A stretch of 64,000 bases of DNA from a virus (lineage: Duplodnaviria; Heunggongvirae; Uroviricota; Caudoviricetes). The DNA lies in the IMG/VR virus record IMGVR_UViG_3300032250_000070, positions 1-64,000 of that record, one strand, 5' to 3'. Positions 1 through 64,000 of the stretch are shown piece by piece (position 1 is the first letter of the stretch; the number at the start of each line of letters is the position of its first letter). The translations under genes were made by a program, and so were the position numbers. The notes below the pieces were generated by a model. The model made no database searches and was not told where the DNA came from. It saw only the letters and a program-made list of their open reading frames with translations.

Positions 1-349
1 GGGGGTTGTGATATGGAGAAGGCTACTCCCCCATGGACACAAAAGGTGTATGGGGGCTAGGAAAATTTTGGGTGTCTAAGCAGGGGAATGTTCCACGTGG
101 AACGTTTGCATGAATTTTTCCAAAGTTTCATGCAGGGGGATTGTCAAGCTATAGCTTTCCCCTAGGGGATGTTTAGTCAAGGAATAGCTTTACATAATGT
201 GTCTTATAAGGGACATGTCAAGTTATAGGTTGTCCTTTTTATGGGACATTAAAAATAAATTTGGTTGGTATGAAAAAGATGTTTTATCTTTGGGGGGGAT
301 TTAGGGGGGGCCCCATTAATTCACTCTCTATTAATTAAAGCTTAGATAT
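1..349. repeat. G-tract-rich non-coding region with two copies of TGTCAAG(C/T)TATAG (142-154, 216-228), duplicated ATAGCTTT, a perfect 14-bp palindrome GTTCCACGTGGAAC (90-103), and GGGGG/CCCCC hairpin-prone tracts. Candidate genome terminus, pac site or origin.
   Basis: Read directly. At least 8 runs of G4-G7 sit in an otherwise AT-rich genome. No ORF is present. The region lies immediately upstream of the early genes and the terminase. Confidence 0.5.
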
Positions 350-595
350 ATGACAGTATTATTATTGGTCTCTTGGATTGTTGGTCTTTTAAGTGTTATT
401 GTAGTGGCATGGGGATTTATACACTTCGAGGAATGGGAGATAGGAATAGAGTTTCTCCCTAAGAATTATAACAACTTTGAACTAGGCATCTCCAATAGAA
501 ACTATGAGTTGACAGATGGAGGATTGGAACAAGAGCTTAGAATAGGGCTATTGTTATTCACCTTTTTAATCATCTTTAGGAGATTTGATGCATAA
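350..595 (+). CDS. hypothetical small protein with hydrophobic N-terminus (possible membrane protein)
   Basis: 81-aa ORF. Its N-terminal 30 aa are hydrophobic (LLLVSWIVGLLSVIVVAWGF). No recognisable motif. Confidence 0.3.
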   Translation: MTVLLLVSWIVGLLSVIVVAWGFIHFEEWEIGIEFLPKNYNNFELGISNRNYELTDGGLEQELRIGLLLFTFLIIFRRFDA

Positions 596-673
596 TATAG
601 CATTAACTTTTATAATAACTAATTTAGTTATTTGTGGGTATATGAAATGTACCTATCTTTGTATTAACTAATT

Positions 674-1024
674 ATGGAAGCAAAACCAATTGTACAACGA
701 CTAAAAACTTCATTGGAAGGAAACATTCCTATGGCTGAGAAGTATTATAGAATATTGTCAGCTGTGAATGATTTAAACCTTACAAGAAGGGAAATACAAT
801 TGATAGCCTTTGCTGCTATAAAGGGGAACATTTCTTATGCTAACATACGTAAGGAGTTTTGTGAGACATACGACAGTACGTCTCCAGCCATAAACAACAT
901 TATTTCCAAGCTGAAGAAGATGGGGATATTTGTAAAGGATGGTACAAAGGTGAAGGTAAATCCCATCATCTTGCTCAACTTCGAAAAGGATATTGTGTTA
1001 CAAATTACATTAGCACATGGATAA
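674..1024 (+). CDS. hypothetical early protein
   Basis: 116-aa ORF. It is co-directional and translationally coupled (ATGGATAA overlap) to the next gene. Confidence 0.5.
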   Translation: MEAKPIVQRLKTSLEGNIPMAEKYYRILSAVNDLNLTRREIQLIAFAAIKGNISYANIRKEFCETYDSTSPAINNIISKLKKMGIFVKDGTKVKVNPIILLNFEKDIVLQITLAHG

Positions 1025-1403
1025 GCCTATAAGTATGTCTGTCAAAGACTACCTAGTCAGAACCCTTGCTGTGAAGATGATGGTTTCTGAAAAGACAATT
1101 GAGACAGTGATAAACCACCAGTTTCAATCTGCCAACGAGGCGATGGACACAAATAACAGTATTGAAATCTCTGGGTTTGGGAAGTTTTATTTCAATGAGA
1201 AGAAAGCACAAAAACGTCTTGTAGACTTAACTAGGAAGAAAAACCTAATGCTTGAGTTCATAGCCAGTGCTGACACCTCTGAACAAAAGAAGCGTTCCTC
1301 TCAAGTGACACTAGAAAAAACAGAAGCTCTAATCAATTTGTTAAAAAGTAAAATTACATATGAAGATCAACTTCTCTCAGATATACGAGGGCTGGAAGAA
1401 TAA
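1017..1403 (+). CDS. HU/IHF-family DNA-binding protein
   Basis: 128 aa. The N-terminal half matches the HU fold pattern. This includes the signature beta-arm GFGKF (ISGFGKFYFNEKKAQKRL) and a basic arm. Confidence 0.65.
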   Translation: MDKPISMSVKDYLVRTLAVKMMVSEKTIETVINHQFQSANEAMDTNNSIEISGFGKFYFNEKKAQKRLVDLTRKKNLMLEFIASADTSEQKKRSSQVTLEKTEALINLLKSKITYEDQLLSDIRGLEE

Positions 1404-1422
1404 CCTATTCCCAGCTGATGAT

Positions 1423-1707
1423 ATGAAAAAGCAAATTAGAGAGATTAGCCAACAGCGTATGGCTATCTGTGATGCCTGTGAATGGTGTTCTGAAAACAGA
1501 CCTAAGAAACCTAGGAGATTTGATAAGCATTGTACACATTGTGGCTGTGTTCTATCAGCAAAGACTAAGTGTCTATCTTGTGCTTGCCCTATAGAAAAGT
1601 GGGTGGCAGAGATGGAATCAAGAGAGGAAGAAGAACAATTAATACAAACAGTATATGGAAAACAAGGAAGTGAAGATTCAAAAGATTCCACTGGACGCTC
1701 TAATTGA
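1423..1707 (+). CDS. Cys-rich (putative zinc-binding) small protein
   Basis: The ORF track starts at 1360 and overlaps the HU gene. The in-frame ATG at 1423 lies just after the HU stop. Cysteines: CDACEWC ... CTHCGC ... CLSCAC (about 9 Cys). The C-terminus is acidic. Confidence 0.45.
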   Translation: MKKQIREISQQRMAICDACEWCSENRPKKPRRFDKHCTHCGCVLSAKTKCLSCACPIEKWVAEMESREEEEQLIQTVYGKQGSEDSKDSTGRSN

Positions 1708-1915
1708 GACGTTAGTTAGCCTTTATAATCAAGGAATAGACTATATTGATATATCTGGAAAACCAGGTACAGCTTTTGATAGTATGGCAATAGTCTTTAC
1801 AGAAGAATATATGACAGAAGAAGGAAAGAAGAATTTTGCAGGAGGAGACATTGACTTCAATTTGGAGTTTGGTCCAAGCAAACTAACAGATGACGATATA
1901 AACCAGTTAATATAA
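1655..1915 (+). CDS. hypothetical protein
   Basis: 86-aa ORF, acidic. Confidence 0.4.
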   Translation: MENKEVKIQKIPLDALIETLVSLYNQGIDYIDISGKPGTAFDSMAIVFTEEYMTEEGKKNFAGGDIDFNLEFGPSKLTDDDINQLI

Positions 1916-1919
1916 TACA

Positions 1920-2207
1920 ATGAGTAAAAAGACTCACTATACAGAAGTGATATCTATATTGCAAGAACTACATAAAGACTTCCCTACATACAATTTGGGA
2001 AGACACTTAGCTACAGCTCTTGATGGATATGGTGACATTTGGGGTATAACAGATAAAGAATTAGCATTTGCTCTAAGCAAATATAAGTCTGAAATAGAAA
2101 TGGACATTCCTCATACAGAGGATTCTGAATTAGAAAAGATAATTAAAGAGGGGATGGACCTTGATAACATTCTAAAAGAAGAAGAAGAAGATTATGGCGA
2201 CTATTAA
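1920..2207 (+). CDS. hypothetical protein (acidic C-terminus)
   Basis: 95-aa ORF. Confidence 0.45.
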   Translation: MSKKTHYTEVISILQELHKDFPTYNLGRHLATALDGYGDIWGITDKELAFALSKYKSEIEMDIPHTEDSELEKIIKEGMDLDNILKEEEEDYGDY

Positions 2208-2526
2208 GAAAACTACATACATAAATACAGAGCTTGAATGGGCTGAGACACAACTTGCTTCATGGAAACAATATGTTGATGCTAATCCACTACATGAACT
2301 AAAGGATAGAATTGAGTGGAAACCTACAGCTAAAGGAGGCATGTTACCTATGGTCATAGCTTCTATTGAAGCACAAGGTAAGTTTGTACAAGAGACAATG
2401 AAAAACTACCTTGCCCTAGTGGAAGTGGTAGATAAGTTAAGAAACATGGAAGAAGCTAAGGTGGAAGTGAGAGGAAAAGGTGAGTTATCAGGAGCAGCTG
2501 CTGAGTTCTTAGCAAATAGAAAATGA
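2194..2526 (+). CDS. hypothetical protein; positional candidate for small terminase subunit
   Basis: 110 aa. It lies immediately upstream of, and is coupled (ATGATAG) to, the large terminase ORF. No motif support. Confidence 0.35.
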   Translation: MATIKKTTYINTELEWAETQLASWKQYVDANPLHELKDRIEWKPTAKGGMLPMVIASIEAQGKFVQETMKNYLALVEVVDKLRNMEEAKVEVRGKGELSGAAAEFLANRK

Positions 2527-4565
2527 TAGAACTACAAAACATAGATTACAAAGACTGGTTTATAAATCAGAAACGTATTCCTGACAAAGACTCTCAGGAG
2601 TGTAAGCCATTCTTTGACTTTCACAGAGAGCTATGTTTGAATGGAGCTATGATGGGGGGTGTTTACATTAACCCCTTTTTGTATTGGCACCTAAACATCT
2701 GGCATACAGAAGTTGACGTAATAGATGAAAGAGGAAGGATTGCACAGAAATATGCCAATCCTTTTTTAAGAGATAATGAATGGCTTGTGACAAATGAAAT
2801 TGACAGAGCTCAACAAGAAAAGAGAGGCTTAGTCATTCTAGGTATTAGACGTTTTGCCAAGTCAGTTTTAGAAGCATCCTATATTGCATGGGGTGCGACC
2901 TTTGATGAAAACAGTCAGAATATCATAGCAGGCTTAAATGCCCCAGATATTAAACTGATTACTGATAAGATTGACAAAGGATTGAATTTCATTCCTGAGT
3001 ATTGGAGATGGCAGAGAATTGAGGACAACTGGAAGAACCAAGTGACTCTAGGTATAAAGACCAAGTCTGGTGAACGTATCCCATTCTCTTCCATTCTAAT
3101 ACGTAACCTTGATGAAGGTAATAATGAAGAGGCAATTGCAGGTACAAAACCACGTAAATTAATTATAGATGAGATTGGTAAAGGTAATTTCCTTCGAGGC
3201 TTACAGGCTGCTATTCCAGGTTTCACAACACCCTATGGCTGGGGATGTTCTCCTATTCTTACTGGCACAGGCGGTGATATGAAGAAATTCATGGATGCAA
3301 AATCCTTGATGTTTGACGTAGACAATTTTAACTTCCTTACATATAATAACAGTAAAGATGACAAACGTGTACATGGGTTGTTCATCTCCCATAAATATAG
3401 AATGGAGGCAAAGGAGGATTCTACATTAGGGACATATTTGAACGAACCATCCACTTCAGACTTACATAATGTAAAGATGCTTGTAAGTAATGAAGAAAAG
3501 GCTACACAGATTACTAATGATAACTTAGAAAGACTTAAGAAAGCTGGAGATAGAATAGCCTACCTAAAAGAAAAAATGTACTATCCTCAGGAAGTGGATG
3601 ATATCTTCTTGAATGAGGACACAAACATATTTGATATTGATAGTGCTAAGAGACAGAAGATTAGATTGTTAAATCAAGAAAGAACAGGAACTCCTGTTGT
3701 CTTGTTTAATGATGGAGAGAAGATAGCTCATGAGTTTACAGATAAATTACCCATCTCTAACTTCCCTCTAAAAAACTCAGACCTAAAAGAAGCACCTGTT
3801 GTTATATATGAATTCCCTATAGATAATCCACCTTATGGATTGTACGTAGCAGGAGTCGATCCATATAGACAAGGTAAGTCTGCATATTCAAGTTCACTTG
3901 GATCTGTATACATATATAAGAGAATGCATGAAATTAGTGGTGAGAAATATCAAGATATGTTCGTAGCTTCGTATTGTGCAAGACCTGATAAGAAAGAAAC
4001 TTGGGAAGAACAAGCTAGATTTCTTATTAAATACTATAACGCTAGAACACTGTGTGAGAATGATGATATATCATTTATTGAATATATGAAGGCTAAAGGG
4101 GATGCTCACTATCTAGAGAGACAACCTGACTGGCTTAAAGAGATTGTTCCTAATACCACTGTAAAAAGAGATTATGGAATTCATCGTTCAAGTCAGAAGA
4201 TAATTGACTATCTTCACACGTGCTTGAAAAAGTATATGGAAGCCCCCATCTTTGTAGAGAAGAATGATGCAGGTGAAGTGATTAGAGAAGTCTTGGGTGT
4301 GAGTAAGATATTTGATCCTGTATTGCTTGAAGAGATTATTCAATACAATGATCAAGGTAACTTTGATAGAATCATTGCTGCAGAGTTAGCCATAGCACAA
4401 GCGTTAAAGATGGACCCAATAATGGGTAAGATAGGTGGTACATCAGATGAGAGAGTGGCTTCTATGTTTAATAAGAAAAGAGGTAATGTACTTTTCACTG
4501 AAACTAGGAACAACATGTTTGGACAATCAAGAAATAAATATAAACGAAATAAATTGTTTTCATAA
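2523..4565 (+). CDS. terL: terminase large subunit
   Basis: 680 aa. It has a deviant Walker A-like GIRRFAKS (compare T4 gp17 SRQLGKT) and a Walker B-like KLIIDEIG. It sits directly 5' of the portal-sized ORF, which is the canonical order. Confidence 0.6.
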   Translation: MIELQNIDYKDWFINQKRIPDKDSQECKPFFDFHRELCLNGAMMGGVYINPFLYWHLNIWHTEVDVIDERGRIAQKYANPFLRDNEWLVTNEIDRAQQEKRGLVILGIRRFAKSVLEASYIAWGATFDENSQNIIAGLNAPDIKLITDKIDKGLNFIPEYWRWQRIEDNWKNQVTLGIKTKSGERIPFSSILIRNLDEGNNEEAIAGTKPRKLIIDEIGKGNFLRGLQAAIPGFTTPYGWGCSPILTGTGGDMKKFMDAKSLMFDVDNFNFLTYNNSKDDKRVHGLFISHKYRMEAKEDSTLGTYLNEPSTSDLHNVKMLVSNEEKATQITNDNLERLKKAGDRIAYLKEKMYYPQEVDDIFLNEDTNIFDIDSAKRQKIRLLNQERTGTPVVLFNDGEKIAHEFTDKLPISNFPLKNSDLKEAPVVIYEFPIDNPPYGLYVAGVDPYRQGKSAYSSSLGSVYIYKRMHEISGEKYQDMFVASYCARPDKKETWEEQARFLIKYYNARTLCENDDISFIEYMKAKGDAHYLERQPDWLKEIVPNTTVKRDYGIHRSSQKIIDYLHTCLKKYMEAPIFVEKNDAGEVIREVLGVSKIFDPVLLEEIIQYNDQGNFDRIIAAELAIAQALKMDPIMGKIGGTSDERVASMFNKKRGNVLFTETRNNMFGQSRNKYKRNKLFS

Positions 4566-7147
4566 TGGCAATTATAAGATACACAAAAGACGCAACAATC
4601 AGGTATGCCTACCTTAATATCTTCCCTGATCAGTTCAAGACTGAGAAGGAAAAGATGGATGAGAGTTGGATTAAAAACTCAATGGATTACTTTGCTAACA
4701 AGGCTTATGCTGAGTATGTAAAGAACAGAGATACATTTGTTAAAAACTATGACCTTGTAAAAGGCATTTTAAGAAGAGAAGATTTCTACCAAGAACCAGA
4801 AGTAAGAAGCTTCACAGATGTGCTCACAGCAGATCTAGCTCTTCCTGCCTATGTAAAACATTATTCTATAATGACCACTCCTATTAATGAGTTAGTAGGA
4901 GAGATCAGTAAAAGACCTGATGCATTTCGTGTCAAAGCATTTGATGATGATAGTAAATCTGAAGAGCTTGAGTTTAAAACTCAACTATTACAAGACTATG
5001 TTGTTTCTCAAGCACAAAGAAAAATATTAGAGAAAGCAGCATTTGATGGTGTAGAAATTTCAGATGATGAGTTACAAGAGAAAACATTAGAACAAGTAAA
5101 GGATGAACTTGATAGCTACACCTCTGTAGCAGAGAAGTGGGCAAATCACATATTGACTGCTGAGAAAGCTGAGTTTGTATTAAAGGAAAAATCTGAAGAT
5201 GCCTTTAGAGATCTTTTGATTTCTTCTAGAGAATTCTTCCATATATATGAAGACAACTCAAAAACTGGATTTAATGTTGAGGTGGCTAATCCTAAGAACA
5301 CCTGGTTCTTAACCACTCCAGATAGAAAGTATATATCAGATACAACTGGTAGAAACCAAGGAGCATATGCTGCTGGTACTGTACAGGTTATGGAACTATC
5401 TGAAATCATTGAGTCTATTCCAGACTTAACTAAAGATGAGATAGATCACTTACGTAGTTCATTACAAGATTATGGTCTTATCAACGTACGTGAATCTAAC
5501 TTGGGTAATCCTGATGCTGTTCCTGGTAATGACTCTATTCAATATGATACATATGATCCATTAGTCCTACAGACTAGAATGATCATTGAGTCTGAGATGA
5601 AAGAGAACAATGATGGTCTTCAAGATTTCTTAGGACTAACGTCAAACGTTAGCTCTTTTGGTTACAAGTATGTTGTGGTAAGATCCTATTGGATTTCTAA
5701 AAAGAAGATAGGAAAGGTAATATATACAGATGAGATGGGTAATGAACAATCCATGTTAGTAGATGAAGACTATAAATCTAAAACAATTCCTACAGAAATT
5801 TCATTAGAGTGGGGATGGATTAACCAATGGTACCAAGGTATTAAGATTGGTCCAGATATCTATCATATCAAACCTTATAACTTATTACCTTACTGTCCAA
5901 TCATTGGTCAAGTATTTGAAGTGAAGAATACAGAGGCTAAGAGCCTTGTAGATATGATGAAGCCTTTCCAAGTTTTATATAATGTGTGTATGAACCAATT
6001 ATATAAGTTGCTTGAGAAGGAAGTGGGTAAGGTGCAATTAATGTCTATCAGACATATTCCTATTCCTAAGGATGGAGATGCACAAGATGCTCTTGATATT
6101 TGGGAAATGGAAGCTCGTAACAGAGGTGTGGTGTTTGTAGATGACAGCCCTGAGAACTTAAAGAGCCCAAGCTCATTTAATCAATATACTAGCTTAGACC
6201 TTACACGTACGCAGGAGATCCAAGCAAGATATACTTTAGCACAACAACTTAAGAATGAGTGTTGGGAATTGATAGGTATGTCAAGACAAAGACTTGGTTC
6301 TGTACAGGCTAGTGAATCAGCTACAGGTACTAACGCAGCTATTACACAATCTTATGCTCAGACAGAACCTTTGTTTGTAGCTCATGAATATGTATTAGGT
6401 CAGCTATATCAATCAATTATTGATGCAGCTTTATATGTTGAGAGTAAGAAGCCACAGTCTACTATATCTTATGTTACATCTGAGGGAGAATCTGCATTTG
6501 TATCTGTGAATGGTACAGACTTACGTTTTAGAGACTTAAAAGTATTCTTAACTAATAGACCTGAAGACAGACAAATGTTTAATGAAATTAGAGGATTGTC
6601 TCAAGCTGTTATACAAAATGGTGGAAGCTTACATGATGTAATTGAACTATATAGCACCAACTCAATGAGACAAATGAAGCAGGTGTTTAAGAAGTTGAAG
6701 GATAGACAAGAAGCTATACAGAATACTCAGATACAACAGAAGCAACAAGAGATTGAACAACAACAACAAATTGCTCAAGCTCAAATTGAAGCAGCTCAAG
6801 CACAAGCAGAAGAAAAACTAGCTAATGAAAACTATCAAGCTGAACTTGATAGAATCAACAAGAAGGAGATTGCTCTTATTGCAGCTGAGTCTAAGAGTGG
6901 TCCTTTATCAGATCTTGATACTAGTGGCACCCCTGATGTTTTAGAGATTGACAAACTAGCTTTGGCTCAGTCAAAGGCTGAAAGAGACTATCAAGCTAAG
7001 ATGATGGATGTACAAAGTAAGAATCAACTTGCTACTCAGAAGCTAGAAATAGAAAGAGAGAAGCTAAAGATAGCTAGAGAGAATCAAGCAAATGATCTTG
7101 CTGTAGCTAAAGAGAACGCTAAGGGCAGAGCTAAGAAAACCAAATAA
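4565..7147 (+). CDS. portal protein (putative) with Q/A/E-rich C-terminal coiled coil
   Basis: 860-aa ORF. It follows terL with a TAATG junction. A C-terminal low-complexity coiled coil (QQKQQEIEQQQQIAQAQIEAAQAQAEEK...) is present. The call is by position and size only. Confidence 0.5.
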   Translation: MAIIRYTKDATIRYAYLNIFPDQFKTEKEKMDESWIKNSMDYFANKAYAEYVKNRDTFVKNYDLVKGILRREDFYQEPEVRSFTDVLTADLALPAYVKHYSIMTTPINELVGEISKRPDAFRVKAFDDDSKSEELEFKTQLLQDYVVSQAQRKILEKAAFDGVEISDDELQEKTLEQVKDELDSYTSVAEKWANHILTAEKAEFVLKEKSEDAFRDLLISSREFFHIYEDNSKTGFNVEVANPKNTWFLTTPDRKYISDTTGRNQGAYAAGTVQVMELSEIIESIPDLTKDEIDHLRSSLQDYGLINVRESNLGNPDAVPGNDSIQYDTYDPLVLQTRMIIESEMKENNDGLQDFLGLTSNVSSFGYKYVVVRSYWISKKKIGKVIYTDEMGNEQSMLVDEDYKSKTIPTEISLEWGWINQWYQGIKIGPDIYHIKPYNLLPYCPIIGQVFEVKNTEAKSLVDMMKPFQVLYNVCMNQLYKLLEKEVGKVQLMSIRHIPIPKDGDAQDALDIWEMEARNRGVVFVDDSPENLKSPSSFNQYTSLDLTRTQEIQARYTLAQQLKNECWELIGMSRQRLGSVQASESATGTNAAITQSYAQTEPLFVAHEYVLGQLYQSIIDAALYVESKKPQSTISYVTSEGESAFVSVNGTDLRFRDLKVFLTNRPEDRQMFNEIRGLSQAVIQNGGSLHDVIELYSTNSMRQMKQVFKKLKDRQEAIQNTQIQQKQQEIEQQQQIAQAQIEAAQAQAEEKLANENYQAELDRINKKEIALIAAESKSGPLSDLDTSGTPDVLEIDKLALAQSKAERDYQAKMMDVQSKNQLATQKLEIEREKLKIARENQANDLAVAKENAKGRAKKTK

Positions 7148-7149
7148 CT

Positions 7150-7680
7150 ATGTTTGATAAACTAATTGATGTATTAATTGAATGGTGGAATCATATTCTA
7201 CCATTCATCATTGTTAGAGATTATGAACAAGCTGTACTTCTAAGATTTGGAAGGTTTAATCAAGTGTTGCTTCCAGGCATACATTTCAAGATACCTTTCT
7301 TTGATGAGGTGATTGATCAGCATGTTGTAGTTACAACACTTAGTTTGGATGCACAGTCTTTATACACCTTGGACAAACAAAACATTGTTGTCAAGGGGGT
7401 TGTAAAATACAAGATATCAGATGTAAAGATATTCCTACTTGAAGTGTTTGATGCCCAAGATGCATTGTCAGACATGTCTCAAAGCATAATAAAAAACGTT
7501 ATTATGTCAATGACCATGGAGGAATGTACAGATTCTGAGTTAGACAACACTTTAACAAAGAAGGTGAGAGTGGAAGCTAGGAAGTGGGGTGTTGATGTTC
7601 AACAAGTTACATTGACAGACCTTGCTCCAATTAGAAGCTATAGGCTTATAAATGACAATTTTCTTAACAAATTAGATTAG
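7150..7680 (+). CDS. SPFH (band 7 / stomatin-prohibitin-HflK/C) domain protein
   Basis: 176 aa. It matches the SPFH core along its whole length: ...YEQAVLLRFGRF..LPGIHFKIPFFDEVI...VVKGVVKYKISDV... and the C-terminal WGVDVQQVTLTDL (compare WGIxVxxVxIxDI). Confidence 0.8.
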   Translation: MFDKLIDVLIEWWNHILPFIIVRDYEQAVLLRFGRFNQVLLPGIHFKIPFFDEVIDQHVVVTTLSLDAQSLYTLDKQNIVVKGVVKYKISDVKIFLLEVFDAQDALSDMSQSIIKNVIMSMTMEECTDSELDNTLTKKVRVEARKWGVDVQQVTLTDLAPIRSYRLINDNFLNKLD

Positions 7681-7765
7681 AGTAAAAAATATTAATGCTA
7701 TATTATATTGAATAATGATCGATATAAAGGCTCCTCTCTTTGCTGTTAACTTAACTTAATATACT

Positions 7766-7802
7766 TTTACATACGAAACCAATTAAAACTCAACTACATA
7801 TG
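7766..7802 (+). promoter_or_regulatory. conserved leader/promoter-like element TTTACA-N(~28)-CAACTACATATG spanning the start codon of the 7800 ORF
   Basis: The same AACTACATATG start context recurs at 10851-10862 and 19531-19541. All three follow intergenic gaps or terminators. Confidence 0.4.
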
Positions 7803-9080
7803 GCTGAAAATCTAGATATGCCCCAAATGGGCAACTTCAGTATTCAAGATACTATGGATATGGGAATGGGAAATCAAGAGTTATTAAATGACTTATTATC
7901 TCCTGATAGTGCTACATCTAATCCTGATGACATTCAGGACATTAAAGATGAACCTGCTCCTGCTCCAACAAAGAAAACTACTTCTAAACAAACAGCTGCA
8001 TCAACTCCTGCTCCAGAAGAAGATAAGAAAGATGAAGCTCCTGAAAAGGACATTCAAAGTTTCTTATACGGAGAAGATGATGACACTGAAGAAGATGATG
8101 AAGAAGCAGCTGCACCAGCTAAAAAAGCTACGCAACCTGCTGATAATCAAGAAGATAGTAATGACGAGAATGATGAGGAAGGAGATAGTGCTCCTGAATC
8201 AACGTTTTCATCTTTATCCAAAGACCTTTTCAAACTTGGTGTATTCACCCAAGGAGAAGATGATGAAGAAGAACCAATTACAACTGCTGAAGAATTCTTA
8301 GAGCGTTTTAATGCTGAGAAGAAAAAAGGAGCAATTGAAGTGGTTGATAACTTCATTGGTCAGTTTGGAGAAGATTATCAAAAAGCATTTGATGCCATAT
8401 TTGTAAAAGGAGTTAGTCCAAAAGACTACTTTAGTGCATTTAATCAAATCCAATCTTTCTCTGAGATGGATTTAAGCGATGAGAGTAATCAAGTTGCTGT
8501 TATCAAACAAGCATTGACAGATCAAGGGTTTGATCCTGAAGATGTTACAACAGAGGTTGAAAGACTTAAAAACTATGGTGATTTAGAAACTGTTGCTGCT
8601 AAACATCATAAAGTCTTAATAAAGAAAGAAGCATCAAAGCTTCAACAATTAGAGCAAGATAAACAAGCTCAATTACAACAGCAACAAGCCATCAAGCAAC
8701 AATACTTACAGAATGTAAACAATGTTTTACAGGATAAGATCAAAGCTAAAGAATTTGATGGCATACCAATTAACCCTAAATTAGCTGGTGAACTACAAGA
8801 TTTCCTAGTAACAGACAAGTACAAGACAGCATCTGGAGAAACTCTTACAGATTTTGATCGTACTATACTGGAGCTGAAACGTCCTGAGAATCATGAGAAG
8901 AAAGTTAAACTTGCTCTATTGATGAAAATCATTGAGAAAGATCCTACACTATCTACAATTCAAAAGACAGGTATCACCAAAAAATCAAATGAGTTATTTG
9001 GTGAGGTTGCCAGACAAGCCCAGAAGAGTTCAGTGAAATCGAAACAGTCAGCTAGATCTACTTCTTCTTGGTTTCAATAA
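7800..9080 (+). CDS. acidic, D/E-rich coiled-coil protein; putative scaffolding protein
   Basis: 426 aa. It is highly acidic (EDDDTEEDDEE...) with a Q-rich coiled coil (QLEQDKQAQLQQQQAIKQQ). It lies between the portal and the putative major capsid protein. Confidence 0.5.
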   Translation: MAENLDMPQMGNFSIQDTMDMGMGNQELLNDLLSPDSATSNPDDIQDIKDEPAPAPTKKTTSKQTAASTPAPEEDKKDEAPEKDIQSFLYGEDDDTEEDDEEAAAPAKKATQPADNQEDSNDENDEEGDSAPESTFSSLSKDLFKLGVFTQGEDDEEEPITTAEEFLERFNAEKKKGAIEVVDNFIGQFGEDYQKAFDAIFVKGVSPKDYFSAFNQIQSFSEMDLSDESNQVAVIKQALTDQGFDPEDVTTEVERLKNYGDLETVAAKHHKVLIKKEASKLQQLEQDKQAQLQQQQAIKQQYLQNVNNVLQDKIKAKEFDGIPINPKLAGELQDFLVTDKYKTASGETLTDFDRTILELKRPENHEKKVKLALLMKIIEKDPTLSTIQKTGITKKSNELFGEVARQAQKSSVKSKQSARSTSSWFQ

Positions 9081-9115
9081 ACAATTTATATAACAAAAAT
9101 TAAAAAAGTATAACA

Positions 9116-10669
9116 ATGGCAATTCAAACAATTCCAGGTTTAACTGGATTTACTTATGCTCGTGTCGCTTCTATGGATAAGCGTGCAGTAGGTAAGTTAA
9201 CTGACTCAAACCATTTAGAGAGCTTTCACTCTACAGAGCCTGCAGACTATGATAAGAAGATTATCAGTTTGTACACTCAGAGTTCTCTTTATAGTAATGA
9301 TTTCTTAGACATGATTAACAAGTCTACTCCTTACTATATCGATAACAACAGTGATGCTTGGAAATGGCAAGTACAAGTTCCTTACAAATTCCCAAAAATC
9401 ATTGATGTTCCTACTTCAACTTTAGAGTTGTCAAAGCCAGGTATTGATGGTCAAGAGTTCCAATTGATCCTTGACACAAATGAGTTCTCTAAGAACGCTA
9501 TCATTTCTGTAGGTACTCGTCAGTATGGTCCTCGTTTCTATGTAGTAAAAGATCCTGTTCCTTGGAACATGGGCTTCTTGTACACTTTCACTTTAGTAAG
9601 TGACAACCCAACAGTTGATTTCGTAAGTGCTACTTTCTTACAAGTAGGTATCGAATTAGAATTGGTTGATGCTGCTATTGGTGAGTTCGATCAAGACTTA
9701 TTAGGTCTTCCTCGTTTAGGTGAGCAAATCACAATGTTTGAATCTTTAGGTTCTGCATATGGTTATGAGCACAAAATCACTGAGTGGGCTGATGACAAGA
9801 TGATGAGAGATGCTTCTGGCAAACCTTTAGATATCTTAGTATATGCTCCTCAAAGACGTAACCAATTACCTTTAACTCGTAATGATGTTAAGTGGGAACC
9901 ATTTATTGAGTTCTGGATGCGTAAGTCTATGTTAGAATTAAAAGTTAAGCGTATGATCTGGGCTCGTCCAGGTACTGTGAAGACTAATGGTTCTAAGCAA
10001 GAATTAAAGCGTACATCTGCTGGTGTTTACCACAGAATGCGTAACAATGGTAACTTAGTTCAATACAATCGTGGTGAGTTCACTGCAAACTTGATTCGTT
10101 CAGTGTTTGGTGACTTATTCTACAGACGTGTTGATGTTAAAGATAGAAGAGTTAAAATGTACACTAATGAAGCTGGTTTTGACGTGTTCCAACAAGCTTT
10201 GAAGAATGACGCTTTGAACTCTGGTTTAACTTTCATGGCTGATTCTGGTAACAGATACATGCAAGGTGAAGGTCAACATATCACTTACAACTTTGCATTC
10301 GATGCAATGGTAACTCGTGAGACTGGTCGTGTTGAATTAATTCACTTGAAAGAATTAGACTTACCTCAAACAAACTTAGAATTTGGACAAAACAAGAAGT
10401 CAACTCCAGTATTTATGGTGTTCGATGTATCTCCAATGTCTGATGGTTCTATGATCAATAACATTCGTGAAGTACGTATGAAGGGTGCTCCTTCTATGAC
10501 TTGGGGTTATATCGATGGTACTCGTCACCACTTAGGTTTTGCTAAGTCTCAAGGTATGAGTTCTGCGAACAAATTCCCTGGATATGAAATCTGGATGAAG
10601 GATCGTTGTGATGTATTCATTGAAGATTTATCTAGAACAGTATTGATTGAAGAGATTCCTCAATTCTAA
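9116..10669 (+). CDS. major capsid protein (putative)
   Basis: 517 aa. It follows the scaffold-like gene. Frequent GGT/CGT/TTC codon choices suggest codon usage of a highly expressed gene. A strong hairpin follows. Confidence 0.55.
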   Translation: MAIQTIPGLTGFTYARVASMDKRAVGKLTDSNHLESFHSTEPADYDKKIISLYTQSSLYSNDFLDMINKSTPYYIDNNSDAWKWQVQVPYKFPKIIDVPTSTLELSKPGIDGQEFQLILDTNEFSKNAIISVGTRQYGPRFYVVKDPVPWNMGFLYTFTLVSDNPTVDFVSATFLQVGIELELVDAAIGEFDQDLLGLPRLGEQITMFESLGSAYGYEHKITEWADDKMMRDASGKPLDILVYAPQRRNQLPLTRNDVKWEPFIEFWMRKSMLELKVKRMIWARPGTVKTNGSKQELKRTSAGVYHRMRNNGNLVQYNRGEFTANLIRSVFGDLFYRRVDVKDRRVKMYTNEAGFDVFQQALKNDALNSGLTFMADSGNRYMQGEGQHITYNFAFDAMVTRETGRVELIHLKELDLPQTNLEFGQNKKSTPVFMVFDVSPMSDGSMINNIREVRMKGAPSMTWGYIDGTRHHLGFAKSQGMSSANKFPGYEIWMKDRCDVFIEDLSRTVLIEEIPQF

Positions 10670-10731
10670 TAATGCCCCTCTAAGGATAGTATTCTTAGAC
10701 TGATACCCTTGGTGTTTCGCATAAAAAAATC

Positions 10732-10770
10732 AGAAGACTTTCCCCCCACCTCCAAGTGGGGGAGTCTTCT
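10732..10770 (+). terminator. very stable 15-bp interrupted hairpin (AGAAGACT..CCCCCAC/GTGGGGG..AGTCTTCT) after the capsid gene. It has an A7 run upstream and no T-run downstream on +. Likely terminator or RNA-stabilising stem-loop.
   Basis: Base pairing was worked out by eye: 10732-10739 pairs with 10763-10770, and 10743-10749 pairs with 10756-10762. Confidence 0.45.
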
Positions 10771-10825
10771 AACACAGATGGACAGGTACAAGTAAATGCT
10801 GTACAGTGTTCCCTTCGATGGGGAC

Positions 10826-10862
10826 CATCTGCAAATAAACCAAATAAAAACAACTACATATG
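10826..10862 (+). promoter_or_regulatory. second copy of the conserved start-context element ...CAACTACATATG
   Basis: AAAAACAACTACATATGGGC compares with AAACTCAACTACATATGGCT at 7785. Confidence 0.4.
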
Positions 10863-11825
10863 GGCAAGATAGGAAAAATTTCTACTATTAAAAAAGACTA
10901 CAACAATTCTCAGTTACAAACTATGCAGGGTGGACTTGCATCAAGAGGATACACAAGAATTCCTGGTACAGGAGTTTTTAAATATCCTTATAAAGAATTG
11001 GATGGTCAGTACAGAACAGGCTTAGATCCAAAAGCTGCTTACATCAGAAGAATCTCTGATCCTCTTGAAAGAGAGATGGAGGTTGAGAGAGTAACAGAAT
11101 TAAGAGATAAACTTGAAGCAGCATTAAATGTTGACTTAAATCCTCGTTCTAGTTTCTGGAACTATGGATTATCAACTTCTACTGATGATTCACTACATGT
11201 ACAACCTGTTAAGCTTATGGATGGCGACAATTTTTATGATTTGTCAATGCCATTGCAAGAGCTAGCATTCTCATGGTTGAGAGTTCATCCAACAATTGCT
11301 TCTAGCTATCAAGCTTGGGAGCGTGGTGAATTCCCTGCAGACATTCAATATTATGTTGCAGATGATGAGATTGAAAACAAGGTGATGTTTAAAAAGAAAC
11401 AACTTATTAATAAAGCTATTATTAAGTTTGATTCTATGACTCCTGAGAAGAAGAAGAAAGTGGCTCGTCTACTTGGTCTTCCAGTATCTGATGATTCTAA
11501 AGAAGAAGCAGTTTACAATCAGGTGGATAACCTCCTAAAACAAACAGAATTCAAGAATGGCAAATATCAAGGTTTGAACCCTATAGAAGTGTTCAACAGA
11601 TTTGCAGACATGAAGGAAAACTTGCTACATATCAAAGACCTAGTAAAACAAGCTGTTGCTCATTCAGTTTATAGAGTGAGACCTAATGGTAGAGTGTTTG
11701 AAGGTGAATTTGAAATAGCAGTTGATGAAGATGATTTAGTTAAGTTCCTTGCAGATGAAGACAACCAAGATCAATTATTGACTTTGGAAGGCAAGTTGAA
11801 AGGAAAAAAAATAGCCTCATTATGA
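10860..11825 (+). CDS. hypothetical virion/head-associated protein
   Basis: 321-aa ORF in the structural block. Confidence 0.5.
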   Translation: MGKIGKISTIKKDYNNSQLQTMQGGLASRGYTRIPGTGVFKYPYKELDGQYRTGLDPKAAYIRRISDPLEREMEVERVTELRDKLEAALNVDLNPRSSFWNYGLSTSTDDSLHVQPVKLMDGDNFYDLSMPLQELAFSWLRVHPTIASSYQAWERGEFPADIQYYVADDEIENKVMFKKKQLINKAIIKFDSMTPEKKKKVARLLGLPVSDDSKEEAVYNQVDNLLKQTEFKNGKYQGLNPIEVFNRFADMKENLLHIKDLVKQAVAHSVYRVRPNGRVFEGEFEIAVDEDDLVKFLADEDNQDQLLTLEGKLKGKKIASL

Positions 11826-12553
11826 TCCCAGTAGATAGTTTATTATATAAGATTGATCAGAAACTAAATAAACTATCAACAAATGAGCATCAACAAATTA
11901 ACCTAGAAGATAAGATTCTAGCACTTAACGAAGCTCAGATAAAGCTAATAAAGCAAAAGGTTGATGGTTCTAGTACAATCTCTGGTTATGGGTTGGATGC
12001 GTTTAAAAAACGCTATGAAGACCTTCAAAGCTTGGTTATGCCATATAACCATCAACCTTTAGCATTAGCAATAAAGAATGTAGAGTTGAATCAATGGTTT
12101 ACAAATATTCATCTTTTGACTCCAAAATATATGTTCTATCTTGATAGTTATATATTAGCAGACAAAGGAAGATGTACAGATAGAAAGATATGGATAAATA
12201 GAGATTTGGCTAAGCATGGTGATATACAGTTTATATTAACTAATAACAACTACAAGCCTTCTTTCGAATATCAAGAAACATTTAACTTTCTATCCTCTGA
12301 CGAGATATCTGTATTTACAGATGGTACGTTTACACCAAAAGATATTTACATATCATATATGAGATATCCAGTGTATATTAACAAGACAGGATATATCATG
12401 TTAGATGGAGAGCCTTCTTTTGATCAAGACTGTGAACTTGAAACTTACTTAGAAGATGAGTTATTAGATCTTACAGTACAAAACTTGGCAATGTATACAG
12501 AAAACCAAAGTGCTGTTCAAAGCTCAATCTATAGAATACAAACAAACGAATAA
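11822..12553 (+). CDS. hypothetical structural protein
   Basis: 243 aa, coupled by an ATGA overlap. Confidence 0.5.
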   Translation: MIPVDSLLYKIDQKLNKLSTNEHQQINLEDKILALNEAQIKLIKQKVDGSSTISGYGLDAFKKRYEDLQSLVMPYNHQPLALAIKNVELNQWFTNIHLLTPKYMFYLDSYILADKGRCTDRKIWINRDLAKHGDIQFILTNNNYKPSFEYQETFNFLSSDEISVFTDGTFTPKDIYISYMRYPVYINKTGYIMLDGEPSFDQDCELETYLEDELLDLTVQNLAMYTENQSAVQSSIYRIQTNE

Positions 12554-12579
12554 TTTTTCACAATTAAATATAAAGCAAA

Positions 12580-13740
12580 ATGGCTGATTTTTCATTAACT
12601 ACCCTCTTTGTAGTACCAGTAGGAAACACATTACCTAGCTCTGGATCTACACAGAATTTAACAGCTGGTCAAGTAGGTATTTTCCTAAATGACTACACTG
12701 TTGCAACAGCTGGTAACATCGCTGCTGCCCCTTATTTTTATGTTGCTCAAGGTAGAGTAAACACTTATTTACAAGGTTCTAAGCGTTCAGACAAAATCTC
12801 TGGATGTCCTGGTGGATCTTCTTGTAAGTCAAACGTAACAGAATGGTACAAATCTTTAGGTTGTCCTACTCCAGTGAATCAAGTAACTGATGTAGTTGGC
12901 TTCACAGTAAAACCTGGTGAGATTGTAACATTAACTTTACGTGGTTTCTCTAGCTACTTGAACACATTGTATTTCAATGGTTTCACTCGTTCAGTAACAG
13001 TAAACGCTCCATGTCTTGGATGTGGTGATGATCCTTGTGCTGACGTTGATGTACCTGCATTGATCGATCAATTGATTCTTAAATTAGAATCACATGCTCC
13101 TGGTGATAACCCAGACAACATTTATTTGACTCAGTTCTATCAGTTCCAAAGAATTGGTAACAATCAAAATGCGTTGTTACGTATCACTGGTAAGCCATTA
13201 ACTAAATATGGTCAGCCTTGTGATGTTGCTGCATTCCCTTTTGAGTATGACAGATTCTACTTCAGAACTTTCATCTTTGCTGGTCCAGCTACAACTGCTG
13301 ACTTCATTGTTGATGATCCTTGTAATAGAGTTGCTACTCCAGTAATCACACAACGTTCTAACTATGCTGTTGGTACTTCTGCTGAAGTTCAACAATTAGA
13401 GAAGAACTTCTATAGCTACCAAGCTGGTTACTTAAAGCATCTTTACAGAATGAATGGTTACAACGAGAACTTTGAGTCTTGGGTAACTGATGGTCAAATC
13501 TATGATTTGTACTATATCAAATTCAATGAGTATGATAAGAGTGCTTACCAATGGGGTGACTATATTATGGAAGATAGCATGGTAATCATTGCTGTTCCTG
13601 AGAACCAAACAACTGCTATCGAAGCTATTTTAGTAGCTGGTTTAGGAGCTGTAGCTGGTGACACAGATTGTATTACTACTACTAGTACTACAACTACTGT
13701 ATGGCCTAGCACTTCAACAACAACTACCTTGATCCCTTAA
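12580..13740 (+). CDS. major structural protein (candidate major tail/sheath or second capsid component) with Thr/Ser-rich C-terminal tail
   Basis: 386 aa. The C-terminus is ITTTSTTTTVWPSTSTTTTLIP. A clean intrinsic terminator follows. Confidence 0.5.
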   Translation: MADFSLTTLFVVPVGNTLPSSGSTQNLTAGQVGIFLNDYTVATAGNIAAAPYFYVAQGRVNTYLQGSKRSDKISGCPGGSSCKSNVTEWYKSLGCPTPVNQVTDVVGFTVKPGEIVTLTLRGFSSYLNTLYFNGFTRSVTVNAPCLGCGDDPCADVDVPALIDQLILKLESHAPGDNPDNIYLTQFYQFQRIGNNQNALLRITGKPLTKYGQPCDVAAFPFEYDRFYFRTFIFAGPATTADFIVDDPCNRVATPVITQRSNYAVGTSAEVQQLEKNFYSYQAGYLKHLYRMNGYNENFESWVTDGQIYDLYYIKFNEYDKSAYQWGDYIMEDSMVIIAVPENQTTAIEAILVAGLGAVAGDTDCITTTSTTTTVWPSTSTTTTLIP

Positions 13741-13766
13741 GATTTAAGATAAGATCATATTAACCT

Positions 13767-13812
13767 ATGCCAGAGGGTGAGAGGATATCTCAAATCCTCT
13801 GGCATTTTTATT
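13767..13812 (+). terminator. rho-independent terminator
   Basis: A perfect 10-bp stem ATGCCAGAGG/CCTCTGGCAT is followed by TTTTTATT. Confidence 0.7.
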
Positions 13813-13821
13813 ATATAAACC

Positions 13822-14379
13822 ATGACATTAGATTTTTTAGTAATCAATACATATGATACCAAAACATTAGGTATAGCTGATACGTCACTTTATGATAGCT
13901 ATCCACCTGTTGTAGTATCTCCAACAATGGCTATTACTGTTCCTGGATTTATTTCTCCTGTACTTATACCATTTGTACCTGATCAGTTTAATGTGTACAA
14001 TTCTGTAACATTAGGACTTAGTACATATCCCACTTTAAATCCTTTACCTGATGGTGTTTATTATATGGTGTACACAGTAGATCCTGCTCTCACGTATCGT
14101 GTAGAAAAGAACATAATGCGTACAGCACTTATACAAGAGAAGTTTGATGGAGCTTTTATGAAACTTGATATGATGGAATGTGATTCAGCTATTAGAACCC
14201 AAGCAAAGGTGGTTTTAAGCAGCATCAATTTTATGATTCAAGGCTCAATAGCAGCAGCTAATAATTGTGCTATTGATACAGCTAACAAGCTGTACATGCA
14301 AGCTAATAGACAACTAGATTATTTTATTGCAAACCAATGTGGTTGTACAGGAAACAATTACATAATAAATTTTCCTTAA
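13822..14379 (+). CDS. hypothetical tail-module protein
   Basis: 185-aa ORF. Confidence 0.5.
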   Translation: MTLDFLVINTYDTKTLGIADTSLYDSYPPVVVSPTMAITVPGFISPVLIPFVPDQFNVYNSVTLGLSTYPTLNPLPDGVYYMVYTVDPALTYRVEKNIMRTALIQEKFDGAFMKLDMMECDSAIRTQAKVVLSSINFMIQGSIAAANNCAIDTANKLYMQANRQLDYFIANQCGCTGNNYIINFP

Positions 14380-14380
14380 T

Positions 14381-14533
14381 ATGGCAAACTGTAGAGACTG
14401 TGGTATGAAGGTAGGATGTGGCTGTCAATTAATTAATGGCCTATGTTCAGCATGCAACAACAAACTTAAGAACGCTACAAATAGAATAAAAAATGTTATC
14501 ACCAAGATTAACAAATTGTGTAATCAATGGTAG
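14381..14533 (+). CDS. Cys-rich 50-aa mini-protein (possible zinc ribbon); below ORF-track size cutoff
   Basis: The manual read is MANCRDCGMKVGCGCQLINGLCSACNNKLKN...LCNQW*. An A-rich region precedes it. Confidence 0.35.
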   Translation: MANCRDCGMKVGCGCQLINGLCSACNNKLKNATNRIKNVITKINKLCNQW

Positions 14534-14768
14534 TATTCCATTTACATTAACACAAATTGATGAAAGACTAACATACTGGGCAACTCGCCAGTATAACAAT
14601 ATTATATTCTCCATGAATAATCATATTCCTGGAGATGTAATTAATGATCTACTAAATTATAAACAAATATTAACATATAGACTTTGTAATCCTGAGTATG
14701 CTATGGTGTGTGGAATCCCTAGTACATCTCAGGTTATAAGCAGAGTTAAAGTGTTAATTCATAAATAA
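14493..14768 (+). CDS. hypothetical protein (start may be downstream)
   Basis: 91-aa ORF. It overlaps the mini-ORF above in another frame. Confidence 0.35.
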   Translation: MLSPRLTNCVINGSIPFTLTQIDERLTYWATRQYNNIIFSMNNHIPGDVINDLLNYKQILTYRLCNPEYAMVCGIPSTSQVISRVKVLIHK

Positions 14769-14776
14769 ATTAAACC

Positions 14777-15892
14777 ATGTCTTGTGAAAGTTGTTACAAT
14801 GGGTGTGTTCAGATAGTATCTGATGAATGTGTTAGATATACAGGATTAGATTCTATACCTTTAGGTATTGAAACAGGAGATACTCTACTAAGTGTTGAAG
14901 AAACACTTATTAATAGAGTGGTATCTTTTTTAGATGGATCAGGTATTTCAATTACAGTTGACCCAAGTTATTATTGTACTCTTGTTAGTCAATATTTACC
15001 TGTAGGAGTTACTCCTAATGTTCCACAGTTATTTACAGCTTTAGTAAGAGCTGCTTGTAATTTACAAGGGCAAGTGGATACAATCAATAGTACATTAACT
15101 ACATTAAATGCTGATTATACAATTGGTTGTTTAACAGGAGTAACATCTAGCTCAGATACACATGCTATTGTCCAAGCTGTTATAAATAAGCTTTGTACAA
15201 CAGTGGCTGATCTTGATGCTCTTGAACTTGATGTAAATACAAACTATGTTAAGCTAGCAGATCTTGATGCTTTGATTGCTGCATATATAGCTAGTCAAGG
15301 TGGTGGTGACTCTAATCAACAGTATTTGAAAATGGTTCCTTATGTAGCCTATGAATATTATGGACCACTATCTAACTTTGACGCATCAGGTATTGGTATC
15401 CCAGAAAATGGTTTTTACAAAGTATATTTATGTAATGGTCTAAATGGCACTCCTGATAAAAGAGGACGTGTAGCTGTTGGAGCCATTCAAAATGTACCAG
15501 GTGGTCCATTAGATGCTTCAGTAAATCCTGCTAATCCTGGTAATCCAAACTATGCTTTGTATAATACATCAGGAGCAAACACTGTAACTTTGATTACTTC
15601 ACAAATCCCTTCACATTCACATAGTGCAATTGGAACCACCACTGTTACATTAAGTGATCCTGGTCACACTCATGCAATTGGACAAAGTGGTGTTACTGGT
15701 GGAGGTGGAACAATTGCTGTTGGTAATACAACTCCTAAAAATATTCAAGCTGTAAGTAGTACAACAGGTATTACAGTAACTTCTAATGCTGCTAATAATG
15801 TTTCTATTACAGTACAACCTACAGGTGATGGAGGAGCTCATCCAAACATACAACCTGTTATAGCTGCATATTATATTATGTACATTCTCTAA
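14777..15892 (+). CDS. tail fiber protein with phage Tail_collar (T4 gp12-like HxH) domain
   Basis: The sequence ...VTLITSQIPSHSHS...DPGHTHAIG matches the L-T-x-x-x-(L/I)P-x-H-x-H signature of tail collar / short tail fiber receptor-binding domains. The N-terminus is Cys-rich and shared with the 15914 and 52663 fibers. Confidence 0.7.
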   Translation: MSCESCYNGCVQIVSDECVRYTGLDSIPLGIETGDTLLSVEETLINRVVSFLDGSGISITVDPSYYCTLVSQYLPVGVTPNVPQLFTALVRAACNLQGQVDTINSTLTTLNADYTIGCLTGVTSSSDTHAIVQAVINKLCTTVADLDALELDVNTNYVKLADLDALIAAYIASQGGGDSNQQYLKMVPYVAYEYYGPLSNFDASGIGIPENGFYKVYLCNGLNGTPDKRGRVAVGAIQNVPGGPLDASVNPANPGNPNYALYNTSGANTVTLITSQIPSHSHSAIGTTTVTLSDPGHTHAIGQSGVTGGGGTIAVGNTTPKNIQAVSSTTGITVTSNAANNVSITVQPTGDGGAHPNIQPVIAAYYIMYIL

Positions 15893-15913
15893 TCTTTTTA
15901 AACTAACAATACA

Positions 15914-17860
15914 ATGGCTTGTAATCCTGGCGATCCTTGCTACAACGCATACTATCATCCAAGTGAAAACTGTGGTTCTTTTCCTTGTGAAACAACAGCA
16001 GATCGTGTTATATATAATGGACCTAACTTACCTAATACAGGAATCAACACTGGAGATAATCTAGACTGTGCTCTATTAAAAATAGATGAAACATTTAGTG
16101 GTGGTGTAGTGGGTATAAATGGTACATCTGGTAGTTCTGGATTAAATGGATCTAGTGGTAGATCTGGTACTTCTGCCACTGCTGGCACATCTGGAGCTAA
16201 TGGTGCAGCAGGTACTTCTGGAACAAATGGTACATCAGGAAACAATGGTACTAGTGGTATATCTGGTACAAATGGTGTATCTGGAAGCTCTGGTACATCT
16301 GGTCGTGAAGGTCAGCCTGGTACCTCTGGTAGTTCTGCATCAAGTGGTTCATCAGGCACTTCTGCCACTGCAGGAACATCTGGAAGAGATGCAACTTCTG
16401 GTTCATCTGGTCAAGATGGTAGCTCTGGTACGAGTGCAAGCTCAGGTACATCTGCATCTAGTGGAACTTCTGGAACTACTGGTACTACTGGTACAAGTGG
16501 TACAACTGGAACTACTGGTACATCAGGAACATCAGGTGTTGATGGTGGTCTTGCAATCTGGCAATATAGTTCAGATACTACTGATACATCTATTAATCCT
16601 GGAGCAGGAAGGTTTACATTAAATACTTTACTTTGGAACGTTGCTCCAACACAGATTGCTCTAAGCGACTTTGCACAAATTCCTGCAGCAGATTTCTCTT
16701 TATATTTAGAAGGTATTCAAACTGGTGTAGTGTTTAAGTTTGTAAGTACAATTGATCCAAACAGATTCAAAATACTTCAAGTTATAGCTACAGCACCTTT
16801 TGAAACAGGGTTTGAAACATATGTTGTAAGTGAAATAGCGTGGAATGGTACAGCTCCAGCAAATGGTGAGCAATTTGTGTTCACTGTAACAAGTATTCCT
16901 GGTGCAGCTGGATCATCTGGCACATCTGGATCTTCAGCATCTAGTGGTACATCTGCGTCTAGTGGTACGTCTGCATCATCTGGAACCTCAGCATCTTCTG
17001 GAACAAGTGGAACCTCTGGTACCAACGGTACTAGTGGAACTAATGGAACTAGTGGTTCTAGTGCGACTAGTGGTTCTAGTGGAACTTCAGGTACTAATGG
17101 TACATCTGCTACTGCTGGAACAAATGGTACGTCTGCATCTAGTGGAACTAGTGGTTCTACAGGCACATCAGGTACTAATGGTACTAGTGGTTCTAATGGC
17201 ACCTCTGGAACAAATGGTACCACTGGAACATCAGCTTCTAGCGGTACATCTGCATCGTCTGGAACTAGTGCAGCAAATGGAGCAAACGGATCTAGTGGAA
17301 CAAGTGGAGCAAATGGTGGTAATGGATCTTCTGGAACCTCTGGAGCTAATGGTGGAGCTGGATCTTCTGGAACCTCTGGAGCTAATGGCGGAGCTGGTGG
17401 AGATGGATCTAGTGGAACTAGTGGAGCCAGTGGTGGAAGTGGTTCATCAGGAACTTCTGGAGTAGGGTTTACTTCCATTTCACCAACTAATTCAGGAGCT
17501 GTGCTAACAGCTAATGGAACATCTAATAGTGCAACAGCAAATACAGGTGTAACAATAAGTGGTTCTAATCTTACTGCCGCAGCATTTTTTGAAAGTTCAG
17601 ATGTAAGATTTAAAAATGTAATTGAAACCAATCCTCAAATAGATTTAACAGATATAGATATAATTAAGTTTACAAGAACTGATGATGATACCAATGCAGT
17701 AAGATATGGATATTCAGCACAACAAGTGCAATCTATATTACCAGATGCTGTGACAGGAGAAGACAAATTAAGTGTAAACTATATGGATGTTCACACATTG
17801 AAAATAGCAGCATTAGAAAAACGTATTGCAGAATTAGAAGCTAAATTGAGTAACTTATGA
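15914..17860 (+). CDS. collagen-like (G-X-Y, X-Y mostly T/S/N/A) tail fiber with C-terminal intramolecular chaperone / peptidase S74 auto-cleaving domain
   Basis: Two long GTSGTNGTSG... triple-helix repeat arrays lie at about nt 16120-16545 and 16900-17460. The C-terminal ~87 aa begin SDVRFKNVIE ... YGYSAQQ ... LPDAV ... VNYMDVHTLKIAALEKRIAELEAKL. This is the SDxRxKxNI start motif and coiled-coil tail of endosialidase/T5 L-shaped tail fiber chaperone domains. Confidence 0.85.
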   Translation: MACNPGDPCYNAYYHPSENCGSFPCETTADRVIYNGPNLPNTGINTGDNLDCALLKIDETFSGGVVGINGTSGSSGLNGSSGRSGTSATAGTSGANGAAGTSGTNGTSGNNGTSGISGTNGVSGSSGTSGREGQPGTSGSSASSGSSGTSATAGTSGRDATSGSSGQDGSSGTSASSGTSASSGTSGTTGTTGTSGTTGTTGTSGTSGVDGGLAIWQYSSDTTDTSINPGAGRFTLNTLLWNVAPTQIALSDFAQIPAADFSLYLEGIQTGVVFKFVSTIDPNRFKILQVIATAPFETGFETYVVSEIAWNGTAPANGEQFVFTVTSIPGAAGSSGTSGSSASSGTSASSGTSASSGTSASSGTSGTSGTNGTSGTNGTSGSSATSGSSGTSGTNGTSATAGTNGTSASSGTSGSTGTSGTNGTSGSNGTSGTNGTTGTSASSGTSASSGTSAANGANGSSGTSGANGGNGSSGTSGANGGAGSSGTSGANGGAGGDGSSGTSGASGGSGSSGTSGVGFTSISPTNSGAVLTANGTSNSATANTGVTISGSNLTAAAFFESSDVRFKNVIETNPQIDLTDIDIIKFTRTDDDTNAVRYGYSAQQVQSILPDAVTGEDKLSVNYMDVHTLKIAALEKRIAELEAKLSNL

Positions 17861-18693
17861 ATTGGGTAGATGTAGCAAGTAATCAATGTTTTAGTGGTAA
17901 CACATTGCAAAATGCAGTTGACAACGGATATTTTGTGCTTAAAAGTGCTATACCTGCAAACGGTAGAATGATTACTAAGGAAGGAGCAGAGAGTTATGTA
18001 TATATTAATCCTATACCAAGTAAAACATCTAACCAATTAGTAGTTAAGTCTAATCTTACAGCAGCTTCACTTCTTCCTTATTCTTATACACTTTATATTG
18101 ACTTCAATGATGATTCTGCTTTAGTAGGGTTTGATACAAGTGGTCAAGCGTGTGCGTCAACTAATGGTGTTACAGTATATTCAAGTTCAAGCAGTATAGG
18201 AATAGGTACAGCTTTGTATAGTGACGCTTATGGAACAGAGTCAATAATAGCTTCAGCATGTAATCAAAATTATTTTAAAATTGGTAGTAATTATATAACA
18301 TTTCAACCAAGATATCCATTGCAATGTGATGGATATATAATTGATTCAATAGGAAGTTGTTCTGTATCATATACAATTAATTGGACAAACAATAATATAA
18401 CTAGTGGAACAAACCAATTAGAAATCTTAAAGAATGGTATTCAGATTGTATATGTAGGTGGGTTGGCTAGTGGATCTTTCTCAGTAACTTCTAGTGACGT
18501 AATCACTTATAATTTGGCTTCAAGCACTCCTAATTACACTTATGCATTAATAAGTGTTAATACAGGTGGAACAGGAACTGTTTCTGATTGTAATTTTAAT
18601 AGTGCTTATGCATCAGAAAATGCAGGTATAACATTTAGTGCAAACGGAACAATAGATGGTGTTACAATTGATTATGAAGATGGATGTCCATAG
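17857..18693 (+). CDS. hypothetical fiber-associated/receptor-binding protein
   Basis: 278 aa, coupled (ATGA) to the fiber gene. Ser/Thr/Asn/Gly-rich beta-type composition. Confidence 0.45.
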   Translation: MNWVDVASNQCFSGNTLQNAVDNGYFVLKSAIPANGRMITKEGAESYVYINPIPSKTSNQLVVKSNLTAASLLPYSYTLYIDFNDDSALVGFDTSGQACASTNGVTVYSSSSSIGIGTALYSDAYGTESIIASACNQNYFKIGSNYITFQPRYPLQCDGYIIDSIGSCSVSYTINWTNNNITSGTNQLEILKNGIQIVYVGGLASGSFSVTSSDVITYNLASSTPNYTYALISVNTGGTGTVSDCNFNSAYASENAGITFSANGTIDGVTIDYEDGCP

Positions 18694-18728
18694 ATTTAAT
18701 TCTTTTATAATATATTAAATAAACCAAT

Positions 18729-19355
18729 ATGACAGTATTAATAACATTAACATTAGCAGGGACAGATGTAGGTCCCTTCAACCTTTATTCAAACGTGGAT
18801 GGATATACCACTCCATTAGCAACAGGAGTATCTAGAGCTGCATTAATAGCAGGATATAATCTTTTAAATGTCCCAGATACAGCTGCTGTTATCAGAGCAC
18901 AATCTACAGGCACTTGTACAAATTATCTTGATATGCTTTTGAGTGGAGGAACAACCACTACAACTAGTAGTACATCTTCTACTTCTACAACAACTTCTAC
19001 CACTACACCAGCTGTAGCATGTCTTACTGGTGACACAAGTGCTGTGGCATCATGTGCAGGTGGAGAATCAGCTTTATTTACAGTCTCTTCAGGTAACACA
19101 GCTCTTATCACTCCTGGTGGATATTACTACTCTGGATCTGGTACAAGAACTTATACAGCATACATTATGAATGCTGCTAATGATACAGTGTTGTACACAT
19201 TTAACTATACCCAAATAGGTTCTTCTCCAGGTAGTTGGACATCTGATTTGCCTCTTAACACATTGTCTGCAGGTAGCTATCGCTTAAGAACAGATACAGT
19301 GAACTGTTTCTCTAGCTCTGGTTCATTTAGTCTGAATGCTACATGTAATTCATAA
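18729..19355 (+). CDS. member 1 of a paralogous virion protein family (shared ~70-aa N-domain) with a poly-T/S linker
   Basis: The N-terminus is ...GTDVGPFNLYSNVDGY...AGY..NVPD...R.QSTGTCTNYLDM. This aligns with the N-termini of ORFs 28448 and 28887. It is followed by a TTTTTSSTSSTSTTTSTTTP linker. Confidence 0.55.
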   Translation: MTVLITLTLAGTDVGPFNLYSNVDGYTTPLATGVSRAALIAGYNLLNVPDTAAVIRAQSTGTCTNYLDMLLSGGTTTTTSSTSSTSTTTSTTTPAVACLTGDTSAVASCAGGESALFTVSSGNTALITPGGYYYSGSGTRTYTAYIMNAANDTVLYTFNYTQIGSSPGSWTSDLPLNTLSAGSYRLRTDTVNCFSSSGSFSLNATCNS

Positions 19356-19394
19356 ATAGTTAAAAACCTCTGTTTGTTGGTTTACAGAAGGTCT

Positions 19395-19426
19395 CCCCTA
19401 GGGTTTCTACCCTGGGGGTTTTTTGT
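19395..19426 (+). terminator. rho-independent terminator
   Basis: CCCCTAGGG-TTTCTA-CCCTGGGGG (9-bp stem with one G.U pair) followed by TTTTTTG. Confidence 0.8.
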
Positions 19427-19506
19427 TTAAACTCTAACTAAAAAAGTTATTCTATATAATTAAATTAGTTAGTAAAATTTTGAAAATGTCAGAAATAGTT
19501 CTTATC

Positions 19507-19541
19507 TTTACAATAATTTTAATCAAAATAAACTACATATG
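19507..19541 (+). promoter_or_regulatory. third copy of the TTTACA-N-AACTACATATG start-context element
   Basis: CTTTACAATAATTTTAATCAAAATAAACTACATATGCC. The spacing from TTTACA to ATG (32 nt) is similar to the 7766 copy (34 nt). Confidence 0.4.
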
Positions 19542-20789
19542 CCTGAAAATCAATCCTTGCTGCAACAGTTAGAAGAGATCTTACATTGGAAAAAGAGTAA
19601 AAAATTCTATGCTGATAAGCTTGGAATTACAGAGATTGAGGTGGAAGAGTTATTAAAAGAATTAAGAAATCAGGAACAAAGTGAAGAAGCTGCTGAGATA
19701 GGCAACTATGTTGCTGAGTTAGAAAACGCAGTGATTAAGTTTACAGAAGATCTGGCTAAGGGTACAGGAGAGGTTGTAGCCAATTTTAGTGAAGAGGTTA
19801 AGAGCCTTGATGAACTCATTGAGAAGTGTAAGATAGATACAGAGAAGTGGGAGATAACCAAATATGTCCAAAACTTCTGGGGAAATGGAAACAATCCTCA
19901 TTGGCAAGTCAAAGCATGGTTAGGGAAGAAGTCTACAGAACAAGTTTTTCAAGATGTGTTTGTAGACTTTTTAGCTTCATATAAGCCTGTTAGTCAAGAA
20001 GTTATGAGTCCTAAGGTTGACTTTAACAAACCAAATGGTATGTTAGTTATCAACAAACAAGACTCTCACTTAAACAAATGGGACATAGATGGTAACAATA
20101 ATGTGGCAGATAGATTAGCTAACATTATGTACAAGGTGGAACTGATAGCTAATCAAGCTCAGTTGTCCAATAACTTAGAGAACATAACTTACATAATAGG
20201 ATCTGATGAGTTTAACAGTGAGTATACCAATGCCACTACAAAAGGAACTCCTCAACAGAATACACATACATATCATACATCTTTTGAATACATCTGTGGA
20301 CATGAGGTGCTAATGATTACAATGTTATTACAATATGCTCAGACTGTAAATGTTGTATATGTAGCAGGTAACCATGATGAGTTTGTAGGATGGCATATGG
20401 TTAATTGGTTACAAACCTATTTTAGGAACGTAGAAAGATTAACATTTGACTGTTCTCCTAAGTATAGAAAGTATGTAAGTTATGGTGATTCAGCAATGAT
20501 GTTTAACCATGGAGATGCTATCAAACCAGCTAAGCTTGCAGCTTTATTCCCAATAGAGTTTAGAGAACACTGGTCTAGTCATAGCAAGTTCTACATCTTC
20601 ACAGGAGACAAACACCATGAGGTGAGTCATGATTTTAATGGTATAAAGTTTTATCAAATTCCAGCATTTTCAAATGCTAAAAGTCTTTGGGACGACAAGA
20701 TGGGTCACACAATGTCCAAGGCAGAAGTAACAGGATTTTTAATAGATGACTGTGATGGAATGACAAATATATTCAAACAGTATTTATAA
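19539..20789 (+). CDS. calcineurin-like metallophosphoesterase
   Basis: 416 aa. The motifs VYVAGNHDEF (GNHD/E) and MFNHGDA are typical of the metallophosphatase fold. Confidence 0.65.
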   Translation: MPENQSLLQQLEEILHWKKSKKFYADKLGITEIEVEELLKELRNQEQSEEAAEIGNYVAELENAVIKFTEDLAKGTGEVVANFSEEVKSLDELIEKCKIDTEKWEITKYVQNFWGNGNNPHWQVKAWLGKKSTEQVFQDVFVDFLASYKPVSQEVMSPKVDFNKPNGMLVINKQDSHLNKWDIDGNNNVADRLANIMYKVELIANQAQLSNNLENITYIIGSDEFNSEYTNATTKGTPQQNTHTYHTSFEYICGHEVLMITMLLQYAQTVNVVYVAGNHDEFVGWHMVNWLQTYFRNVERLTFDCSPKYRKYVSYGDSAMMFNHGDAIKPAKLAALFPIEFREHWSSHSKFYIFTGDKHHEVSHDFNGIKFYQIPAFSNAKSLWDDKMGHTMSKAEVTGFLIDDCDGMTNIFKQYL

Positions 20790-21526
20790 TGGCAACATTA
20801 AGACAAATGGTTTCAGATGTACGTTCAGTACATAAATTGCTCACTACAGATAATCTAATTACTGATAGAGTGGTTGCGTCTGAAATTAAGAACAACACAT
20901 ATTTACTAATCAAACGTGAGACTAATCTCAGAAAGCTTTGGGCTACTGACACTGTATTCCAAACACTTCCTTGTTTGGAAATGATAGAGGTGCCTATTTC
21001 TGATTGTTGTGAATATGTGGACCCTTGTCAAGTTGCAAGAAGCAAATATAAACTTCCTCGCATGAGTGAAGGAAACTATCAATACTTAATCCAGGGTGTT
21101 TATTCTATAAACGCTATGGGAGGTAATGCTAAAAGATTCAAAGAGATTACAATCAATAGATACTTAAATCTATTAAAACTACCTATTATCAAAGCTGAAC
21201 AATACTATTGGATAGCTAATGGTGGGTATTTATATATTAACAATCCAAACTTACAATCAGTTAGAATATCTGCATTCTTTGAAGAAGATGTTCCAAACAG
21301 TATTTTATATCCTGATGGTTGTTCTTGTGGAAACATTCCTCAAGTTAGTAATGAAGATTACTGTATGAATCCATTAGACAAAGAATTTGGATGCCCAGGA
21401 TACTTAATAACACAAGTGTTACAACTTACTTCTCAAAAACTATTATCGACATACTTTAGCATTAAAACAGATCAAACATTTGATGGCATTGACGGACAAG
21501 CTCCCAATGCAAAACCAACAAGCTAA
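20789..21526 (+). CDS. hypothetical protein
   Basis: 245 aa, TAATG-coupled. Confidence 0.5.
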   Translation: MATLRQMVSDVRSVHKLLTTDNLITDRVVASEIKNNTYLLIKRETNLRKLWATDTVFQTLPCLEMIEVPISDCCEYVDPCQVARSKYKLPRMSEGNYQYLIQGVYSINAMGGNAKRFKEITINRYLNLLKLPIIKAEQYYWIANGGYLYINNPNLQSVRISAFFEEDVPNSILYPDGCSCGNIPQVSNEDYCMNPLDKEFGCPGYLITQVLQLTSQKLLSTYFSIKTDQTFDGIDGQAPNAKPTS

Positions 21527-22002
21527 TGCGTACTAAGATAGACTGGAGAAGCTCTAGTAAAGAAAACTACAGTAACTTTTGTAAGAAACATCCCACCATA
21601 AAAATTACATTTGATGAGTGGCGAAACATTATATATCTATATAATGACAATTTTAAAAACTACATTCTAGAAACAGGAGAGAAAGCAAGACTTCCTTTTG
21701 GCTTTGGTGAGTTCTCTATCAATAAGAAGAAGAGAAGAAAAACAAAGACAGTTGATGGAAAGGAGATGGTCAACCTACCAGTAGACTGGCAGAAGACAAA
21801 ACAAAAGGGAAAGATTATTTACAACTTCAACTTCCATACAGAGGGATTCTTTTTTGGATGGATTTGGTTTAAAGAGTCCACTAGGATACGTAATATAAAT
21901 CTTTGGTATTTCAAACCTTGTCGCACAACTTCTAGATTGCTGTCACATTACATAAAAACAGATGATAAATACCAACACATTTATTGTGAATGGAAAAAAT
22001 AA
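21526..22002 (+). CDS. hypothetical basic protein
   Basis: 158 aa. It has a basic patch, KKKRRKTKTVDGKEM. TAATG-coupled. Confidence 0.5.
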   Translation: MRTKIDWRSSSKENYSNFCKKHPTIKITFDEWRNIIYLYNDNFKNYILETGEKARLPFGFGEFSINKKKRRKTKTVDGKEMVNLPVDWQKTKQKGKIIYNFNFHTEGFFFGWIWFKESTRIRNINLWYFKPCRTTSRLLSHYIKTDDKYQHIYCEWKK

Positions 22003-22008
22003 AAGAAC

Positions 22009-22977
22009 ATGGCATATTACTACAAATACAATTTTGTCTCACCTGAACCAATTTATTCAATTGTTAAGGAAGAGTTAAAATCTTATTTTGACACAGGGGC
22101 AGTGGATGATTTGCTTTTCCCTACTTATTTAGACAAATGTCTACAGAAGTTAGGTAGGTCAAGTTATGTTATTGCTGAACAGACATTGGATATTTCTGGT
22201 TATGAGGCTAGGCTTCCTGACAACTTCTTTGCTGTTAGAGAAGCTTGGATGTGTACAGAGCTTCCTCAACGTCCATACCAAACCCCTAACTCATTCTATT
22301 CTCAAGCTGCTTCTCAAACAACAATACAAATAAGTCCTATCATTAGTGGTGGGGTTCCTTGTGTAGAACCTAATTGTACAACAGGATGTCCTACATGTAT
22401 GCCTGATATCATCCAAGCAGTGTATAAAACCAATCAGCAAATAGCTAGAGGTATAAAAAAAGAATACTTATTAAAACCAGGTAATATATCTTGTCAAGGC
22501 AAATGTGATGTGAGTTATACAGATGCTTGGCAGTTTTATTCAACTGCCCCTCCTGTGCATGAATTCACTCCAGGAAGTGCTGGATATGATAGCTTTGATA
22601 TTAGAGATAATAAGTTTGTTACCAATTTTAGTTGTGGTGTGGTTCATATGATATTCTATGCTACAGACTATGATGCTGTTGGTAATCAATTAATTCCTGA
22701 TAACTATCGTGTAAGAGAGTTTATAGAAGCATTTATTAAGTTCAAGGTGTTTGAAACTTTAACAAATCAAACTAATGATGAAACCTTTAACCAACTTCAA
22801 ACTAAGTTAGCTTATTACAAACAGTTACATGATGAGGCATTCATTATGGCTAGTATTGAAATAAAGAAACAAGACGCATGGACTAAACAAAGAAGAGTAA
22901 GAAATGACTTACAACGCTTTGGACAATATGAATTACCAAATAGAAGCTCAAGATATGGCAGTGGATGGAACAGATAA
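22009..22977 (+). CDS. hypothetical structural protein (Cys-containing)
   Basis: 322 aa. Its 3' end overlaps the next giant ORF in the +1 frame. Confidence 0.5.
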   Translation: MAYYYKYNFVSPEPIYSIVKEELKSYFDTGAVDDLLFPTYLDKCLQKLGRSSYVIAEQTLDISGYEARLPDNFFAVREAWMCTELPQRPYQTPNSFYSQAASQTTIQISPIISGGVPCVEPNCTTGCPTCMPDIIQAVYKTNQQIARGIKKEYLLKPGNISCQGKCDVSYTDAWQFYSTAPPVHEFTPGSAGYDSFDIRDNKFVTNFSCGVVHMIFYATDYDAVGNQLIPDNYRVREFIEAFIKFKVFETLTNQTNDETFNQLQTKLAYYKQLHDEAFIMASIEIKKQDAWTKQRRVRNDLQRFGQYELPNRSSRYGSGWNR

Positions 22978-25900
22978 TCAAGGAACATCTAACGTAAGAC
23001 AAGAATACAATCTTGGCAGAGTTGGATTAGATATGGACTCTTCTGTAAATCAAGTACAGAAGGGTAAGCTTTCTTATGCTCTAAACGCAGCATTAGAAAA
23101 CTTTGACTCTAATTCTGTAAGTTATCAGAATGAGCCAAGTAATGAGGCTTGCTTAGAGTTTCCTGAAGGCTACCAACTTATTGGAACACATTTCATACAA
23201 GAGAAAAACAAACACATATTCTTCTTAGCTAATCCTCAAACAGGAGGAAGTGAGATAGGATATATGGATAACAATGATTGTGTATATCGCACGCTATGTA
23301 CAGAATATCCTGATTTAGAAATCACTGTATGTGCTAACTCAGACTGTTTAAACTTTGATATAGATCATCCAATACACAAAGCTGTACATAAGATAACTAA
23401 CTGTACTACAGAAGTTTATTGGACTGATGGATTGAATCCAAGAAGATTCATCAACATTGAACAAGTTCCTTACATCACCACCTATCTAAACAATCAGACT
23501 TGTGATCCACAGATCCAAGCAGTATTAGATTGTAATAAGTTAAATGTACAACCTAACTTTCAAATTCCTAATATAGAAGTTTCTGATATTGTTGTAGGAG
23601 GAGATTTAAAAGCAGGCACTTATCAGTTTGCTGTTCAATATGGTAATGCTTCAGGAGATGCTTATACATCCTACTATTCTGTAACCAACCCTGCATCTAT
23701 TGCTAATACAGAAATAACAACTCCTGACTTTCAATATTCTGTAGGTCAATCTATTGTATTAGACATTACTAACTTAGATGTTTCAGGATACTTCCAATAT
23801 TTTAACTTGGCTGTTATTAAAACCATTAATAATGGTACCACTGTAGAATTAGTGGGAACATATAGTATTCAAGAAAAAGAAACACTTATTACTTACACAG
23901 GACAGAACATGACTCAGATTCCTTTGAGTCTTGGAGATGTTCTTGAAAAGTTTCCTTATTATGATATTGCTCAAGATGTAACAAATGTACAAGATTATAT
24001 AGTTTGGGACAATCTTACTTCTATTGATAGAATCAACTATCAAAGCATTGCTAATCAAATACAACTTCAATGGGAGACATATAAGCTACCAGCTGGTAAT
24101 ACCTATGCTGATGCTTTTTACACTGCTAATTTGAGAGGATATTTGAGAGATGAGGTGTATGCTTTTGAAATTGTATTCTTATTAAATAATGGTAAACAAA
24201 CAGATGGTTTCCATATTCCTGGTAGAGTTAAGAACTTCAATGAGCTATCTGAGCCAGATGTAACTACAGCTAATAATGATTATATTGGAGATGGAACTCC
24301 TCAACCTTATTGGAAGATATATAACACTGCTAGTGTATCTACAACCTATCCTGCTCCTACAGATGGTAGTAGGAAGATAGGAGATGCATATCCTTATCAA
24401 TCTGGAGAATTTGCATATTGGGAGTCTACTGATAGGTACCCATGCAATGTAGACGTGTGGGGAGACTTAGCTGATGAACCTATCAGGCACCATAAATTTC
24501 CTGATGTTCTTGTAAGTCCTTACTTTGAGAGCCCAACCATTATATATTCTGGAGGTCAGATAGACCCTGTAATGCAAGTTGCTAATGCTACTTATCCAAT
24601 AGGTGTAAAGATAGATGTACAACAAGTAGCTTTTGCTATTCAAAGGTCTAGTTTAACAGATGCAGAAAAAGCATCTATTGTTGGATTTAAAATAGTAAGA
24701 GGTAATAGAAGTGCAAACAAATCTATTATTGCTAAAGGTATCCTTAGAAACGTAGGTAAATATACTAGAGAAGATCCTACTGATCCAGATGCTACATACT
24801 ATTACTATCCTAACTATCCATATAATGACTTAAGTGAAGATCCATTCTTACTTGAGAGAAACAATGCATACAACTCTCAATGTGATACATACTCTGTATC
24901 AGTGACAACTGCTGGTACATTACAATATACAAACTGTTTTACAGGAGAACCAGATACACAAGCTTTTAATAGTAGCACCACTGAAATATGTTCTATTACG
25001 CTTCCTGTTGTAAATAGTGGAGAAGCTACATTTACAAATGTTACAACTACGTCATATACAATCACTGTAAATAGTAGTATACTTAGTACTACATTTAATT
25101 ATACAGATCCAGTTACAGATGCTTTACGAAGCATTGTAGTTCCTAAATCAAGTTCTCGTTCAGTAAACTCTAACACTGTTCCTGTACGTACATCAGGAAC
25201 TACTAACTATACAATGGTTGCTAGCAATAGTGGTCAAAACAATGAATGTTATCCTGCTAAGTTAAATGGATTTAACAATCCTGATTCTGCTTACAGACAA
25301 GTATTTAATTCTCCTGAGACATCTTTTGGACAGCCTACATTAGGTAATGTTCTTAAATTAGAAAGTGTATTGTTTGGTGGAGGAAGAGCTCATTTTGTTG
25401 AAGTGCAGAAGCATGCTATGTATAAGCTTATCACTAAACAAACACAAATTGATGCTTTAGATTCTAGTAAGAGAATAGCTGATCTTGGAGGATTTAGTCC
25501 TGTAGCGTTCTTCACAGCATATCAAACTTACTTACAGATTTATATTAATGGAATTAGTAGACAAAACTTTGCATATTCATTTAACTCTAGATCTAGTTAT
25601 GACTATAGTGCAGATGTTCCTAATGATCAAGGAATTAAACAAAGACAGCTTGATAAAGTTCAATATGTATTTCCAGGTGTACAGAATGTAGGTGATAATT
25701 ATGATCTTAATAACTGGAATAGAGAATCTTCAGTTTATATTAAAACTATTGATAATAGAAACGGTGTACCTTTTACAGTGTCTCCTTTACCATATCCTAA
25801 CCAAACTTCTTCTCTTGTTGTAGCAGGTGTAAGTCAGATTAGTGATAATTCAAGATTTACAATTTCAGAAGCAGAAAACTGTGCTAGCCCTGAAGCTCAG

Positions 25901-28423
25901 AGAGATATCAAAGTGGTATCTTATTATGGTTCTATAAAGACTATTAATAATGCTCAATGGGGACAGATATATTCATATCAAACAATTGATACAGGATTCC
26001 AAAGAATATTCAGTGCAATATCTGCTAATGATCCTGAAGTGGTATTTGGTGGTGATACATATATTGGTAAGTTTGGATTTAAAACAAAGCTTCCTTTCTT
26101 TATTGACAACAGAGTTAATGCTCCTGATGATTCTGATATATACTATGATGAGGTTGGTAATGTAGCCTATCCACAATATTGGTATTCAGCTAGATCTATA
26201 CTATCTGATTACTATGTAGGAAGCACATTGATGAAGAATATAATCTCTACCAAAGCAAATTATTTAGACTGTCCTGATGATAATATTGTTGATAATACTT
26301 CTACAAGTACAACAACTACATCAACTACACCTCCTCCTGGAACAGTAACAGCTGGTTCTTTGAATTATGTATATAGTGGTAAGATGTATTTGTTTGCTTA
26401 TGGTATTCCTTACTTCTATGTAGAGAGTTCTATTAATGTAGATTTACGTCAAGCATTCAATAACTTAGAAGGTGACTTCTACCCACACGTAAGTTCAGGT
26501 ATTCCTGATAGCTGGTTCCAAGAAAGTAGAGTTCCTATTGCTTTTGATAACACATATTATTACAATACAACCTTCTCTAAGCAGAATACAGAAAACTTCT
26601 TTTCTCATTTACCAGCAGACTGGATAAAGCAACTGTGTTATAGAAACTTTCCATTCAGAGCAATATACTCTGACAGACAAGAAAGTTATTCTGATAATAG
26701 AATAAATAGCTGGTTGATATATCGTCCAGTGAGCTTCTTTGATTTCCCTCAAAATTATGGTAATCTTATATCTTTAGATGGTATTCAGAACAGAGCTACA
26801 TTAGCTAGATTTGAGAATAAGACATTGCTATATGGTAACTTATTAACTATTGATACAAGTAACCCTCAATCTGCATATGTAGGAAATCCTTATTTGTTTG
26901 GTGGTCCTGGTGGAACTCCTCCAGTAGATTATGCTGAGACAGACCTTGGATTTGTTGGTTGTCAGAATAAGTTTTTACTCAAGATACCTCAAGGACAAAT
27001 AACTATTGATGCTAAGAGAGGTCAGATATTTTTAATTCAAGGAACGCAAGCACAAGATATTTCAGGATTTGGTTCTGGTCTTAATAGATTCTTTACAGAT
27101 CATTTGGCATTTGAAATCTTAAGATATTTCCCAACAGTGGATACAGACAACCATTTTAAAAACATTGGATTACATGGTGTATTTGATAGTAAGTTTGAGA
27201 GAGTTATTATCACTAAGTTAGACTACATTCCTCAGCCAAATAAAGATGTGCTTTATGATGAGGTGGCTAAAGAGTTTTATGTTAACCAACCTGTGGCTGG
27301 TGATATTTCAGTTAAGAAATACGTTGAGGTGACAGATCTTGAATACTTCTGTAATAAATCATGGACTGCATCATTTAACTTGAATACAAAGAGCTGGGTG
27401 AGCTTCCATACATACCTACCTAACTTCTACATAGGAGAAAACAATTTCTTCTATTCTGGATTAAATGAAGGTTGTGATATCACAGCATTGGCAGTTACAG
27501 AAATACCTTCTCCTACCACAACTACTACAACAACAGTAATTCTATATTGTAACTTGTCTGGTACAGCAGTGGTAACAGGATACCCTTGTGAATTAGAAGG
27601 AACAGCTGTAGAAGAAACTACTACTACCACGACTAGCACTAGCACTACTAGCACAACATCAACTACTACTACTGTTGCTCCTTCATGCTTTCTTGTACCA
27701 GGATCTTTTACAAGAGAACCAAGTTGTGTATTAGTAGCAGGAGAATTTATACGTACAGGAGGTACAACTACTACCACGTCTACATCCACATCTACTACAA
27801 CCACTACAACTACACTACAACCATCTCTTTATAGATATAGTTCAGCAAGCTTTGAAGATGCTTGTGCTACTGGATTAGAAATGGACAATGTAGTATTAAC
27901 TGATCCACCATTCTGTTCTGCAACTGCAATACAATGTGATGAGTTTGTATTAGCTCCAGCTGGTGTAGAAGTATGGGTTCGCACTGGTAATAGTTATAGA
28001 GCTGCAACAATTAATGATCCTAATACATCTGGAATTGCTACATTCACTGCAACAACATGTGTTTTATGTCCAACAACTACAACTAGTACTTCTTCTACTA
28101 CTACTACCACTACAACTGCGGCACCTGTTACAAGAACTGTAACTAACCTTGGTGCAAGTGCTTCTGATATATTAGGAGAAATTTATATAAATGCATCAGT
28201 AACTCTTAGTGGTAATGTAAATGCAGATACTATAATAGAAGTAGTTGTATCTACTGTTCCATATGGTAATGTCACTGTATATGTTACAATACTTAATGGT
28301 AATTCTTCAGGCAGTGGTTCAACTTTTGTTGGACAGGGAAGTGTTCCTTCTGCAATTGATGGTCAATGTATTGCAGCTTCTGATAACGTATATGTAACTT
28401 TCACTGGATTTCAATGTGTTTAA
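22904..28423 (+). CDS. giant (about 1820-1839 aa) virion structural protein with at least five poly-Thr/Ser linkers; candidate baseplate/fiber/adhesin
   Basis: The start is uncertain: in-frame ATGs lie at 22904, 22928 and 22955. Linkers: TSTTTTSTTPPPGT (about 26290), TTTTTTTV (about 27510), TTTTTSTSTTSTTSTTTTVAP (about 27620), TTTTTSTSTSTTTTTTTLQP (about 27770), TTTTSTSSTTTTTTTAAP (about 28080). Confidence 0.6.
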   Translation: MTYNALDNMNYQIEAQDMAVDGTDNQGTSNVRQEYNLGRVGLDMDSSVNQVQKGKLSYALNAALENFDSNSVSYQNEPSNEACLEFPEGYQLIGTHFIQEKNKHIFFLANPQTGGSEIGYMDNNDCVYRTLCTEYPDLEITVCANSDCLNFDIDHPIHKAVHKITNCTTEVYWTDGLNPRRFINIEQVPYITTYLNNQTCDPQIQAVLDCNKLNVQPNFQIPNIEVSDIVVGGDLKAGTYQFAVQYGNASGDAYTSYYSVTNPASIANTEITTPDFQYSVGQSIVLDITNLDVSGYFQYFNLAVIKTINNGTTVELVGTYSIQEKETLITYTGQNMTQIPLSLGDVLEKFPYYDIAQDVTNVQDYIVWDNLTSIDRINYQSIANQIQLQWETYKLPAGNTYADAFYTANLRGYLRDEVYAFEIVFLLNNGKQTDGFHIPGRVKNFNELSEPDVTTANNDYIGDGTPQPYWKIYNTASVSTTYPAPTDGSRKIGDAYPYQSGEFAYWESTDRYPCNVDVWGDLADEPIRHHKFPDVLVSPYFESPTIIYSGGQIDPVMQVANATYPIGVKIDVQQVAFAIQRSSLTDAEKASIVGFKIVRGNRSANKSIIAKGILRNVGKYTREDPTDPDATYYYYPNYPYNDLSEDPFLLERNNAYNSQCDTYSVSVTTAGTLQYTNCFTGEPDTQAFNSSTTEICSITLPVVNSGEATFTNVTTTSYTITVNSSILSTTFNYTDPVTDALRSIVVPKSSSRSVNSNTVPVRTSGTTNYTMVASNSGQNNECYPAKLNGFNNPDSAYRQVFNSPETSFGQPTLGNVLKLESVLFGGGRAHFVEVQKHAMYKLITKQTQIDALDSSKRIADLGGFSPVAFFTAYQTYLQIYINGISRQNFAYSFNSRSSYDYSADVPNDQGIKQRQLDKVQYVFPGVQNVGDNYDLNNWNRESSVYIKTIDNRNGVPFTVSPLPYPNQTSSLVVAGVSQISDNSRFTISEAENCASPEAQRDIKVVSYYGSIKTINNAQWGQIYSYQTIDTGFQRIFSAISANDPEVVFGGDTYIGKFGFKTKLPFFIDNRVNAPDDSDIYYDEVGNVAYPQYWYSARSILSDYYVGSTLMKNIISTKANYLDCPDDNIVDNTSTSTTTTSTTPPPGTVTAGSLNYVYSGKMYLFAYGIPYFYVESSINVDLRQAFNNLEGDFYPHVSSGIPDSWFQESRVPIAFDNTYYYNTTFSKQNTENFFSHLPADWIKQLCYRNFPFRAIYSDRQESYSDNRINSWLIYRPVSFFDFPQNYGNLISLDGIQNRATLARFENKTLLYGNLLTIDTSNPQSAYVGNPYLFGGPGGTPPVDYAETDLGFVGCQNKFLLKIPQGQITIDAKRGQIFLIQGTQAQDISGFGSGLNRFFTDHLAFEILRYFPTVDTDNHFKNIGLHGVFDSKFERVIITKLDYIPQPNKDVLYDEVAKEFYVNQPVAGDISVKKYVEVTDLEYFCNKSWTASFNLNTKSWVSFHTYLPNFYIGENNFFYSGLNEGCDITALAVTEIPSPTTTTTTTVILYCNLSGTAVVTGYPCELEGTAVEETTTTTTSTSTTSTTSTTTTVAPSCFLVPGSFTREPSCVLVAGEFIRTGGTTTTTSTSTSTTTTTTTLQPSLYRYSSASFEDACATGLEMDNVVLTDPPFCSATAIQCDEFVLAPAGVEVWVRTGNSYRAATINDPNTSGIATFTATTCVLCPTTTTSTSSTTTTTTTAAPVTRTVTNLGASASDILGEIYINASVTLSGNVNADTIIEVVVSTVPYGNVTVYVTILNGNSSGSGSTFVGQGSVPSAIDGQCIAASDNVYVTFTGFQCV

Positions 28424-28447
28424 TCTTTATATATAAAATAAAATAAT

Positions 28448-28876
28448 ATGGCATTTTCAGCAACAATAAGTTTAAGTTCAGCAGGAGCAGATACTGGTCC
28501 ATTTAATCTGTATTCAAATGCAGATAGTTATGTTACAGCATTTGCATCAGCAGTTCCTAAAGCATCTATACTTGCAGGATATTTATCAAATGCTGTTCCT
28601 GATTTAACAACAATTTGTAGAGTTAAATCTACAGGTACCTGTACTAATTATGTAGACATGCCTATTGATGATCCTTATATTTACGTTTATCAAAAGTGTG
28701 GTACAACGCAGTATTTTTATAATCCAGGAGTGATAGCAGTTAAAGTGCAAGATGATAATTCTCCTACACCTAATTGTTATGAAAAAGTAAATGAAGGTTT
28801 ACTAAGTGCAATGGACGTATTGTACGCTCTTACACTTAATTTAACATTAGTTAGCTCAACTTGTGATTGTGTTTAA
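28448..28876 (+). CDS. member 2 of the paralogous N-domain family
   Basis: MAFSATISLSSAGADTGPFNLYSNADSY...STGTCTNYVDM. This is strongly similar to the 18729 N-terminus. Confidence 0.55.
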   Translation: MAFSATISLSSAGADTGPFNLYSNADSYVTAFASAVPKASILAGYLSNAVPDLTTICRVKSTGTCTNYVDMPIDDPYIYVYQKCGTTQYFYNPGVIAVKVQDDNSPTPNCYEKVNEGLLSAMDVLYALTLNLTLVSSTCDCV

Positions 28877-28886
28877 AATAATATAA

Positions 28887-29753
28887 ATGGCTAAAACAGT
28901 AATAATAAGATTGACATGTTCAGGTGGCAGAACAGGACCCTTTGATATCTCAGATAACTTAGGGACTGTCTTGGGCACTAACATAACTAAACAAAATCTA
29001 ATTGATGGGTACACTGTCAGTGTAGATGATTCTGTTACTACTATTATTATAACCTCTGTAGGTAAATGTCATACAGTTTTACAAGTTACAATTGGCACTG
29101 CCACTAAAGAACAACTTGCTGCTTTAGATTACACTGTATGTAATACAGGATCTATGTGGAGACATTTAACAGATGTAGTTAACTATAACAAATACTATGG
29201 TAATGTAGAACCATATATAATTGAATATCCATTTGCTTACCAAAGCTATGATGAAATACTTCAGAATGTAAAAGACTATAGTAAGGTATTTAACTACTTA
29301 CCTATTCCAGATGGTGTGTTTAATGACAATGCTCAGATACAGGTTGATAATCAATGGTTTAACAAGGCTGTTCTATACAATGGTCAACAGTCTACAGGTG
29401 TACTTGAATTGGTACCAAAGCCTATGAACAACCTAAAACAATACTTAGCTTACCCAATATACAATGAGTTTAGCAAGACTATCACTTATACTAAGTCAGA
29501 TAATTTCTATCAATATAATACTTTCTGGGGGTTAGTTAAGAATAAAGCATTACCTTTGTTTACAACAAGTTGTGAAACTTTATCAATAGATAAGGTTGTA
29601 AACCAAGTGAATATGGATTATGGAAAACGTTCATTTAAGAAAGAACCATTGAGAGCTAAAGATCTTAAGGTGAGACACATTCTTGACAATAGCTCTCAAG
29701 CACATATAGTTTCTCAATTCATTGTTGCACCTGCAATGATTAGTTATAAATAA
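28887..29753 (+). CDS. member 3 (divergent) of the paralogous N-domain family
   Basis: The N-terminus is ...GGRTGPFDISDN...DGY...SVGKCHT. A distinct 200-aa C-terminal domain follows. Confidence 0.5.
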   Translation: MAKTVIIRLTCSGGRTGPFDISDNLGTVLGTNITKQNLIDGYTVSVDDSVTTIIITSVGKCHTVLQVTIGTATKEQLAALDYTVCNTGSMWRHLTDVVNYNKYYGNVEPYIIEYPFAYQSYDEILQNVKDYSKVFNYLPIPDGVFNDNAQIQVDNQWFNKAVLYNGQQSTGVLELVPKPMNNLKQYLAYPIYNEFSKTITYTKSDNFYQYNTFWGLVKNKALPLFTTSCETLSIDKVVNQVNMDYGKRSFKKEPLRAKDLKVRHILDNSSQAHIVSQFIVAPAMISYK

Positions 29754-29757
29754 TATT

Positions 29758-30279
29758 ATGGAAATCTGGAAAAATATACCTAGTCTTAACAATTTATATG
29801 AAGCAAGTAATCTTGGTAGAATAAGATCTGCATATGGTAAAAACAAAGGTAAGGTTCTAAAAGAGTATATTAAACATCCTTCAAATATTAATTATAATTT
29901 TGTAGAAGTACATATAGATGGTAAAAAATGGGCAAAGAAAGTACACAGACTTGTAGCTGAAGTATTTTGTGAAAATTCTGAAAATTATCCTATTGTGATG
30001 CATTTAGATAATGATAGAAGAAACAATAGAGTAGATAATTTACAATGGGGTACATTAAAGATGAATTCTCAACAAATGATTACTGAAGGAAGAGGAAATA
30101 AATCTAAAGGTAGTGATCATTATTTTTCAAAACTAACTGAGGATCAAGTAGTTGAAATAAGAAAAAAGTATATTCCTAGAAAATATACTTTACAACAATT
30201 AGCTAATGAGTATAGTGTAAGTTTTGGTTTAATTGGACATGTAGTAAAAAATAGAAATTGGAAACACGTAATTGCATAA
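29758..30279 (+). CDS. HNH homing endonuclease (NUMOD4-like N-terminus + HNH_3)
   Basis: IWKNIPSLNNLYEASNLGRIRS matches the IPGFEGYYEVSNxGRVRS-type motif. HRLVAEVF...HLDNDRRNNRVDNLQWGT is the HNH_3 core. It is a free-standing selfish element inside the structural module. Confidence 0.8.
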   Translation: MEIWKNIPSLNNLYEASNLGRIRSAYGKNKGKVLKEYIKHPSNINYNFVEVHIDGKKWAKKVHRLVAEVFCENSENYPIVMHLDNDRRNNRVDNLQWGTLKMNSQQMITEGRGNKSKGSDHYFSKLTEDQVVEIRKKYIPRKYTLQQLANEYSVSFGLIGHVVKNRNWKHVIA

Positions 30280-30282
30280 ATA

Positions 30283-30864
30283 ATGGCTAACTGGTTAGAT
30301 AAATATGAACAAGGAGGATTAGTCTTAAAGAAAAAGACTAAGGATAACTATGGCAAACGAGAGAATGCCAATGCAGGACATTCCACTGCTGGCCCAGGTT
30401 GGGTTGGTGAAGGAACAACTAACAGAGGGTTTAACTACAATGGAGCATGGGGAGGCACTATGGAGATGGGTGGATCTATGCCAGGTGCTGTAGGTTTCAC
30501 GTACGCACGTGTGGTTGGCTCAGCTCCTGCTAATGGTAAGTATACAAAGAAGACAAAAGCAAGTGCTCAGAATGGTACAGAGATGAAATTCTACCAAGAA
30601 GGACTAGACTTCAAACCTAAGACTATATCTAAGAATGGTTCTGTGATTAAAGATGATATGGGACAATGGGCTCACCCAGGTGAGATAACACAGATAGGTT
30701 CTAATGAAATAACAATGAAGGGAGTTGAGTATCCTGTACTTGGTATATCTGATACAGGTGATAGGAAGATGATGTATCCTGGTAAGGATTATAAGTTTGA
30801 TGGTAATATGGTTACAGAATACCCACTGGCTCAAGATGGTGGCTGGTTAAACAAATATAAATAA
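30283..30864 (+). CDS. hypothetical Gly-rich protein with near-identical terminal motifs (NWLDKYEQGG ... DGGWLNKYK)
   Basis: 193-aa ORF. Confidence 0.45.
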   Translation: MANWLDKYEQGGLVLKKKTKDNYGKRENANAGHSTAGPGWVGEGTTNRGFNYNGAWGGTMEMGGSMPGAVGFTYARVVGSAPANGKYTKKTKASAQNGTEMKFYQEGLDFKPKTISKNGSVIKDDMGQWAHPGEITQIGSNEITMKGVEYPVLGISDTGDRKMMYPGKDYKFDGNMVTEYPLAQDGGWLNKYK

Positions 30865-30884
30865 ATCATACAATAGAGTATAAT

Positions 30885-33812
30885 ATGAAAGACCAAATGT
30901 TAAAGATTGCTAAAGTAAAGTCTGAAAAGGAATTCTACAAGAAGTATCCTACAGAAGAAGCATTTATGAAAGCTCATGGTAAAGAGTTAAAGAAAGCTGC
31001 TATGGGTAAGTCTATGGTGAACAAACAGTTACACCAACTTACAGACTTTGGCAATCCTCCTATTGCTCAATATGGAATAGGAATGACAACTAAGCCACAG
31101 GACTTTAGTAAGTATTTGCAAGGAACAAATCAATTTGGTTTGAATCCAGATGGTACTATAAAACAAGTTGGAGGTGCTTTTAATAATGCATCTATGGCCC
31201 AGATGAGTGGGCAACAGATGGCATCTAATATGTCATCTCAGTTTGCTACACCTTCTTCTGATACATTATCAGGAGTTAATGATATTAATGCAGGAGCTGA
31301 CGCAGGTGGAGGTAAAGGAGCTAATGTAGCTGCAGCAGCTATAGGAGCAATACCAGGAATCATAGCTGGTATCGAAGCAATTGGTTCACAAAGAAAAGCA
31401 ATAAACAAAGCATATCAAGCTAGAGAGTTATCAGAACTAAACTTACAAGCTAACTCTACAAGAGAGAAAGTTAAACGTAAATATGTAAGACCAGAGGATA
31501 ATATTGCACAGCCTGGACAGTTAGGTAATCCTTATGGATCAGGTACAAACTTCTTAGCTAAGAATGGTAAGATGATTGGTGGCAATCCTACAGAGATTCA
31601 GAACATGTACAATCCTGGCGATATTTATACAGATGCTGGATATGAACCATTAGAGTCTCAGAAATTAAAACAATATAAACAAGGTGGCAATCTTCCTGAA
31701 GCAGAGTTTGGAGATTACTTCCAAAATTCTGGTCAAGCACAGATTGGTAGTGCTACAGGTACAGCCATTGGTAGTCTTGTAGGTGGACCATTAGGTGGTG
31801 CAATTGGTGGACTTATTGGTACAGTGGGTGGTAACCTATTTGGTGGTGCTAAACAAGCTAGAGAATTACAAAAAGAAAAAGACAAAGCTGAGATGAACAC
31901 TCAACAAGCTGCTTATCAACAAACTATGCAAAATCAGTTTGGTGCATATATGGAGCAAGGTGGTAAGGTGGATGTTGGAGATGAATATAAGTGGGTTAGC
32001 CATACGTGGCAACCACAGACAATTACTAAGTTTGGTGAGTATAATGTTAAAGACTTATTAAAGCCTCCTCATGATGCAGATATGCTAAGAAGTGGTGGTC
32101 ATTTAAAAGATGAGTATTATACACCTCCTAGTGCAGAAGCTATGTTTACTGGCAGACCTGAGCGAAAGCCTTTAACTATGGAACATGGTGGACAGATGGC
32201 TATGGGTGGTGACTTAGAAGTAATTGAAGGTGGTAAGGCAGAAACAATCTCTTACAATCCTTTCCTACCAGATGGTGGTGAGACTGTAATGTTTAAAGGT
32301 AGGTCTCATGACAATGGTGGTATTCCTATTAACTTTGGTGAGAACGGTGTAGAGGTTGAAGGTGGTGAACCAGCAGTTAAGTTAAGAGATGGTGGAAATG
32401 AAAGCAATATGGTTGTCTTTGGTAACATGAAATTATCAAAGATGGCTGCTGATGAGTTTGGTATCCCAGATGCAAAAGGTAAGAAGTTTAAACATGTTGC
32501 TGAAGAAATAAGCAAGGTGGAGAAAAAACAAAACAAGTTAATAGAAAAGGCCACAGAAAGAGCAGACATGACTACAGGAAGCAGTGGCTTTGATCAATTG
32601 AAAATGAATACAAGTGAGGCTCAACTTATAGGTGCTAATATGAAATTAAGAAACGCAGCTATTTTAAAACAAAACCTAGGGGCTGTTCAAAATGCTATTC
32701 TTGATACAGCTAGTGAACTAGGTGTAAAAAGTGATGAGTTAGCTCAAGGCAAGTTGGTAAAAGAAAAAGATCCTCGTATGATGGCACAAGCAGGTACTAA
32801 TGTTCCTTACAGTGGTACACCATTTTTAGATGCACCTCAGTTATATCCTGGTCCTACTCCTAGAGAGTTAGTAACCAATATTGTATCTGATGCATTAAAA
32901 GGAGTTCCTCCTATGCAAGAGTACACTCAAATACCTTATCAACCAGGATTTGGTTCAAGTAGTGTATTACCTGATGTTACAGTAACTGGTGATAAGCTAA
33001 GCAGTACAGCTAACTTATCTCCTATATCAGACGATGCTCTTATGTCAGATAAAGGTAAATTTGATTGGAAAGGATTAGGTCAAATGGCTCTATCTAACTT
33101 AGCTCCATTCTTAAGACCTAGAACTAAATTAGGTCTTGATCCTGAAGAACTATATCCTGAATACTTTGCTATGGCTACCAATCAGTTAGAACCTGTACAG
33201 GCTCAGACGTTCCAGCCAATGCTAGATACTCCTATGGACATTTCTTTGAATGATCAGCTTAATGCTATTGATTCTCAATCTAGAGCAGCCATCAGAGCAG
33301 CAGGTTCAAATCCATCTGCCCAAGCAATGATTATGGCTCAAAGCTTAGAAGCTAAGAACAAAGTGTTAGGAGAACAAACAAGAATCAACGCTGCAAATAA
33401 GATGCAGGTATATGATAAGAATAGAGCTTTGTTAAACGAAGCTCAGCTTAAAAACTTACAAATCCTTGATAAACAATATGTTAGACAATCTGAAGCTAAG
33501 TCTAATACTAAGGCTCAAACTCTTGAAGCTCTTAAATCTATTGCTGCAAAGACTGCTCAGAATAAACTTGAGAATAAAACACTTAATACCTATGAGAACA
33601 TGTACAACTACAGATTCTCTCCAAGTGGTGTAGCCTTTAATACAAACGCTCCTGCTCAGTTTAACATCCCTGGAGCATCAGGATCTCAAAATACTACAGA
33701 TGCAAAAGGAAATGATCTTCTTCCTATCTATAATAAGAAAGGAAAGGTTACAGGATATAAAGTTAAAGAAGCCAGAAATGGTGCAATTGTTCAAGCTCTA
33801 AAAAATCTATAA
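30885..33812 (+). CDS. large virion protein (975 aa) with glycine-zipper hydrophobic segment; tape-measure/ejection-protein candidate
   Basis: GSATGTAIGSLVGGPLGGAIGGLIGTVGGNLFGG. It also has recurrent QGG/GG motifs and long predicted helices. Confidence 0.45.
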   Translation: MKDQMLKIAKVKSEKEFYKKYPTEEAFMKAHGKELKKAAMGKSMVNKQLHQLTDFGNPPIAQYGIGMTTKPQDFSKYLQGTNQFGLNPDGTIKQVGGAFNNASMAQMSGQQMASNMSSQFATPSSDTLSGVNDINAGADAGGGKGANVAAAAIGAIPGIIAGIEAIGSQRKAINKAYQARELSELNLQANSTREKVKRKYVRPEDNIAQPGQLGNPYGSGTNFLAKNGKMIGGNPTEIQNMYNPGDIYTDAGYEPLESQKLKQYKQGGNLPEAEFGDYFQNSGQAQIGSATGTAIGSLVGGPLGGAIGGLIGTVGGNLFGGAKQARELQKEKDKAEMNTQQAAYQQTMQNQFGAYMEQGGKVDVGDEYKWVSHTWQPQTITKFGEYNVKDLLKPPHDADMLRSGGHLKDEYYTPPSAEAMFTGRPERKPLTMEHGGQMAMGGDLEVIEGGKAETISYNPFLPDGGETVMFKGRSHDNGGIPINFGENGVEVEGGEPAVKLRDGGNESNMVVFGNMKLSKMAADEFGIPDAKGKKFKHVAEEISKVEKKQNKLIEKATERADMTTGSSGFDQLKMNTSEAQLIGANMKLRNAAILKQNLGAVQNAILDTASELGVKSDELAQGKLVKEKDPRMMAQAGTNVPYSGTPFLDAPQLYPGPTPRELVTNIVSDALKGVPPMQEYTQIPYQPGFGSSSVLPDVTVTGDKLSSTANLSPISDDALMSDKGKFDWKGLGQMALSNLAPFLRPRTKLGLDPEELYPEYFAMATNQLEPVQAQTFQPMLDTPMDISLNDQLNAIDSQSRAAIRAAGSNPSAQAMIMAQSLEAKNKVLGEQTRINAANKMQVYDKNRALLNEAQLKNLQILDKQYVRQSEAKSNTKAQTLEALKSIAAKTAQNKLENKTLNTYENMYNYRFSPSGVAFNTNAPAQFNIPGASGSQNTTDAKGNDLLPIYNKKGKVTGYKVKEARNGAIVQALKNL

Positions 33813-33831
33813 CTAATTAAGTTATAGTGAT

Positions 33832-33870
33832 TTACCAAAAAATGTTATACCTCTTGGTAATTCTAATATT
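33832..33870 (+). terminator. weak hairpin TTACCAA-N15-TTGGTAA followed by T-rich tract (possible terminator/attenuator)
   Basis: Read directly. 7-bp stem. Confidence 0.3.
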
Positions 33871-33898
33871 TTAAATTAAATTTGCTAATTATAATACC

Positions 33899-36676
33899 AT
33901 GGCATCGTTTACTGATCAAATACAAACATTTAACCCTTACGTCTCCCAGGCTCCTTTGATAGAAGCTATGGTCGCTGTTGGCACTCAAAAGCAACAACAG
34001 TATGACCAAGGTGTGCAAAAGATTCAAGGGTATGTAGATAGCATTGCTGGTATGGATGTTGTTAATGACGCTGACAAAAAGTATTTACAGTCCAAGCTAA
34101 ATGACTTGGGTAGTAAGTTAAAGACTGTTGCAGCAGGAGACTTCTCTAACCAACAACTAGTTAACTCTGTTGGTGGTATGGCTACTCAGATTGTTAAAGA
34201 TCCTACAGTTCAGAATGCTGTATACTCTACAGCTAATTATAGAAAAGAATTAGCTAGATTACAGAAAGATGTAGAAGAAGGAAAGTCTAGTCCAGCTAAT
34301 ATTGAGTTCTTTAACAAAAGAGCTAACAGTTGGTTATCTTCTGATAAAGCTGGTCAAAAGTTTTCAGCAAGTTATATTCCTTATTTTGATGTACAGAAGT
34401 TTGCTAAAGAAACATTTGATTCTGTAAAGCCTGATGGTTTTACAATTGATCAAGTGTATGAAACAGATACTCAGGGTAATATCAAACTTGATAAAGCAGG
34501 TAGACCTATCTATTCTCCAACAATGAAAAGAATGGAACAAGAAGGTAGATTTCCAGAGAAGGTAAAACAAACTATAGAACAAATCTTCTCTGATAGTAGA
34601 GTGGGTCAACAATTAGATATTTCAGGCCAATATGAATATAGAGGTTACTCTCCAGAGATGTTAACTCAAAAAGTCAACTTACAAAAAGAAGGACTTATAT
34701 CTAAATATGATGAACAGATAAATGAACTTGCTTTACAAAAAGGTACAGGTAAGGATGTCCAAGCTCAGATAGATCAACTTGAGTTAAGAAAGAATAACAT
34801 TAGAAGTCAGTATGATGATATAATGACTGTAGCTCAAGATAATCCAGATGCTATCAGATCTCTTTTATATAAGGATGATGTTAAAGGTAGATTCACCACA
34901 ATGTTTGGTGAGATGAAAACTAAAGAAACTTTGATGAACAATCCAGGTTGGGAAGCTAACTTCAAGTTACAACAAGAAGCTAATGAACAATCTAGATGGG
35001 CTCAAGGAATGGCATGGGATGTTAAGAAGTTTAACATAGGATTATCAGAGGCAGAGAAAAATCGCAACTTACAAGTACTTCTTGCTCAAATGAAAGGAAC
35101 CAAAGGTAAAGGTGTTGATACTAATGGTGATGGTATTCCTGATGATTTTGGAGCAGGTGCTGGTTTTGAACAAGGTGATATGCCAGGTAATGTTGATCTT
35201 ATTGCTAGATTTGAATCAGAGTTAACTAATGCTGCAGATGACTTTACTAATGCTTCTGATAACTTTATTTGGAATGCAGCTATATCTAAAGTGCCTGGAA
35301 ACCAGGCTAAGCTTGATTCTATGATGAAGCAAGGAATTGGTAAAGACCAAGCTATTAAAAACTTACTTGATAATACAGCAGCTCAAAATAAAGAAACTCC
35401 AGAAAACTTTAGAGCTAGATGGGGAGATAAAGCTACAGTGGCTTATAATAATATGACTGCTGAACAAAAGAAAAGAAACCCAGATCTTCAAGATGCTTAT
35501 TATCTATATGGTGAATCAAGAAGAAACTATGATGTATTAAATACTGTTAAAACTAAAGTTAACGAGGTTACAGGAAATATACTAGGAAAGGATGTTGATA
35601 AGACAAAAGTAATTGAAGGAGTTAAACCTGTTACAGGTTTCATTAAAGGTAAACCTGTTCAACTTACTCCAGAAGACTTTTATGATATGGCAATTTATCT
35701 AAAAGGTAATGCCTCTTCTGCTGGATTCTTAAATGATAAAACTGCAAGAGAACAAGCTAAGAAAGCTGAAGCTAGATTAGACTTAAGAGGTAAATCAGAA
35801 TTATTACCTATATTATTAGAACAACAAGGTAAAACTAAAGGAGGACTTATAACAGGTGCTATAAGAGGAGTAAAAGCTTTAGCAAGTTTAGCAACAGCAG
35901 GAGGACCTGTTCCAAATATGGGTGCAATGAATCTTGTTGATTTATCTCAAGTTAATAAGATATATGATAAGTTAGGAGATGATTATGCAGGAGCTTTAAA
36001 AACAAAAGCAGATGTTGTAAAACAATACTATAACATTCAGCCAAACTTAAAAGCTGGTTTATTAACTGGAGATGCTGGTGATGATAAAGTTATGTTAGAT
36101 AAGTTAACAAGATATGCTGCTAATTATAACACAGCAGGAAAAAACCTTTCCCCTGACTTTAAAGCGTTTGCTTCTAATGTTGGTGGTAAAGATGTTACTT
36201 ATGAAGCACAAGTTATTACAGGTCCTGGAAGCAAACCAGTAGTAGAAATTGTAGCATATGGTGGAGAAGATAATAAGAGATTAGGTGGTATGATTGTAGC
36301 TGATGATGAGTCTACTAGACTTGGTATTAATCCTGCAACCTTGTATGAACCAAAGCAAGTAACTAATCTTAGAACTTATATCCAAGCAAATGGTGACCAA
36401 ACTTCTAAGGGAGATCCTAAAGAAAAGCAAACTTACATGCAAGGAGACAGTTATCTTAAGACTCCTAATTTTATAAACTTGAGAGGAAGTGGATATGATG
36501 CAGCTGCTAACATTACATATAAAAATGGTTTATATTATGCAAACATATTTGGAAGCGATGGCAGAAGATCAAACATAATGACTATGCCAGGTAGTCCAAA
36601 CTTGCAAGCTGTTCTTCAGAACTTAACAAATAACGTAAACACACAGTGGATTGAAGCACTTTTAACTGAAAGATAA
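33899..36676 (+). CDS. large virion-associated protein (925 aa), function unknown
   Basis: It is TAATG-coupled to the next giant ORF. Confidence 0.5.
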   Translation: MASFTDQIQTFNPYVSQAPLIEAMVAVGTQKQQQYDQGVQKIQGYVDSIAGMDVVNDADKKYLQSKLNDLGSKLKTVAAGDFSNQQLVNSVGGMATQIVKDPTVQNAVYSTANYRKELARLQKDVEEGKSSPANIEFFNKRANSWLSSDKAGQKFSASYIPYFDVQKFAKETFDSVKPDGFTIDQVYETDTQGNIKLDKAGRPIYSPTMKRMEQEGRFPEKVKQTIEQIFSDSRVGQQLDISGQYEYRGYSPEMLTQKVNLQKEGLISKYDEQINELALQKGTGKDVQAQIDQLELRKNNIRSQYDDIMTVAQDNPDAIRSLLYKDDVKGRFTTMFGEMKTKETLMNNPGWEANFKLQQEANEQSRWAQGMAWDVKKFNIGLSEAEKNRNLQVLLAQMKGTKGKGVDTNGDGIPDDFGAGAGFEQGDMPGNVDLIARFESELTNAADDFTNASDNFIWNAAISKVPGNQAKLDSMMKQGIGKDQAIKNLLDNTAAQNKETPENFRARWGDKATVAYNNMTAEQKKRNPDLQDAYYLYGESRRNYDVLNTVKTKVNEVTGNILGKDVDKTKVIEGVKPVTGFIKGKPVQLTPEDFYDMAIYLKGNASSAGFLNDKTAREQAKKAEARLDLRGKSELLPILLEQQGKTKGGLITGAIRGVKALASLATAGGPVPNMGAMNLVDLSQVNKIYDKLGDDYAGALKTKADVVKQYYNIQPNLKAGLLTGDAGDDKVMLDKLTRYAANYNTAGKNLSPDFKAFASNVGGKDVTYEAQVITGPGSKPVVEIVAYGGEDNKRLGGMIVADDESTRLGINPATLYEPKQVTNLRTYIQANGDQTSKGDPKEKQTYMQGDSYLKTPNFINLRGSGYDAAANITYKNGLYYANIFGSDGRRSNIMTMPGSPNLQAVLQNLTNNVNTQWIEALLTER

Positions 36677-39600
36677 TGCCAGATAAAATAGTAAACTTAG
36701 GGGGTACAATTGAGGGTTTTCCAAATACACCTGTAGTAAATACAGATATTAGACAATCTAAAGGACCTACTCCTTCTATAACTGATTTGTATACACAAGG
36801 ATTAGGCACTGTTAAACCAGCAGGTATAGAGGCTATTCCTACGTCCAATCTATATGTTGGAGAAAGATATGCTGCTGTTAGACCTGGTGAAGACTTAGAA
36901 GAAATGTATGGTCAGCAACAATCTAGTGCAGATAAATGGAAGAACGGTGCTATTAAGTTTTTTGGTACTGCAACTGCTTCTCTTGTTTCTGGTACAGCTG
37001 GTCTTGTTTATGGTGTGGGTTCTGCTATAAAAGATGGAAAGTTTTCTAGTCTTTATAATAATGATTTGACTAGAAAGATGGATGAGACATTTATCCAAGG
37101 TTTAGACAATACTGCTCCTAACTATTATACAACAAAAGAAAGAGATGCTGAGTGGTGGTCTCCTGATAACATATGGACTGCTAACTTCTTCTCAGATAAG
37201 CTGATGAAGAACTTAGGTTACACAGTGGGTGCTTTAGCAGGTGGTGTGGGTTGGGCTAAGTTATTAAAAACATTAGGTACAACAAATGCATTAGTTAGAG
37301 GTGGGTATGGTTTAGAAGCTGTAACTGCTGCAGAAAATGCAATGCAAGCTGTTCCTAAAGTAAATCAATTTGCTGCATTTGATGGTGCAGTTAATTCTAT
37401 AGCTCAGAAATATTTAAAGACTCCTTTAGCTAAGGTATTAAGTGATCCTGAAAGAATTGTTGCTTCTACAATGGGTACGTTTGGTGAAGCTTCATTAGAG
37501 GCTTTGCAAAATGCAAATGAGTTTAGAAAAGGAGCAATAGAACAATATGTAAGAAAGTATGGTAAAAATCCTACAGGTGCTGACCTAGAAGAGATTGATG
37601 AGTACGTAAGTAGTGTTGGTAACTTCACTTGGGGAATGAATACTTTATTATTAACTGGCACAAACTATATTCAACTTCCAAAGATATTAGGTTCTTCTAA
37701 TAGAGCTGATAAGATGTTACTTAATCAGATTGAAAAGAAAGGACAAGGTGCTGCCTTCACAGAAGTGATGCCAGCTACTAAGTTTGGAAAAGTGTTACAA
37801 AGATCAAAGGATGTTTCAAAACTATTCTTTGCTCCATCAGAAGCATTTGAAGAAGGTGCACAGTTTGCCATCCAAGTAGGTACAAATGATTATTTCAATA
37901 GAGCCTTTAGAAACAGACAAGGTACACAAGACTTCTTGACTGCTCTAAGTGGTACTATGGGTAATGTACTTGGTAAAGGTGTAGAAGAGACTATATCTAC
38001 TAAAGAAGGTTTAGAAAGTATATTGATTGGTGGCTTGTCTGGTGGATTACAACAAGCTAGAAATACAATTAGAGAGCAAGGTGTATTAGGTACAGGAGGA
38101 TTAAGAAGAGCTAATACAGATATTGCTCTAGGTGCTTTAAATCAAAGTAATGTTGAAACTGTACTTGGAGACTATGCTAGATATATTGGTATTGGTATTG
38201 GTTCTCAAAAGGCTAGACAACAAGCTATTGTAAATAATGATAAGGTTTCTGAGAAAGACTTTGAGAATGACTTCACTCTATCTTACATTATGCCAAGAGT
38301 TAAGTATGGTAAGGTGGATTCTATTGGAGAAGAACTTTCATACTACTCTCAACAATCATCTACAGAAGAAGGCTTCCAACAATTGGTTGCAAATGGTATT
38401 GTAAATGCTGGTGAAAGTAGAGAAGATTTCTTAGCTAGAATTACAAATGTTGGAAGAATCACTAAGAACATTAATGATCTTTATGATTCATTAGGTAGAA
38501 AATATAGTAATCAACCTGGCTATACATCAGAGATCTTAGATAAGATGGTGTATTCTTTAGCCAAGGTAGGTAGTTATGATGTACGTATTCCTGAAGTAAA
38601 CAGTCTATTGTTCACAGCAGGAGTTAATACACAAGACATATTACAAAGTGTTATCAAGGAAAACAAACCTAACAAAGAAGCTGTAGAAGAATCATTGAAA
38701 CAAATCAATGAGATGGATGTAACTTCTGAGACTAAGGATGATCTTAAGACAGCATTGTCTGACATCATTGAGTTAGGCTTACGTAGGAAAATGTTTATTG
38801 ATGAGTATGATGCTATCAAGGCTAATCCTACAGAATTCCAATTCAAGCCTGATGTAGAGTTTGGTGCTACAGAAGAGGTGCCTGTAACAGTGTTAGAAGG
38901 AGAAGAGGAGGCAGTTACTCCAGAAGGACAGATTGAATTATTCCCTACAAAGAAAGAAAGAAAACTAGAGGTTGGTAAAGAATACTTCTTGAAACAACCT
39001 GTTAGAAAAGAAGAGAATACACTTACCCTAGCACCTAAGATTAAGGTGTTATCTCAAACATTGGGTGGTGAGTTTGAAGTGCAACTACCTAAAGGTAATG
39101 TCAGCTTCTTGACTCCTGAAGATTTTGCAACATTAGATTTGGCAGATGAAGGTGCAGAATCACCAGAGTTGAAAGACATCATGGATGCTGCTATTGATAA
39201 CGTATTATCTAAACCAGAGTTTGCAGATGTAACACTTCCTGAGGGAGAAGATAAGTTAGCATCTCTTAACTCTTTAAACAATGCACAATTAGTTGATGCT
39301 GTTGAGACTGAGTTCAATGCACTTTCAGAAACATATTTGAAAGAACAAGCTGATCTTCAAGCTAATAGAGATAAGATGAACGCTGTAGCAGATAAGATTA
39401 AATCTGCACAAACTGATATTGCTGCTACATCTGGAGTTGTCCCAACAGGCAACAATGATGAAGACTTAATGAATACTCCTAAGGAGACTCCTAAGAAAGA
39501 TGTAGGTATATTGTTTACCTCTTCTACGTCTGCTTCTGTTGACTGGGAGAAAGTATTAGCTCCTAACGTTACACGTTATAATGAGTTTATAAACAAGGTA

Positions 39601-42600
39601 AAGACCTTTAAGAATAATAAGAACATCAAAGCTATTGTTGTCACTCAGAAACAAGAAGCTGCATTAGGACTAGCTGGTCTTGGTGAACTATCTTTTAGAG
39701 AAGGTAACTTTGATACAGATTTATTGAATGATCCTATTGAAGGATTCATTGGTCTTGTGTTTGTAGAAGATAAGAAAGGAGAAAGACAATTTGTAGATAA
39801 GGATGGTAATCCTATTGGTAAGGTGGGTGAGCAAGTAGAATTAAACAAGGTGGTATTTACAAGCATGCCTGCTGCTAAACTAACTAATAGTAAAGGTGAA
39901 CCTAGAAATAGAGCTGGTCAAGAAGAACAAGCTGCATTAGAGTTAGCTGCATACGAAGTATATCGTAAAGACTTAAGAGAAGCTGCTGAAGAAGAATATC
40001 CAATATTTAACTTCACTCCATCTAAAGGTATTGCTATTACAGATGACGTTAAGAAATCTGTAGGTGGTGTTCTTATTCCTGAGAATCAAATTACTACACA
40101 ACAAGTTTTGACTGTTGTGACTAAAGGAGGTGTTGACCATGTAGATGGTATAACTTATAACTTTCCTAATGGCAGACCTGTATTCCAAGACCAAGATACA
40201 TTAGAATATCTAAACAACTCTAACTTAACTAAAGACCAAGCAAGTGCAGTTTATAATGTACTTAAAGCTATGTCTAATGAAGCTAAGCAACAAATTGCTG
40301 CTAAGAAGCCAGTTAAGTTTAATGAGATATATAAGAGATTTTTACAAGGTGTTACATTCTATACCAACGCAGATGCTGTAGCAAAGGGTGTGGGTGAAGG
40401 AAGTGGCAATCGTATTTATATAGAGGGATCTGTATTACACATTGGAACTAATACATATGACTTTGCTAATATAGACAAACAAGAAATTCCTATTGTAAGT
40501 GATTTACAAGGAGTGTTTCATAATGTAAATAGCTTCACAGTTAACTTAGGACTAGGTGAACCATTTGTAGAGTTTTATGTAGACAATAATAAATTACAAC
40601 AAAGAAGTTGGAAGAACTATCAGTCTTATTTGTTAGCAAGTAAGAACCCTGATGGATCTGGACGTATAGCTCCTTTGACAACAAATGTGGTTAAGCCTAC
40701 AGTGGCTGTTCCTTATACACACAAACAAAAGTACATCATTCTAAATGGCTTAGAACTTCCAAAACAATCTGTAGTTAAACCTGCAGAACCTGGAGTGGAG
40801 ACATATAAGTCTAATGTAGGAAACATTACATATAAAGTTACTACAGATGAGAAAGGTGACTTCACTGTAGAGTTGGTTGGTGAGAATCCAAACGTTCAGA
40901 AGATTGTAGACAGTCCAGAATTAATGGCTGTAGCTACACAACAACTTAAAGACTTAGGCAAGTTTGATGAGTTAGATCAACCTGTTGAGACTGCTGCTAA
41001 GTTTGCTGTTGAGTTCATTACAGCTAAGCTTGTTAAAGATAAAGCAGAGGTGGCTCCTGTTGAAGAAAAACCTGAACAAACAGAACAACCTAAGAACATC
41101 AACATTGGTGATGCTGAATATAGAAGAATTGGTAGAACAGATGTAGATAGAATAAGTGATACTGAGCTTGCGTTGTTTAAAGAATGGCACGCTAAGAATG
41201 CTAAAACTATTCCTTACGAAGTGTTAGAGAATGTTATTAACATCAATAGCACAGAGAAGGCATGGGGAGCATTTGAGAATGGTGTGGCTAAGTTCTTTAA
41301 AGGAGCTCAAAGAGGTACAGAATACCATGAGATATTTGAAGGTATCTGGAAAGGTTTCTTATCTCAAGGAGAACAACAATCTATCCTTGATGAGTTCAAA
41401 TCTCAAACAGGTTCTTTCTTAGATAGAGAGTCTGGTAGAAGAATAGATTATGCAAACGCTACAGATCAACAAGCTAAGGAAAGAATAGCTGATGACTTTG
41501 CTGAGTTCAGACTTGGTAAGTTACCTGCTAGAAACCTTACAGAAAAGATTAAGAACTTCTTCAAAGCTATTATGGATTTCTTCAAATCATTTGTAAATAA
41601 ACCTACATTGAAAGAAGACTTATTCAAAGCTATAGATACAGGTGAGTTTGCAGATAGAACCCTTCCTGAAACTATTAAGAATGAAGCTGCTGAGTATAGA
41701 AAGATTGAAGGTATAAATGCTAAGCAAACTAATGAGTTTGTACAAGACATTACAGCTAGAGTATTTGGTGAGATATTTGCCAACAACAGCTCTTTGTTTA
41801 ATATAGAAGATATTACAGCTTCTGATTTATTTAATAGAATCAAGGAGAAATACATACAGAACAATGTTATAGGTGACAATCCTGCAACACAAATCACTGA
41901 GAATCAATACGTTAAGTTAGTTGAAAGAACTAAAGAGTTCTTGAAGACATACAGAATTGAGTTTGATGAAGATAGTAGAGTTACAGTTAATGATGATGGA
42001 GCTAATAGAAAAGACTATGCAGCTGAAGCATTCACTGTTAATTTCAAGAAGTCTTCTCCATACGCTGTTAAGTTATTGATTGGTACTTTGATTAAGACTA
42101 AAGGTTTGAATCAAGAAGCAGTTGCAACACTTAAACGTCCTGAAGCTGATACGTCTAGTATTGGTGGACTTAAGTTGTTACCCTTCAATCAAGCGTTCAC
42201 AACTTTGATGAATAGACTTTCTAACACAAGAAGTATCCCTGAGTTTGTGTCTAAGCTACATGAGTTAGCTAAACAGAACAGTGACTACGTTAGATTGTTT
42301 GAGCGTTTAGGTGGTAACTTAACCACTGGTAAGATTGACTTTAATTCTTATAAACCTCATGACATTAGATTGTTTACTAACTTCTATCAAGTGTTTACAA
42401 AACAAAGACCTGATGCGTTAGCTATGTTCATGGATGGTAATAATGTATACTCTGCTCCTGCTAATCAGGCTTCTGCTATTGCTGCAACAAGATCTGAGTG
42501 GATAGAGAATATGAAGACTAAGGCTGAACAGCCTGGTTCTATTATTAGTTATGATGAGAAGAAGAAAATCTATACAGTTAAGAAAGAGGATTACAACATT

Positions 42601-45600
42601 AAGACTCCTCAAGATAAGGTAGAGTTCTTAGCACAATTGGGTATTGAGTTCCCAATGGCTGTATACAATAAGGTGAAGAACAAGAAAGCTTTCTCTGATG
42701 CTGTAAGTGGTATTAAGTTAGGTCTTAGTAAGACAGATGAGTTGATGAGCTTTGGTGGTAGAAAGCTTGGTATTCGTACACAGTTAAATGAGTTAGCTAA
42801 GTTATATACAATAGCTGCTTCTCCTGCAGAAGACAGCACGTACTTTGGTGTAGATGGTAATAGAATACAATCTGACACAGATGCAAACTATCCTTCTTTA
42901 TTAGAATACGTATTTAACTCTTCTGACACGTTAGAAGAATTGAAGCAGAACATGCCTCAGTTAAATGATGTATTCTCTACAAACAGCCAAGTGTTAAAGC
43001 TAGGTGGTAAGTTCTTTGATGAAGAAGGTAATAGAATTGCTGAGATCAAGTTACAATACATACAGGGAGTTAAGGATGTTGTAGACAATGAAGGACAATC
43101 AACATCTTCTCTAAGCATAGGTGATAGGTACATTACAGAAATGAACCAAAACCTAGATGGTAGATATTATGTATTAATCCCTGCAGATAGTTCTAGAGAG
43201 TGGATGATGGACTTAGGTAATACAATTGCCTACACAGATGTAGCTGCTGGTAATGCAGATAAGCTATTCACTGATACATTCTTAGGATACTTAAAGGATG
43301 AGATTAAGTTAGCTCAAGATAGTACTAACAGAACTAAGCTTAGAAACGTAGGAGATAAAGCTACAGAGCTTAGATTCTTAAAGGATATGCTTCCTGCTAC
43401 ATTATTAAATAAGATACAAAAGCTTATTGATAACAGAGCATCAGAAGAAAGCATTAATGATTTTATTAATACAAATCGTGAAGATTTAGATGCAGCTATA
43501 TTAAAGTCATTAGATAACACTGTTGTTAAGACTAGACAAAACTTAGTGGAGACACAAAAGGTTATTGCTAGTAAAGAAGCAGGTAGTTTCTTAATGCCTG
43601 AGTTAGAGAACAGATTCACTGAAAAGGCTGGCTTGAATAAGTTAGGTTTGGCAGATCAAGATGTTAATAATGTTATCAAGTTTGCTAATGCTAACTACAT
43701 GATTAACAACGTGGAGTTCCACAAGATCTTATTTGGTGATCCATATCAGTTTGAGGTTAAGGGCAATCAGTTAGATGAGACTAAGCGTATTAAGTCTTTC
43801 TTATCTCCAAGAAGAATCACTGTAAACTCTGATGAGTTTAACAACTTATTTAATAGTGAATACAATACAGTGGCTGGTGTTCAATTAACACCTAATGATT
43901 ATGGATATCATGAGCATAAGAACTTTGCTAAGACATTCACAGCTGCTGACGTAAATGTAACAGATAGTTTCTATCCTAAATCAAATGAAGCAGATGCTGC
44001 TTCTTGGATTATGGATGCTGCATATAAAGAGGTAAAGTTAAAGAATGGTCAATGGTCAGATGAGGCTGAAGATTGGCATCAATGGCAAATGGCTTATACA
44101 AGACAAAATGTTCCTGGCTACAAATATTCTAGTGATGCTCTTCGCAAACATGATGAAGCGTTAGTAGAACAACCTGAACCTTTATATGTTACAGATGTAT
44201 TGAAACCTATTGTATCTGGTAACAAGTTTGGTAAAGCAAACTTTGATCTAGTTTTGGATAAGTTTTCACAAATGCCTTTGTACTATAAAGCTGTAGAAGG
44301 AACTAACCTTGGCAAGTTCTATGAGAAGATGTTTAAGGAAGGTTATGACTATGCTGTAGTAGTTTCTGGTAGAAAGGTGGGTGCTGAGAAGTTACACAAA
44401 CTATATGTAGATGGTAACTTTAATGAAGAAGCATTTAACAATACAATCAATGTTGGCTGGGATACTTATGGTATCCAAGTAGAGAATAGCTATGACAAAG
44501 ATAGCAAACAAACTCTTGGTTCTCAGTTAACTAAGCTTGCCACTGTTGACTTATACAGTGATGGTAAGGCTAATAATGAAGCTGCTAGAAAAGCAGTAGA
44601 GAAGAACACTGAGGTGTTGAAAGAGATGTTACTTAATGGATATCAAGAGTTATTAAGAAAGCTTGGTATTGAAGATCTAGGTGACAACTTTGTTGTTAAA
44701 GACAAAACTGTTGTAGCTGATACATTAAGACAAGAAATGCTTAAGAGAGAAATGTCTGAGAATGGTATTGATAGTATATCTATTGATCCTGAAACTGGAG
44801 AGTTTTATATGCCATTCGAAGCATCTACAAACTACATTCAGATCAAGAACATCTTGTATTCAATTGTAGACAAGTCTATTGTATCTCCTAAGGTGAGTGG
44901 TTTCCCTGCTGTACAGGTTCCTGTAACAATGTGGGAGAAAGCTGGTGAGTCTAGAGGAGAAGGATTAAAGAAGTCTGCTCTTAAGTTCTATAGCAAAGAA
45001 GATAAATACATGGAGGTATATCTTCCTGCATGGTTCAAGAAACAATTACCTAAGGGTAAAACTGATGAAGAGTTAATTGAGTTATTAAAAGATTCAGAGA
45101 TATTAAAAGGTATAGGATTTCGTATCCCAACACAGGGCTTAAACTCTGCAGAGGTATTTAAAATCAAAGGTTTCCTACCTGAGTTTATGGGTAAGACAAT
45201 TGTGGTTCCTTCTGAGATTACTACAAAGGCTGGATCTGACTTTGACATAGATAAATTAAATCTATACTTAAAGAATATATATGTAACTCCTTCTGGTGAG
45301 ATTAAGTCTGTACCATTCTTTGGATATGGAGATCAAGCTAAAGAGGCTATCAAGAAGTTTATTCTTGAAGAAGATATCAAAGCAATGTTAGATATCAATA
45401 GTGAAATCTCTGGAAGCAGAGTGGATGACTATGGTACATTAGCAGATAAGCTTTACAAACAATCTCTTGAGAATGAATACTTTAGATCTATTGAAGAGTT
45501 ATTAACTCTACCAGAGAACTTTGATAGATTGACTTCTCCTAATACAGACAAGACTCTTAAAGAGATTGCTGATGATTTAGATACATTAAGAGGAGAGAAT

Positions 45601-47643
45601 GAAGGTGATATCAAGAATAGATTGCTAGATAGAAACTACATGACTAATCAAAGACATGCGTTCCTAACTGGTAAGAAATGGATTGGTATTGCTGCTGTAA
45701 ACATTACAGGTAATTCCCTTGCACAAAAGACAGATGTGTTTGTAGAGAATCCACAAACAGAAATGGCTTTAGAACATAATAAGTTTAAAGATGGTGGCTT
45801 TGAGCATATATCACTTTCTGGCATGTTAGACCAGGATGGTAAATACATCTCTGATAAGTTATCAATGTATGCGAATGCTTTTGTAGATATTGCTAAAGAC
45901 CCATACATCATGAAGATCATCTATAGCAATAGAGTTGTAGGTACATTCATGTTGTTAGAGCGTGCAGGTGTTCCTATGAAGACAGTGGCTATGTTTATGA
46001 ACCAGCCTATTGTAAGAGAACACATTAAGAACTTAGATGCTAATGGTGCTCCTAGATATGCAATAAGCAATGTTGATTATATTAAACAAGCTGGGATAAA
46101 CTTCCCTGCAAGTACAAAAGCCATCCAAGCAGCTACAGTTGCTGAAGGTAACTTTGAAGATAATATATCTTCTTATGCTAAGAATACAATGACTGAAGCT
46201 CAGAATGCTGAACAACACAAGATATTAAATGAGTTCTTATCTTATGTTGCCCTAGCTGATGAGAACTTCAACTTTACACAGGCTATCAATTATGATACTA
46301 GTACATTTAGAAATGCAGATGATTTCTATAGAAAAGAAATGATGACTGATCGTGCACAAGAGAAAGGAGCTATTAGCTCTCCACAAAAGGTGTTAGACAG
46401 TTCTTTCTTAGGTACAGAAAAGACTGTGTTAGATCAATCTAATACAGCGTTGGGTGCTATCCTTAAGTTTAACCAATCTGAATTCAGAGGAGTGCTTGAG
46501 AATACTATTCAACAATATGCTGAGAAGTTTTACATGGCTAAGGATACATTCAATAGAGTGGCTGAGAAAGCTACAGCAAGCCTACTTGATTATATTATTC
46601 AAACAGGTAGAAAGAACGCATTGAATATCAGTGAGTTATCTTTTGGTCCAGAGTCTGTAGCAGTGAAGTTAGAAGAAGCTAAACAAAAATATCCTAATGT
46701 ACAAATACTACAAGACTTAGTTGTAGTGTCTGCAGAAAGACCAAACAGTCCTAAGACTATTAAGCTTAAAGCTAATGTCAAAGAAGCTTATGATGAGAAT
46801 ATGTATATTGGTATGATGAGAGAGTTGAGAGACAATCCAGACACTAACCAACTATACAAAGATCTTATCAAAGTAGCTATCATACAAGGTACATATCAAT
46901 CTGCTGTATCTATCAAGAATATTATTCCTATTGAAGACTATTCTGCAGAGGTAAAGAATATTGTAAACACAGCTGTAGTAGATACAAACGTTCAAGAGTT
47001 TGCTAATAACAATTGGTTCCAAAGAAACAATTGGAAGAACCCAGATATCACTCCTGCTATTGCTCCTTATATTGATGAAGAGTCTGTAACAGAGATTGGT
47101 GAGTTTAAGAATCAAATAGTTTCTCAATACAAGTTTACAGGATTTGTAGAAATCCCAGAGATTGGAATTGGTGAAAATGATAAACTTGTACTATCTGTAG
47201 GAGAAAGATCCAAAGCTGCTGGCTATGATATGATAACTATTCCACGCATTATCACTACTAAGTATGGTGAGATGATTGACTTCATGACTGGTAAGACTAT
47301 TACAAGAGCAGGATATGCAGAATTAAAAGCTAAGGGTGATCCTATTATTGGACAAATGTTTGGTTATCAGAAAGTTAAGTTTGTAAGTGGTGAAGCGTTG
47401 AGAACATATAAAGGAAAGTTTGTATTCAAGATGGTAAACTTATATGGAGATGGACAATTCACTTCTGAATATTATAAATTCAACAAACTTTCTGAGCTAG
47501 ATAATAATACAGGTAAGGTGAACAATGAAATCCCTAATTCAGAAATCATCAAATACTTTACAGGTATTGTTGAAAATGAAGTATCTTCACAGCCTGAAAC
47601 AGAAACAGATCTAAGTACTAAAGACTTTAAATGTAAATTCTAA
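36676..47643 (+). CDS. giant 3655-aa protein; candidate virion-packaged multidomain protein, possibly a crAss-like two-barrel RNA polymerase (DFDID motif)
   Basis: Single uninterrupted ORF of 10,968 nt. DxDxD motif SDFDIDK at nt 45238-45255. The size and position (after the tail genes, in a run of huge ORFs) parallel crAss-like and N4-like virion RNAP/ejection proteins. Confidence 0.55.
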   Translation: MPDKIVNLGGTIEGFPNTPVVNTDIRQSKGPTPSITDLYTQGLGTVKPAGIEAIPTSNLYVGERYAAVRPGEDLEEMYGQQQSSADKWKNGAIKFFGTATASLVSGTAGLVYGVGSAIKDGKFSSLYNNDLTRKMDETFIQGLDNTAPNYYTTKERDAEWWSPDNIWTANFFSDKLMKNLGYTVGALAGGVGWAKLLKTLGTTNALVRGGYGLEAVTAAENAMQAVPKVNQFAAFDGAVNSIAQKYLKTPLAKVLSDPERIVASTMGTFGEASLEALQNANEFRKGAIEQYVRKYGKNPTGADLEEIDEYVSSVGNFTWGMNTLLLTGTNYIQLPKILGSSNRADKMLLNQIEKKGQGAAFTEVMPATKFGKVLQRSKDVSKLFFAPSEAFEEGAQFAIQVGTNDYFNRAFRNRQGTQDFLTALSGTMGNVLGKGVEETISTKEGLESILIGGLSGGLQQARNTIREQGVLGTGGLRRANTDIALGALNQSNVETVLGDYARYIGIGIGSQKARQQAIVNNDKVSEKDFENDFTLSYIMPRVKYGKVDSIGEELSYYSQQSSTEEGFQQLVANGIVNAGESREDFLARITNVGRITKNINDLYDSLGRKYSNQPGYTSEILDKMVYSLAKVGSYDVRIPEVNSLLFTAGVNTQDILQSVIKENKPNKEAVEESLKQINEMDVTSETKDDLKTALSDIIELGLRRKMFIDEYDAIKANPTEFQFKPDVEFGATEEVPVTVLEGEEEAVTPEGQIELFPTKKERKLEVGKEYFLKQPVRKEENTLTLAPKIKVLSQTLGGEFEVQLPKGNVSFLTPEDFATLDLADEGAESPELKDIMDAAIDNVLSKPEFADVTLPEGEDKLASLNSLNNAQLVDAVETEFNALSETYLKEQADLQANRDKMNAVADKIKSAQTDIAATSGVVPTGNNDEDLMNTPKETPKKDVGILFTSSTSASVDWEKVLAPNVTRYNEFINKVKTFKNNKNIKAIVVTQKQEAALGLAGLGELSFREGNFDTDLLNDPIEGFIGLVFVEDKKGERQFVDKDGNPIGKVGEQVELNKVVFTSMPAAKLTNSKGEPRNRAGQEEQAALELAAYEVYRKDLREAAEEEYPIFNFTPSKGIAITDDVKKSVGGVLIPENQITTQQVLTVVTKGGVDHVDGITYNFPNGRPVFQDQDTLEYLNNSNLTKDQASAVYNVLKAMSNEAKQQIAAKKPVKFNEIYKRFLQGVTFYTNADAVAKGVGEGSGNRIYIEGSVLHIGTNTYDFANIDKQEIPIVSDLQGVFHNVNSFTVNLGLGEPFVEFYVDNNKLQQRSWKNYQSYLLASKNPDGSGRIAPLTTNVVKPTVAVPYTHKQKYIILNGLELPKQSVVKPAEPGVETYKSNVGNITYKVTTDEKGDFTVELVGENPNVQKIVDSPELMAVATQQLKDLGKFDELDQPVETAAKFAVEFITAKLVKDKAEVAPVEEKPEQTEQPKNINIGDAEYRRIGRTDVDRISDTELALFKEWHAKNAKTIPYEVLENVININSTEKAWGAFENGVAKFFKGAQRGTEYHEIFEGIWKGFLSQGEQQSILDEFKSQTGSFLDRESGRRIDYANATDQQAKERIADDFAEFRLGKLPARNLTEKIKNFFKAIMDFFKSFVNKPTLKEDLFKAIDTGEFADRTLPETIKNEAAEYRKIEGINAKQTNEFVQDITARVFGEIFANNSSLFNIEDITASDLFNRIKEKYIQNNVIGDNPATQITENQYVKLVERTKEFLKTYRIEFDEDSRVTVNDDGANRKDYAAEAFTVNFKKSSPYAVKLLIGTLIKTKGLNQEAVATLKRPEADTSSIGGLKLLPFNQAFTTLMNRLSNTRSIPEFVSKLHELAKQNSDYVRLFERLGGNLTTGKIDFNSYKPHDIRLFTNFYQVFTKQRPDALAMFMDGNNVYSAPANQASAIAATRSEWIENMKTKAEQPGSIISYDEKKKIYTVKKEDYNIKTPQDKVEFLAQLGIEFPMAVYNKVKNKKAFSDAVSGIKLGLSKTDELMSFGGRKLGIRTQLNELAKLYTIAASPAEDSTYFGVDGNRIQSDTDANYPSLLEYVFNSSDTLEELKQNMPQLNDVFSTNSQVLKLGGKFFDEEGNRIAEIKLQYIQGVKDVVDNEGQSTSSLSIGDRYITEMNQNLDGRYYVLIPADSSREWMMDLGNTIAYTDVAAGNADKLFTDTFLGYLKDEIKLAQDSTNRTKLRNVGDKATELRFLKDMLPATLLNKIQKLIDNRASEESINDFINTNREDLDAAILKSLDNTVVKTRQNLVETQKVIASKEAGSFLMPELENRFTEKAGLNKLGLADQDVNNVIKFANANYMINNVEFHKILFGDPYQFEVKGNQLDETKRIKSFLSPRRITVNSDEFNNLFNSEYNTVAGVQLTPNDYGYHEHKNFAKTFTAADVNVTDSFYPKSNEADAASWIMDAAYKEVKLKNGQWSDEAEDWHQWQMAYTRQNVPGYKYSSDALRKHDEALVEQPEPLYVTDVLKPIVSGNKFGKANFDLVLDKFSQMPLYYKAVEGTNLGKFYEKMFKEGYDYAVVVSGRKVGAEKLHKLYVDGNFNEEAFNNTINVGWDTYGIQVENSYDKDSKQTLGSQLTKLATVDLYSDGKANNEAARKAVEKNTEVLKEMLLNGYQELLRKLGIEDLGDNFVVKDKTVVADTLRQEMLKREMSENGIDSISIDPETGEFYMPFEASTNYIQIKNILYSIVDKSIVSPKVSGFPAVQVPVTMWEKAGESRGEGLKKSALKFYSKEDKYMEVYLPAWFKKQLPKGKTDEELIELLKDSEILKGIGFRIPTQGLNSAEVFKIKGFLPEFMGKTIVVPSEITTKAGSDFDIDKLNLYLKNIYVTPSGEIKSVPFFGYGDQAKEAIKKFILEEDIKAMLDINSEISGSRVDDYGTLADKLYKQSLENEYFRSIEELLTLPENFDRLTSPNTDKTLKEIADDLDTLRGENEGDIKNRLLDRNYMTNQRHAFLTGKKWIGIAAVNITGNSLAQKTDVFVENPQTEMALEHNKFKDGGFEHISLSGMLDQDGKYISDKLSMYANAFVDIAKDPYIMKIIYSNRVVGTFMLLERAGVPMKTVAMFMNQPIVREHIKNLDANGAPRYAISNVDYIKQAGINFPASTKAIQAATVAEGNFEDNISSYAKNTMTEAQNAEQHKILNEFLSYVALADENFNFTQAINYDTSTFRNADDFYRKEMMTDRAQEKGAISSPQKVLDSSFLGTEKTVLDQSNTALGAILKFNQSEFRGVLENTIQQYAEKFYMAKDTFNRVAEKATASLLDYIIQTGRKNALNISELSFGPESVAVKLEEAKQKYPNVQILQDLVVVSAERPNSPKTIKLKANVKEAYDENMYIGMMRELRDNPDTNQLYKDLIKVAIIQGTYQSAVSIKNIIPIEDYSAEVKNIVNTAVVDTNVQEFANNNWFQRNNWKNPDITPAIAPYIDEESVTEIGEFKNQIVSQYKFTGFVEIPEIGIGENDKLVLSVGERSKAAGYDMITIPRIITTKYGEMIDFMTGKTITRAGYAELKAKGDPIIGQMFGYQKVKFVSGEALRTYKGKFVFKMVNLYGDGQFTSEYYKFNKLSELDNNTGKVNNEIPNSEIIKYFTGIVENEVSSQPETETDLSTKDFKCKF

Positions 47644-50600
47644 TGAGTTGTCAAACAGGTATAAAAACTGCAGTTGAGAAATATGTACAGAACAAACCTT
47701 ACTTGAAATTTGATAGTAAGGACTTTATAGAAGTGAGGACATCTCCTAAAGAGAAAGTTAATCCTGAGAACTACTATGGAGTGGCACGTTCTGTAGCAGA
47801 CACTCTTAATAAAGCAATCAATTCTGAAATTGCCCTAGGAAAGGTATTCTATCCCAAAGCATATTCAGATAAGGTGGGAGTTATTATTGCTCCTACAGTG
47901 AAGCAGTTGGATGCTTTGAATGCAAAAGATGCAGCTGAGCTTGACCAAGCTTTGGCTGAATTAGATCTTGAGATACCTGAGGCTAATAGATTAGATCTTG
48001 AGAATGATACCAACTTTGGTGTTAACTCTGATGGAGATAGTCTGTTATTACAAACAGGAGAGATACCTGCTTCTAAAGCAGCACCTCAAACTGTAAGTCT
48101 TGTTAAAGATCTTTTAAATAGAATAGGTGTAGATATTAAAACACTACAAGCCATAGAGGTAGATGGTGTTAAGCAAGACGTAAATGGTGTTGCTGACATC
48201 ATGCAAAAGCTTGTAAAGGTAACTCAAGGTAAAGAAGATGTAGCTCTTACAGAAGAAGCTATGCACTTTGTTGTAGAAATTCTAGAGCAAAAGAACCCTC
48301 AGTTATTTAATAAGTTACTAGGAGAAATCAATAGCTACAAAATGTACTCTGATGTCCTAGCTACATATGGTAAGTATAAACAATATCAAACTGCTGATGG
48401 CAAACCTAACATCAGAAAGTTAAAGGTGGAGGCTATTGGTAAAATATTAGCTGAAACTATTATTAGAAAGAATGAAGGTTCTACAGAGAAGCCAGAACTA
48501 TTGGCTAGTGTAGAAGGTTGGTGGAACCAAATAGTTGACTTTATCAAAGGATTATTTGTTAAGTCTGGTTTTGACCAGGCTGCAATGATGGTACTTGGTG
48601 GTGAAGAAATTGGAAATGTTGATGATATTAGAAACACTGAGGGTGTGTATTTCCAACAAAACATTAATTCTCAACAGGCTATAATTGATAAGTTAAGATT
48701 TACTAGTGATCAGATTACAAAAGATGACACTGGCTATTTAATCAATGGTAATAGAATCAAGAGAAGAGTTACTGACTTTGTTAAGGATTGGTACAGCACA
48801 AGATTTTCTAATAAAGACTTAACTAAGTCTGAGTATGACCAAGCTGTAGATGATCTTAAGAAAGAAAAAGGTACAGCAGGACATGCTGATATTGAGCACA
48901 TGCTTAAAGACTATTTCTTAAATGAAGATGGTACATTAAGACCTGAGAATGAAAGACCTGATGACAATGGATATGTATCTCAGTTGAATCCTAAGAACAA
49001 GGATATGTATAACATTCTTAAAAGAAACATGGCAGCTCGTTTGGAAACATTCCCTGCTAACACAAAGTTTCTTGCTGAGATGACTGTATATGATGCATCA
49101 CGTGATGTAGCTGGTACTATAGACTTTATTGTTGTTACTCCTGAAGGAAAGGTGAGCATCTTAGACTGGAAGTTTATGGATCTTAATGTTCAAAGATATA
49201 AAGATGTTCCTTGGTATAAGGTTAGTGGTTGGAGACAACAAATGAAACAATACAAGTCTATTGTAGAAAAGGGATATGGTGTTAAGCCAGAAGACTTTGA
49301 ACAAACAAGAATGATTCCTATCAGAGCAATCTATTCTGGAGCTATTCCTAAAGAAGGTGTGCTACCACAATTAACAGGTGTTCAGATAGGAGATGTAGAT
49401 TTAAAGAAAGAAGAACTAGCATACTTACTACCTGTAGGATTAGAAACTGAAAAGACTAGTAGTAAGAAATTAGATACATTGATTGAGAAGCTTAATAAGA
49501 TATATGATACTATATCATCTAAGAAAGCTACTCCTGAAGAAAAGAGAAGCAAGGCTGAGTTGTTGAATTCATTGTATGAGTCTATTAGACAATTACAAAT
49601 AAGAGAAAATGTTGAACCTCTTGTTAGACAAGCTAAGTTATTAAACGCTGATGTTCAAAGAGTTATAGATACATATAATAATGAGTGGAAAGGTAAAGAG
49701 GCTGGATCATTTACAGACAAACAAAAGAGTGAACTATCTGATAGAATTCTATCTTATGAAACATCTCTAATGGTTTATACATCTTTAGCAACAGACTTAA
49801 AGAGTGTGTTTAAAAAAGATATGTCTGAGAAAGATCAAGCAATATGGCAAGATATTAGAGACACTGCAGAAAGTGCAAATGAACTTGAGGCTGATCTTGA
49901 AGAAGTAAGAAAAGACTTTGCTGAGAACGTTATTGCTAAGGATGCGAACGTTATGGACTATTTAAAACCTGAAAAGGTTATTAAAGGGTTTAGTAAGTTA
50001 TTCAACTCTACGTCTATCATTCAGCTTAAGTCTACTGAGATTTTATATAAGATGGCTAATAAAGCATTTGGTCTTGCGTCTATTGAAACATCAGAACAAG
50101 GAAATAAACTTGTAGCTATTAAAGAGAAGTATGATGTTTGGGCTAAGTCTAAAGGACTTACAAACAAAAACTACTTTGATATTATCAAGAAGAAGGGTAA
50201 GAATGAGTTGATAAATGAATATAGTCCTGAGTTCTATAAGACATTAAAGAGCAAGATTGCTGAGAAAGATACACAATGGGTTAGAGATAACATTGATGTA
50301 TCTGCTTACAATGAATTCTTAAAAGAACAGAAGGAAAAAGAATTTAAGAGAATAGAAGATAAGACTAGATTTGGTGATGAAGAGACTATAAACAAGGATA
50401 AGAAAAGAGAGATTGCTGAGACTAATGCATTATATAATACGTCAACAGCTGATTCTCCTGGTTGGTTATTATATGACCTTACTAAAAAGTTTCCTAAAAA
50501 GGAAACTTGGCAGTCTGAAGAATGGAAAGAACTTAACAAAGCAGAGAACAAACCTGCTAAAGAATTCTTTGATTATATTAGAGAAAGAAATGAATACCTA

Positions 50601-52643
50601 GATCAGATTGGTTATATTAACAAAGCTGATGCTAGAGTGTTTTTACCTTTTATAAGAAAGAGTCTTACAGAGAAGATTGTAATGGGTGGTGATTTTAGAT
50701 TGGGAGAATCCTTCCTAAGAAACATTACTATTACAGAAGGTGATGTTGGCTATGGTCAAATAGATCCTATTACTAAAGAACCAGTGTATTCTATTCCTAA
50801 ATACTTTACTAGAGAAACTGTAGAAGAAGCAAGTGAAGACTTGTTTAGAAACATGACTCTATTAAATAACATGGCTATTCGTTATGAATACCTAAGCAAT
50901 ATTGAGAACCAGTTAAACTTAATTGTAAAGACTGAAGGAAATAAGGAATCTATAAAGACATCTTACTTTGGTAAAACTAAATATAGACCTGATGGTACAC
51001 TTGAGACTACATCAGATAACTCTGACAACACTAAGCTTGTAAGAGATATGATGGCAGCTATTGTATATGGTCAGAAGTATGTAGAGAGTGAAAACTTTGA
51101 TCAGCTATTAGGAGGTATAAGTAACTTTGGTAAGAGAGCAAATAAGGTGTTAGGTAGAAAGATATTTACAGAAGACTATGATGATGCTCAGATATCTTTA
51201 AACAAGACAATCACACAGTTAAATACTGTATTCCAAATGAAGACATTAGGATTGAATCCTATCTCAGCATTATCAAACTTCTTAGGTGGTAGTTTTCAGA
51301 GTTATATTAATGCTGGTAAATTCTTTACAAAGGCAGACTTTGTACGTAATGAGTTTATGATGGCAGGTAAAATGAATGGTGTAGATTCTAAGAAATATAT
51401 AGGAGCTTTACAATACTTCCAACCTTTGACAGAAAACTATAATAGCATCCTTGCTAAAGAATTGTCTGTTAGTAAGTTTAGCCAAGAAGGAATACAAGAC
51501 TTCTTAATGATATTGATGAGAACTGGAGATCAGTATGTACAGTCTATCAACTTCTTTAGCTATCTAGAAAATTCTATTGTAGAAGATGGTAAGGTGTTTA
51601 ATGTAAGAGAATATCTTAAGAAACAGCCAGAGTTTGCTAACATGTTTACAGGCACAGCTGAACAAAGAAGTCAATTAAAAGAGAAGTTTGAATCAGAGGT
51701 AAAGAGACTAATTGAAGAGAAAGGATTTTTAAAACTAGCTAAGGTAGAAAACAATGAGCTTGTAGTGGAAGGCTTGGATAGAAAGTCTGATAGTGTGATT
51801 GAACTTAGAAGAAAGGTACAGGCTATTACTAAAGATGCATTAGGTAACCTATCTGAGGATGACCTTAGAAAGATTAACTTAAATATATATGGTAAGTCAT
51901 TCATGGTGTTCAAGAACTGGATACCAAGACTTGTAGATGTAAGATTTGGTAACCTGAAATATAACTCAGCTACAGAAGCTTATGAGTGGGGTAGAACTAG
52001 AAACATGTTTAGACTTCTGACAGAAGACTTCATGGGATCTGTTGATAGCTTAATTAGTTCTATAAAAGGAGATGACCAAAAGTTTGTCGATCAAATAAAG
52101 AAGCTTTATGAATCAAAAAGATCTGACTATGAGAAAGATACAGGTAAAGAACTAAGGATGACAGAAGGTGAGTTTGTAGAATTGGTAAGTAATAACGTAC
52201 GTAATCAAATGACAGACTTCATGTTCTATCTTGCATTGTCTACATTAATCATAGGGGCTAAAGCTGCTCAACCTGGAGATGATGATGATAGAGCCACAAA
52301 GAATAGATATAAGTATATGCTTAGAGTGATGGATAAAATACGAGATGAGGTTGCTTATTTCTACAATCCAACATCCTTCTTAGGCTTAACCACTTCAGGT
52401 ATCTTCCCAGCAATAAGTTACTTGGAAAACTTCAAGAAACTATTCCTAAACTTTGGTACAGAGATGTATGCTCTAGGTGTGGGAGATGAAGAGTTGGCAA
52501 AGAAAACTCAAGTGGTTAAATATGCATTAAAAGGATTCCCTATAGCTTCACAAGTAGATGCTGTTCTGTTAATGTTCTATCCAGACATAGCTAAAGACTT
52601 AGGTATGAAGGCACAATCTGAGGCCAAGCCATTTGGTAAATAA
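47643..52643 (+). CDS. giant 1666-aa virion/ejection-associated protein
   Basis: It is TAATG-coupled to the 3655-aa ORF. It contains a possible PD-(D/E)xK-like segment, IDFIVVTPEGKVSILDWK. Confidence 0.55.
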   Translation: MSCQTGIKTAVEKYVQNKPYLKFDSKDFIEVRTSPKEKVNPENYYGVARSVADTLNKAINSEIALGKVFYPKAYSDKVGVIIAPTVKQLDALNAKDAAELDQALAELDLEIPEANRLDLENDTNFGVNSDGDSLLLQTGEIPASKAAPQTVSLVKDLLNRIGVDIKTLQAIEVDGVKQDVNGVADIMQKLVKVTQGKEDVALTEEAMHFVVEILEQKNPQLFNKLLGEINSYKMYSDVLATYGKYKQYQTADGKPNIRKLKVEAIGKILAETIIRKNEGSTEKPELLASVEGWWNQIVDFIKGLFVKSGFDQAAMMVLGGEEIGNVDDIRNTEGVYFQQNINSQQAIIDKLRFTSDQITKDDTGYLINGNRIKRRVTDFVKDWYSTRFSNKDLTKSEYDQAVDDLKKEKGTAGHADIEHMLKDYFLNEDGTLRPENERPDDNGYVSQLNPKNKDMYNILKRNMAARLETFPANTKFLAEMTVYDASRDVAGTIDFIVVTPEGKVSILDWKFMDLNVQRYKDVPWYKVSGWRQQMKQYKSIVEKGYGVKPEDFEQTRMIPIRAIYSGAIPKEGVLPQLTGVQIGDVDLKKEELAYLLPVGLETEKTSSKKLDTLIEKLNKIYDTISSKKATPEEKRSKAELLNSLYESIRQLQIRENVEPLVRQAKLLNADVQRVIDTYNNEWKGKEAGSFTDKQKSELSDRILSYETSLMVYTSLATDLKSVFKKDMSEKDQAIWQDIRDTAESANELEADLEEVRKDFAENVIAKDANVMDYLKPEKVIKGFSKLFNSTSIIQLKSTEILYKMANKAFGLASIETSEQGNKLVAIKEKYDVWAKSKGLTNKNYFDIIKKKGKNELINEYSPEFYKTLKSKIAEKDTQWVRDNIDVSAYNEFLKEQKEKEFKRIEDKTRFGDEETINKDKKREIAETNALYNTSTADSPGWLLYDLTKKFPKKETWQSEEWKELNKAENKPAKEFFDYIRERNEYLDQIGYINKADARVFLPFIRKSLTEKIVMGGDFRLGESFLRNITITEGDVGYGQIDPITKEPVYSIPKYFTRETVEEASEDLFRNMTLLNNMAIRYEYLSNIENQLNLIVKTEGNKESIKTSYFGKTKYRPDGTLETTSDNSDNTKLVRDMMAAIVYGQKYVESENFDQLLGGISNFGKRANKVLGRKIFTEDYDDAQISLNKTITQLNTVFQMKTLGLNPISALSNFLGGSFQSYINAGKFFTKADFVRNEFMMAGKMNGVDSKKYIGALQYFQPLTENYNSILAKELSVSKFSQEGIQDFLMILMRTGDQYVQSINFFSYLENSIVEDGKVFNVREYLKKQPEFANMFTGTAEQRSQLKEKFESEVKRLIEEKGFLKLAKVENNELVVEGLDRKSDSVIELRRKVQAITKDALGNLSEDDLRKINLNIYGKSFMVFKNWIPRLVDVRFGNLKYNSATEAYEWGRTRNMFRLLTEDFMGSVDSLISSIKGDDQKFVDQIKKLYESKRSDYEKDTGKELRMTEGEFVELVSNNVRNQMTDFMFYLALSTLIIGAKAAQPGDDDDRATKNRYKYMLRVMDKIRDEVAYFYNPTSFLGLTTSGIFPAISYLENFKKLFLNFGTEMYALGVGDEELAKKTQVVKYALKGFPIASQVDAVLLMFYPDIAKDLGMKAQSEAKPFGK

Positions 52644-52662
52644 ATATTAAAAATAAATTAAA

Positions 52663-55600
52663 ATGGAAATTAGTTGTTCTAGTAAAGTTTGTCCAGTAAT
52701 ATTAGATTCTTCCTGCGTATTTTATGAAGGTCCTAATTTAATATATACAGGAATTAACACTAATGATAATCTTGAAACAGCTTTAGAAAAAATTGATGCT
52801 AAGTTTGGAGATGCCAACGTAGGATACATATTTAATAATGGTGTGTTTCAATCAACCCCTGGTGCACCTGTTGGACTAGGTGGTAGCATGGCAGCTAATA
52901 CAATCATTGTTGATAGTGGATATACATTAACCTATACAGGTGATTTCTATGCAGCGAAACATATAACGCTTGGAGGAACATCTTCAGATTTTGTAAAAGG
53001 AGATGGTTCTTTAGATTCAACATCATATCAACCAACTGGTAATTATATAACTAATTTAACAGGTGATGTAACAGCTAACGGACCAGGTTCTGTAACTGCT
53101 ACATTAGCAACAGTATTTGGTGCACCTGGTACATATGGTGATTCAGGAAATGTTCCTAGAATTACAGTGGATGGTAAGGGTAGAGTTACAAATGTAACCC
53201 CTGTAGCAATTAACTATCCATCTCAATCATTAAGTTTTGTAGGAGATGTAACTGGATTAGGATATACAGGATCTCCTGTAACACTAACCTTAGATACAGT
53301 TAATTCTGATGTATACGGAAGTGATACCTTCCTTAAATTTGCTGTGAATGGTAAAGGATTAGTTACATCAGCTGCTCCTATTACAAGTCTAGATATTGAC
53401 TCTGTACTAGGATATACTCCTGTTCCTACAACTAGGACAATAGATATAAATGGTGTAACACAAAACTTGGCATCTAATAGAAGTTGGTCTGTAGGAACTG
53501 TAACAAGTGTAGGGGTAACAATGCCTTCTGCATTTAGCGTAGGACCTCCTGTTACATCAAGTGGAAATATTGCCATCACAGCAATTGGTTCAACCTCTCA
53601 ATATATAAGAGGAGATGGTAGTCTTGGTAATGTTATAGGTGGTACATCAGGTACTAGTGGTATCAATGGTTCTTCAGGAATCAATGGTACAAGTGGACTT
53701 TCAGGAACCAATGGAACAAGTGGATTTAGTGGTACGAACGGATTAACTGGAACTAGTGGAATATCAGGCACATCTGGTACTAATGGAGCTAATGGAACAC
53801 GTGGAACTTCTGGATCTAGTGGTGTAGATGGAAGTTCAGGCACATCAGGAAGTGATGGTTCTAACGGAACATCTGGAATAAATGGTATAGATGGTTCTTC
53901 AGGTACTGCAGGTACTTCAGGTCAAGATGCAACAGCTGGTACATCAGGAACAAATGGCACCTCAGGAACATCAGCTTCTTCAGGTACAGTTGGTTCTAGT
54001 GGTACGTCTGGATCTTCTGGTTTATCTGGTACAAATGGCACATCTGGTACTACTGGTACCTCTGGTACAAGTGGAACAAATGGCACTTCTGGAACTTCAG
54101 GTTCTAGTGGAAATAGTGGAACATCTGGTACTAATGGAACAAGTGGAACAGTTGGAACCTCTGGAACTAATGGAACCTCAGCATCATCTGGATCTTCAGG
54201 TGCTAATGGAAGGTCAACTGAGTTGTTTCCATACAATGCTAGAACAACTGCTACATCAGGAGACCCTGGTGTTACAAATATAATTTGGAACAATGCTATT
54301 CAAATCTCAGCAACTCAAATTGGTATATCACACTTAGATAGCGATGGTGTTGATGTTGATGTATTTTTATCATTGATACCTACAGGAACAATGGTAATTA
54401 TACAAGATAGAACTAATAGTACTAATTATCAAAAATGGACTTTTGGAGCAGGAGTGGAAGTAGCACCAAATACATATTGGGAATTCCCAGCAACATATGT
54501 TGATGGTGGTTATTCTTTCTCAGATGGTCAAGATGTATTATTAATAGTAGCACAAACACCTTCAGGTACAAGTGGTACAAGTGGTATAAATGGCACAAGT
54601 GGTGTCTCTGGAACAAGTGGAAGCTCAGGAGTATCAGGAACTAATGGTGTATCTGGATCTTCAGGAACCACTGGTTCTTCTGGAACCTCAGGAGTAAGTG
54701 GTACAACAGGAACCTCTGCTAGCAGTGGGTCTAGTGGAACAACAGGTACTAGTGGAACGAATGGTGTCTCAGGAACAGCAGGTACTAGTGGTACTAATGG
54801 AACTTCTGCTACTAGTGGTATAAATGGTACGTCAGGAACAACAGGTACAAGCGGTACTAATGGAACAAGTGGTACCAATGGTACATCAGGAACAAATGGT
54901 ATTGATGGTTCTTCAGGATCAAGCGGTGCATCTGGAACACGTGGTACATCTGGCACCAATGGAACTTCAGGAACTAGTGGTACAACTGGAACTTCAGGTA
55001 CTTCTGCTTTATCAGGAACTAATGGAACCTCTGCATCTTCTGGTACATCTGGTACTAATGGAACTACTGGTACATCTGGCATTAGTGGTACAAATGGCAC
55101 CACTGGTACAAGTGGAACTAATGGAGCTAATGGTACATCAGGAGTGAGTGGCACATCTGGAACCAATGGCACCTCTGGAGTTGATGGATTAAATGGAACA
55201 TCAGGAACAAATGGAACTAGTGGTGTTGATGGAGCTAATGGAACCTCTGGGACCAATGGTACAAGTGGTACATCTGTATCTGTATCTGGTACTACTAATG
55301 ATATAGTTAAGTTTACAAGTGCATCCACTATAGGTGATAGTAATATAACAGATACAGGAACTTTAGTTACTATTGACTCAACCCATCGTTTTAATGGATT
55401 AGGAACTGTTCAAGGAACAACTGCTTCAGACACTGCACCATTGGGAGCAGAGTTAGCAGCAGTGACAGCTTCAGGTACTAACTGGACATTAGCAGGAACT
55501 AACTTAAACGTAGGTGGATACACGCACACCACTGGTTCTACAGCTAACTTAGTAAGTACATTAGCAGCAGTTATTGGAACGTATTACCAAGTGGTTTGGA

Positions 55601-56679
55601 CCATTACAGGAAGAACTACTGGTTCTGTTACTATAAATTATGGTGGTGCATCTACTGGAGCAAACATAGTTGCTTCAGGAACAACTGGTCCTTTGGCTAC
55701 AGCCACTGCTGTATTGACTGTTATTCCAACGACAGACTTTAATGGTACTGTAGCAATCAGTGTTAAGACCATTGGACTATCAAGTGCTTCTATTACTTAT
55801 TTAGATAGTGTAGGAACTATTAGAAATGAATTTAGAATTAATGATCTAAGTAATTTCTCTTTTGGAGTAGGGGCAGGTAGAAGAACTACAACAGCAACAA
55901 ATAATACAGCAGTTGGTGTAAGTGCATTACAAAATAACACAACAGGATCAAATAATGTAGCAATTGGTGCAAGTGCAATGCCTTTTAATAATACAGCATC
56001 TAACAATATAGCAATTGGTCAAAATGCATTGTTTAATAATACAACAGGAGCACCTAATATAGCAATTGGTACATCTGCATTGTCTGCTAGTGTAGGAGCA
56101 TCTAATAATGTAGCAATTGGACAGAGTGCATTGAGTCCTACTACAACCAATGGTAACACAGCAGTTGGTTCATTTGCAATGAGTGCTAATACAATAGGAA
56201 CATTTAATACAGCGATGGGTCAACTTGTAATGTCAACTGCTACAACAGGATCTAATAACATAGCTATGGGAAGAGAGGCTGGTCGTTACATAGCAAATAA
56301 AACTGGAGCAGTGGTTTTAGTAAACAATAGTGTATTTCTTGGATGGAGAACGTCTCCATTAGGAGATAACCAAACTAACCAAATTGTTATAGGATATGAC
56401 TCAATAGGACTAGGTTCTAACACAACTGTCTTAGGTAACACATCCACTACATTAACTGCTTTATACGGTGCTGTGATAACAGGAGGAACAGCTACTGATG
56501 CTTCTGCACAATTGCAAGCAGACTCTACAACTAAAGGTTTCTTACCTCCACGTATGACTTCTGCACAAAGAACAGCTATTGCATCTCCTGCAACAGGATT
56601 GATGGTTTATCAAACAGATGGTACAGAAGGTCTATATGTGAAAACATCAACAGTTTGGAGATTATTAACAATGACTTAA
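52663..56679 (+). CDS. collagen-like tail fiber (1338 aa) with two G-X-Y arrays, Hep_Hag/YadA-head-like NxAIG repeats and conserved C-terminal FLPPRMTSAQRTAIASP...YQTDG motif
   Basis: G-X-Y arrays at about 53640-54215 and 54570-55275. Repeats NNTAVGVSALQNNTTGSNNVAIGASAM...NNIAIGQNAL... at about 55860-56300. The N-terminus (Y.GPNL.YTGINT.DNL..ALEKID) is shared with the 15914 fiber. Confidence 0.8.
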   Translation: MEISCSSKVCPVILDSSCVFYEGPNLIYTGINTNDNLETALEKIDAKFGDANVGYIFNNGVFQSTPGAPVGLGGSMAANTIIVDSGYTLTYTGDFYAAKHITLGGTSSDFVKGDGSLDSTSYQPTGNYITNLTGDVTANGPGSVTATLATVFGAPGTYGDSGNVPRITVDGKGRVTNVTPVAINYPSQSLSFVGDVTGLGYTGSPVTLTLDTVNSDVYGSDTFLKFAVNGKGLVTSAAPITSLDIDSVLGYTPVPTTRTIDINGVTQNLASNRSWSVGTVTSVGVTMPSAFSVGPPVTSSGNIAITAIGSTSQYIRGDGSLGNVIGGTSGTSGINGSSGINGTSGLSGTNGTSGFSGTNGLTGTSGISGTSGTNGANGTRGTSGSSGVDGSSGTSGSDGSNGTSGINGIDGSSGTAGTSGQDATAGTSGTNGTSGTSASSGTVGSSGTSGSSGLSGTNGTSGTTGTSGTSGTNGTSGTSGSSGNSGTSGTNGTSGTVGTSGTNGTSASSGSSGANGRSTELFPYNARTTATSGDPGVTNIIWNNAIQISATQIGISHLDSDGVDVDVFLSLIPTGTMVIIQDRTNSTNYQKWTFGAGVEVAPNTYWEFPATYVDGGYSFSDGQDVLLIVAQTPSGTSGTSGINGTSGVSGTSGSSGVSGTNGVSGSSGTTGSSGTSGVSGTTGTSASSGSSGTTGTSGTNGVSGTAGTSGTNGTSATSGINGTSGTTGTSGTNGTSGTNGTSGTNGIDGSSGSSGASGTRGTSGTNGTSGTSGTTGTSGTSALSGTNGTSASSGTSGTNGTTGTSGISGTNGTTGTSGTNGANGTSGVSGTSGTNGTSGVDGLNGTSGTNGTSGVDGANGTSGTNGTSGTSVSVSGTTNDIVKFTSASTIGDSNITDTGTLVTIDSTHRFNGLGTVQGTTASDTAPLGAELAAVTASGTNWTLAGTNLNVGGYTHTTGSTANLVSTLAAVIGTYYQVVWTITGRTTGSVTINYGGASTGANIVASGTTGPLATATAVLTVIPTTDFNGTVAISVKTIGLSSASITYLDSVGTIRNEFRINDLSNFSFGVGAGRRTTTATNNTAVGVSALQNNTTGSNNVAIGASAMPFNNTASNNIAIGQNALFNNTTGAPNIAIGTSALSASVGASNNVAIGQSALSPTTTNGNTAVGSFAMSANTIGTFNTAMGQLVMSTATTGSNNIAMGREAGRYIANKTGAVVLVNNSVFLGWRTSPLGDNQTNQIVIGYDSIGLGSNTTVLGNTSTTLTALYGAVITGGTATDASAQLQADSTTKGFLPPRMTSAQRTAIASPATGLMVYQTDGTEGLYVKTSTVWRLLTMT

Positions 56680-56704
56680 TTTTTAACAAATAAAACAAAA
56701 CAAC

Positions 56705-56923
56705 ATGGCAACAGTACAAGAGTTACAAGCTCAATTAGAAGCTAAACAAAAACAAGTGAGAGAAGCTCAAGAAGCTAAAATGCAAGCTCGCATTGCAGCT
56801 AGAAAAGCTGAAGAAGAAGCTAAAGCAGCAGCTGAAGCAGCTAAGTCTGATGAAGAAAAGGCAGCTGACTTACAAGCTAAGCTTGCAGAATTAGATGTTC
56901 ATTTAGCAGAATTGCAAAAATAA
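56705..56923 (+). CDS. small A/E/K-rich coiled-coil protein
   Basis: 72 aa: MATVQELQAQLEAKQKQVREAQEAK... Confidence 0.45.
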   Translation: MATVQELQAQLEAKQKQVREAQEAKMQARIAARKAEEEAKAAAEAAKSDEEKAADLQAKLAELDVHLAELQK

Positions 56924-56975
56924 ATTTGGTTGTTTAACCTGGGTTAACTACCTTTGTTAACAAAACTAAATTTAG

Positions 56976-57842
56976 ATGAACATAATATTTCAAATTAATG
57001 GCGGTATTGGCAAGGTGATTGCTGGTACTGCCATTTGTGCTTCTATAAAGGCACAATACCCTGACGCTAAACTTATTGTTGTCTCTGGTTATCCAGATGT
57101 ATTCTTAGGTAATAAGAATGTGGACAGAGCTTATGCTTTTGGTCAACAAGCTTATTTCTATAAGGAATACATTGAGAATCAAGAGATTATGGTGTTTGGA
57201 CATGATCCATATTTAGATGCAAAACACATTAAGCAAGAAGAACACCTGATTGAAACATGGTGTAGAATCTATGATTTACCAGTGACAAAGACTGTTGGAG
57301 AACTATTCCTTACGCAAAGGGAAATAGATTTCTTCTCTAAGAAGTTTGTATCTGATAAGCCTATTTTTTTGATGCAAACTAATGGTGGTGCTGAAGCAGA
57401 CCAAAAGTATTCATGGGCTAGAGATATTCCTAGCTATGTAGTGGAGAATGTTATACATGAGTTCAAAGAACAATATAACATAGTACACATCAGAAGAGAT
57501 GATCAATTGCAATATGAAGGAACATTTGGTGTATCTGATACATTCAGAGCTCTTGTTGTGCTTATGAATCTTAGTGAGAAAAGATTGTTGATGGATAGCT
57601 TTGGTGAACATGCTGCAGCTGCTCTTAATAAACCTTCTACAGTGTTATGGATTGCTAATAGCCCTAAGGTGTTTGGTTATGACTTACATACAAACATTGT
57701 AGCTAAACCAGAAACAGTTGTTCCTGAATTACGCAATGCTTATTTAGGTAAATATAACATTGGAGGAGACCCTGTTGAGTTTCCTTACAACAATGAGTCT
57801 GAAATATTTGATGTAGACGCTGTAATTAAATCTTTTAAATAA
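56976..57842 (+). CDS. GT9-like (heptosyltransferase-family) glycosyltransferase
   Basis: A C-terminal region resembles the GT9 donor-binding segment ...ND(S)GpmHlAaAlg.P.v.lfG: LVVLMNLSEKRLLMDSFGEHAAAALNKPSTVLWIANSP. There is also a Rossmann-like N-terminus. Confidence 0.5.
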   Translation: MNIIFQINGGIGKVIAGTAICASIKAQYPDAKLIVVSGYPDVFLGNKNVDRAYAFGQQAYFYKEYIENQEIMVFGHDPYLDAKHIKQEEHLIETWCRIYDLPVTKTVGELFLTQREIDFFSKKFVSDKPIFLMQTNGGAEADQKYSWARDIPSYVVENVIHEFKEQYNIVHIRRDDQLQYEGTFGVSDTFRALVVLMNLSEKRLLMDSFGEHAAAALNKPSTVLWIANSPKVFGYDLHTNIVAKPETVVPELRNAYLGKYNIGGDPVEFPYNNESEIFDVDAVIKSFK

Positions 57843-57848
57843 CCCAAC

Positions 57849-58670
57849 ATGGAAAAAATATTCTATCAAAGCTCTTTACCTAGAGCAGGTTCTACATTAT
57901 TACAAAACATATTAGCTCAGAATCCTGATATATATGCTACACCTACAAGTGGTGTTCTTGAATTAGTGTTTGGAGCACGTGCAAATTATACTAATAGTGC
58001 AGAGTTCAAAGCACAAGATGCTGAACTTATGAAGAAGGGATGGCAAGCTTTTGCAAAGAATGGTATGGATGGTTTCTACAATGCTATTACAGATAAGAAA
58101 TATGTTATTGATAAAAGCAGAGGTTGGGGCATACACTATGACTTCTTACAGTTTGTACAAGGTGGTGAGCCTAAGGTTATATGTATGGTGAGAGACCTAC
58201 GTGATATCTTTGCTTCTATGGAAGGTAACTTTAGAAAGCATCCTGAGAAGCAATCTGACATATTAGATTGGTCAAAGGGACAAGGAACCACTACACCTAA
58301 GCGTATTGATATCTGGGCTCAAGGTCCTCCTGTAGGACTAGCTATTGAAAGACTTAGTGAGATATTTAGAACTGGTGTAAATAGTAAAATGTTATTTGTT
58401 AAGTTTGAAGACTTGTGTTTATATCCAGAAAGAGAAATGGCTAAGATATATCACTACTTAGATATTCCTTACTTTGAACATGACTTTGATAACATTGAGC
58501 AAGTGACCAAGGAAGATGATGAAATCTATGGTGCATTTGGTGACCATGTTATTCGTACAAAGCTTGAGCCTGTAAGAAGTAGAGCTAAAGAATTATTAGG
58601 TAAGGATGTTAGTGATTGGATCTATACAAATTACAAATGGTTCTTTGACCAATTTAGATATACTAAGTAA
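57849..58670 (+). CDS. PAPS-dependent sulfotransferase
   Basis: An N-terminal 5'-PSB-like loop SLPRAGSTLLQNIL (compare PRSGSTLL). The downstream sequence MVRDLRDIFASM resembles the 3'-PB RDPRD region. Confidence 0.7.
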   Translation: MEKIFYQSSLPRAGSTLLQNILAQNPDIYATPTSGVLELVFGARANYTNSAEFKAQDAELMKKGWQAFAKNGMDGFYNAITDKKYVIDKSRGWGIHYDFLQFVQGGEPKVICMVRDLRDIFASMEGNFRKHPEKQSDILDWSKGQGTTTPKRIDIWAQGPPVGLAIERLSEIFRTGVNSKMLFVKFEDLCLYPEREMAKIYHYLDIPYFEHDFDNIEQVTKEDDEIYGAFGDHVIRTKLEPVRSRAKELLGKDVSDWIYTNYKWFFDQFRYTK

Positions 58671-59464
58671 TGAAAACTAAGTTTGATATAAACATATACA
58701 AAATACAAAAGAAAGATTTTGTTAATGCGTTTCACAGCAATACATTAAAGTATGCATTGTTCCCTAATGATAATGCTGTAACAAGTTCTATTATACAGGG
58801 ATGGCAGTATGAGAAGTATATGTTTGACTTCTTGAATAGAAATCAGATAGATTGTGAGGGTAAAACAATACTTGACATTGGTGCTAACAATGGTTCCTTT
58901 GCTATAGACTTTGCCCATTTAGTTGGAGACAACGGAATGGTACATAGCTTTGAACCTCAGAGACTAGTGTATTATCAACTATGTGGTAATGTGTTTATGA
59001 ATGGATTGGATAATGTATATTGTTATAACAATGCTATTGGTAGCTGTGTAGACAGTGTATATATAGAATCTCCAAATTACTTTGATAAAGGAGCTGTTAA
59101 CTTTGGTAATGTCAAAGTTAGTACAGAAGGAGAAAGAGTTGTACAGGTTCCTTTGGATTCTTTCACCTTTGACAATGTTGTATTCATTAAAATTGATGTA
59201 CAAGGATATGAGTTAAATGTAATCAAGGGAGCTGTAAATACTATTGCTAAAAATAGACCTTATCTATTTGTAGAGTTTGAAGAAGACTTGTTAATAGAAG
59301 CTAAGACTAGTGAAAAGGAATTACAAAAAGAAATAGAAGACTTAGGATATATAGTTAAGAGGTTTCAAGAAGGCATACCATATCAAACAACCAGTGGTAA
59401 GTGTCTAGACTGTGTATGTATACCTAAAGAAAAGTTTGAAGAATTTAATCACATTATACCATGA
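58670..59464 (+). CDS. FkbM-family SAM-dependent methyltransferase
   Basis: ILDIGANNGSFAIDFA...GMVHSFEPQRLVYYQLCGNVFMNGLDNV...NNAIG is the FkbM_methyltransferase signature (D[IV]GAN.G...EP.P). Confidence 0.8.
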   Translation: MKTKFDINIYKIQKKDFVNAFHSNTLKYALFPNDNAVTSSIIQGWQYEKYMFDFLNRNQIDCEGKTILDIGANNGSFAIDFAHLVGDNGMVHSFEPQRLVYYQLCGNVFMNGLDNVYCYNNAIGSCVDSVYIESPNYFDKGAVNFGNVKVSTEGERVVQVPLDSFTFDNVVFIKIDVQGYELNVIKGAVNTIAKNRPYLFVEFEEDLLIEAKTSEKELQKEIEDLGYIVKRFQEGIPYQTTSGKCLDCVCIPKEKFEEFNHIIP

Positions 59465-59910
59465 TAACAGTATTATTTGGACAGCCTCATTCAGGCAAGA
59501 CAACTCTATCTCATGAGTTAGAAAGTTGGACATTAGATGGAGACAAGCTTAGGGCTGTGTTCCAGGACAAAGATTTCTCTAGAGAAGGACGTATTAAAAA
59601 CCTAAATAGAGCTAGTGACATTGCTGTGTTTATGCATTCAATATACAAGAATATCTCAATAGCTATGGTCTATCCATATAAAGAAGCTAGAGATTATTTA
59701 AACAACCTGTGTACTAAGCTAGGAGTAGAGATTGTATGGGTACACTTATATTATTCTGAACAAAGAGGTAGAGAAGCTTTTCATGTACAAGATTTTGAAT
59801 TAGATCTTTTAGAAGAAAATGTTCTATCTTTGAACACTTCAATGTATTCAATAGAAGAATGTATTGCTCAAATTAAAAACTATACAAATGAATATTCTAG
59901 CAAAAGGTAA
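59461..59910 (+). CDS. cysC: adenylylsulfate (APS) kinase
   Basis: P-loop VLFGQPHSGKTTLSHELE. LDGDKLRAVFQDKDFSREGRIKNLNRASDIAVFM aligns with the CysC LDGDNVRHGLN.DLGFS..DR.ENIRRIGEVAKLF block. Confidence 0.85.
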   Translation: MITVLFGQPHSGKTTLSHELESWTLDGDKLRAVFQDKDFSREGRIKNLNRASDIAVFMHSIYKNISIAMVYPYKEARDYLNNLCTKLGVEIVWVHLYYSEQRGREAFHVQDFELDLLEENVLSLNTSMYSIEECIAQIKNYTNEYSSKR

Positions 59911-60271
59911 TGGTAATGGAAGTGGACATGCAATGTTTATTGGTAGATGGCAGCCATGGCACAAAGGTCATAGATGGTTAATAGACCAAGCATTAAATGA
60001 AGGAAAGAATGTACTCCTATGTATAAGAGATGTCACTCCTGATGAAAAGAATCCATGGTCTCCTATTGAGGTGATGATGAATCTAACAGAAGAATTAATG
60101 GATCTTATTGAGAAAGGAAGAGTTAAACTCATGATTATACCTGATATTGAATCTATCAATATTGGTAGAGGTATAGGATATGATGTTATAGAACACACAC
60201 CTCCACAAGATATACATGACATCTCAGCAACTAAGATTAGAGAACAAATGAAAGCAGAAGGTAAGTTATGA
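59888..60271 (+). CDS. minimal HIGH-motif nucleotidyltransferase, NadM/NMNAT-like (cytidylyltransferase superfamily)
   Basis: FIGRWQPWHKGH compares with GRFQPFHKGH. A C-terminal ISATKIREQM compares with YSGTEIRRRM of archaeal NadM. The start is uncertain: in-frame ATGs at 59864, 59888 and 59933. Confidence 0.65.
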   Translation: MNILAKGNGNGSGHAMFIGRWQPWHKGHRWLIDQALNEGKNVLLCIRDVTPDEKNPWSPIEVMMNLTEELMDLIEKGRVKLMIIPDIESINIGRGIGYDVIEHTPPQDIHDISATKIREQMKAEGKL

Positions 60272-60477
60272 TAGTAGAAAAGAAAAGACACTTAGCTAAG
60301 ACAATAAGCTATAGAGTGTTAAGCACAGCAATAGGCTTTGGAATTATGTGGGCTATCAGTGGGTCTATAAAGGTGGGTGCTGCCTTTGGTGTAGCTGAAC
60401 TAGTTTACAAACCAATTCAATACTACATCCATGAGCGTATATGGTATAAGTGGATTAAGTATGGATTAAAGAAGTAA
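60268..60477 (+). CDS. DUF2061-like small membrane protein
   Basis: 69 aa. AKTISYRVLSTAIGFGIMWAI...YYIHERIWYKW fits the DUF2061 pattern (KT..WR..T...........HER.W), a family often found with or fused to APS kinase. Confidence 0.55.
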   Translation: MIVEKKRHLAKTISYRVLSTAIGFGIMWAISGSIKVGAAFGVAELVYKPIQYYIHERIWYKWIKYGLKK

Positions 60478-61531
60478 CCACACCAATAACATCATTAACA
60501 GAAATACTCTTATGACATTCAAATTGTCTAGGAGTATTTTCATTTTCAGGACACCAGTTCCAATTGCCCTTATCAAATTTAAACAGAGGATTGTTCCAAC
60601 AACCATTGCACACTTCTGGATTGGTTATACGAGTGCAGTCTTCTTGGAACTCATGGTCTGATGTAGTGAAGTTAGAGATCATTACAGTGTGCTTGCCAAC
60701 AGCCCAGTTTAACCAACTGATGCCACTAGAAAGACCAATGAAAAGATCTGCATGGTGTAGATAGTTCATTACGTTCTGTAAGGATTTATCTTCTAATATC
60801 TCAGCACCATAGTCATCTGCTTCTTGAGACATCTCAATCACTCTATATCCCCAAGTCTTTAACTGAGCAATTAACTCTGGCCAGTAGTACCAGTGCTTAC
60901 ATTGTGATGTAGATCTAGTAGATATACAGATATACTCATTCACTATAGGTCTTTCTCCTGGTGTAAATGCTAGTCTAGGTCTTGTTTCTTTAAATGGTAA
61001 AGCTAATACATTACTAGCTGTCTGTTGTAAAGGAATGGTGACAGGATTTACAGGTTCTTTATACTCATCCCAAAACCAACCAAACTCCACTCTTGCTATA
61101 ATATTATGCACTACAATTCCTCTTCCTACAAACTCTAGTTCAGGATACACCTTCTCAAATAGGAAATTCTTGAATGTAGATACTACAACCTTACATTTAT
61201 ACTTCTCTTGGAATTCTAAACAGTATGGCATCCAAGCAAGGGTATCACCTAAACTACTAGACTCAAATACAATAAACACACGCTTGTCTTTGAGCTCATC
61301 TAGTATATTGATTTGTTTTATTATACGTCCTTCATACTTAACAAATATGGCTATATCAGATATATATTTCCTACTAAGCTTAGACCAAGTTCCTGGTTTT
61401 AACTTGCTTTCATATATGCTACTTTTAGAATCTCTATCTACAAACTGTACATCATACTCTCTATTCTTTCCTCCATCATCTAACAACTCAAAGTAAAGTC
61501 CATCAACGTGGTGTAGGTTATAAGTTATCAT
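60455..61531 (-). CDS. GT9-like (heptosyltransferase-family) glycosyltransferase
   Basis: LFIGLSSGISWLNWAVGKHTVMISNFTT compares with the GT9 lvigNDSGpmHLAaAlg.PtvalFGpT block. Confidence 0.55.
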   Translation of the reverse strand: MITYNLHHVDGLYFELLDDGGKNREYDVQFVDRDSKSSIYESKLKPGTWSKLSRKYISDIAIFVKYEGRIIKQINILDELKDKRVFIVFESSSLGDTLAWMPYCLEFQEKYKCKVVVSTFKNFLFEKVYPELEFVGRGIVVHNIIARVEFGWFWDEYKEPVNPVTIPLQQTASNVLALPFKETRPRLAFTPGERPIVNEYICISTRSTSQCKHWYYWPELIAQLKTWGYRVIEMSQEADDYGAEILEDKSLQNVMNYLHHADLFIGLSSGISWLNWAVGKHTVMISNFTTSDHEFQEDCTRITNPEVCNGCWNNPLFKFDKGNWNWCPENENTPRQFECHKSISVNDVIGVVTSLIHT

Positions 61532-62531
61532 ATGCGTTTATATATAATTGTTTTGTTCTTTCTGATGTATATCCTTCATTAATCTTTAGTACATTCTGGT
61601 AGTACTTCTTTAATATCTTAGCCACTTCAAACCAACTTCTACTCTCACGTACAGCCATCATCTCTTGTCTCCTTTTATCATAGCTTAGAAGAGTCTCGAC
61701 TATACCTTTTGTAACTGTCTCTGTACTAATACTTGGAATCACCCACATACCATCCATGTGCCTAGAGCCTTTGTAAGTTCCTACAATAGGAAGAGCACTG
61801 GCTGTAGCTTCCATAAGTGTTAGGTTTGGATGACCAGCTTCTAAGAAAGAAGGATGTAAGAATATTGTATGTGATTGATATAGATCTCTCATCTCTTCAT
61901 CTGTAGGATTTGTTAACTTTAAAGTTAACTTTGGATAGTCTAATAAGTCTTTATGGTGTTCAAAGAACTTATTGTTATCAGGATGACCAGCTACTGTAAT
62001 AGGTAGATCTAACTCCTTAGCTGCTTCAATACCATATCTAAATCCTTTTCTATCTATACTACTATTTCCTGCTAATCCATTATTAGCTATCATTAATAAC
62101 TTGTGGTTCTTAGGACTATGATCTGGTGTAAAGAAATCTGTGTTAGCCCCATGTGATAAATAGAATAACTTATCAGTAGTATCAAAGTAATTTATATAAT
62201 GCTCAGTGTGAGTCAATGAAATAATACTTCCTTTAATAGCTTCTAGGTTTTGTTTAAACACCCAGCTATCTTTACCATACCACTCAACATGGTGATCATG
62301 TAGAGAGTAGATGTAAGGAATACCAAGATCTCTACAGTGAATAGCCTGGTTAGCTAAGTGAGTATGTACAATTGTATCTGGCCATTTCTCTAGCTCATTC
62401 ATATATTTGATGTCAACTTGGACATCTAACTTTTCTAAGTTTTGTTTATACTCCCATATAAGTCTTTCTACAGCTCCCCATCCATTTGGTGGTATGGTTA
62501 TTAACCCTGTAGCTACGTGTACTATTCTCAT
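61518..62531 (-). CDS. GT4-family (GT-B) glycosyltransferase
   Basis: It has the EX7E-type motif HPSFLEAGHPNLTLMEATASALPIVGT. The N-terminus, MRIVHVATGLITIPPNGWGAVERLI, is typical of GT4. Confidence 0.75.
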   Translation of the reverse strand: MRIVHVATGLITIPPNGWGAVERLIWEYKQNLEKLDVQVDIKYMNELEKWPDTIVHTHLANQAIHCRDLGIPYIYSLHDHHVEWYGKDSWVFKQNLEAIKGSIISLTHTEHYINYFDTTDKLFYLSHGANTDFFTPDHSPKNHKLLMIANNGLAGNSSIDRKGFRYGIEAAKELDLPITVAGHPDNNKFFEHHKDLLDYPKLTLKLTNPTDEEMRDLYQSHTIFLHPSFLEAGHPNLTLMEATASALPIVGTYKGSRHMDGMWVIPSISTETVTKGIVETLLSYDKRRQEMMAVRESRSWFEVAKILKKYYQNVLKINEGYTSERTKQLYINAYDNL

Positions 62532-64000
62532 TTTCTAAATGTTTTATGTGTATTATCAATTAAGGAGAACCCATCTGCTTGGGTAGTAAGTCTGTTATGT
62601 ACAATCCCCATAGGATGCCCCATAAAGATATTATTAAAATACATATCAGCTGCATCCCACTTGTGCAATCTAAGCACATCTTTTAACCATGGAGCAGTCT
62701 TAATAGGGAACATAATACATTGTAAACCAATAATGTGGTCTGTAACATACATTGTTTCATTGACTTCTTGCCTTACAGGAGACTGAGGCCAGCCCTGTTC
62801 TAAGGTGTCTTTATCTCCAAAGGACATGATGTCTATGTTGTTTGGTCCCAATAAGTGTGCACATTCCTCAACTTTTTGTACGAAAAAGTGTATGTCTGTC
62901 TCAATGATACAATCCCCTTCACATACAATCAGATAGTCACAGTCATGGAATTCCATTAGGATGGCATTCTTGAATGCTTCGTAGCATCCATAATGTGCTG
63001 GGGTAAGTGCAGTACCATGCTGTTGAACTTGCTGTTCATTGAAGAGTTCCATTGAAACGCATAGTGGTCGCATACAGTTGTGAGCTGGTGGTAAAGACTT
63101 ATAGGGCTCGTTAGTGTGTAGGATATATTCCCACCCATGGTCTGCCACTTGTTCAAGGGATGCTCTACTTGCTTGTTCTCTTTCATCATTTAATGTAGTT
63201 TGTATGTGAACTAATTTTATTCTTGGTCTATCTGTTTTCTTCCACATAAACTTACCTGTATTTTCGTACAGGTGTAATGTATCTTTATCTAAGTAAAACT
63301 CTTCCACCTTATAAGAAAGATCTCCATCATAGAAATCTAGTCTCACTGTAATAGGTTTTCCTTTGAATTCAAACTGATAAACCCATTCATGTGACTGTGA
63401 AGGAATTATTCTCTTTGACATATCTTCTCCAACACTTACGTATATCTTTCTATTGTCTCTATTATATGTAAAGAAATAGAACACATAAGTGTTTGGTTTT
63501 CCAACAACAGGAATGATAGAATAATACTCACTATTAGATGCTACACCTAATCCACTGTGAACCAGGAAGGTATCCTTGTCATTAGTAACTAATTGTATAT
63601 CATTAGGATTGAAGCTAAAGATAACCTTTGATAAGTAGTCTTCTAGATAGTTCTCACATCCTCTTCTCTTACACACGTCATTCCACTGCTCTGGTGTACG
63701 TACATCATCAAACTCCTTTAGGAAGAAGTCTGTGTCAAACATAATACCATTGGTCTGAATTCCCTTACCCTGAGGTGTAGGGAGTGTAGCAGCATACAAC
63801 TTCTTATCTGTTCTAAATGCTTCATTCACTGCAGGTATATCTCTAGGATCTAATGTAACATCATATGTAGTGTAGAAGAATCTCTTGAATCCAAGTTCTC
63901 TAGCAACCTTAGCTGCGTTATATATGTTAGTTAAGACAGTGAGAGATTGGTTACTACTCTTCAGTCCATTGATGTTGATCTCAGCAAAGTAGTCTGGTCT
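62528..64000 (-). CDS. putative glycosyltransferase / polysaccharide-modifying enzyme, 5'-truncated by window end
   Basis: The reading frame remains open to nt 64000 upstream of the GTG chosen by the ORF track (manual translation ...RPDYFAEININGLKSSNQSLTVLTNIYNAAKVARELGFKRFFYTTYDVTLDPRDIPAVNEAF...). The C-terminal half has a GT-A-like acidic segment, FHDCDYLIVCEGDCII. Confidence 0.4.
   Translation of the reverse strand, partial: RPDYFAEININGLKSSNQSLTVLTNIYNAAKVARELGFKRFFYTTYDVTLDPRDIPAVNEAFRTDKKLYAATLPTPQGKGIQTNGIMFDTDFFLKEFDDVRTPEQWNDVCKRRGCENYLEDYLSKVIFSFNPNDIQLVTNDKDTFLVHSGLGVASNSEYYSIIPVVGKPNTYVFYFFTYNRDNRKIYVSVGEDMSKRIIPSQSHEWVYQFEFKGKPITVRLDFYDGDLSYKVEEFYLDKDTLHLYENTGKFMWKKTDRPRIKLVHIQTTLNDEREQASRASLEQVADHGWEYILHTNEPYKSLPPAHNCMRPLCVSMELFNEQQVQQHGTALTPAHYGCYEAFKNAILMEFHDCDYLIVCEGDCIIETDIHFFVQKVEECAHLLGPNNIDIMSFGDKDTLEQGWPQSPVRQEVNETMYVTDHIIGLQCIMFPIKTAPWLKDVLRLHKWDAADMYFNNIFMGHPMGIVHNRLTTQADGFSLIDNTHKTFRK

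Follow-up and report, generated by a model that had tools for sequence, protein, structure and literature searches.

A predicted mini-SPFH protein occupies a variable slot behind the portal gene of crAss-like phages

What does an SPFH-domain gene do inside the head module of a phage? The question is raised by positions 7150-7680 of a 64,000-nt stretch of a caudovirus genome (the window), where the original prediction placed an SPFH/band-7 gene between portal and scaffold. It offered three roles for the product: a capsid decoration or cementing oligomer, a regulator of host FtsH, or a membrane-associated assembly factor. Phage genome annotations have included SPFH genes for about 20 years, and our literature search found no tested function for them, no functional study of any phage SPFH protein and no account of a truncated family. 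A 2026 preprint on a lifestyle classifier records a cd03408 match in a gut Crassvirales genome, with position and structure not given. Our analysis indicates that many phage SPFH genes, this one among them, form a coherent, strongly constrained and naturally truncated family consisting of the core and one helix, here termed mini-SPFH.

The mini-SPFH gene (7150-7680, + strand, as are all features below) begins with an ATG at 7150 and ends with a TAG at 7678-7680. It encodes a protein of 176 aa (20.5 kDa, pI 5.1), and its assignment draws on the ORF, a Band_7 match, an AF2 model, Foldseek and dN/dS. The surrounding head module is crAss-like (P22-style), with the gene order TerL-portal-[SPFH]-scaffold-like-MCP. 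TerL (680 aa, 2523-4565; phrog_6681 at 7e-84) has a stop that overlaps the start of the portal gene (860 aa, 4565-7147; phrog_6547 at 1e-101, Pfam P22_portal at 1e-13). The portal TAA at 7145-7147 is followed after a 2-nt gap by the mini-SPFH ATG, the junction at 7145-7152 reading TAA-CT-ATG, exactly the geometry that had been described. This arrangement is conserved: in 153 related locus records, some contigs of which are present twice, the portal-SPFH spacer is -1 nt (a TAATG overlap) in 61 and +2 nt in 87, or one of the two in 148/153, and the replaced allele of locus L085 also abuts the portal stop. With a start codon adjoining or overlapping the portal stop, mini-SPFH is most likely made late and in roughly portal-level amounts by translational coupling.

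On its 3´ side the slot is bounded by a conserved intergenic region of 119 nt (7681-7799). This region carries the 13-mer TAATGCTATATTA at 7693-7705 and a TAnnTTT(G/A) box at 7762-7769, 31 nt 5´ of the next ATG. The GCNATATTA core lies about 12 nt past the SPFH stop in 152 of the 153 locus records, and in SPFH-less relatives the same GCNATATTA-type motif comes directly after the portal stop. The region may act as a promoter or terminator. A sigma-70 promoter scan around the mini-SPFH gene performed no better than on shuffles, and the sole + strand match of a terminator scan there falls within the SPFH coding sequence and was disregarded. Beyond the region lie the gene for a scaffold-like protein (426 aa, 7800-9080) and that for a crAss-type MCP (517 aa, 9116-10669; Pfam Crass_capsid PF23898 at 2e-28, phrog_11589); because both are past the 119 nt, they probably constitute a separate expression unit. 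The scaffold-like protein is acidic and of low complexity in its N-terminal half and helical in its C-terminal half, occupies the position of a ~400-aa gene in Flavobacterium phage FpV4 and Leptolyngbya phage Lbo-JY46 (26-28% identity), and has phrog_16294 ('unknown function') as its sole profile match. The location given for the SPFH gene is thus correct, and its downstream neighbour is a putative scaffold, named by these features and not by family assignment. The head-module DNA has no match among GenBank phages.

The mini-SPFH ORF is not a chance reading frame, as judged from its dN/dS of 0.073 across 55 distinct alleles. Where carried, the gene is under strong purifying selection, comparable values being 0.061 for MCP, 0.086 for TerL, 0.104 for portal and 0.179 for the scaffold-like gene. 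Recent capture from a host was considered and rejected: the GC content of the gene (0.37) equals that of the adjoining genes, and identity to the nearest cellular homologues of solved structure is only ~22%.

The predicted protein is a genuine SPFH fold by both profile and model. The Band_7 search that had been proposed as a check (PF01145) returned E=7.1e-26 and 91.8 bits against a gathering cut-off of 23.6, aligning residues 21-160 to profile positions 2-147 of 176. In a profile search of the PDB, residues 17-162 align with stomatin, QmcA and HflK/C, and the SPFH core (residues 19-160, 7204-7629) corresponds to the SPFH domains in stomatin, HflK and QmcA. The signature strand is present as W146-G-V-D-V-Q-Q-V-T-L-T-D-L158, or WGxxVxxVxLxDL, with Leu where the original prediction wrote Ile. 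The AF2 model, built with 111 diverse family members, has a pLDDT of 94.9 and a pTM of 0.83, whereas 30 close homologues (82-94% identical) gave a pLDDT of 45.6. In this model, β-strands span residues 19-89, helices residues 92-146 and β-strands residues 148-160. Foldseek places human stomatin (9oh9) first (E=1e-14, TMq 0.77) and matches stomatin, HflK/C, QmcA and prohibitin with a probability of 1.00 (E 1e-14 to 1e-10).

This fold assignment refutes a divergent prohead protease, the enzyme that was thought normally to sit here. The one argument for such an enzyme is gene position, by analogy with the portal-protease-MCP order of HK97-type modules. Against it, the SPFH fold is assigned at high confidence, no protease family is matched in Pfam, PHROGs or NCBIfam, and the position is empty in relatives. 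In the cultured phages FpV4 and Lbo-JY46 and in the metagenomic loci L083, L086 and L088, whose MCPs are 83-86% identical, there is no SPFH gene and the scaffold-like gene directly follows the portal gene, leaving no vacant protease slot. The probability of this reading is close to nil.

The N-terminus of mini-SPFH forms a predicted amphipathic helix (residues 2-16, 7153-7197) with the consensus MFDxLIDxLxxxWxxxxP; residues 1-18 have a muH of 0.54 and an H of 0.4. No TM helix was found in the protein, the best 19-residue Kyte-Doolittle mean being 1.27 against the usual 1.6, as had been suspected for the N-terminus, and neither a lipobox nor an n-region of signal type is present there. Acidic residues (D3, D7 and E11) line the polar face of the helix, an unusual feature where a helix binds anionic bacterial membranes. 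Since AF2 places the helix with high confidence, it may only pack on the domain or make a protein-protein contact.

The other end of the protein is also truncated, a point overlooked at first: the coiled-coil of SPFH proteins, with their C-terminal part, is missing altogether. Mini-SPFH stops ~16 residues past the last SPFH β-strand, at the position of stomatin Pro-200, and the stretch alignable to stomatin reaches as far as the LP in front of the stomatin coiled-coil. Where the coiled-coil would be, mini-SPFH has a short tail (residues 161-176, 7630-7677; pLDDT 61-75) with an (R/K)(S/T)xRL motif, here R162-S-Y-R165-L, in which R165 is kept in at least 90% of 111 diverse family members. In stomatin, the coiled-coil/C-terminal region is essential for oligomers, and mutants that lack it form only monomers or dimers (PMC5456319). 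The ring and cage reasoning applied to this gene does not transfer to a protein without CC1/CC2 and the C-terminal region.

Mini-SPFH shares an α/β core and the WGxxVxxVx(I/L)xD(L/V) strand with the cage-forming SPFH proteins, including human stomatin (9oh9, 9z7u), E. coli HflK/HflC (7vhp, 7wi3, 9cz2), QmcA (8z5g), prohibitins, erlins and flotillins (Foldseek E 1e-14 to 1e-8, TMq 0.6-0.78). These proteins have ~250-420 aa, whereas the phage protein has 176 aa, and a TM-helix, hairpin or lipid anchor, the CC1/CC2 wall helices and the C-terminal cap or ORA region are all missing from it. It is phage-encoded and leaderless, with no NfeD or HflC partner gene beside it. Lacking the anchor, CC1/CC2 and the cap, it is not expected from its sequence to form a cage by the known mechanism. 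The structures that resemble mini-SPFH most in extent are isolated SPFH constructs of mouse stomatin (4fvf/4fvj) and P. horikoshii PH1511 (3bk6/8gn9), which correspond to its C-terminal two-thirds (Foldseek TMt 0.8-0.9, rmsd 1-2 Å). These constructs are laboratory truncations without the N-terminal helix and the first β-strands present in mini-SPFH. SPFH domains without the coiled-coil form dimers or trimers and no cages (PDB entry titles; PMC5456319). An SPFH-NfeD operon pair of the stomatin/STOPP or QmcA-YbbJ kind was also considered and rejected: the neighbours are the portal and the scaffold-like gene, so that no NfeD gene adjoins, and neither an NfeD nor a ClpP-like gene was matched among the 28 window proteins scanned with Pfam, a set that excludes the giant ORFs and the 3´ third.

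The same truncation bears on whether mini-SPFH is a canonical HflK/C-like regulator that cages host FtsH and controls its proteolysis, the second role that had been offered. HflK/C structures are among the top fold matches, homologues carry the IMG tag 'regulator of protease activity' (HflC/HflK), and TIGR01933 hflK is the top NCBIfam match at 1e-20. However, that match scores 74.3 bits against an equivalog cut-off of 159.4 and covers only profile positions 1-147 of 261, and TIGR01932 hflC scores 51.5 bits against 134.4. The protein has no coiled-coil, cap, TM segment or signal, and its gene is alone: there is no paired K and C paralogue, and tblastn found no second SPFH copy in the 64-kb window. 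The SPFH domains of E. coli HflK/C are periplasmic, a compartment that a leaderless protein could not reach. We therefore regard FtsH caging as quite improbable and the IMG label as one to be corrected, since mini-SPFH fails the tests of the HflK/HflC family.

Mini-SPFH proteins constitute a family, defined here by a length of ~165-190 aa, an N-terminal helix, an SPFH core, the (R/K)(S/T)xRL motif and no coiled-coil, and the 176-aa protein has all of these features. Homologues number 4589 library matches at E<=1e-3 and 825 at E<=1e-10, and 135 of the 150 best 50%-identity representatives are 160-195 aa long and align end to end with the query. The amphipathic helix is kept family-wide, with medians of 0.56 for muH and 0.32 for H and ~3 acidic residues within the first 17. 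Every mini-SPFH locus recovered is a phage or phage-like contig. A scan of the genomes of 185,579 species with two peptide patterns yielded only two loci, both on phage-like contigs, the absence from cellular genomes applying only to relatives near that subgroup. A profile search of a 5.8-billion-protein set returned mostly the 176-aa clade again and no wider contexts. The distant representatives P0340, P0257 and P0345, each scanned singly against viral contigs, gave no match, and a scan with the L085 allele found only L085 itself.

Two annotated proteins on other phage backbones, both automatically annotated, belong to the family. The 'HflK protein' A0A6J7WFI0 of an uncultured Caudovirales phage (173 aa) is the closest viral structure and has the same mini architecture (TM 0.90/0.91, 28% identity). 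The 'prohibitin-like protein' of Caudoviricetes sp. ctgrD200 (MW202733) has this architecture in an ORF of 173-187 aa, which immediately follows TerL in a 45-kb podovirus. Longer phage SPFH proteins, namely phrog_200 'lipoprotein', Vi01-like proteins, the T4-like 44RR/Aeh1/RB43 ORFs, Agrobacterium phage OLIVR1 gp51c and those of jumbo phages, are likewise phage SPFH domains, and they recur in genome papers without functional data (PMC1524935, PMC13239085, PMC10892097, PMC6034870). Unlike mini-SPFH, they have ~280-390 aa, combine a lipobox or TM segment with a coiled-coil and usually lie outside the head module. The match to phrog_200 (1e-10) covers only profile positions 103-258 of 379.

The slot behind the portal gene turns over. 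Mini-SPFH is present in 80/80 close loci, and within the main clade its median identity (83.5%) is that of the portal protein (83.7%). In a neighbor-joining tree of portal and MCP, SPFH-negative lineages are interspersed among SPFH-positive ones. Replacement is seen between L085 and L087, which are 89% identical in TerL, 80% in portal and 92% in MCP, yet only 29% in SPFH. L166 carries an SPFH gene of 52% identity in the same slot, although its MCP is 22% identical. Elsewhere the gene changes context: in the crAss-like L158 it lies in the tail module, just 3´ of an HNH/EndoVII-like gene, and in L147 it adjoins a metallophosphoesterase gene. The mini-SPFH gene is thus gained, lost and replaced in related backbones; it is an insertion into an otherwise complete head module and is dispensable among close relatives, and for this reason the view of crAss-like head assembly is unchanged. 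Being both optional and swappable between close relatives, it is an accessory and probably late gene, most likely not a capsid part and not a stand-in for a prohead protease.

These patterns make a virion protein improbable, whether a capsid decoration or cement oligomer, as had been suggested, or an internal or portal-proximal head protein. Such a role would suit a gene flanked by the portal gene and a scaffold-like gene. SPFH domains do occur in a large shell, the major vault protein being among the Foldseek matches, and mass spectrometry of crudely purified material from other phages has detected SPFH proteins, at low counts (PMC10892097, PMC6034870). A decoration protein, however, would hardly be missing where the MCP is 83-86% identical or be exchanged for a 29%-identical allele where the MCP is 92% identical. 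The oligomerising coiled-coil is missing, and other phages carry the gene in non-head contexts. A high copy number is also not expected, since the gene lies upstream of, and outside, the scaffold-MCP unit.

The third of the proposed roles, a membrane-associated assembly factor, is a possibility. In one form of it, mini-SPFH would be a helper of the portal or packaging vertex that tethers or nucleates the portal, alone or complexed with the terminase, on the inner membrane or a local assembly platform, improving procapsid initiation without being essential. T4 gp40/gp20, with a membrane-bound initiator role, would be a functional analogue. The abutment with portal or TerL, together with reuse of the slot in the very divergent crAss-like phage L166, could point to a tie with the packaging vertex. 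The conserved junction in 148/153 locus records, held even by the replaced L085 allele, the position directly after TerL in an unrelated podovirus and the equal divergence of SPFH and portal in the main clade are in line with this role. Conversely, L083, L086, L088, FpV4 and Lbo-JY46 build heads without mini-SPFH, and the gene stands in the tail module of L158 and beside the metallophosphoesterase of L147. The 29%-identical allele that works beside an 80%-identical portal is hard to square with a specific portal-binding surface. On balance, a vertex helper is unlikely, though it deserves consideration.

The turnover of the slot also invites a role in conflict, in which mini-SPFH would be made late and would serve superinfection exclusion or anti-defence by altering either the membrane itself or some host or phage component bound to it. 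This would account for how rapidly the gene is gained and lost and its alleles are exchanged. The patchiness among near-identical backbones, the replaced alleles, the spread over unrelated phages and slots, the one copy beside an HNH endonuclease and the strong purifying selection inside each lineage all speak for it. Nonetheless, there is no PADLOC or defence-related profile match, and a dN/dS of 0.07 gives no signal of diversifying selection. No SPFH-fold exclusion or anti-defence protein was found in the literature, and exclusion genes are usually early, whereas mini-SPFH belongs to a late operon. A conflict gene is accordingly rather unlikely.

We tentatively favor mini-SPFH as a late, non-structural accessory protein that would act, as a monomer or small oligomer, on a target that is either a membrane or a protein. 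Its gene is optional and sits where the TerL-portal gene string ends on the 3´ side, in a variable slot; its product consists of one N-terminal amphipathic helix and the SPFH core, with no TM anchor, coiled-coil helices or C-terminal cap. Because the coiled-coil is absent, the protein most likely acts as a monomer or small oligomer and not as a cage. As a guess, docking could use the amphipathic helix together with that face of the SPFH core which lies next to the membrane in cage structures. The dock site may be the cytoplasmic side of the inner membrane or a membrane-protein partner, with a host SPFH or quality-control assembly, or the lysis or entry machinery, as candidate partners. Mini-SPFH would then modulate its target in the last phase of infection, to the benefit of the phage.

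A bolder proposal, and something of a long shot, is that mini-SPFH proteins are phage-invented, leaderless and coiled-coil-less modules swapped as cassettes. They would serve either as 'broken bricks' that insert in or cap host SPFH cages or as a membrane-docking platform for the portal/terminase vertex. The targets of the 'broken bricks' would be stomatin/QmcA/flotillin-like or FtsH-associated cages, so that membrane-protein quality control would be disabled late, and cassette exchange would match each phage to the membrane machinery of its host. With its 20 kDa, the accessory protein favored above would be a tractable candidate in the search for the membrane or protein that phages manipulate at the end of infection, and the truncation makes mini-SPFH a compact natural probe of how the SPFH domain behaves without a cage. 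As a family, mini-SPFH moves between phages while apparently staying in late operons. The phage that carries the present gene is a freshwater, crAss-like phage; a Sediminibacterium MAG bin and a -7 box of Bacteroidota-like type hint at its host.

The SPFH gene (7150..7680, +) begins with an ATG at 7150, ends with a TAG at 7678-7680 and encodes 176 aa. Two bases separate it from the TAA (7145-7147) of the upstream 860-aa ORF, the portal gene (4565-7147), which is assigned by profile matches to phrog_6547 and P22_portal. TerL (2523-4565; phrog_6681) and an IHF-like protein are encoded farther upstream. On the other side lies a gene for an acidic, helical protein of 426 aa (7800-9080), named scaffold-like from its position and composition only, and downstream of it are the genes for the major capsid protein (MCP; Pfam Crass_capsid, 2e-28) and, farther on, for CrAss_Ring_2 and CrAss_Ring_1 proteins. 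The MCP, the ring proteins and the IHF-like protein identify the phage as crAss-like. The ORF coordinates and the neighbouring genes agree with the original prediction, which had placed an SPFH/band-7 gene between portal and scaffold with the portal stop at 7147. The GC content of the gene is that of the adjoining genes.

The protein has a genuine SPFH core but neither a membrane anchor nor any of the coiled-coil and C-terminal part. The Pfam Band_7 profile (PF01145) matches residues 21-160 (E=7.1e-26; 91.8 bits, cut-off 23.6). The predicted WGxxVxxVxIxDL motif is present as WGVDVQQVTLTDL, with L at the position that had been given as I. No TM helix was found in a 19-residue Kyte-Doolittle scan (maximum 1.27), as had been proposed for the N-terminus; an amphipathic helix (muH 0.54) spans residues 1-18. 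A structure model from 30 close homologues reached a pLDDT of 45.6, and one from 111 diverse family members 94.9 (pTM 0.83); in the latter model, helix 2-16 is followed by strands 19-89, helices 92-146 and strand 148-160, and the tail (161-176) is of low confidence. The top Foldseek match in the PDB is the human stomatin cage 9oh9 (E=1e-14, TMq 0.77), followed by HflK, HflC, QmcA, prohibitins, erlins and flotillins. In a profile search of PDB sequences, the alignment of residues 17-162 with stomatin covers its SPFH part and stops at its 'LP', the Pro-200 that directly precedes a 44-residue coiled-coil (PMC5456319). Beyond this point the phage protein has 16 residues, compared with about 88 in stomatin. 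Likewise, only positions 1-147 of the 261 in the NCBIfam hflK profile are matched, with 74 bits against a 159-bit cut-off. It is these fold matches, together with the points at which both alignments stop, that define the truncated core. The loss of the coiled-coil and C-terminal part had gone unnoticed in the original prediction, which argued from the rings and cages of SPFH proteins. Stomatin mutants without the coiled-coil or C-terminus form mono- or dimers only, and the coiled-coil was described as 'clearly essential' for oligomerisation (PMC5456319); the ring and cage argument is therefore not transferable to the phage protein. The membership tests also went against a canonical FtsH cage, a very improbable reading.

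When 1.84 billion 50%-identity representatives were searched exhaustively with HMMER, 4589 matched at E<=1e-3; of these, 825 reached E<=1e-10, and 60 reached E<=1e-30. The length is 160-195 aa in 135 of the 150 best representatives, which align from residue 1 to about 170 with 31-69% identity. We refer to these proteins of ~175 aa, with an SPFH core, one N-terminal helix and no coiled-coil, as mini-SPFH. Across 111 members, the helix has the consensus MFDxLIDxLxxxWxxxxP (median muH 0.56, ~3 acidic residues); G34, G43, P49, T63, Q69, D75, D108 and G147 are conserved, as is a C-terminal (R/K)(S/T)xRL motif that includes R165. Of the predicted viral structures, the most similar is that of a 173-aa 'HflK protein' from an uncultured Caudovirales phage (TM 0.90). 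In public databases, members carry the automatic names 'HflK', 'prohibitin-like' and, in IMG, 'regulator of protease activity HflC'. Two peptide patterns were scanned against one genome per species for 185,579 bacterial and archaeal species, and two loci only were recovered. The first, L165 (JBBAJX010000014.1), lies on a contig of 59 kb in the bin of a freshwater Sediminibacterium (Chitinophagaceae) MAG, and its 81% SPFH identity is the sole reason for regarding this contig as a binned phage; the second lies on a contig of 6.7 kb in the bin of a Saccharibacteria MAG, and crAss-like phage genes were confirmed there. The apparent absence of mini-SPFH from cellular genomes is provisional because the scan was limited to these two patterns. 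The Sediminibacterium bin gives a weak hint of the host; the MCP of another relative is labelled as coming from an Alphaproteobacteria MAG, and the bin-based hosts conflict.

SPFH/band-7 ORFs of 'unclear' function have been recorded in T4-like, Vi01-like, jumbo and Schitoviridae phages (PMC1524935, PMC10892097, PMC6034870, PMC13239085). These earlier proteins, such as phrog_200, are longer and carry lipoprotein or TM anchors; the window protein matches only the core of phrog_200. A 2026 preprint reports a cd03408 match, obtained with a lifestyle classifier, for a Crassvirales genome of the gut and gives neither location nor structure (10.64898/2026.08.21.746148). In the literature searched, no account was found that treats the truncated proteins as a family or describes the dynamics of their slot. 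These two aspects appear to be new; the members themselves are already in public databases. The domain match itself is routine, and the family is large, clean and experimentally tractable. A human-faecal 'Bacteriophage sp.' contig (L169, MT835563.1; 3248-4636) encodes a 301-aa SPFH protein followed at once by a 159-aa ORF, a layout that recalls cellular SPFH-NfeD pairs, with an SPFH protein far longer than the mini family.

The order TerL-portal-SPFH-scaffold-like-MCP was observed in 80/80 IMG/VR loci, which were found with the SPFH protein as query. Their median identity to the window is 90% for TerL, 83.7% for portal, 83.5% for SPFH, 72.5% for scaffold-like and 96.9% for MCP. In the closest cultured relatives, Lbo-JY46 and the Flavobacterium phage FpV4, the portal gene is followed directly by a ~400-aa gene and then MCP, and neither genome is among the tblastn matches of the SPFH protein. 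Lbo-JY46 (PP438436.1), the closest by MCP (26% identity, E=8e-32), is a 125-kb Leptolyngbya cyanophage with the crAss-like order TerL-portal-~400 aa-MCP, a tRNA gene block upstream and only hypothetical annotations in the region. Among metagenomic relatives picked by MCP identity to the window, the SPFH gene is absent from L083 (MCP 83%), L086 (86%) and L088 (84%); it is present in L087 (85%; SPFH 177 aa, 58% identical), L085 (88%; 173 aa, 27%) and L136 (80%; SPFH 62%). SPFH-negative lineages are interspersed among SPFH-positive ones in an NJ tree of portal and MCP. The sisters L085 and L087 are 89% identical in TerL, 80% in portal and 92% in MCP and only 29% in SPFH, which points to allele replacement. 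The gene is thus an accessory in a variable slot and not a core head gene. Its insertion is clean, and the head module is complete without it.

A helper of the portal/terminase vertex is the strongest rival, although an unlikely one. The conserved abutment to portal or TerL favours it, as does the presence of the gene at this position in L166, a crAss-like phage that is only very distantly related: the MCP of L166 is 22% identical to that of the window (Crass_capsid 1e-13), and its SPFH protein (52%) is encoded directly ahead of the scaffold-like and MCP genes. However, the gene is dispensable, a 29%-identical allele stands alongside an 80%-identical portal, and mini-SPFH genes occur in non-head contexts. 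In the crAss-like L158 (CrAss_Ring_2 match), the gene lies in the tail module ahead of a 1516-aa protein and starts 2 nt past an HNH/EndoVII-like gene; in L147 it lies downstream of a metallophosphoesterase, and in the 45-kb podovirus MW202733 directly 3' of TerL. A role in conflict, such as exclusion or anti-defence, would fit the turnover of the gene, but PADLOC was negative and we regard it as decidedly doubtful. A virion decoration or cement protein is very improbable, the membership tests having gone against it.

HNH-type endonuclease genes are dotted through the structural modules (window 29758-30279, NUMOD4+HNH_3; L158 7336-7998, EndoVII/HNH-like, immediately upstream of mini-SPFH; FpV4 10477-11259, after MCP) and are possible vehicles for cassette exchange. 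In the SPFH-negative L086 (1-3003), TerL exceeds 1034 aa with a faint LAGLIDADG_3 match, which suggests an intein or homing-endonuclease insertion.

Among 153 locus records, in which some contigs are present twice, the spacer from portal stop to SPFH start is -1 nt (TAATG) in 61 and +2 nt in 87. A TAATGC(T/C)ATATTA motif lies immediately past the portal stop in SPFH-negative phages and ~12 nt past the SPFH stop in 152/153 records of positive ones; there is therefore no 'empty protease slot', contrary to the view that a prohead protease would normally sit here. A prohead protease was excluded. The 64-kb window contains two exact copies of the 13-mer TAATGCTATATTA, one just 3' of the SPFH stop (7693-7705, +) and the other (593-605, -) ~70 nt ahead of the ORF that opens the IHF-TerL string. 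The 13-mer is conserved past the portal or SPFH stop in relatives, and it may serve the phage as a regulatory or terminator element of its own. The 119-nt region downstream of the SPFH gene contains this 13-mer and a TAnnTTT(G/A) box (7762-7769). The box precedes the scaffold-like ATG by about 25-35 nt in all the relatives examined (L083-L088 equivalents; exactly TACCTTTG in L086) and resembles the Bacteroidota -7 promoter element, a likeness that would hint at a Bacteroidota host and late transcription by host RNAP. The SPFH gene would close the TerL-portal unit as its last cistron and, through coupled translation, be made in amounts roughly like those of portal, with the scaffold-like and MCP genes forming a separate, stronger expression unit.

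In the main clade, dN/dS is 0.073 for SPFH, 0.061 for MCP, 0.086 for TerL, 0.104 for portal and 0.179 for scaffold-like; the SPFH protein does not vary in length (176 aa) and is nearly invariant in its C-terminal half. As far as searched, the gene is found on phage-type contigs only, is strongly constrained, optional and exchangeable, and is always placed behind another late gene. The possibilities of a protease, a canonical HflK/C and a core capsid component can probably all be set aside. We tentatively favour an accessory, non-structural mechanism: late in infection, the protein, monomeric or in small oligomers, would act on a membrane or on a membrane protein. The N-terminal helix has an acidic polar face (D3, D7, E11), which disfavours binding to anionic membranes; the helix is placed confidently by AF2, so it may be a protein-protein element.

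Elsewhere in the window, positions 1-330 form an unusual G-rich, ORF-poor leader with GGGGG runs, small palindromes, a GC skew of 0.35 and three iteron-like copies of GTCAAGCTATAGCTTT (143-158, 176-191 and 217-232); this leader is a candidate genome end, origin or regulatory region. A 648-aa protein (15914-17860) with five stretches of collagen triple-helix repeats (Pfam Collagen, 3e-30) is presumably a fibre. Giant ORFs are a feature of crAss-like genomes, and four very large ORFs are present on the + strand, of 1839 aa (22904-28423), 3655 aa (36676-47643), 1666 aa (47643-52643) and 1338 aa (52663-56679).

Follow-up and report, generated by a model that had tools for sequence, protein, structure and literature searches.

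The 'GT9' gene of a freshwater crAss-like phage (60455–61531 of the window, the whole 64,000-nucleotide stretch analysed) is assigned by its sequence to the TibC/AAH (BAHT) family, which O-glycosylates proteins; this assignment is the main new result of the analysis. The same genome carries uninterrupted serine/threonine (S/T) tracts in its virion genes, and a tentative reading, held at somewhat less than even weight, is that the phage's own TibC/AAH-family cassette O-glycosylates the disordered poly-Thr/Ser arms of its surface-exposed virion proteins.

The tracts are real and far above chance. Defined as uninterrupted S/T runs of at least 7 residues, they number eight in three plus-strand virion genes in a six-frame scan of the window, the only other return being one antisense artefact; their lengths span 7–19 residues, correcting the range of 8–21 in the first-pass annotation, which had otherwise placed them correctly. 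In the long ORFs of the window 12.1% of the residues are T or S, from which arithmetic gives an expectation of ~0.01 such runs per 64 kb reading frame, against the eight seen. Codon usage within the tracts is mixed (ACT 42, ACA 29, TCT 9, ACC 8, AGT 5, AGC 4, and others), indicating that it is the residues that are maintained, as opposed to a simple repeat of one trinucleotide.

Table 1. Features of the window bearing on the S/T tracts and the enzyme island.
Feature	Position	Strand	Basis or remark
Auxiliary capsid protein AUX, crAss001 gp36 homologue, 386 aa	12580–13740	+	AF2 model vs 7qof_a
AUX C-terminal poly-Thr arm TTTSTTTTVWPSTSTTTTLIP, ends in conserved LIP	13675–13737	+	pLDDT <50
p208: N-terminal anchor, 19-residue S/T tract (18951–19007), variable C-terminal domain	18729–19355	+	
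Muzzle protein MUZ, crAss001 gp44 family, 1839 aa	22904–28423	+	Pfam PF25731 crAss_MUZ, E 1.5e-39
S/T tract 1, aa 1132–1142, 11 aa, TSTSTTTTSTT then PPPG	26297–26329	+	six-frame scan
S/T tract 2, aa 1538–1544, T7, 7 aa	27515–27535	+	six-frame scan
Short Cys-bearing segment, internal duplication CNLSGTAVV / CELEGTAVE	27536–27616	+	conserved in closest relatives only
S/T tract 3, aa 1572–1590, 19 aa	27617–27673	+	six-frame scan
Second short Cys-bearing segment, CFLVPGSF.. / CVLVAGEF..	27674–27763	+	sequence
S/T tract 4, aa 1621–1637, 17 aa	27764–27814	+	six-frame scan
Module m4, aa 1638–1723, Cys-rich, mixed helix/strand	27815–28072	+	AF2 pLDDT 50–67
S/T tract 5, aa 1724–1738, 15 aa, predicted disordered	28073–28117	+	AF2 pLDDT <50
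Module m5, aa 1739–1839, C-terminal all-beta sandwich	28118–28420	+	AF2 pLDDT ~90–95
p142, p208 paralogue, same N-terminal anchor domain, no tract here	28448–28876	+	
Conserved protein, head of plus-strand arm of island	56976–57842	+	co-occurs with sulfotransferase in relatives
Sulfotransferase	57849–58670	+	Pfam Sulfotransfer_3, E 2e-15
FkbM-family methyltransferase	58670–59464	+	Pfam Methyltransf_21, E 9.5e-18; TIGR01444, 89 bits
APS-kinase-like P-loop protein	59461–59910	+	Pfam APS_kinase, E 7e-8; under NCBIfam cut-offs
Small nucleotidyltransferase (cytidylyl/adenylyl-transferase superfamily)	59888–60271	+	TIGR00125, 32.7 bits, cut-off 27.7
BAHT-family (TibC/AAH-like) protein O-glycosyltransferase, 358 aa	60455–61531	-	TIGR04414 and PDB 4rap
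GT4-type (GT-B) glycosyltransferase, BAHT operon	61518–62531	-	Pfam Glyco_trans_1_4, Glycos_transf_1
Large protein, C-terminal half (unknown domain)	62528–64000	-	frame open to base 64000, window end

That the tract carriers are virion proteins, as had been proposed, is borne out for the muzzle protein by Pfam (E 1.5e-39) and for AUX by its AF2 model, which matches crAss001 gp36 (7qof_a) with E 3e-8 and probability 1.0, the FliD D2–D3 domains being the next matches. The AUX locus is syntenic with crAss001 gp32–gp36, and the protein has more than 3600 homologues. Its two S/T runs, at 13675–13698 (8 aa) and 13708–13728 (7 aa), lie at the extreme C-terminus within an arm of roughly 21 residues; a poly-S/T C-terminal arm, near-constant in length and sequence, is present in 41/41 clade homologues (61–81% identity), and such an arm also occurs in 17 of the 67 full-length representatives of the wider family, several of the tail-less ones retaining the terminal hydrophobic-x-Pro. 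In crAss001, much of the exposed capsid surface is formed by AUX together with the MCP I-domain, with nine AUX copies per asymmetric unit (PMC10172136).

The muzzle gene, placed after the Ring2 and Ring1 genes, has relatives on 228 viral contigs (51–85% identity across aa 1–1099) and encodes a conserved body (aa 1–1537) followed by a variable C-terminal appendage. Tract 1 is an insertion within the body, shared at this position by some members of the clade and missing in other relatives. Tract 2 marks the end of the body, almost every complete relative having a tract at ~aa 1490–1555. The C-terminal modules are conserved in the closest relatives only, and structure search with the m5 model gave no significant PDB match, the likeness to carbohydrate-binding-module and Ig-like folds being weak. 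Both m5 (in P0135) and m4 (in P0137) are elsewhere joined through poly-T to a p208-type anchor. The anchor of p208 itself is a conserved domain of 71 aa followed by a C-domain seen in the closest relatives only, and the N-domain recurs in 86 tract-split modules of related muzzle and flanking loci (L001–L091). The label 'paralog', given earlier to the 18729–19355 protein, is upheld by a common 70-aa N-terminal domain with the 28448–28876 product (55% identity, E 1e-22), the latter, p142, being the best match of 23 tract-bearing ORFs in related loci. By architecture, the tracts of the muzzle protein and of p208 are linkers, disordered stretches that connect a conserved body or anchor to modules that vary and can be swapped, in agreement with the alternative offered in the first-pass annotation, that of inter-domain linkers.

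The trait is genome-wide and clade-wide. Tract-bearing genes make up 269/1138 (~24%) in 80 related virion modules vs 9/910 (~1%) in other phage loci, with none in the virion modules of crAss001 and Lbo-JY46 (0 genes), and tract length ranges from 7 to 61 residues across relatives. Where AUX is tail-less (L364/L365), the virion module holds one short tract and the fibre-like genes downstream of AUX hold none; in L367, a distant relative with an AUX tail, a fibre-like gene bears a tract.

Assignment of the 60455–61531 product rests on a score of 250.3 bits against NCBIfam TIGR04414, the TibC/AAH equivalog (cut-off 200), and on alignment to TibC (PDB 4rap) at E 1e-48 over residues 25–355 (~330 residues, near full length). 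The score for LPS heptosyltransferase I is no more than 24 bits. The catalytic Asp (TibC D110), the sugar-site residues T226, K230 and W305 and the four iron-finger Cys are retained, and these positions are invariant among 16 phage homologues. The fourth residue of the sugar site, Arg286, which binds the sugar, has given way to Val, Thr or Ser in the phage enzymes, so that the donor sugar may differ from ADP-heptose; the beta-hairpin thumb, which TibC needs for dodecamer formation and TibA glycosylation, is deleted, making a TibC-like dodecamer doubtful. Phage BAHT proteins form their own group, with at least 45% mutual identity among the matches kept and ~33–37% identity to chromosomal homologues (Bradyrhizobium, Burkholderia and others).

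Around this gene lies a multi-enzyme island. The GT4 gene adjoins the BAHT gene in ~25 related loci, where the order multidomain glycosyltransferase, GT4, BAHT is kept, and relatives of the truncated large protein (~884 aa) combine an N-terminal GT4 domain with the domain seen here, the ORFs of L093 and L099 being 884–887 aa with Glycos_transf_1. On the plus-strand arm, the leading product has no match in Pfam or NCBIfam, the sulfotransferase has weak similarity to NoeE and protein-tyrosine-sulfotransferase, and the nucleotidyltransferase matches Pfam CTP_transf_like and, faintly, ATP-sulfurylase (E 0.002). Some relatives' cassettes gain a second GT9, a GT2 and an FkbM gene, the second GT9 being more LPS-like; a 2OG-Fe(II) oxygenase and DUF6445 are also found in relatives' cassettes. 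The BAHT/glycosyltransferase genes are opposite in strand to the virion genes, a point on the timing of their expression that is weighed against virion glycosylation.

The comparison proposed in the first-pass annotation, of linker presence in relatives with and without glycan-modifying genes, gives a mixed answer. A BAHT gene is present on the muzzle contig in 6/6 near-complete relatives checked, but the cassette is accessory: L298 and L300/L301 lack it at the site where it usually lies, yet still carry tract-rich genes. Most phage BAHT loci lack a nearby tract: a tract-bearing gene lies within 10 kb in 34/105 only, and the BAHT fusion of Microcystis phage Mel-JY01 has no tract in its surrounding 28 kb. 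Small ORFs with C-terminal poly-T tails, from at least three unrelated families, occur within 1.5 kb of the BAHT 3' end; in 71 de-duplicated loci, 10/135 genes near BAHT are of this kind vs 26/985 elsewhere (odds ratio 2.95, p = 0.007), a modest enrichment by a statistic that ignores phylogeny. The earlier proposal that tracts and an enzyme island together suggest glycosylated virions is supported in part: beyond generic glycosyltransferases, the island includes a TibC/AAH-family enzyme of the kind that O-glycosylates proteins, and we infer that the tracts are its acceptors.

Comparable systems are known in several settings. The pairs tibC–tibA and aah–aidA place enzyme and acceptor genes together, and in the phage relatives candidate acceptor genes likewise often adjoin the enzyme gene; the present enzyme differs in being phage-encoded, with no autotransporter, a deleted thumb and a replaced Arg286. 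In secreted glycoside hydrolases such as those with Cellulomonas fimi CBM2 linkers, Pro/Thr-rich linkers are O-glycosylated outside the cytoplasm by host enzymes. These too are disordered stretches of hydroxy-amino acids that separate a body from small beta-sandwich modules, and m5 bears a weak, non-significant resemblance to CBM2 and chitin-binding folds; the phage proteins, unlike them, are cytoplasmic virion parts and their tracts are nearly pure Thr. In the cytoplasm of Gram-positive bacteria, GtfA/GtfB (GT4) glycosylate serine-rich-repeat adhesins, which share with the phage hydroxy-amino-acid repeats and nearby GT-B genes, here a GT4 beside BAHT with cytoplasmic modification proposed, although the phage tracts are Thr-rich and short and the system is viral. 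The TibC/AAH substrates studied are folded beta-helical autotransporters glycosylated on Ser (PMC4358343), in beta-helix loops, whereas the putative phage acceptors are disordered Thr runs, a difference counted against glycosylation of the tracts. A precedent is set by the mycobacteriophages Che8, Corndog and Myrna, which use their own glycosyltransferases to glycosylate the C-termini of capsid and tail-tube subunits (Freeman et al. 2023, as cited in PMC12619734 and PMC12363180). The present phage similarly combines a capsid-surface protein with a Thr-rich tail and a protein-glycosyltransferase cassette, but belongs to another host phylum and phage lineage, carries its tracts on AUX and the tail-tip muzzle instead of major capsid or tail tube, and additionally has methyl- and sulfotransferases. 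crAss001 agrees with the present phage in virion parts and in gene order (muzzle gp44, AUX gp36), and its head fibres gp21 and gp29 share the plan of p208/p142, a short capsid-binding N-domain with a flexible C-terminal Ig-like domain (PMC10172136); in contrast, S/T tracts of at least 7 residues are missing from its virion module and a poly-T tail from its gp36, the muzzle described here is longer by ~300 residues, which form linked C-terminal modules, and the phage collection yielded no BAHT homologue for crAss001.

Possible, on the doubtful side, is that the tracts carry no modification and act as hydrophilic spacers or arms that lend display modules reach and flexibility and ease module swaps, the island serving an unrelated role such as modification of host surface glycan or protein. 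Their predicted disorder, variable length and placement exactly at domain junctions agree with this, as do the exchange of modules across poly-T junctions, the tract-less anchor domain of p142, the persistence of tracts in L298 and L300, the second, more LPS-like GT9 of relatives, and the AUX poly-T itself, which supplants an older non-Thr arm with the same kind of hydrophobic-x-Pro ending. Poly-Thr or Pro-Thr linkers are able to function without sugars, which is also counted against glycosylation. Left unexplained by simple spacers are the near-pure Thr composition of linkers and arms throughout the clade (24% of virion-module genes) with few or none outside it, the retention of a protein O-glycosyltransferase cassette by lytic-type phages, and the clustering of poly-T-tailed small ORFs beside the BAHT gene. 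It is unlikely that the glycosylated virion parts are instead other structural proteins, chiefly the collagen-like/repetitive fibres at 15914–17860 and 52663–56679. Fibre genes lie immediately upstream of the island and encode 32–34% Ser+Thr, the characterised substrates of BAHT enzymes fold as repetitive beta-helices (PMC4358343), and the 2OG-Fe(II) oxygenase and DUF6445 of relatives' cassettes fit hydroxylation/glycosylation of collagen-like repeats; in the fibres, nevertheless, no autotransporter-like repeat was detected, Pfam giving Collagen and a weak Peptidase_S74 only, and the AUX tail and the poly-T-tailed ORFs beside BAHT stay unaccounted for. Fibre homologues in relatives bear poly-T themselves (24 ORFs), so that the fibre and tract readings overlap.

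Tract length also varies widely between relatives, as slippage-prone simple repeats acting as contingency loci, or neutral low-complexity expansions, would; such an origin is highly improbable given nine different Thr/Ser codons in the tracts, the location of every tract in frame and in virion genes only, and an AUX tail near-constant in length and sequence at 61–81% protein identity. Close to negligible is modification by a general O-glycosylation system of the host, of the Bacteroidetes type invoked in the first-pass annotation. Crassvirales hosts are usually Bacteroidota (PMC10136315) and one muzzle-module homologue is binned with a Crocinitomicaceae MAG, but virion protein assembly is cytoplasmic, the general-system motif is absent from the tracts (AUX has one in total and the muzzle protein two), and a cyanobacterium is the host of the cultured phage that stands nearest by major capsid protein (MCP); the argument from Bacteroidetes is not supported.

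Judged by its gene content, the phage could plausibly make a sugar coat for its own virion. Glycosylation of protein Ser by the TibC/AAH family takes place in the cytoplasm, and the arms would be O-glycosylated in the host cytoplasm during infection, before or during assembly, the phage TibC/AAH-family enzyme putting the first sugar on Thr or Ser. The glycan would be extended by the adjoining GT4 and the large multidomain glycosyltransferase, possibly decorated by the FkbM methyltransferase and possibly sulfated by a sulfotransferase supplied by the APS-kinase-like and nucleotidyltransferase genes. On the particle, the AUX arm would be displayed ~540 times on the capsid surface, and the tracts of the muzzle protein and the p208/p142 family tie a conserved, virion-anchoring part to variable, swappable display modules, which are located either on small appendages or at the tip of the tail. 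If so, the phage would wear a mucin-like, possibly sulfated coat, in which the arms would be stiffer, longer and protected from proteases and the surface chemistry of the virion would be altered.

A six-frame scan of the window confined Ser/Thr runs of seven or more residues (hereafter tracts) to three genes: the muzzle gene of the crAss001 gp44 family, with five tracts of 11, 7, 19, 17 and 15 residues; AUX, encoding the auxiliary capsid protein, a homologue of crAss001 gp36, with two tracts of 8 and 7 residues at its extreme end; and p208, with a single 19-residue tract. With Thr and Ser together contributing 12.1% of residues, approximately 0.01 such runs per frame are expected by calculation. 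The scan reproduced the tracts and the coordinates proposed for them in a first-pass annotation, with a true length range of 7–19 residues replacing the 8–21 quoted there. Nine different Thr and Ser codons are intermixed within the tracts, indicating that selection works at the protein level rather than on a repeated DNA unit; a slippage-prone or contingency-repeat reading was rejected.

Coordinates and assignments of the features discussed (strand where reported)
Feature	Coordinates	Strand	Remark
P22-like portal	4565-7147		Pfam
SPFH/Band 7 domain protein	7150-7680		E 7e-26
Crassvirus major capsid protein (MCP)	9116-10669		Pfam, E 2e-28
AUX	12580-13740		
Collagen-repeat fibre protein	15914-17860		
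p208	18729-19355		
Tail ring protein 2	20789-21526		Pfam
Tail ring protein 1	22009-22977		Pfam
Muzzle	22904-28423		
p142	28448-28876		p208 paralogue
NUMOD4/HNH homing endonuclease	29758-30279		
Collagen-repeat fibre protein	52663-56679		
Unknown protein	56976-57842	+	
Sulfotransferase	57849-58670	+	
FkbM methyltransferase	58670-59464	+	
APS-kinase-like protein	59461-59910	+	
Small nucleotidyltransferase	59888-60271	+	
BAHT enzyme	60455-61531	-	
GT4 enzyme	61518-62531	-	convergent arm
Large protein	62528-64000	-	runs off window end

The window covers the structural half of the genome of a distant crAss-like phage. Its MCP is 26% identical to that of Leptolyngbya phage Lbo-JY46 and 22% identical to that of the Flavobacterium psychrophilum FpV4 group, the nearest cultured relatives and both distant, so that the host is not established; tRNAs, MCP relatives, bacterial homologues of the phage glycosyltransferase described below and cluster names, the last being uninformative, yielded no host assignment. 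No tRNA genes were found in the 64-kb window, compared with large tRNA arrays in the corresponding regions of crAss001 and Lbo-JY46. A freshwater origin is suggested by sample numbers equal to Lake Mendota MAG names, and muzzle relatives are encoded on 228 IMG/VR contigs. The SPFH/Band 7 gene lies between the portal and likely scaffold genes, an unusual place for this domain, and the homing-endonuclease gene sits within the structural module, shortly 3' of the muzzle gene.

The muzzle ORF matches Pfam crAss_MUZ (E 1.5e-39, 136.4 bits against a gathering score of 27), with the Ring2 and Ring1 genes directly upstream. Its body, to approximately residue 1537, is conserved across the clade, and its last 300 residues are conserved only in the closest relatives. 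In an AlphaFold model of residues 1638–1839, the last 100 residues form an all-beta sandwich (pLDDT ∼90–95) preceded by a less confident Cys-rich module, with the tract between them below pLDDT 50; a PDB fold search with the sandwich returned no significant match, with only weak likenesses to folds of the carbohydrate-binding-module and Ig-like kinds. Both terminal modules also occur elsewhere, joined via poly-T to the p208-type anchor domain, in P0135 and P0137. Across 80 relatives, muzzle tracts number 1–13 per protein and are 7–61 residues long. Because the body is conserved, the modules are variable and found on other anchors, and the tract is disordered, the muzzle tracts are junctions between domains where one display module is exchanged for another, and the alternative offered by the first-pass annotation, flexible inter-domain linkers, is borne out by the disorder, the range of lengths and the module swapping. 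A comparable architecture is found in p208, where a 71-residue, clade-conserved N-terminal domain is followed by the tract and a variable C-terminal domain; p142 shares this N-terminal domain (55% identity, E 1e-22) and has no tract. Two inter-tract muzzle segments (27536–27763) each contain an internally duplicated CxLxG-type motif (CNLSGTAVV/CELEGTAVE and CFLVPGSF/CVLVAGEF), and the muzzle and AUX proteins contain 30 and 9 Cys residues, respectively, which suggests putative disulfide-stabilised mini-domains.

Neither muzzle nor AUX gave a match in sequence searches of the PDB. The AlphaFold model of AUX (mean pLDDT 69, with residues 365–386 below 50) is most similar in Foldseek to the 333-residue crAss001 gp36 (7qof_a; E 3e-8, probability 1.0), followed by FliD D2–D3 domains, and AUX gene order agrees with crAss001 gp32–gp36. 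Homology to gp36 was undetected at the sequence level by BLASTP (E 0.19) or hhalign profile comparison (probability 0.1); AUX is assigned to the gp36 family on the grounds of modelled fold and synteny. In crAss001, gp36 has a two-domain PH and FliD-like fold, is present at nine copies per asymmetric unit and, with the MCP insertion domain, makes up much of the exposed capsid surface (PMC10172136). All 41 clade homologues of AUX have a C-terminal poly-S/T arm, in most of them C[IV]TTTSTTTTVWPSTSTTTTLIP or near-identical, which lies, as a linker would, between the globular body and a terminal LIP; the most divergent homologues keep the Thr-richness and lose the VWP core or the LIP end. Within the wider AUX family (more than 3600 proteins in the database; representatives P0139–P0288), 17/67 full-length representatives have a poly-S/T tail, and several tail-less homologues end in hydrophobic-x-Pro (PLIP, PIIP, PLTP, PIVP), implying that the arm and end motif are older than the Thr-rich spacer (13675–13737 in the window). 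The poly-T thus appears to have replaced an older, non-Thr C-terminal arm, the end motif of which may dock onto a neighbouring subunit.

Among 80 related virion modules, surveyed as loci with 10-kb flanks, 269 of 1138 genes carry a tract, compared with 9/910 in unrelated phage loci fetched through a shared endolysin, 1/648 in bacterial loci, and none in the virion modules of crAss001 and Lbo-JY46. Among the families with tracts are the muzzle, p208/p142-like proteins, AUX, collagen-like fibres and several small ORFs. In loci L364/L365, where AUX is tail-less, the virion module contains just one tract, of 8 residues and encoded upstream of AUX, and fibre-like genes downstream of AUX have none; in a distant relative with an AUX tail, a fibre-like gene also has a tract. 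The trait is therefore common to several unrelated proteins, and each of the few genomes checked either has it or almost lacks it, which would point to one shared cause affecting the virion as a whole. It is well supported that the tracts form disordered arms or linkers of virion proteins that are exposed.

Assigned by Pfam to GT9 only, the BAHT enzyme (TibC/AAH autotransporter heptosyltransferase family) scores 250.3 bits against the NCBIfam equivalog TIGR04414 (cut-off 200; E 2.8e-74) and 24 bits against the LPS heptosyltransferase I model (cut-off 185). It matches TibC (PDB 4RAP) with E 1e-48 over residues 25–355, and LPS heptosyltransferase structures were absent among its structure-database matches even at an E cut-off of 10. 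The TibC features used for comparison were the catalytic Asp110; the sugar-binding Thr226, Lys230, Arg286 and Trp305; the iron-finger Cys; and the beta-hairpin thumb, which builds the dodecameric ring (PMC4358343). Asp110 (D96, in LGD), Thr226, Lys230 and Trp305 (T208, K212 and W273) and the iron-finger C339, C342, C358 and C370 (C308, C311, C327 and C339) are retained, without variation across 16 phage homologues. At the position of Arg286 the enzyme has Val and other clade members have Thr or Ser, with Arg only in the distant phage homologues L124 and L127; TibC residues 261–270, the thumb with F265/V266, fall in an alignment gap, the insertion being absent from all clade members and present only in L124. 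By sequence, the ORF is a BAHT family member, though a divergent one, which may differ from TibC in oligomeric state, in donor sugar and in acceptor; the change at Arg286 predicts a donor other than ADP-heptose. Characteristic of the family is transfer of heptose from ADP-heptose to Ser in the passenger domain of an autotransporter; no autotransporter genes were found in the window. To our knowledge, BAHT enzymes have been described only as virulence-associated modifiers of autotransporters; in the literature library searched, no paper linked the family to phages and nothing relevant emerged on threonine-rich linkers in phage proteins, and none of the PHROG families matches the phage enzyme.

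The five + strand genes from 56976 to 60271 and the convergent - strand arm of three genes make up the enzyme island. The order large glycosyltransferase, GT4, BAHT is kept in approximately 25 related loci. The listed 433-aa ORF at the window end is the C-terminal half of a larger gene, its frame open to base 64000, and its homologues in relatives have 884–887 residues with an N-terminal GT4 domain. Additional cassette genes in some relatives encode a second GT9, GT2, FkbM methyltransferase, 2OG-Fe(II) oxygenase and DUF6445; a small DUF6165 protein, a possible partner or specificity factor, is encoded near BAHT in 47/105 loci, often directly adjacent (for example L093:4357-4815). The APS-kinase-like and nucleotidyltransferase genes (59461–60271; the latter protein 127–135 aa, with a faint ATP-sulfurylase match, E 0.002) adjoin the sulfotransferase gene and co-travel in relatives; the pair may provide the phage with activated sulfate of its own. 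On its far side the island is bordered by a lysis cassette with a GH19 endolysin, beyond which, outside the window, relatives encode a conserved 338–371-aa protein of no assigned function (phrog_4417; L093:126-1241), whose homologues in L289, L298, L300, L304, L311 and L330 have S/T tracts within ∼2 kb, mostly on both sides. The two collagen-repeat fibre proteins are 32–34% Ser+Thr and, together with the oxygenase and DUF6445 cassettes of relatives (L099:4389-5084 and 9426-10004), recall the collagen-like proteins of giant viruses, which are hydroxylated and glycosylated. That the phage encodes a protein O-glycosylation enzyme within a conserved multi-enzyme cassette is a well-supported prediction.

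BAHT homologues occur on at least 600 IMG/VR contigs, some of 195–322 kb (the locus set used here being L093–L197), and in four phage records (GenBank PP395634, LR756501, LR756503 and LR756504): Microcystis phage Mel-JY01 and three huge-phage records of 636–735 kb. In Mel-JY01, the BAHT domain is the C-terminal part of a 1226-aa FkbM–BAHT fusion, annotated only as ‘methyltransferase FkbM’ and encoded beside a ‘structural protein’. Chromosomal homologues, mostly proteobacterial (Bradyrhizobium, Burkholderia and others), are ∼33–37% identical to the phage enzyme; the few closer bacterial matches (41–65%) are short contigs binned into MAGs.

BAHT and muzzle genes share a contig in all six near-complete relatives checked (L001, L006, L017, L028, L069 and L078) and in several partial contigs, and crAss001 and Lbo-JY46, whose virion modules are tract-free, are both missing from the four phage records that matched BAHT. 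A tblastn reading of the island as almost absent in relatives, within 10 kb downstream of the 1666-aa protein, was rejected as an artefact of the 10-kb flank because direct BAHT protein searches found the gene on the same contigs; a single-protein BAHT search missed true homologues (for example on the L028, L005 and L017 contigs), and absence from its list was not counted as evidence. Tract-bearing genes are modestly enriched within 1.5 kb of the BAHT 3' end (10/135, compared with 26/985 elsewhere; odds ratio 2.95, p = 0.007, for 71 de-duplicated loci and a statistic without phylogenetic correction), with 0/323 in the 6 kb upstream; the strict immediate-3'-neighbour test was negative (2/70), small ORFs intervening. 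Poly-T-tailed neighbours, convergent to BAHT and within 1.5 kb (L115:9738-10085, L116:8852-9241, L192:13153-13500, L174:11037-12077 and relatives), belong to at least three unrelated families of small proteins (94–137 aa, one DUF7936), each a globular domain with a C-terminal tail, and one such family also occurs inside the virion module (L076:6043-6405). The association of enzyme and tracts is suggestive and is not strict.

Joining arms and enzyme, the tract arms would be the acceptors of the phage O-glycosylation enzyme, a reading to which we give slightly less than even odds. Its precedent is virion glycosylation in mycobacteriophages, where, as cited in PMC12619734 and PMC12363180, the phages' own enzymes glycosylate the C-termini of capsid and tail-tube subunits; the window encodes phage glycosyltransferases and a capsid-surface protein with a Thr-rich C-terminal tail that may carry glycans. 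The arms might instead be unmodified linkers, with the island acting elsewhere, which is possible and somewhat less likely. The comparison of linkers and island across relatives proposed in the first-pass annotation divides on this point: both occur together in the six near-complete relatives, and L298 and L300/L301 keep tract-rich genes, with the cassette absent from its usual site; 71/105 BAHT loci lack tract-bearing genes over a distance of 10 kb, and the Mel-JY01 BAHT neighbourhood has none. Virion glycosylation directed at the collagen-like or other fibre proteins, themselves among the tract-bearing families, we consider unlikely.

Tailed-phage virion parts assemble in the cytoplasm. Tract glycosylation by the Bacteroidetes general O-glycosylation system, on which the first-pass annotation had drawn, is rejected: that system requires export from the cytoplasm and the acceptor motif D(S/T)(A/I/L/V/M/T) (PMC8729774), which occurs once in AUX, twice in the muzzle and three times in p208 and never within a tract, and a Bacteroidetes host is not established. 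Returning to the phage enzyme as the agent, a broader proposal, conceivable and clearly short of probable, is that a large and hitherto unrecognised phage branch of TibC/AAH O-glycosyltransferases, spanning crAss-like to jumbo phages, has been retargeted from autotransporters to the disordered poly-Thr arms of virion proteins. In the clade studied here, a mucin-like and possibly sulfated layer of glycan, made by BAHT and accessory glycosyl-, methyl- and sulfo-transferases, would then cover the capsid surface (∼540 AUX tails) and tail-tip modules.

Phage virion glycosylation, BAHT enzymes and glycosylated Thr-rich linkers are each known singly; what is new is their combination, with a BAHT branch in viruses, a crassvirus whose capsid-surface protein and tail-tip modules bear poly-Thr arms, and methyl- and sulfo-transferases. 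Even without glycosylation, the tracts are mapped functionally as module-swap junctions of the tail tip, and the AUX protein is identified in a distant crAss-like clade. If the proposal is true, a crassvirus virion would for the first time be known to be glycosylated, and a BAHT enzyme to act on a substrate other than an autotransporter; the family would gain a large branch in viruses whose acceptors are of a new kind, and might serve for glyco-engineering in the cytoplasm by way of simple Thr tags. Glycosylated arms would give crass-like phages a self-made glycan coat, with effects on how virions adsorb, how stable they are, whether they aggregate with polysaccharides or mucus, and how grazers or immune systems recognise them. 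Virion glycosylation would then be a property of a very abundant group of environmental phages as well as of mycobacteriophages.

What the first reader, a model, noticed from the sequence alone, without database searches (positions are those of the whole stretch)
36676..47643. 3655-aa single ORF with DFDID motif: candidate virion-packaged two-barrel RNA polymerase / ejection megaprotein
Four consecutive ORFs of 975, 925, 3655 and 1666 aa (about 21.7 kb, one third of the window) follow the tail genes with TAATG couplings. This is a layout reminiscent of crAss-like and N4-like phages, whose virions carry giant proteins injected with the DNA. The 3655-aa ORF contains SDFDIDK (nt 45238-45255). This is a DxDxD triad like the catalytic motif reported for crAss-like phage RNA polymerases (YonO/QDE-1-type double-psi beta-barrel).

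If confirmed this would be one of the largest phage RNAP-containing polyproteins. If not, it remains an unusually large cargo protein of unknown function.
Basis: partly seen in the sequence, partly recalled or inferred. Interest (0 to 1): 0.65.

Follow-up and report, generated by a model that had tools for sequence, protein, structure and literature searches.

The report
Giant crAss-type virion RNA polymerase gene
This 3,655-residue gene is a clear relative of the RNA polymerase that crAss-like phages are known to pack into their particles and inject with their DNA; it is a typical member of a large, already described family and is shorter than most of its relatives.

Summary

- **The ORF and motif:** ORF 36676-47643 (+) is real: 3,655 aa, 408 kDa. 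Its single DxDxD (DFDID, aa 2855-2859) is the catalytic motif of a crAss-type single-chain two-barrel RNA polymerase.
- **Sequence evidence:** It matches phi14:2 gp66 (PDB 6VR4) at E=1.6e-22, with GSDFDIDK aligned residue for residue.
- **Architecture:** The ORF fuses a crAss001 gp47 / phi14:2 g067-like cargo module (aa 1 to about 1645, ending in a zincin-like HExxE domain) to the gp66/gp50-like polymerase.
- **Neighbours:** The flanking ORFs match the known crassvirus order: muzzle, C1, C2, RNAP block, gp49/g065-like protein.
- **How common it is:** The same fusion is uninterrupted in all 18 related viral contigs (3,657-4,384 codons). Of 148 representative homologues, 130 are longer than this ORF (median 4,190 aa, maximum 5,650). 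The claim "one of the largest" therefore fails.
- **What is inferred:** Virion packaging, ejection and early-gene transcription rest on homology only.
- **Minor novelty:** Two paralogous zincin-like domains carry His-to-Glu variant motifs (HExxE and EExxH).

The parts
22904..28423 (+). 1,839-aa tail-tip protein resembling the crAss001 muzzle protein gp44. It marks the end of the tail genes upstream of the cargo block.
   Evidence: PHROG 37948 (E=3e-92) and 15100 virion structural protein. blastp to crAss001 gp44 E=1.5e-5. 32-34% identity to the Lbo-JY46 1,654-aa protein. gp44 is the muzzle protein (PMC10172136).
30885..33812 (+). 975-aa ORF, candidate counterpart of cargo protein 1 (crAss001 gp45). 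It has one transmembrane-like, glycine-zipper segment at aa 145-168 (nt 31317-31388). Assigned by position and features, not by sequence homology to gp45.
   Evidence: Hydrophobic segment. Weak Gly-zipper hit at aa 287-324. Syntenic orthologues in L003, L004 and L005; the L003 one carries an SLT lytic transglycosylase domain. gp45 has a TM helix at 136-158 (PMC10172136).
33899..36676 (+). 925-aa ORF, candidate counterpart of cargo protein 2 (crAss001 gp46) by position. No recognisable domain.
   Evidence: No Pfam or PHROG hits. Conserved syntenic orthologues at 35-43% identity in L003, L004 and L005, and 29% identity to the Lbo-JY46 845-aa protein.
36676..41034 (+). Giant ORF aa 1-1453: N-terminal module like crAss001 gp47 / phi14:2 g067 ('RNAP-associated' cargo protein). 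The conserved core is aa ~64-820 and the rest is variable.
   Evidence: blastp aa 99-718 to gp47 109-818, E=7e-20. tblastn hits to 'putative RNA-polymerase subunit' genes of gut crassviruses. It is a stand-alone 1,808-aa gene in L003; 43 database homologues are listed as 0.7-2.2-kaa proteins, many of them contig fragments.
41035..41124 (+). Linker-like segment with few hydrophobic residues (aa 1454-1483, KDKAEVAPVEEKPEQTEQPKN...). It lies at the position where L003 and L005 separate the two modules.
   Evidence: Hydrophobicity scan. Module boundaries in L003 and L005 map to aa ~1340-1440.
41131..41610 (+). Zincin-like domain with a variant motif (aa 1486-1645). T-x-Y-H-E is invariant, and HEIFE at aa 1551-1555 (nt 41326-41340) gives HExxE instead of HExxH. 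It is homologous to the C-terminal HExxH domain of crAss001 gp47.
   Evidence: blastp aa 1529-1684 to gp47 2135-2304. Alignments. H or E at the fourth position in 31 versus 105 representatives. Zincin fold not confirmed.
41611..43641 (+). Giant ORF aa 1646-2322: N-terminal, non-catalytic part of the polymerase module. Very divergent.
   Evidence: Profile hit to cr108_1 gp054 1786-2322, E=3e-33. Marginal collinear hit to crAss001 gp50, E=0.02. No hit to gp66.
43642..46023 (+). Two-barrel catalytic core (aa 2323-3116), corresponding to gp66 residues 851-1671.
44188..44460 (+). Approximate first double-psi beta-barrel (beta-like; aa ~2505-2595), with near-invariant K2510, K2529 and S2564-G-R-K2567-V-G2569.
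44461..44910 (+). Connector domain between the two barrels (aa 2596-2745), corresponding to gp66 1095-1238.
   Evidence: Pairwise mapping from gp66 landmarks. Landmark residues are from the gp66 paper.
44911..45300 (+). Approximate second double-psi beta-barrel (beta-prime-like; aa ~2746-2875), carrying the catalytic DFDID at aa 2855-2859 (nt 45238-45252).
   Evidence: TKAGSDFDIDKL aligns to gp66 TKTGSDFDIDKM, residues 1361-1365. The motif is present in all 47 close homologues that cover the site (45 DFDID, 1 DFDVD, 1 GADFDID) and in 132 of 148 representatives. Strands flank the motif in the model.
45628..45720 (+). Bridge-helix equivalent (aa 2985-3015), corresponding to gp66 1529-1559.
   Evidence: Alignment to gp66. 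Helical in the model.
45844..45960 (+). Trigger-loop equivalent (aa 3057-3095), corresponding to gp66 1598-1636. The motif NAFVD-x-AKDPYI is conserved with gp66.
   Evidence: Alignment to gp66.
46024..47640 (+). C-terminal region of the polymerase module (aa 3117-3655). It is conserved in the clade and its function is unknown.
   Evidence: Homologues P0044-P0085 align through to about aa 3630-3655. blastp to cr108_1 gp053 reaches aa 3432.
47643..52643 (+). 1,666-aa ORF, orthologue of crAss001 gp49, cr108_1 gp052 and (by position) phi14:2 g065, the 'RNAP-associated' virion protein. Its N-terminal zincin-like domain (aa ~140-320, nt 48060-48602) has the variant motif EEAMH at aa 204-208 (nt 48252-48266). 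There is a weak PD-(D/E)XK signal at aa 481-626.
   Evidence: blastp to cr108_52 E=3e-24 and to gp49 E=1e-6. Motif alignment with gp65 HEIMH and Lbo-JY46 HEFMH. hhalign against the giant ORF's HExxE domain: probability 83%, E=9e-6. PDDEXK_1 E=0.026, below threshold.

Best explanation
What it is: The 3,655-aa ORF is the virion RNA polymerase gene of an uncultured, environmental crAss-like phage. It is a single polypeptide with two modules. The N-terminal ~1,645 aa correspond to the 'RNAP-associated' cargo protein that is a separate gene in crAss001 (gp47) and phi14:2 (g067). This part ends in a zincin-like domain whose motif reads HExxE. The C-terminal ~2,000 aa are a gp66/gp50-type single-chain two-barrel RNA polymerase. 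Its two double-psi beta-barrels are joined by a Connector. The Mg-binding DFDID sits on the second barrel and conserved lysines sit on the first, followed by a bridge helix and a trigger loop.

How it most likely works (inferred from characterised homologues): The gene is expressed late with the structural genes. The protein is packed into the capsid cargo zone together with the products of the 975-, 925- and 1,666-aa ORFs. On infection it is partly unfolded and extruded through the tail ahead of or with the DNA. It then refolds in the host cytoplasm and transcribes the early phage genes independently of the host polymerase. The fused protein may be cut at the linker (aa ~1454-1483) by one of the two zincin-like domains, but that step is speculative.
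For: Shown here:
- Direct sequence homology to the solved phi14:2 gp66 polymerase (6VR4): E=1.6e-22, with the catalytic motif, bridge helix and trigger loop aligned.
- GSDFD[IV]DK is present in all 47 close homologues that cover the site and in 132 of 148 distant representatives.
- The N-terminal part matches crAss001 gp47, including its HExxH domain, and the downstream ORF matches gp49 and cr108_1 gp052.
- The gene order muzzle, C1-like, C2-like, RNAP block is the same as in crAss001, phi14:2 and cr108_1.
- The fusion is continuous in all 18 independent IMG/VR relatives and in most of 148 representatives.

From the literature:
- gp66 is a virion-packaged DNA-dependent RNAP that transcribes early genes (bioRxiv 10.1101/2020.03.07.982082).
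- gp45, gp46, gp47, gp49 and gp50 were detected in crAss001 virions by mass spectrometry, and a cargo zone with ejection by partial unfolding was proposed (PMC10172136).
- Fused polyproteins had already been noted.
Against: - No experimental data exist for this phage. Packaging, ejection, template specificity and activity are all inferred.
- The N-terminal ~680 aa of the polymerase module (aa 1646-2322) show no detectable similarity to gp66, so the self-inhibiting Cleft-blocking domain of gp66 could not be located.
- Neither zincin-like domain has a canonical HExxH. The zincin fold could not be confirmed, so proteolytic processing is unsupported.
- The counterparts of C1 and C2 are assigned by position and a TM-like segment only.
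- TerL is closest (40%) to an unclassified cyanophage rather than to classified Crassvirales, so formal taxonomic placement is open.
Confidence: 0.88

Rival explanations
1. The giant protein is a true polyprotein. After synthesis, in the capsid or after ejection, it is cleaved near aa ~1450-1650 into a gp47-like protein and a free ~2,000-2,200-aa polymerase. The cut is made by its own HExxE domain or by the EExxH domain of the neighbouring 1,666-aa protein. This rivals the view that it acts as one intact 408-kDa chain.
For: - The same two parts are separate genes in crAss001, phi14:2 and L003.
- A linker-like segment sits at the junction.
- Conserved zincin-like domains lie next to the junction and in the neighbour.
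- Drobysheva et al. proposed cleavage of fused polyproteins.
- Iyer et al. 2017 proposed the same role for MPTase domains fused to N4-type vRNAPs (PMC5512222).
Against: - Both motifs lack one His ligand (HExxE, EExxH).
- No sequence or fold evidence for a zincin was obtained.
- No cleavage site is known.
- The fusion is strictly maintained in hundreds of lineages, which is also compatible with function as a single chain.
Confidence: 0.4
2. The polymerase is RNA-dependent or dual-specificity, like QDE-1 and the eukaryotic RNAi polymerases, and makes RNA from RNA templates rather than transcribing phage DNA.
For: QDE-1 and plant RDR2 are among the closest non-phage structural matches. gp66 is structurally closest to QDE-1 according to its authors.
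Confidence: 0.04
3. The polymerase is not packaged. It acts as an intracellular (non-virion) phage RNAP for middle or late genes, like the phiKZ and AR9 non-virion enzymes.
For: The phiKZ and AR9 non-virion RNAP subunits appear among the structural matches.
Against: - The gene lies inside the structural/cargo operon, directly after the muzzle, C1-like and C2-like genes.
- Orthologues in phi14:2 and crAss001 are detected in virions.
Confidence: 0.05
4. The ORF is an assembly or sequencing artefact, or the DFDID is a chance motif in a large structural or ejection protein with no polymerase function.
For: - A bare DxDxD is expected by chance about 0.9 times in a protein this long.
- Some database relatives are called as separate genes.
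- Pfam and PHROGs give no hit.
Against: - 18 independent contigs carry the same continuous ORF.
- P(open frame) is about 1e-127.
- The motif aligns to the gp66 catalytic site within a 790-residue homologous core.
- Apparent splits in L004 and L005 are a single in-frame TAA and a -1 frame change at an A6 run.
Confidence: 0.01

Closest known systems
Cellulophaga phage phi14:2 gp66, virion-packaged DNA-dependent RNA polymerase (PDB 6VR4; Drobysheva et al. 2021)
   Different: Only about 22-23% identity. gp66 is 2,180 aa and a separate gene from g067, whereas here the g067/gp47-like module is fused in frame. The N-terminal ~680 aa of the polymerase module, and hence the Cleft-blocking domain, are not recognisably similar.
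Uncultured crAss-like phage cr108_1 (Steigviridae, Pipoluvirus) gp054 + gp053
   Same: This is the best-covering deposited relative. It has the same fused architecture (N-module + HExxH domain + polymerase; 2,967 + 798 aa), followed by a 1,714-aa orthologue of the window's 1,666-aa ORF.
   Different: About 23% identity. The cr108_1 gene is interrupted exactly inside DFDID, after the first Asp, by a 290-nt gap, while the window's ORF is uninterrupted. cr108_1 has a canonical HExxH and the window has HExxE. It comes from the human gut rather than an environmental clade.
Bacteroides phage crAss001 cargo block gp44-gp50 (Bayfield et al. 2023)
   Same: The components are the same: muzzle (gp44), C1 and C2 cargo proteins, gp47 (matching giant ORF aa 99-718 and 1529-1684), gp50 (DFDVD catalytic subunit, matching aa 2593-3113) and gp49 (matching the 1,666-aa ORF). 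The crAss001 proteins were detected in virions by mass spectrometry.
   Different: In crAss001, gp47 and gp50 are separate genes on opposite strands. C1 and C2 show no detectable sequence similarity to the window's 975- and 925-aa ORFs.
Coliphage N4 / Schitoviridae virion RNA polymerase (~3,500 aa)
   Same: It is a functional analogue: a giant capsid-packaged, ejected RNAP that transcribes early genes. It is also fused to zincin-like MPTase domains (Iyer et al. 2017, PMC5512222).
   Different: The enzyme class is unrelated. N4 vRNAP has a T7-like single-subunit (right-hand) catalytic domain, not two double-psi beta-barrels. No sequence or fold similarity was found.
Neurospora QDE-1 and other two-barrel RNAPs (YonO, P23-45 gp96, cellular beta/beta-prime)
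   Different: The similarity is only at superfamily level (about 10% identity). Those enzymes have Gly at the fourth motif position (DxDGD), have different accessory domains and are not virion cargo (except P23-45 gp96).

Membership tests
crAss-like virion RNA polymerase (phi14:2 gp66 / crAss001 gp50 family) | Significant sequence similarity to gp66 across the catalytic core | tested here: met
   phmmer against PDB: 6vr4_A E=1.6e-22, two collinear stretches (aa 2323-2870 and 2925-3116). tblastn: 137 phage records, all crAss-like. blastp to crAss001 gp50 E=2e-26.
crAss-like virion RNA polymerase (phi14:2 gp66 / crAss001 gp50 family) | DFDxD catalytic motif aligned with gp66 D1361/D1363/D1365 and conserved in orthologues | tested here: met
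   DFDID at aa 2855-2859 aligns exactly. Present in all 47 close homologues that cover the site (45 DFDID, 1 DFDVD, 1 GADFDID). 110 DFDID, 21 DFDVD and 1 DFDFD among 148 representatives.
crAss-like virion RNA polymerase (phi14:2 gp66 / crAss001 gp50 family) | Two double-psi beta-barrels in one chain joined by a ~140-residue Connector | tested here: met
crAss-like virion RNA polymerase (phi14:2 gp66 / crAss001 gp50 family) | Bridge helix and trigger loop equivalents | tested here: met
   gp66 1529-1559 and 1598-1636 align to aa 2985-3015 and 3057-3095, with conserved NAFVD.AKDPYI.
crAss-like virion RNA polymerase (phi14:2 gp66 / crAss001 gp50 family) | N-terminal Cleft-blocking (self-inhibiting) domain (gp66 residues 196-233) | tested here: inconclusive
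   A profile of aa 1646-2330 finds cr108_1 gp054 (E=3e-33), finds crAss001 gp50 only marginally (E=0.02) and does not find gp66. The region was not modelled.
crAss-like virion RNA polymerase (phi14:2 gp66 / crAss001 gp50 family) | Location in the late 'transcription/cargo' block next to g067/gp47-like and g065/gp49-like sequences, downstream of tail genes | tested here: met
crAss-like virion RNA polymerase (phi14:2 gp66 / crAss001 gp50 family) | Physical presence in virions and delivery into the host | not testable with these tools
   Known only for the homologues phi14:2 gp65-67 and crAss001 gp47, gp49 and gp50.
crAss-like virion RNA polymerase (phi14:2 gp66 / crAss001 gp50 family) | DNA-templated, rifampicin-resistant RNA synthesis of early genes | not testable with these tools
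   Shown for gp66 only.
Order Crassvirales (taxonomic membership of the phage) | Conserved crAss-type TerL, portal, MCP and structural module with monophyly in phylogenies | tested here: inconclusive
   TerL, portal and MCP hit PHROGs 6681, 6547 and 11589. Best deposited TerL is the unclassified Leptolyngbya phage Lbo-JY46 at 40%, then Cellulophaga phi4:1 at 31%, and classified crassviruses at about 27%. No phylogeny was made. No nucleotide match to any deposited phage.
N4-like (Schitoviridae) virion RNA polymerase | T7-like single-subunit right-hand polymerase domain | tested here: not met
   No N4 or T7-type chain appears among PDB sequence hits or fold hits. All polymerase matches are two-barrel enzymes.
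Zincin-like metallopeptidase (MPTase) domain | HExxH metal-binding/catalytic motif | tested here: not met
   No HExxH anywhere in the four ORFs. The giant ORF has HEIFE (HExxE) and the 1,666-aa ORF has EEAMH (EExxH), at positions where crAss001 gp47, cr108_1, L005 and phi14:2 gp65, Lbo-JY46 have HExxH.
Zincin-like metallopeptidase (MPTase) domain | Zincin fold, or profile similarity to known zincins | tested here: inconclusive
   No peptidase family found in Pfam, by single sequence or by alignment members. PDB profile search negative. AlphaFold model poor (pLDDT 60) and its Foldseek search empty. The zincin label for gp65 comes from the literature.
QDE-1-type cellular RNA-dependent RNA polymerases | DxDGD motif with Gly at the fourth position and a QDE-1-like domain set | tested here: not met

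The most novel reading that the evidence does not exclude
The two paralogous zincin-like domains of the cargo block carry complementary His-to-Glu replacements: HExxE in the giant ORF and EExxH in the neighbouring gp49/g065-like protein. HExxE is the majority state across the family (105 of 136 representatives with the motif). The most novel reading not excluded is that these form a distinct, still active metal-site variant. This could be a carboxylate-rich site, or a pair that works only in trans. It would control processing or activation of the ejected polymerase polyprotein, so that the fusion plus this domain acts as a built-in switch keeping the enzyme inactive until it is inside the host.
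Probability: 0.12. Interest if true: 0.5.

Novelty: new member of a known kind. Interest (0 to 1): 0.25.

Why it matters
It gives a secure annotation for a 408-kDa ORF that Pfam and PHROGs leave blank, and it identifies the window as the virion module of an environmental crAss-like phage.

It also shows that, in a large uncultured clade, the gp47-like cargo module and the two-barrel polymerase are normally one gene. At least 643 clusters at 50% identity have E of 0.001 or better, and typical lengths are 3.7-5.6 kaa. Such single-chain fusions, and the H/E alternation in the adjacent zincin-like motif, could help experiments on how crassvirus polymerases are packaged, kept inactive and activated.

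None of this changes the current picture of crassvirus biology.

Tried and rejected
- **Library scans:** Pfam and PHROG scans of the four giant ORFs returned nothing usable.
- **Database search:** A full-length search of the large protein database timed out and was replaced by three sub-queries.
- **Deposited phages:** Megablast of the ORF against deposited phages found no match.
- **Fusion as an oddity or artefact:** Gene calls in the database suggested separate genes. This idea was rejected after all 18 viral contigs showed continuous ORFs, and after the L004 and L005 'splits' turned out to be one in-frame TAA and a -1 frame change at an A6 run.
- **Canonical protease:** No HExxH is present in the block.
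- **Zincin assignment of the HExxE domain:** All tests were negative or uninformative: a small HMM against gp65, Pfam, a PDB profile search, an AlphaFold model with pLDDT 60 and Foldseek.
- **N-terminal homology to gp66:** Only cr108_1 was found for aa 1646-2330.
- **Internal repeats:** None in the giant ORF.
- **Intron at 28423-28887, next to the HNH gene:** No Rfam hit. The gap holds a 142-aa ORF.
- **tRNAs:** None in the window.
- **Cultured model:** Lbo-JY46 shares the tail/cargo synteny but has no DFDID protein in that block.
Full report
**Observation**

The ORF list and my own translation confirm a 3,655-codon ORF at 36676-47643 on the + strand. It is preceded by ORFs of 975 aa (30885-33812) and 925 aa (33899-36676) and followed by one of 1,666 aa (47643-52643). 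Together these span 21.76 kb.

TAATG overlaps link the 925/3655 and 3655/1666 pairs. The first pair, 975/925, is separated by 86 nt.

The protein has exactly one D-x-D-x-D, DFDID at aa 2855-2859 (nt 45238-45252). An open frame of this length has P of about 1e-127 at the window's composition. The bare DxDxD triad is not significant: 0.89 occurrences are expected and 56% of shuffles have one. DFDxD appears in 4.3% of shuffles. The motif had to be validated by its context.

**What the window is**

PHROG scans identify a crAss-type structural module:
- terminase large subunit at 2523-4565
- portal at 4565-7147
- major head protein at 9116-10669
- collagen-like tail fibres
- an 1,839-aa virion protein at 22904-28423

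The 1,839-aa protein resembles the crAss001 muzzle protein gp44. The window has no nucleotide match to any deposited phage. Its TerL is closest to the unclassified Leptolyngbya phage Lbo-JY46 (40%), then Cellulophaga phi4:1 (31%), then classified crassviruses (about 27%).

**The polymerase**

Pfam and PHROGs are silent on the giant ORF. A phmmer search of PDB sequences finds a single real hit: 6VR4, the virion RNA polymerase gp66 of the crAss-like Cellulophaga phage phi14:2, at E=1.6e-22. ORF residues 2323-2870 and 2925-3116 align to gp66 863-1390 and 1484-1671. TKAGSDFDIDKL aligns to gp66 TKTGSDFDIDKM, which contains the catalytic 1361-DFDID-1365.

tblastn with aa 2301-3655 hits 137 phage records, all crAss-like.

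I collected homologues, aligned 38 of them (A1) and predicted the structure of aa 2290-3160. The model has mean pLDDT 79.7 and pTM 0.78.
- **Foldseek against the PDB:** 6VR4 first (E=2.4e-25, TM 0.63), then QDE-1 (5e-4 and 1e-3), then bacterial beta-prime, phiKZ and AR9 RNAP subunits and plant RDR2.

Mapping the gp66 landmarks gives:

| Element | Residues |
|---|---|
| Connector | 2596-2745 |
| DFDID | 2855-2859 |
| Bridge helix | 2985-3015 |
| Trigger loop | 3057-3095 |

Near-invariant K2510, K2529 and SGRK2567VG lie in the beta-rich segment just upstream of the Connector, where the first (beta-like) barrel is expected. The first-barrel boundaries are inferred.

The motif is present in all 47 close homologues that cover the site, as 45 DFDID, one DFDVD and one GADFDID. 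It occurs as DFD[IVF]D in 132 of 148 distant representatives.

**Architecture: a fusion**

gp66 is 2,180 aa, so about 1,500 residues needed explaining.
- aa 99-718 match crAss001 gp47 (E=7e-20).
- aa 1529-1684 match the C-terminal HExxH region of gp47.
- aa 2593-3113 match gp50, the DFDVD-bearing subunit.
- The downstream 1,666-aa ORF matches crAss001 gp49 and cr108_1 gp052. By position it corresponds to phi14:2 g065, the 'RNAP-associated protein'.
- The deposited phage cr108_1 has the same fused layout (gp054 2,967 aa + gp053 798 aa).

The giant ORF is therefore a gp47/g067-like module (aa 1 to about 1645) fused to a gp50/gp66-like polymerase (aa about 1646-3655). A linker-like segment lies at aa 1454-1483.

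The gene order muzzle, [small genes + HNH], 975 aa, 925 aa, giant ORF, 1,666 aa reproduces gp44, gp45 (C1), gp46 (C2), gp47..gp50 of crAss001. The 975-aa ORF has one TM-like segment at aa 145-168. This parallels the TM helix of gp45 at 136-158. That assignment is positional, not based on homology.

**Is the fusion real, and is it unusual?**

Database gene calls first suggested that relatives split the protein. Inspection showed otherwise:
- L004 has only a single in-frame TAA in collinear sequence.
- L005 has a -1 frame change next to an A6 run.
- L003 has genuinely separate genes, with seven small genes in between.

A scan of IMG/VR returned 18 related contigs, 40-94% identical and up to 124 kb long. 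Every one has a single uninterrupted ORF across the junction. The 16 complete ones are 3,657-4,384 codons long, and each contains both the YHExx[H/E] domain and DFDxD.

An exhaustive HMMER search of 1.84 billion cluster representatives with aa 1441-2640 found 643 proteins at E of 0.001 or better, and 395 at 1e-30 or better. Of the 148 new proteins among the 150 best hits:
- the median length is 4,190 aa
- 136 are at least 3,000 aa
- 130 are longer than this ORF
- the maximum is 5,650 aa
- 122 carry both motifs

The fusion is therefore the normal state of a large clade, and this ORF is at the short end. [quoted passage not shown] It also describes fusion of gp66 with its neighbours into 'a single huge polyprotein' and a transcription block of large multidomain proteins with variable boundaries (PMC7886860).

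**Mechanism**

By homology, the protein is made late and stored in the capsid cargo zone. It is then extruded through the tail in a partly unfolded state and refolds to transcribe early genes. None of these steps can be tested here.

Whether the fusion is cleaved is open. Drobysheva et al. suggested that the zincin-like domain of gp65 may process such polyproteins. Iyer et al. made the same suggestion for MPTase domains fused to N4-type vRNAPs.

In this window there is no canonical HExxH at all.
- **In the giant ORF:** the gp47-type domain reads T-E-Y-H-E-I-F-E, that is HExxE, at aa 1551-1555. E occupies that position in 105 representatives and H in 31.
- **In the 1,666-aa ORF:** the gp65-type domain reads L-T-E-E-A-M-H, that is EExxH. 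The same is true in crAss001 gp49, cr108_1 gp052 and L005. phi14:2 gp65 and Lbo-JY46 have HExxH.

A profile-profile comparison indicates that the two domains are paralogues: hhalign probability 83%, E=9e-6, 152 columns, with the motifs in register. I could not confirm a zincin fold or a profile relationship to known zincins. Protease activity therefore remains conjecture.

**Verdict**

The feature is a new, divergent member of a well-described family: the crAss-like virion two-barrel RNAP within the conserved cargo/transcription block. The size claim does not hold. The only mildly new points are two: the gp47-RNAP fusion is the rule in a large environmental clade, and the two zincin-like domains are paralogous and carry H/E variant motifs.

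Noticed in passing
L002 (cr108_1, NC_055878.1) 15839-16130: In the deposited gut phage cr108_1 the polymerase gene is split exactly inside the catalytic motif. gp054 ends after the first Asp of DFDID and gp053 resumes at FDID, with a 290-nt gap between them. This could be an intron or another insertion in the active-site codons. Yutin et al. 2021 mention disruptions inside DxDxD for Zeta-group phages.
   Followed up: no
L004 11136-11138; L005 ~7655-7750: Two relatives that are annotated as having separate N-part and polymerase genes differ from a continuous ORF only minimally. L004 has one in-frame TAA (window EKIKNFFKAIMDFFKSF against L004 QKVL*FFKGIMNFFKSF). In L005 the polymerase ORF is in the -1 frame and overlaps by 43 nt, just after an A6 run (GGTGTTAAAAAAGCA). 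This may be sequencing error, read-through or slippage, or a way of making both short and fused products.
   Followed up: partly
window 41131-41610 and 48060-48602: Two paralogous zincin-like domains (hhalign probability 83%) carry complementary His-to-Glu variants: HEIFE in the giant ORF and EEAMH in the 1,666-aa ORF. HExxE is the majority state among 148 representatives (105 E against 31 H).
   Followed up: partly
window 28448-30864: Between the muzzle-like gene and the cargo genes lie a 142-aa ORF, a 288-aa ORF (28887-29753), an HNH endonuclease (29758-30279; PHROG 59, E=2e-37) and a 193-aa ORF. The C-terminal half of the 288-aa ORF matches the C-terminus of the single 1,654-aa muzzle-like protein of Lbo-JY46 and PHROG 15100. 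This looks like a detached or duplicated C-terminal domain next to a homing-type endonuclease. No Rfam intron hit.
   Followed up: partly
window 19539-20789: A 416-aa 'DNA repair exonuclease' (PHROG 704, E=3e-45) sits in the middle of the tail/virion structural genes.
   Followed up: no
window 15914-17860 and 52663-56679: Two collagen-like tail-fibre genes (648 and 1,338 aa) hit the same PHROGs (5073, 1806, 6320). Both lie in the only regions of raised GC (0.41 against about 0.35). The larger one sits downstream of the polymerase block, not with the other tail genes.
   Followed up: no
L007 (Leptolyngbya phage Lbo-JY46, PP438436.1 62000-111000): The closest deposited TerL (40%) belongs to a cultured cyanophage. 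It shares the muzzle-like, 925-like and weakly the N-module-like and 1,666-like genes in the same order. No DFDID-bearing protein was seen in that block. Its 2,748-aa protein carries two HExxH motifs.
   Followed up: partly
L003 3201-7262 and 19734-25427; 71,345-bp contig carrying P0095 and P0064: There are domain variations in relatives. The 975-like protein of L003 carries an SLT lytic transglycosylase domain, and its polymerase protein has a NADAR hit. On one 71-kb contig the polymerase is called as two proteins that split at about aa 2513-2552 in window numbering, near the first barrel/Connector boundary.
   Followed up: no
L006 (crAss001 NC_049977.1) gp49/gp50: By BLAST, the crAss001 homologue of the crystallised phi14:2 gp66 is gp50 (DFDVD at 1483; E=1e-49), and gp49 matches phi14:2 gp65. 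The crAss001 structure paper refers to the solved homologue as that of gp49. This is probably a numbering slip worth bearing in mind when transferring annotations.
   Followed up: partly
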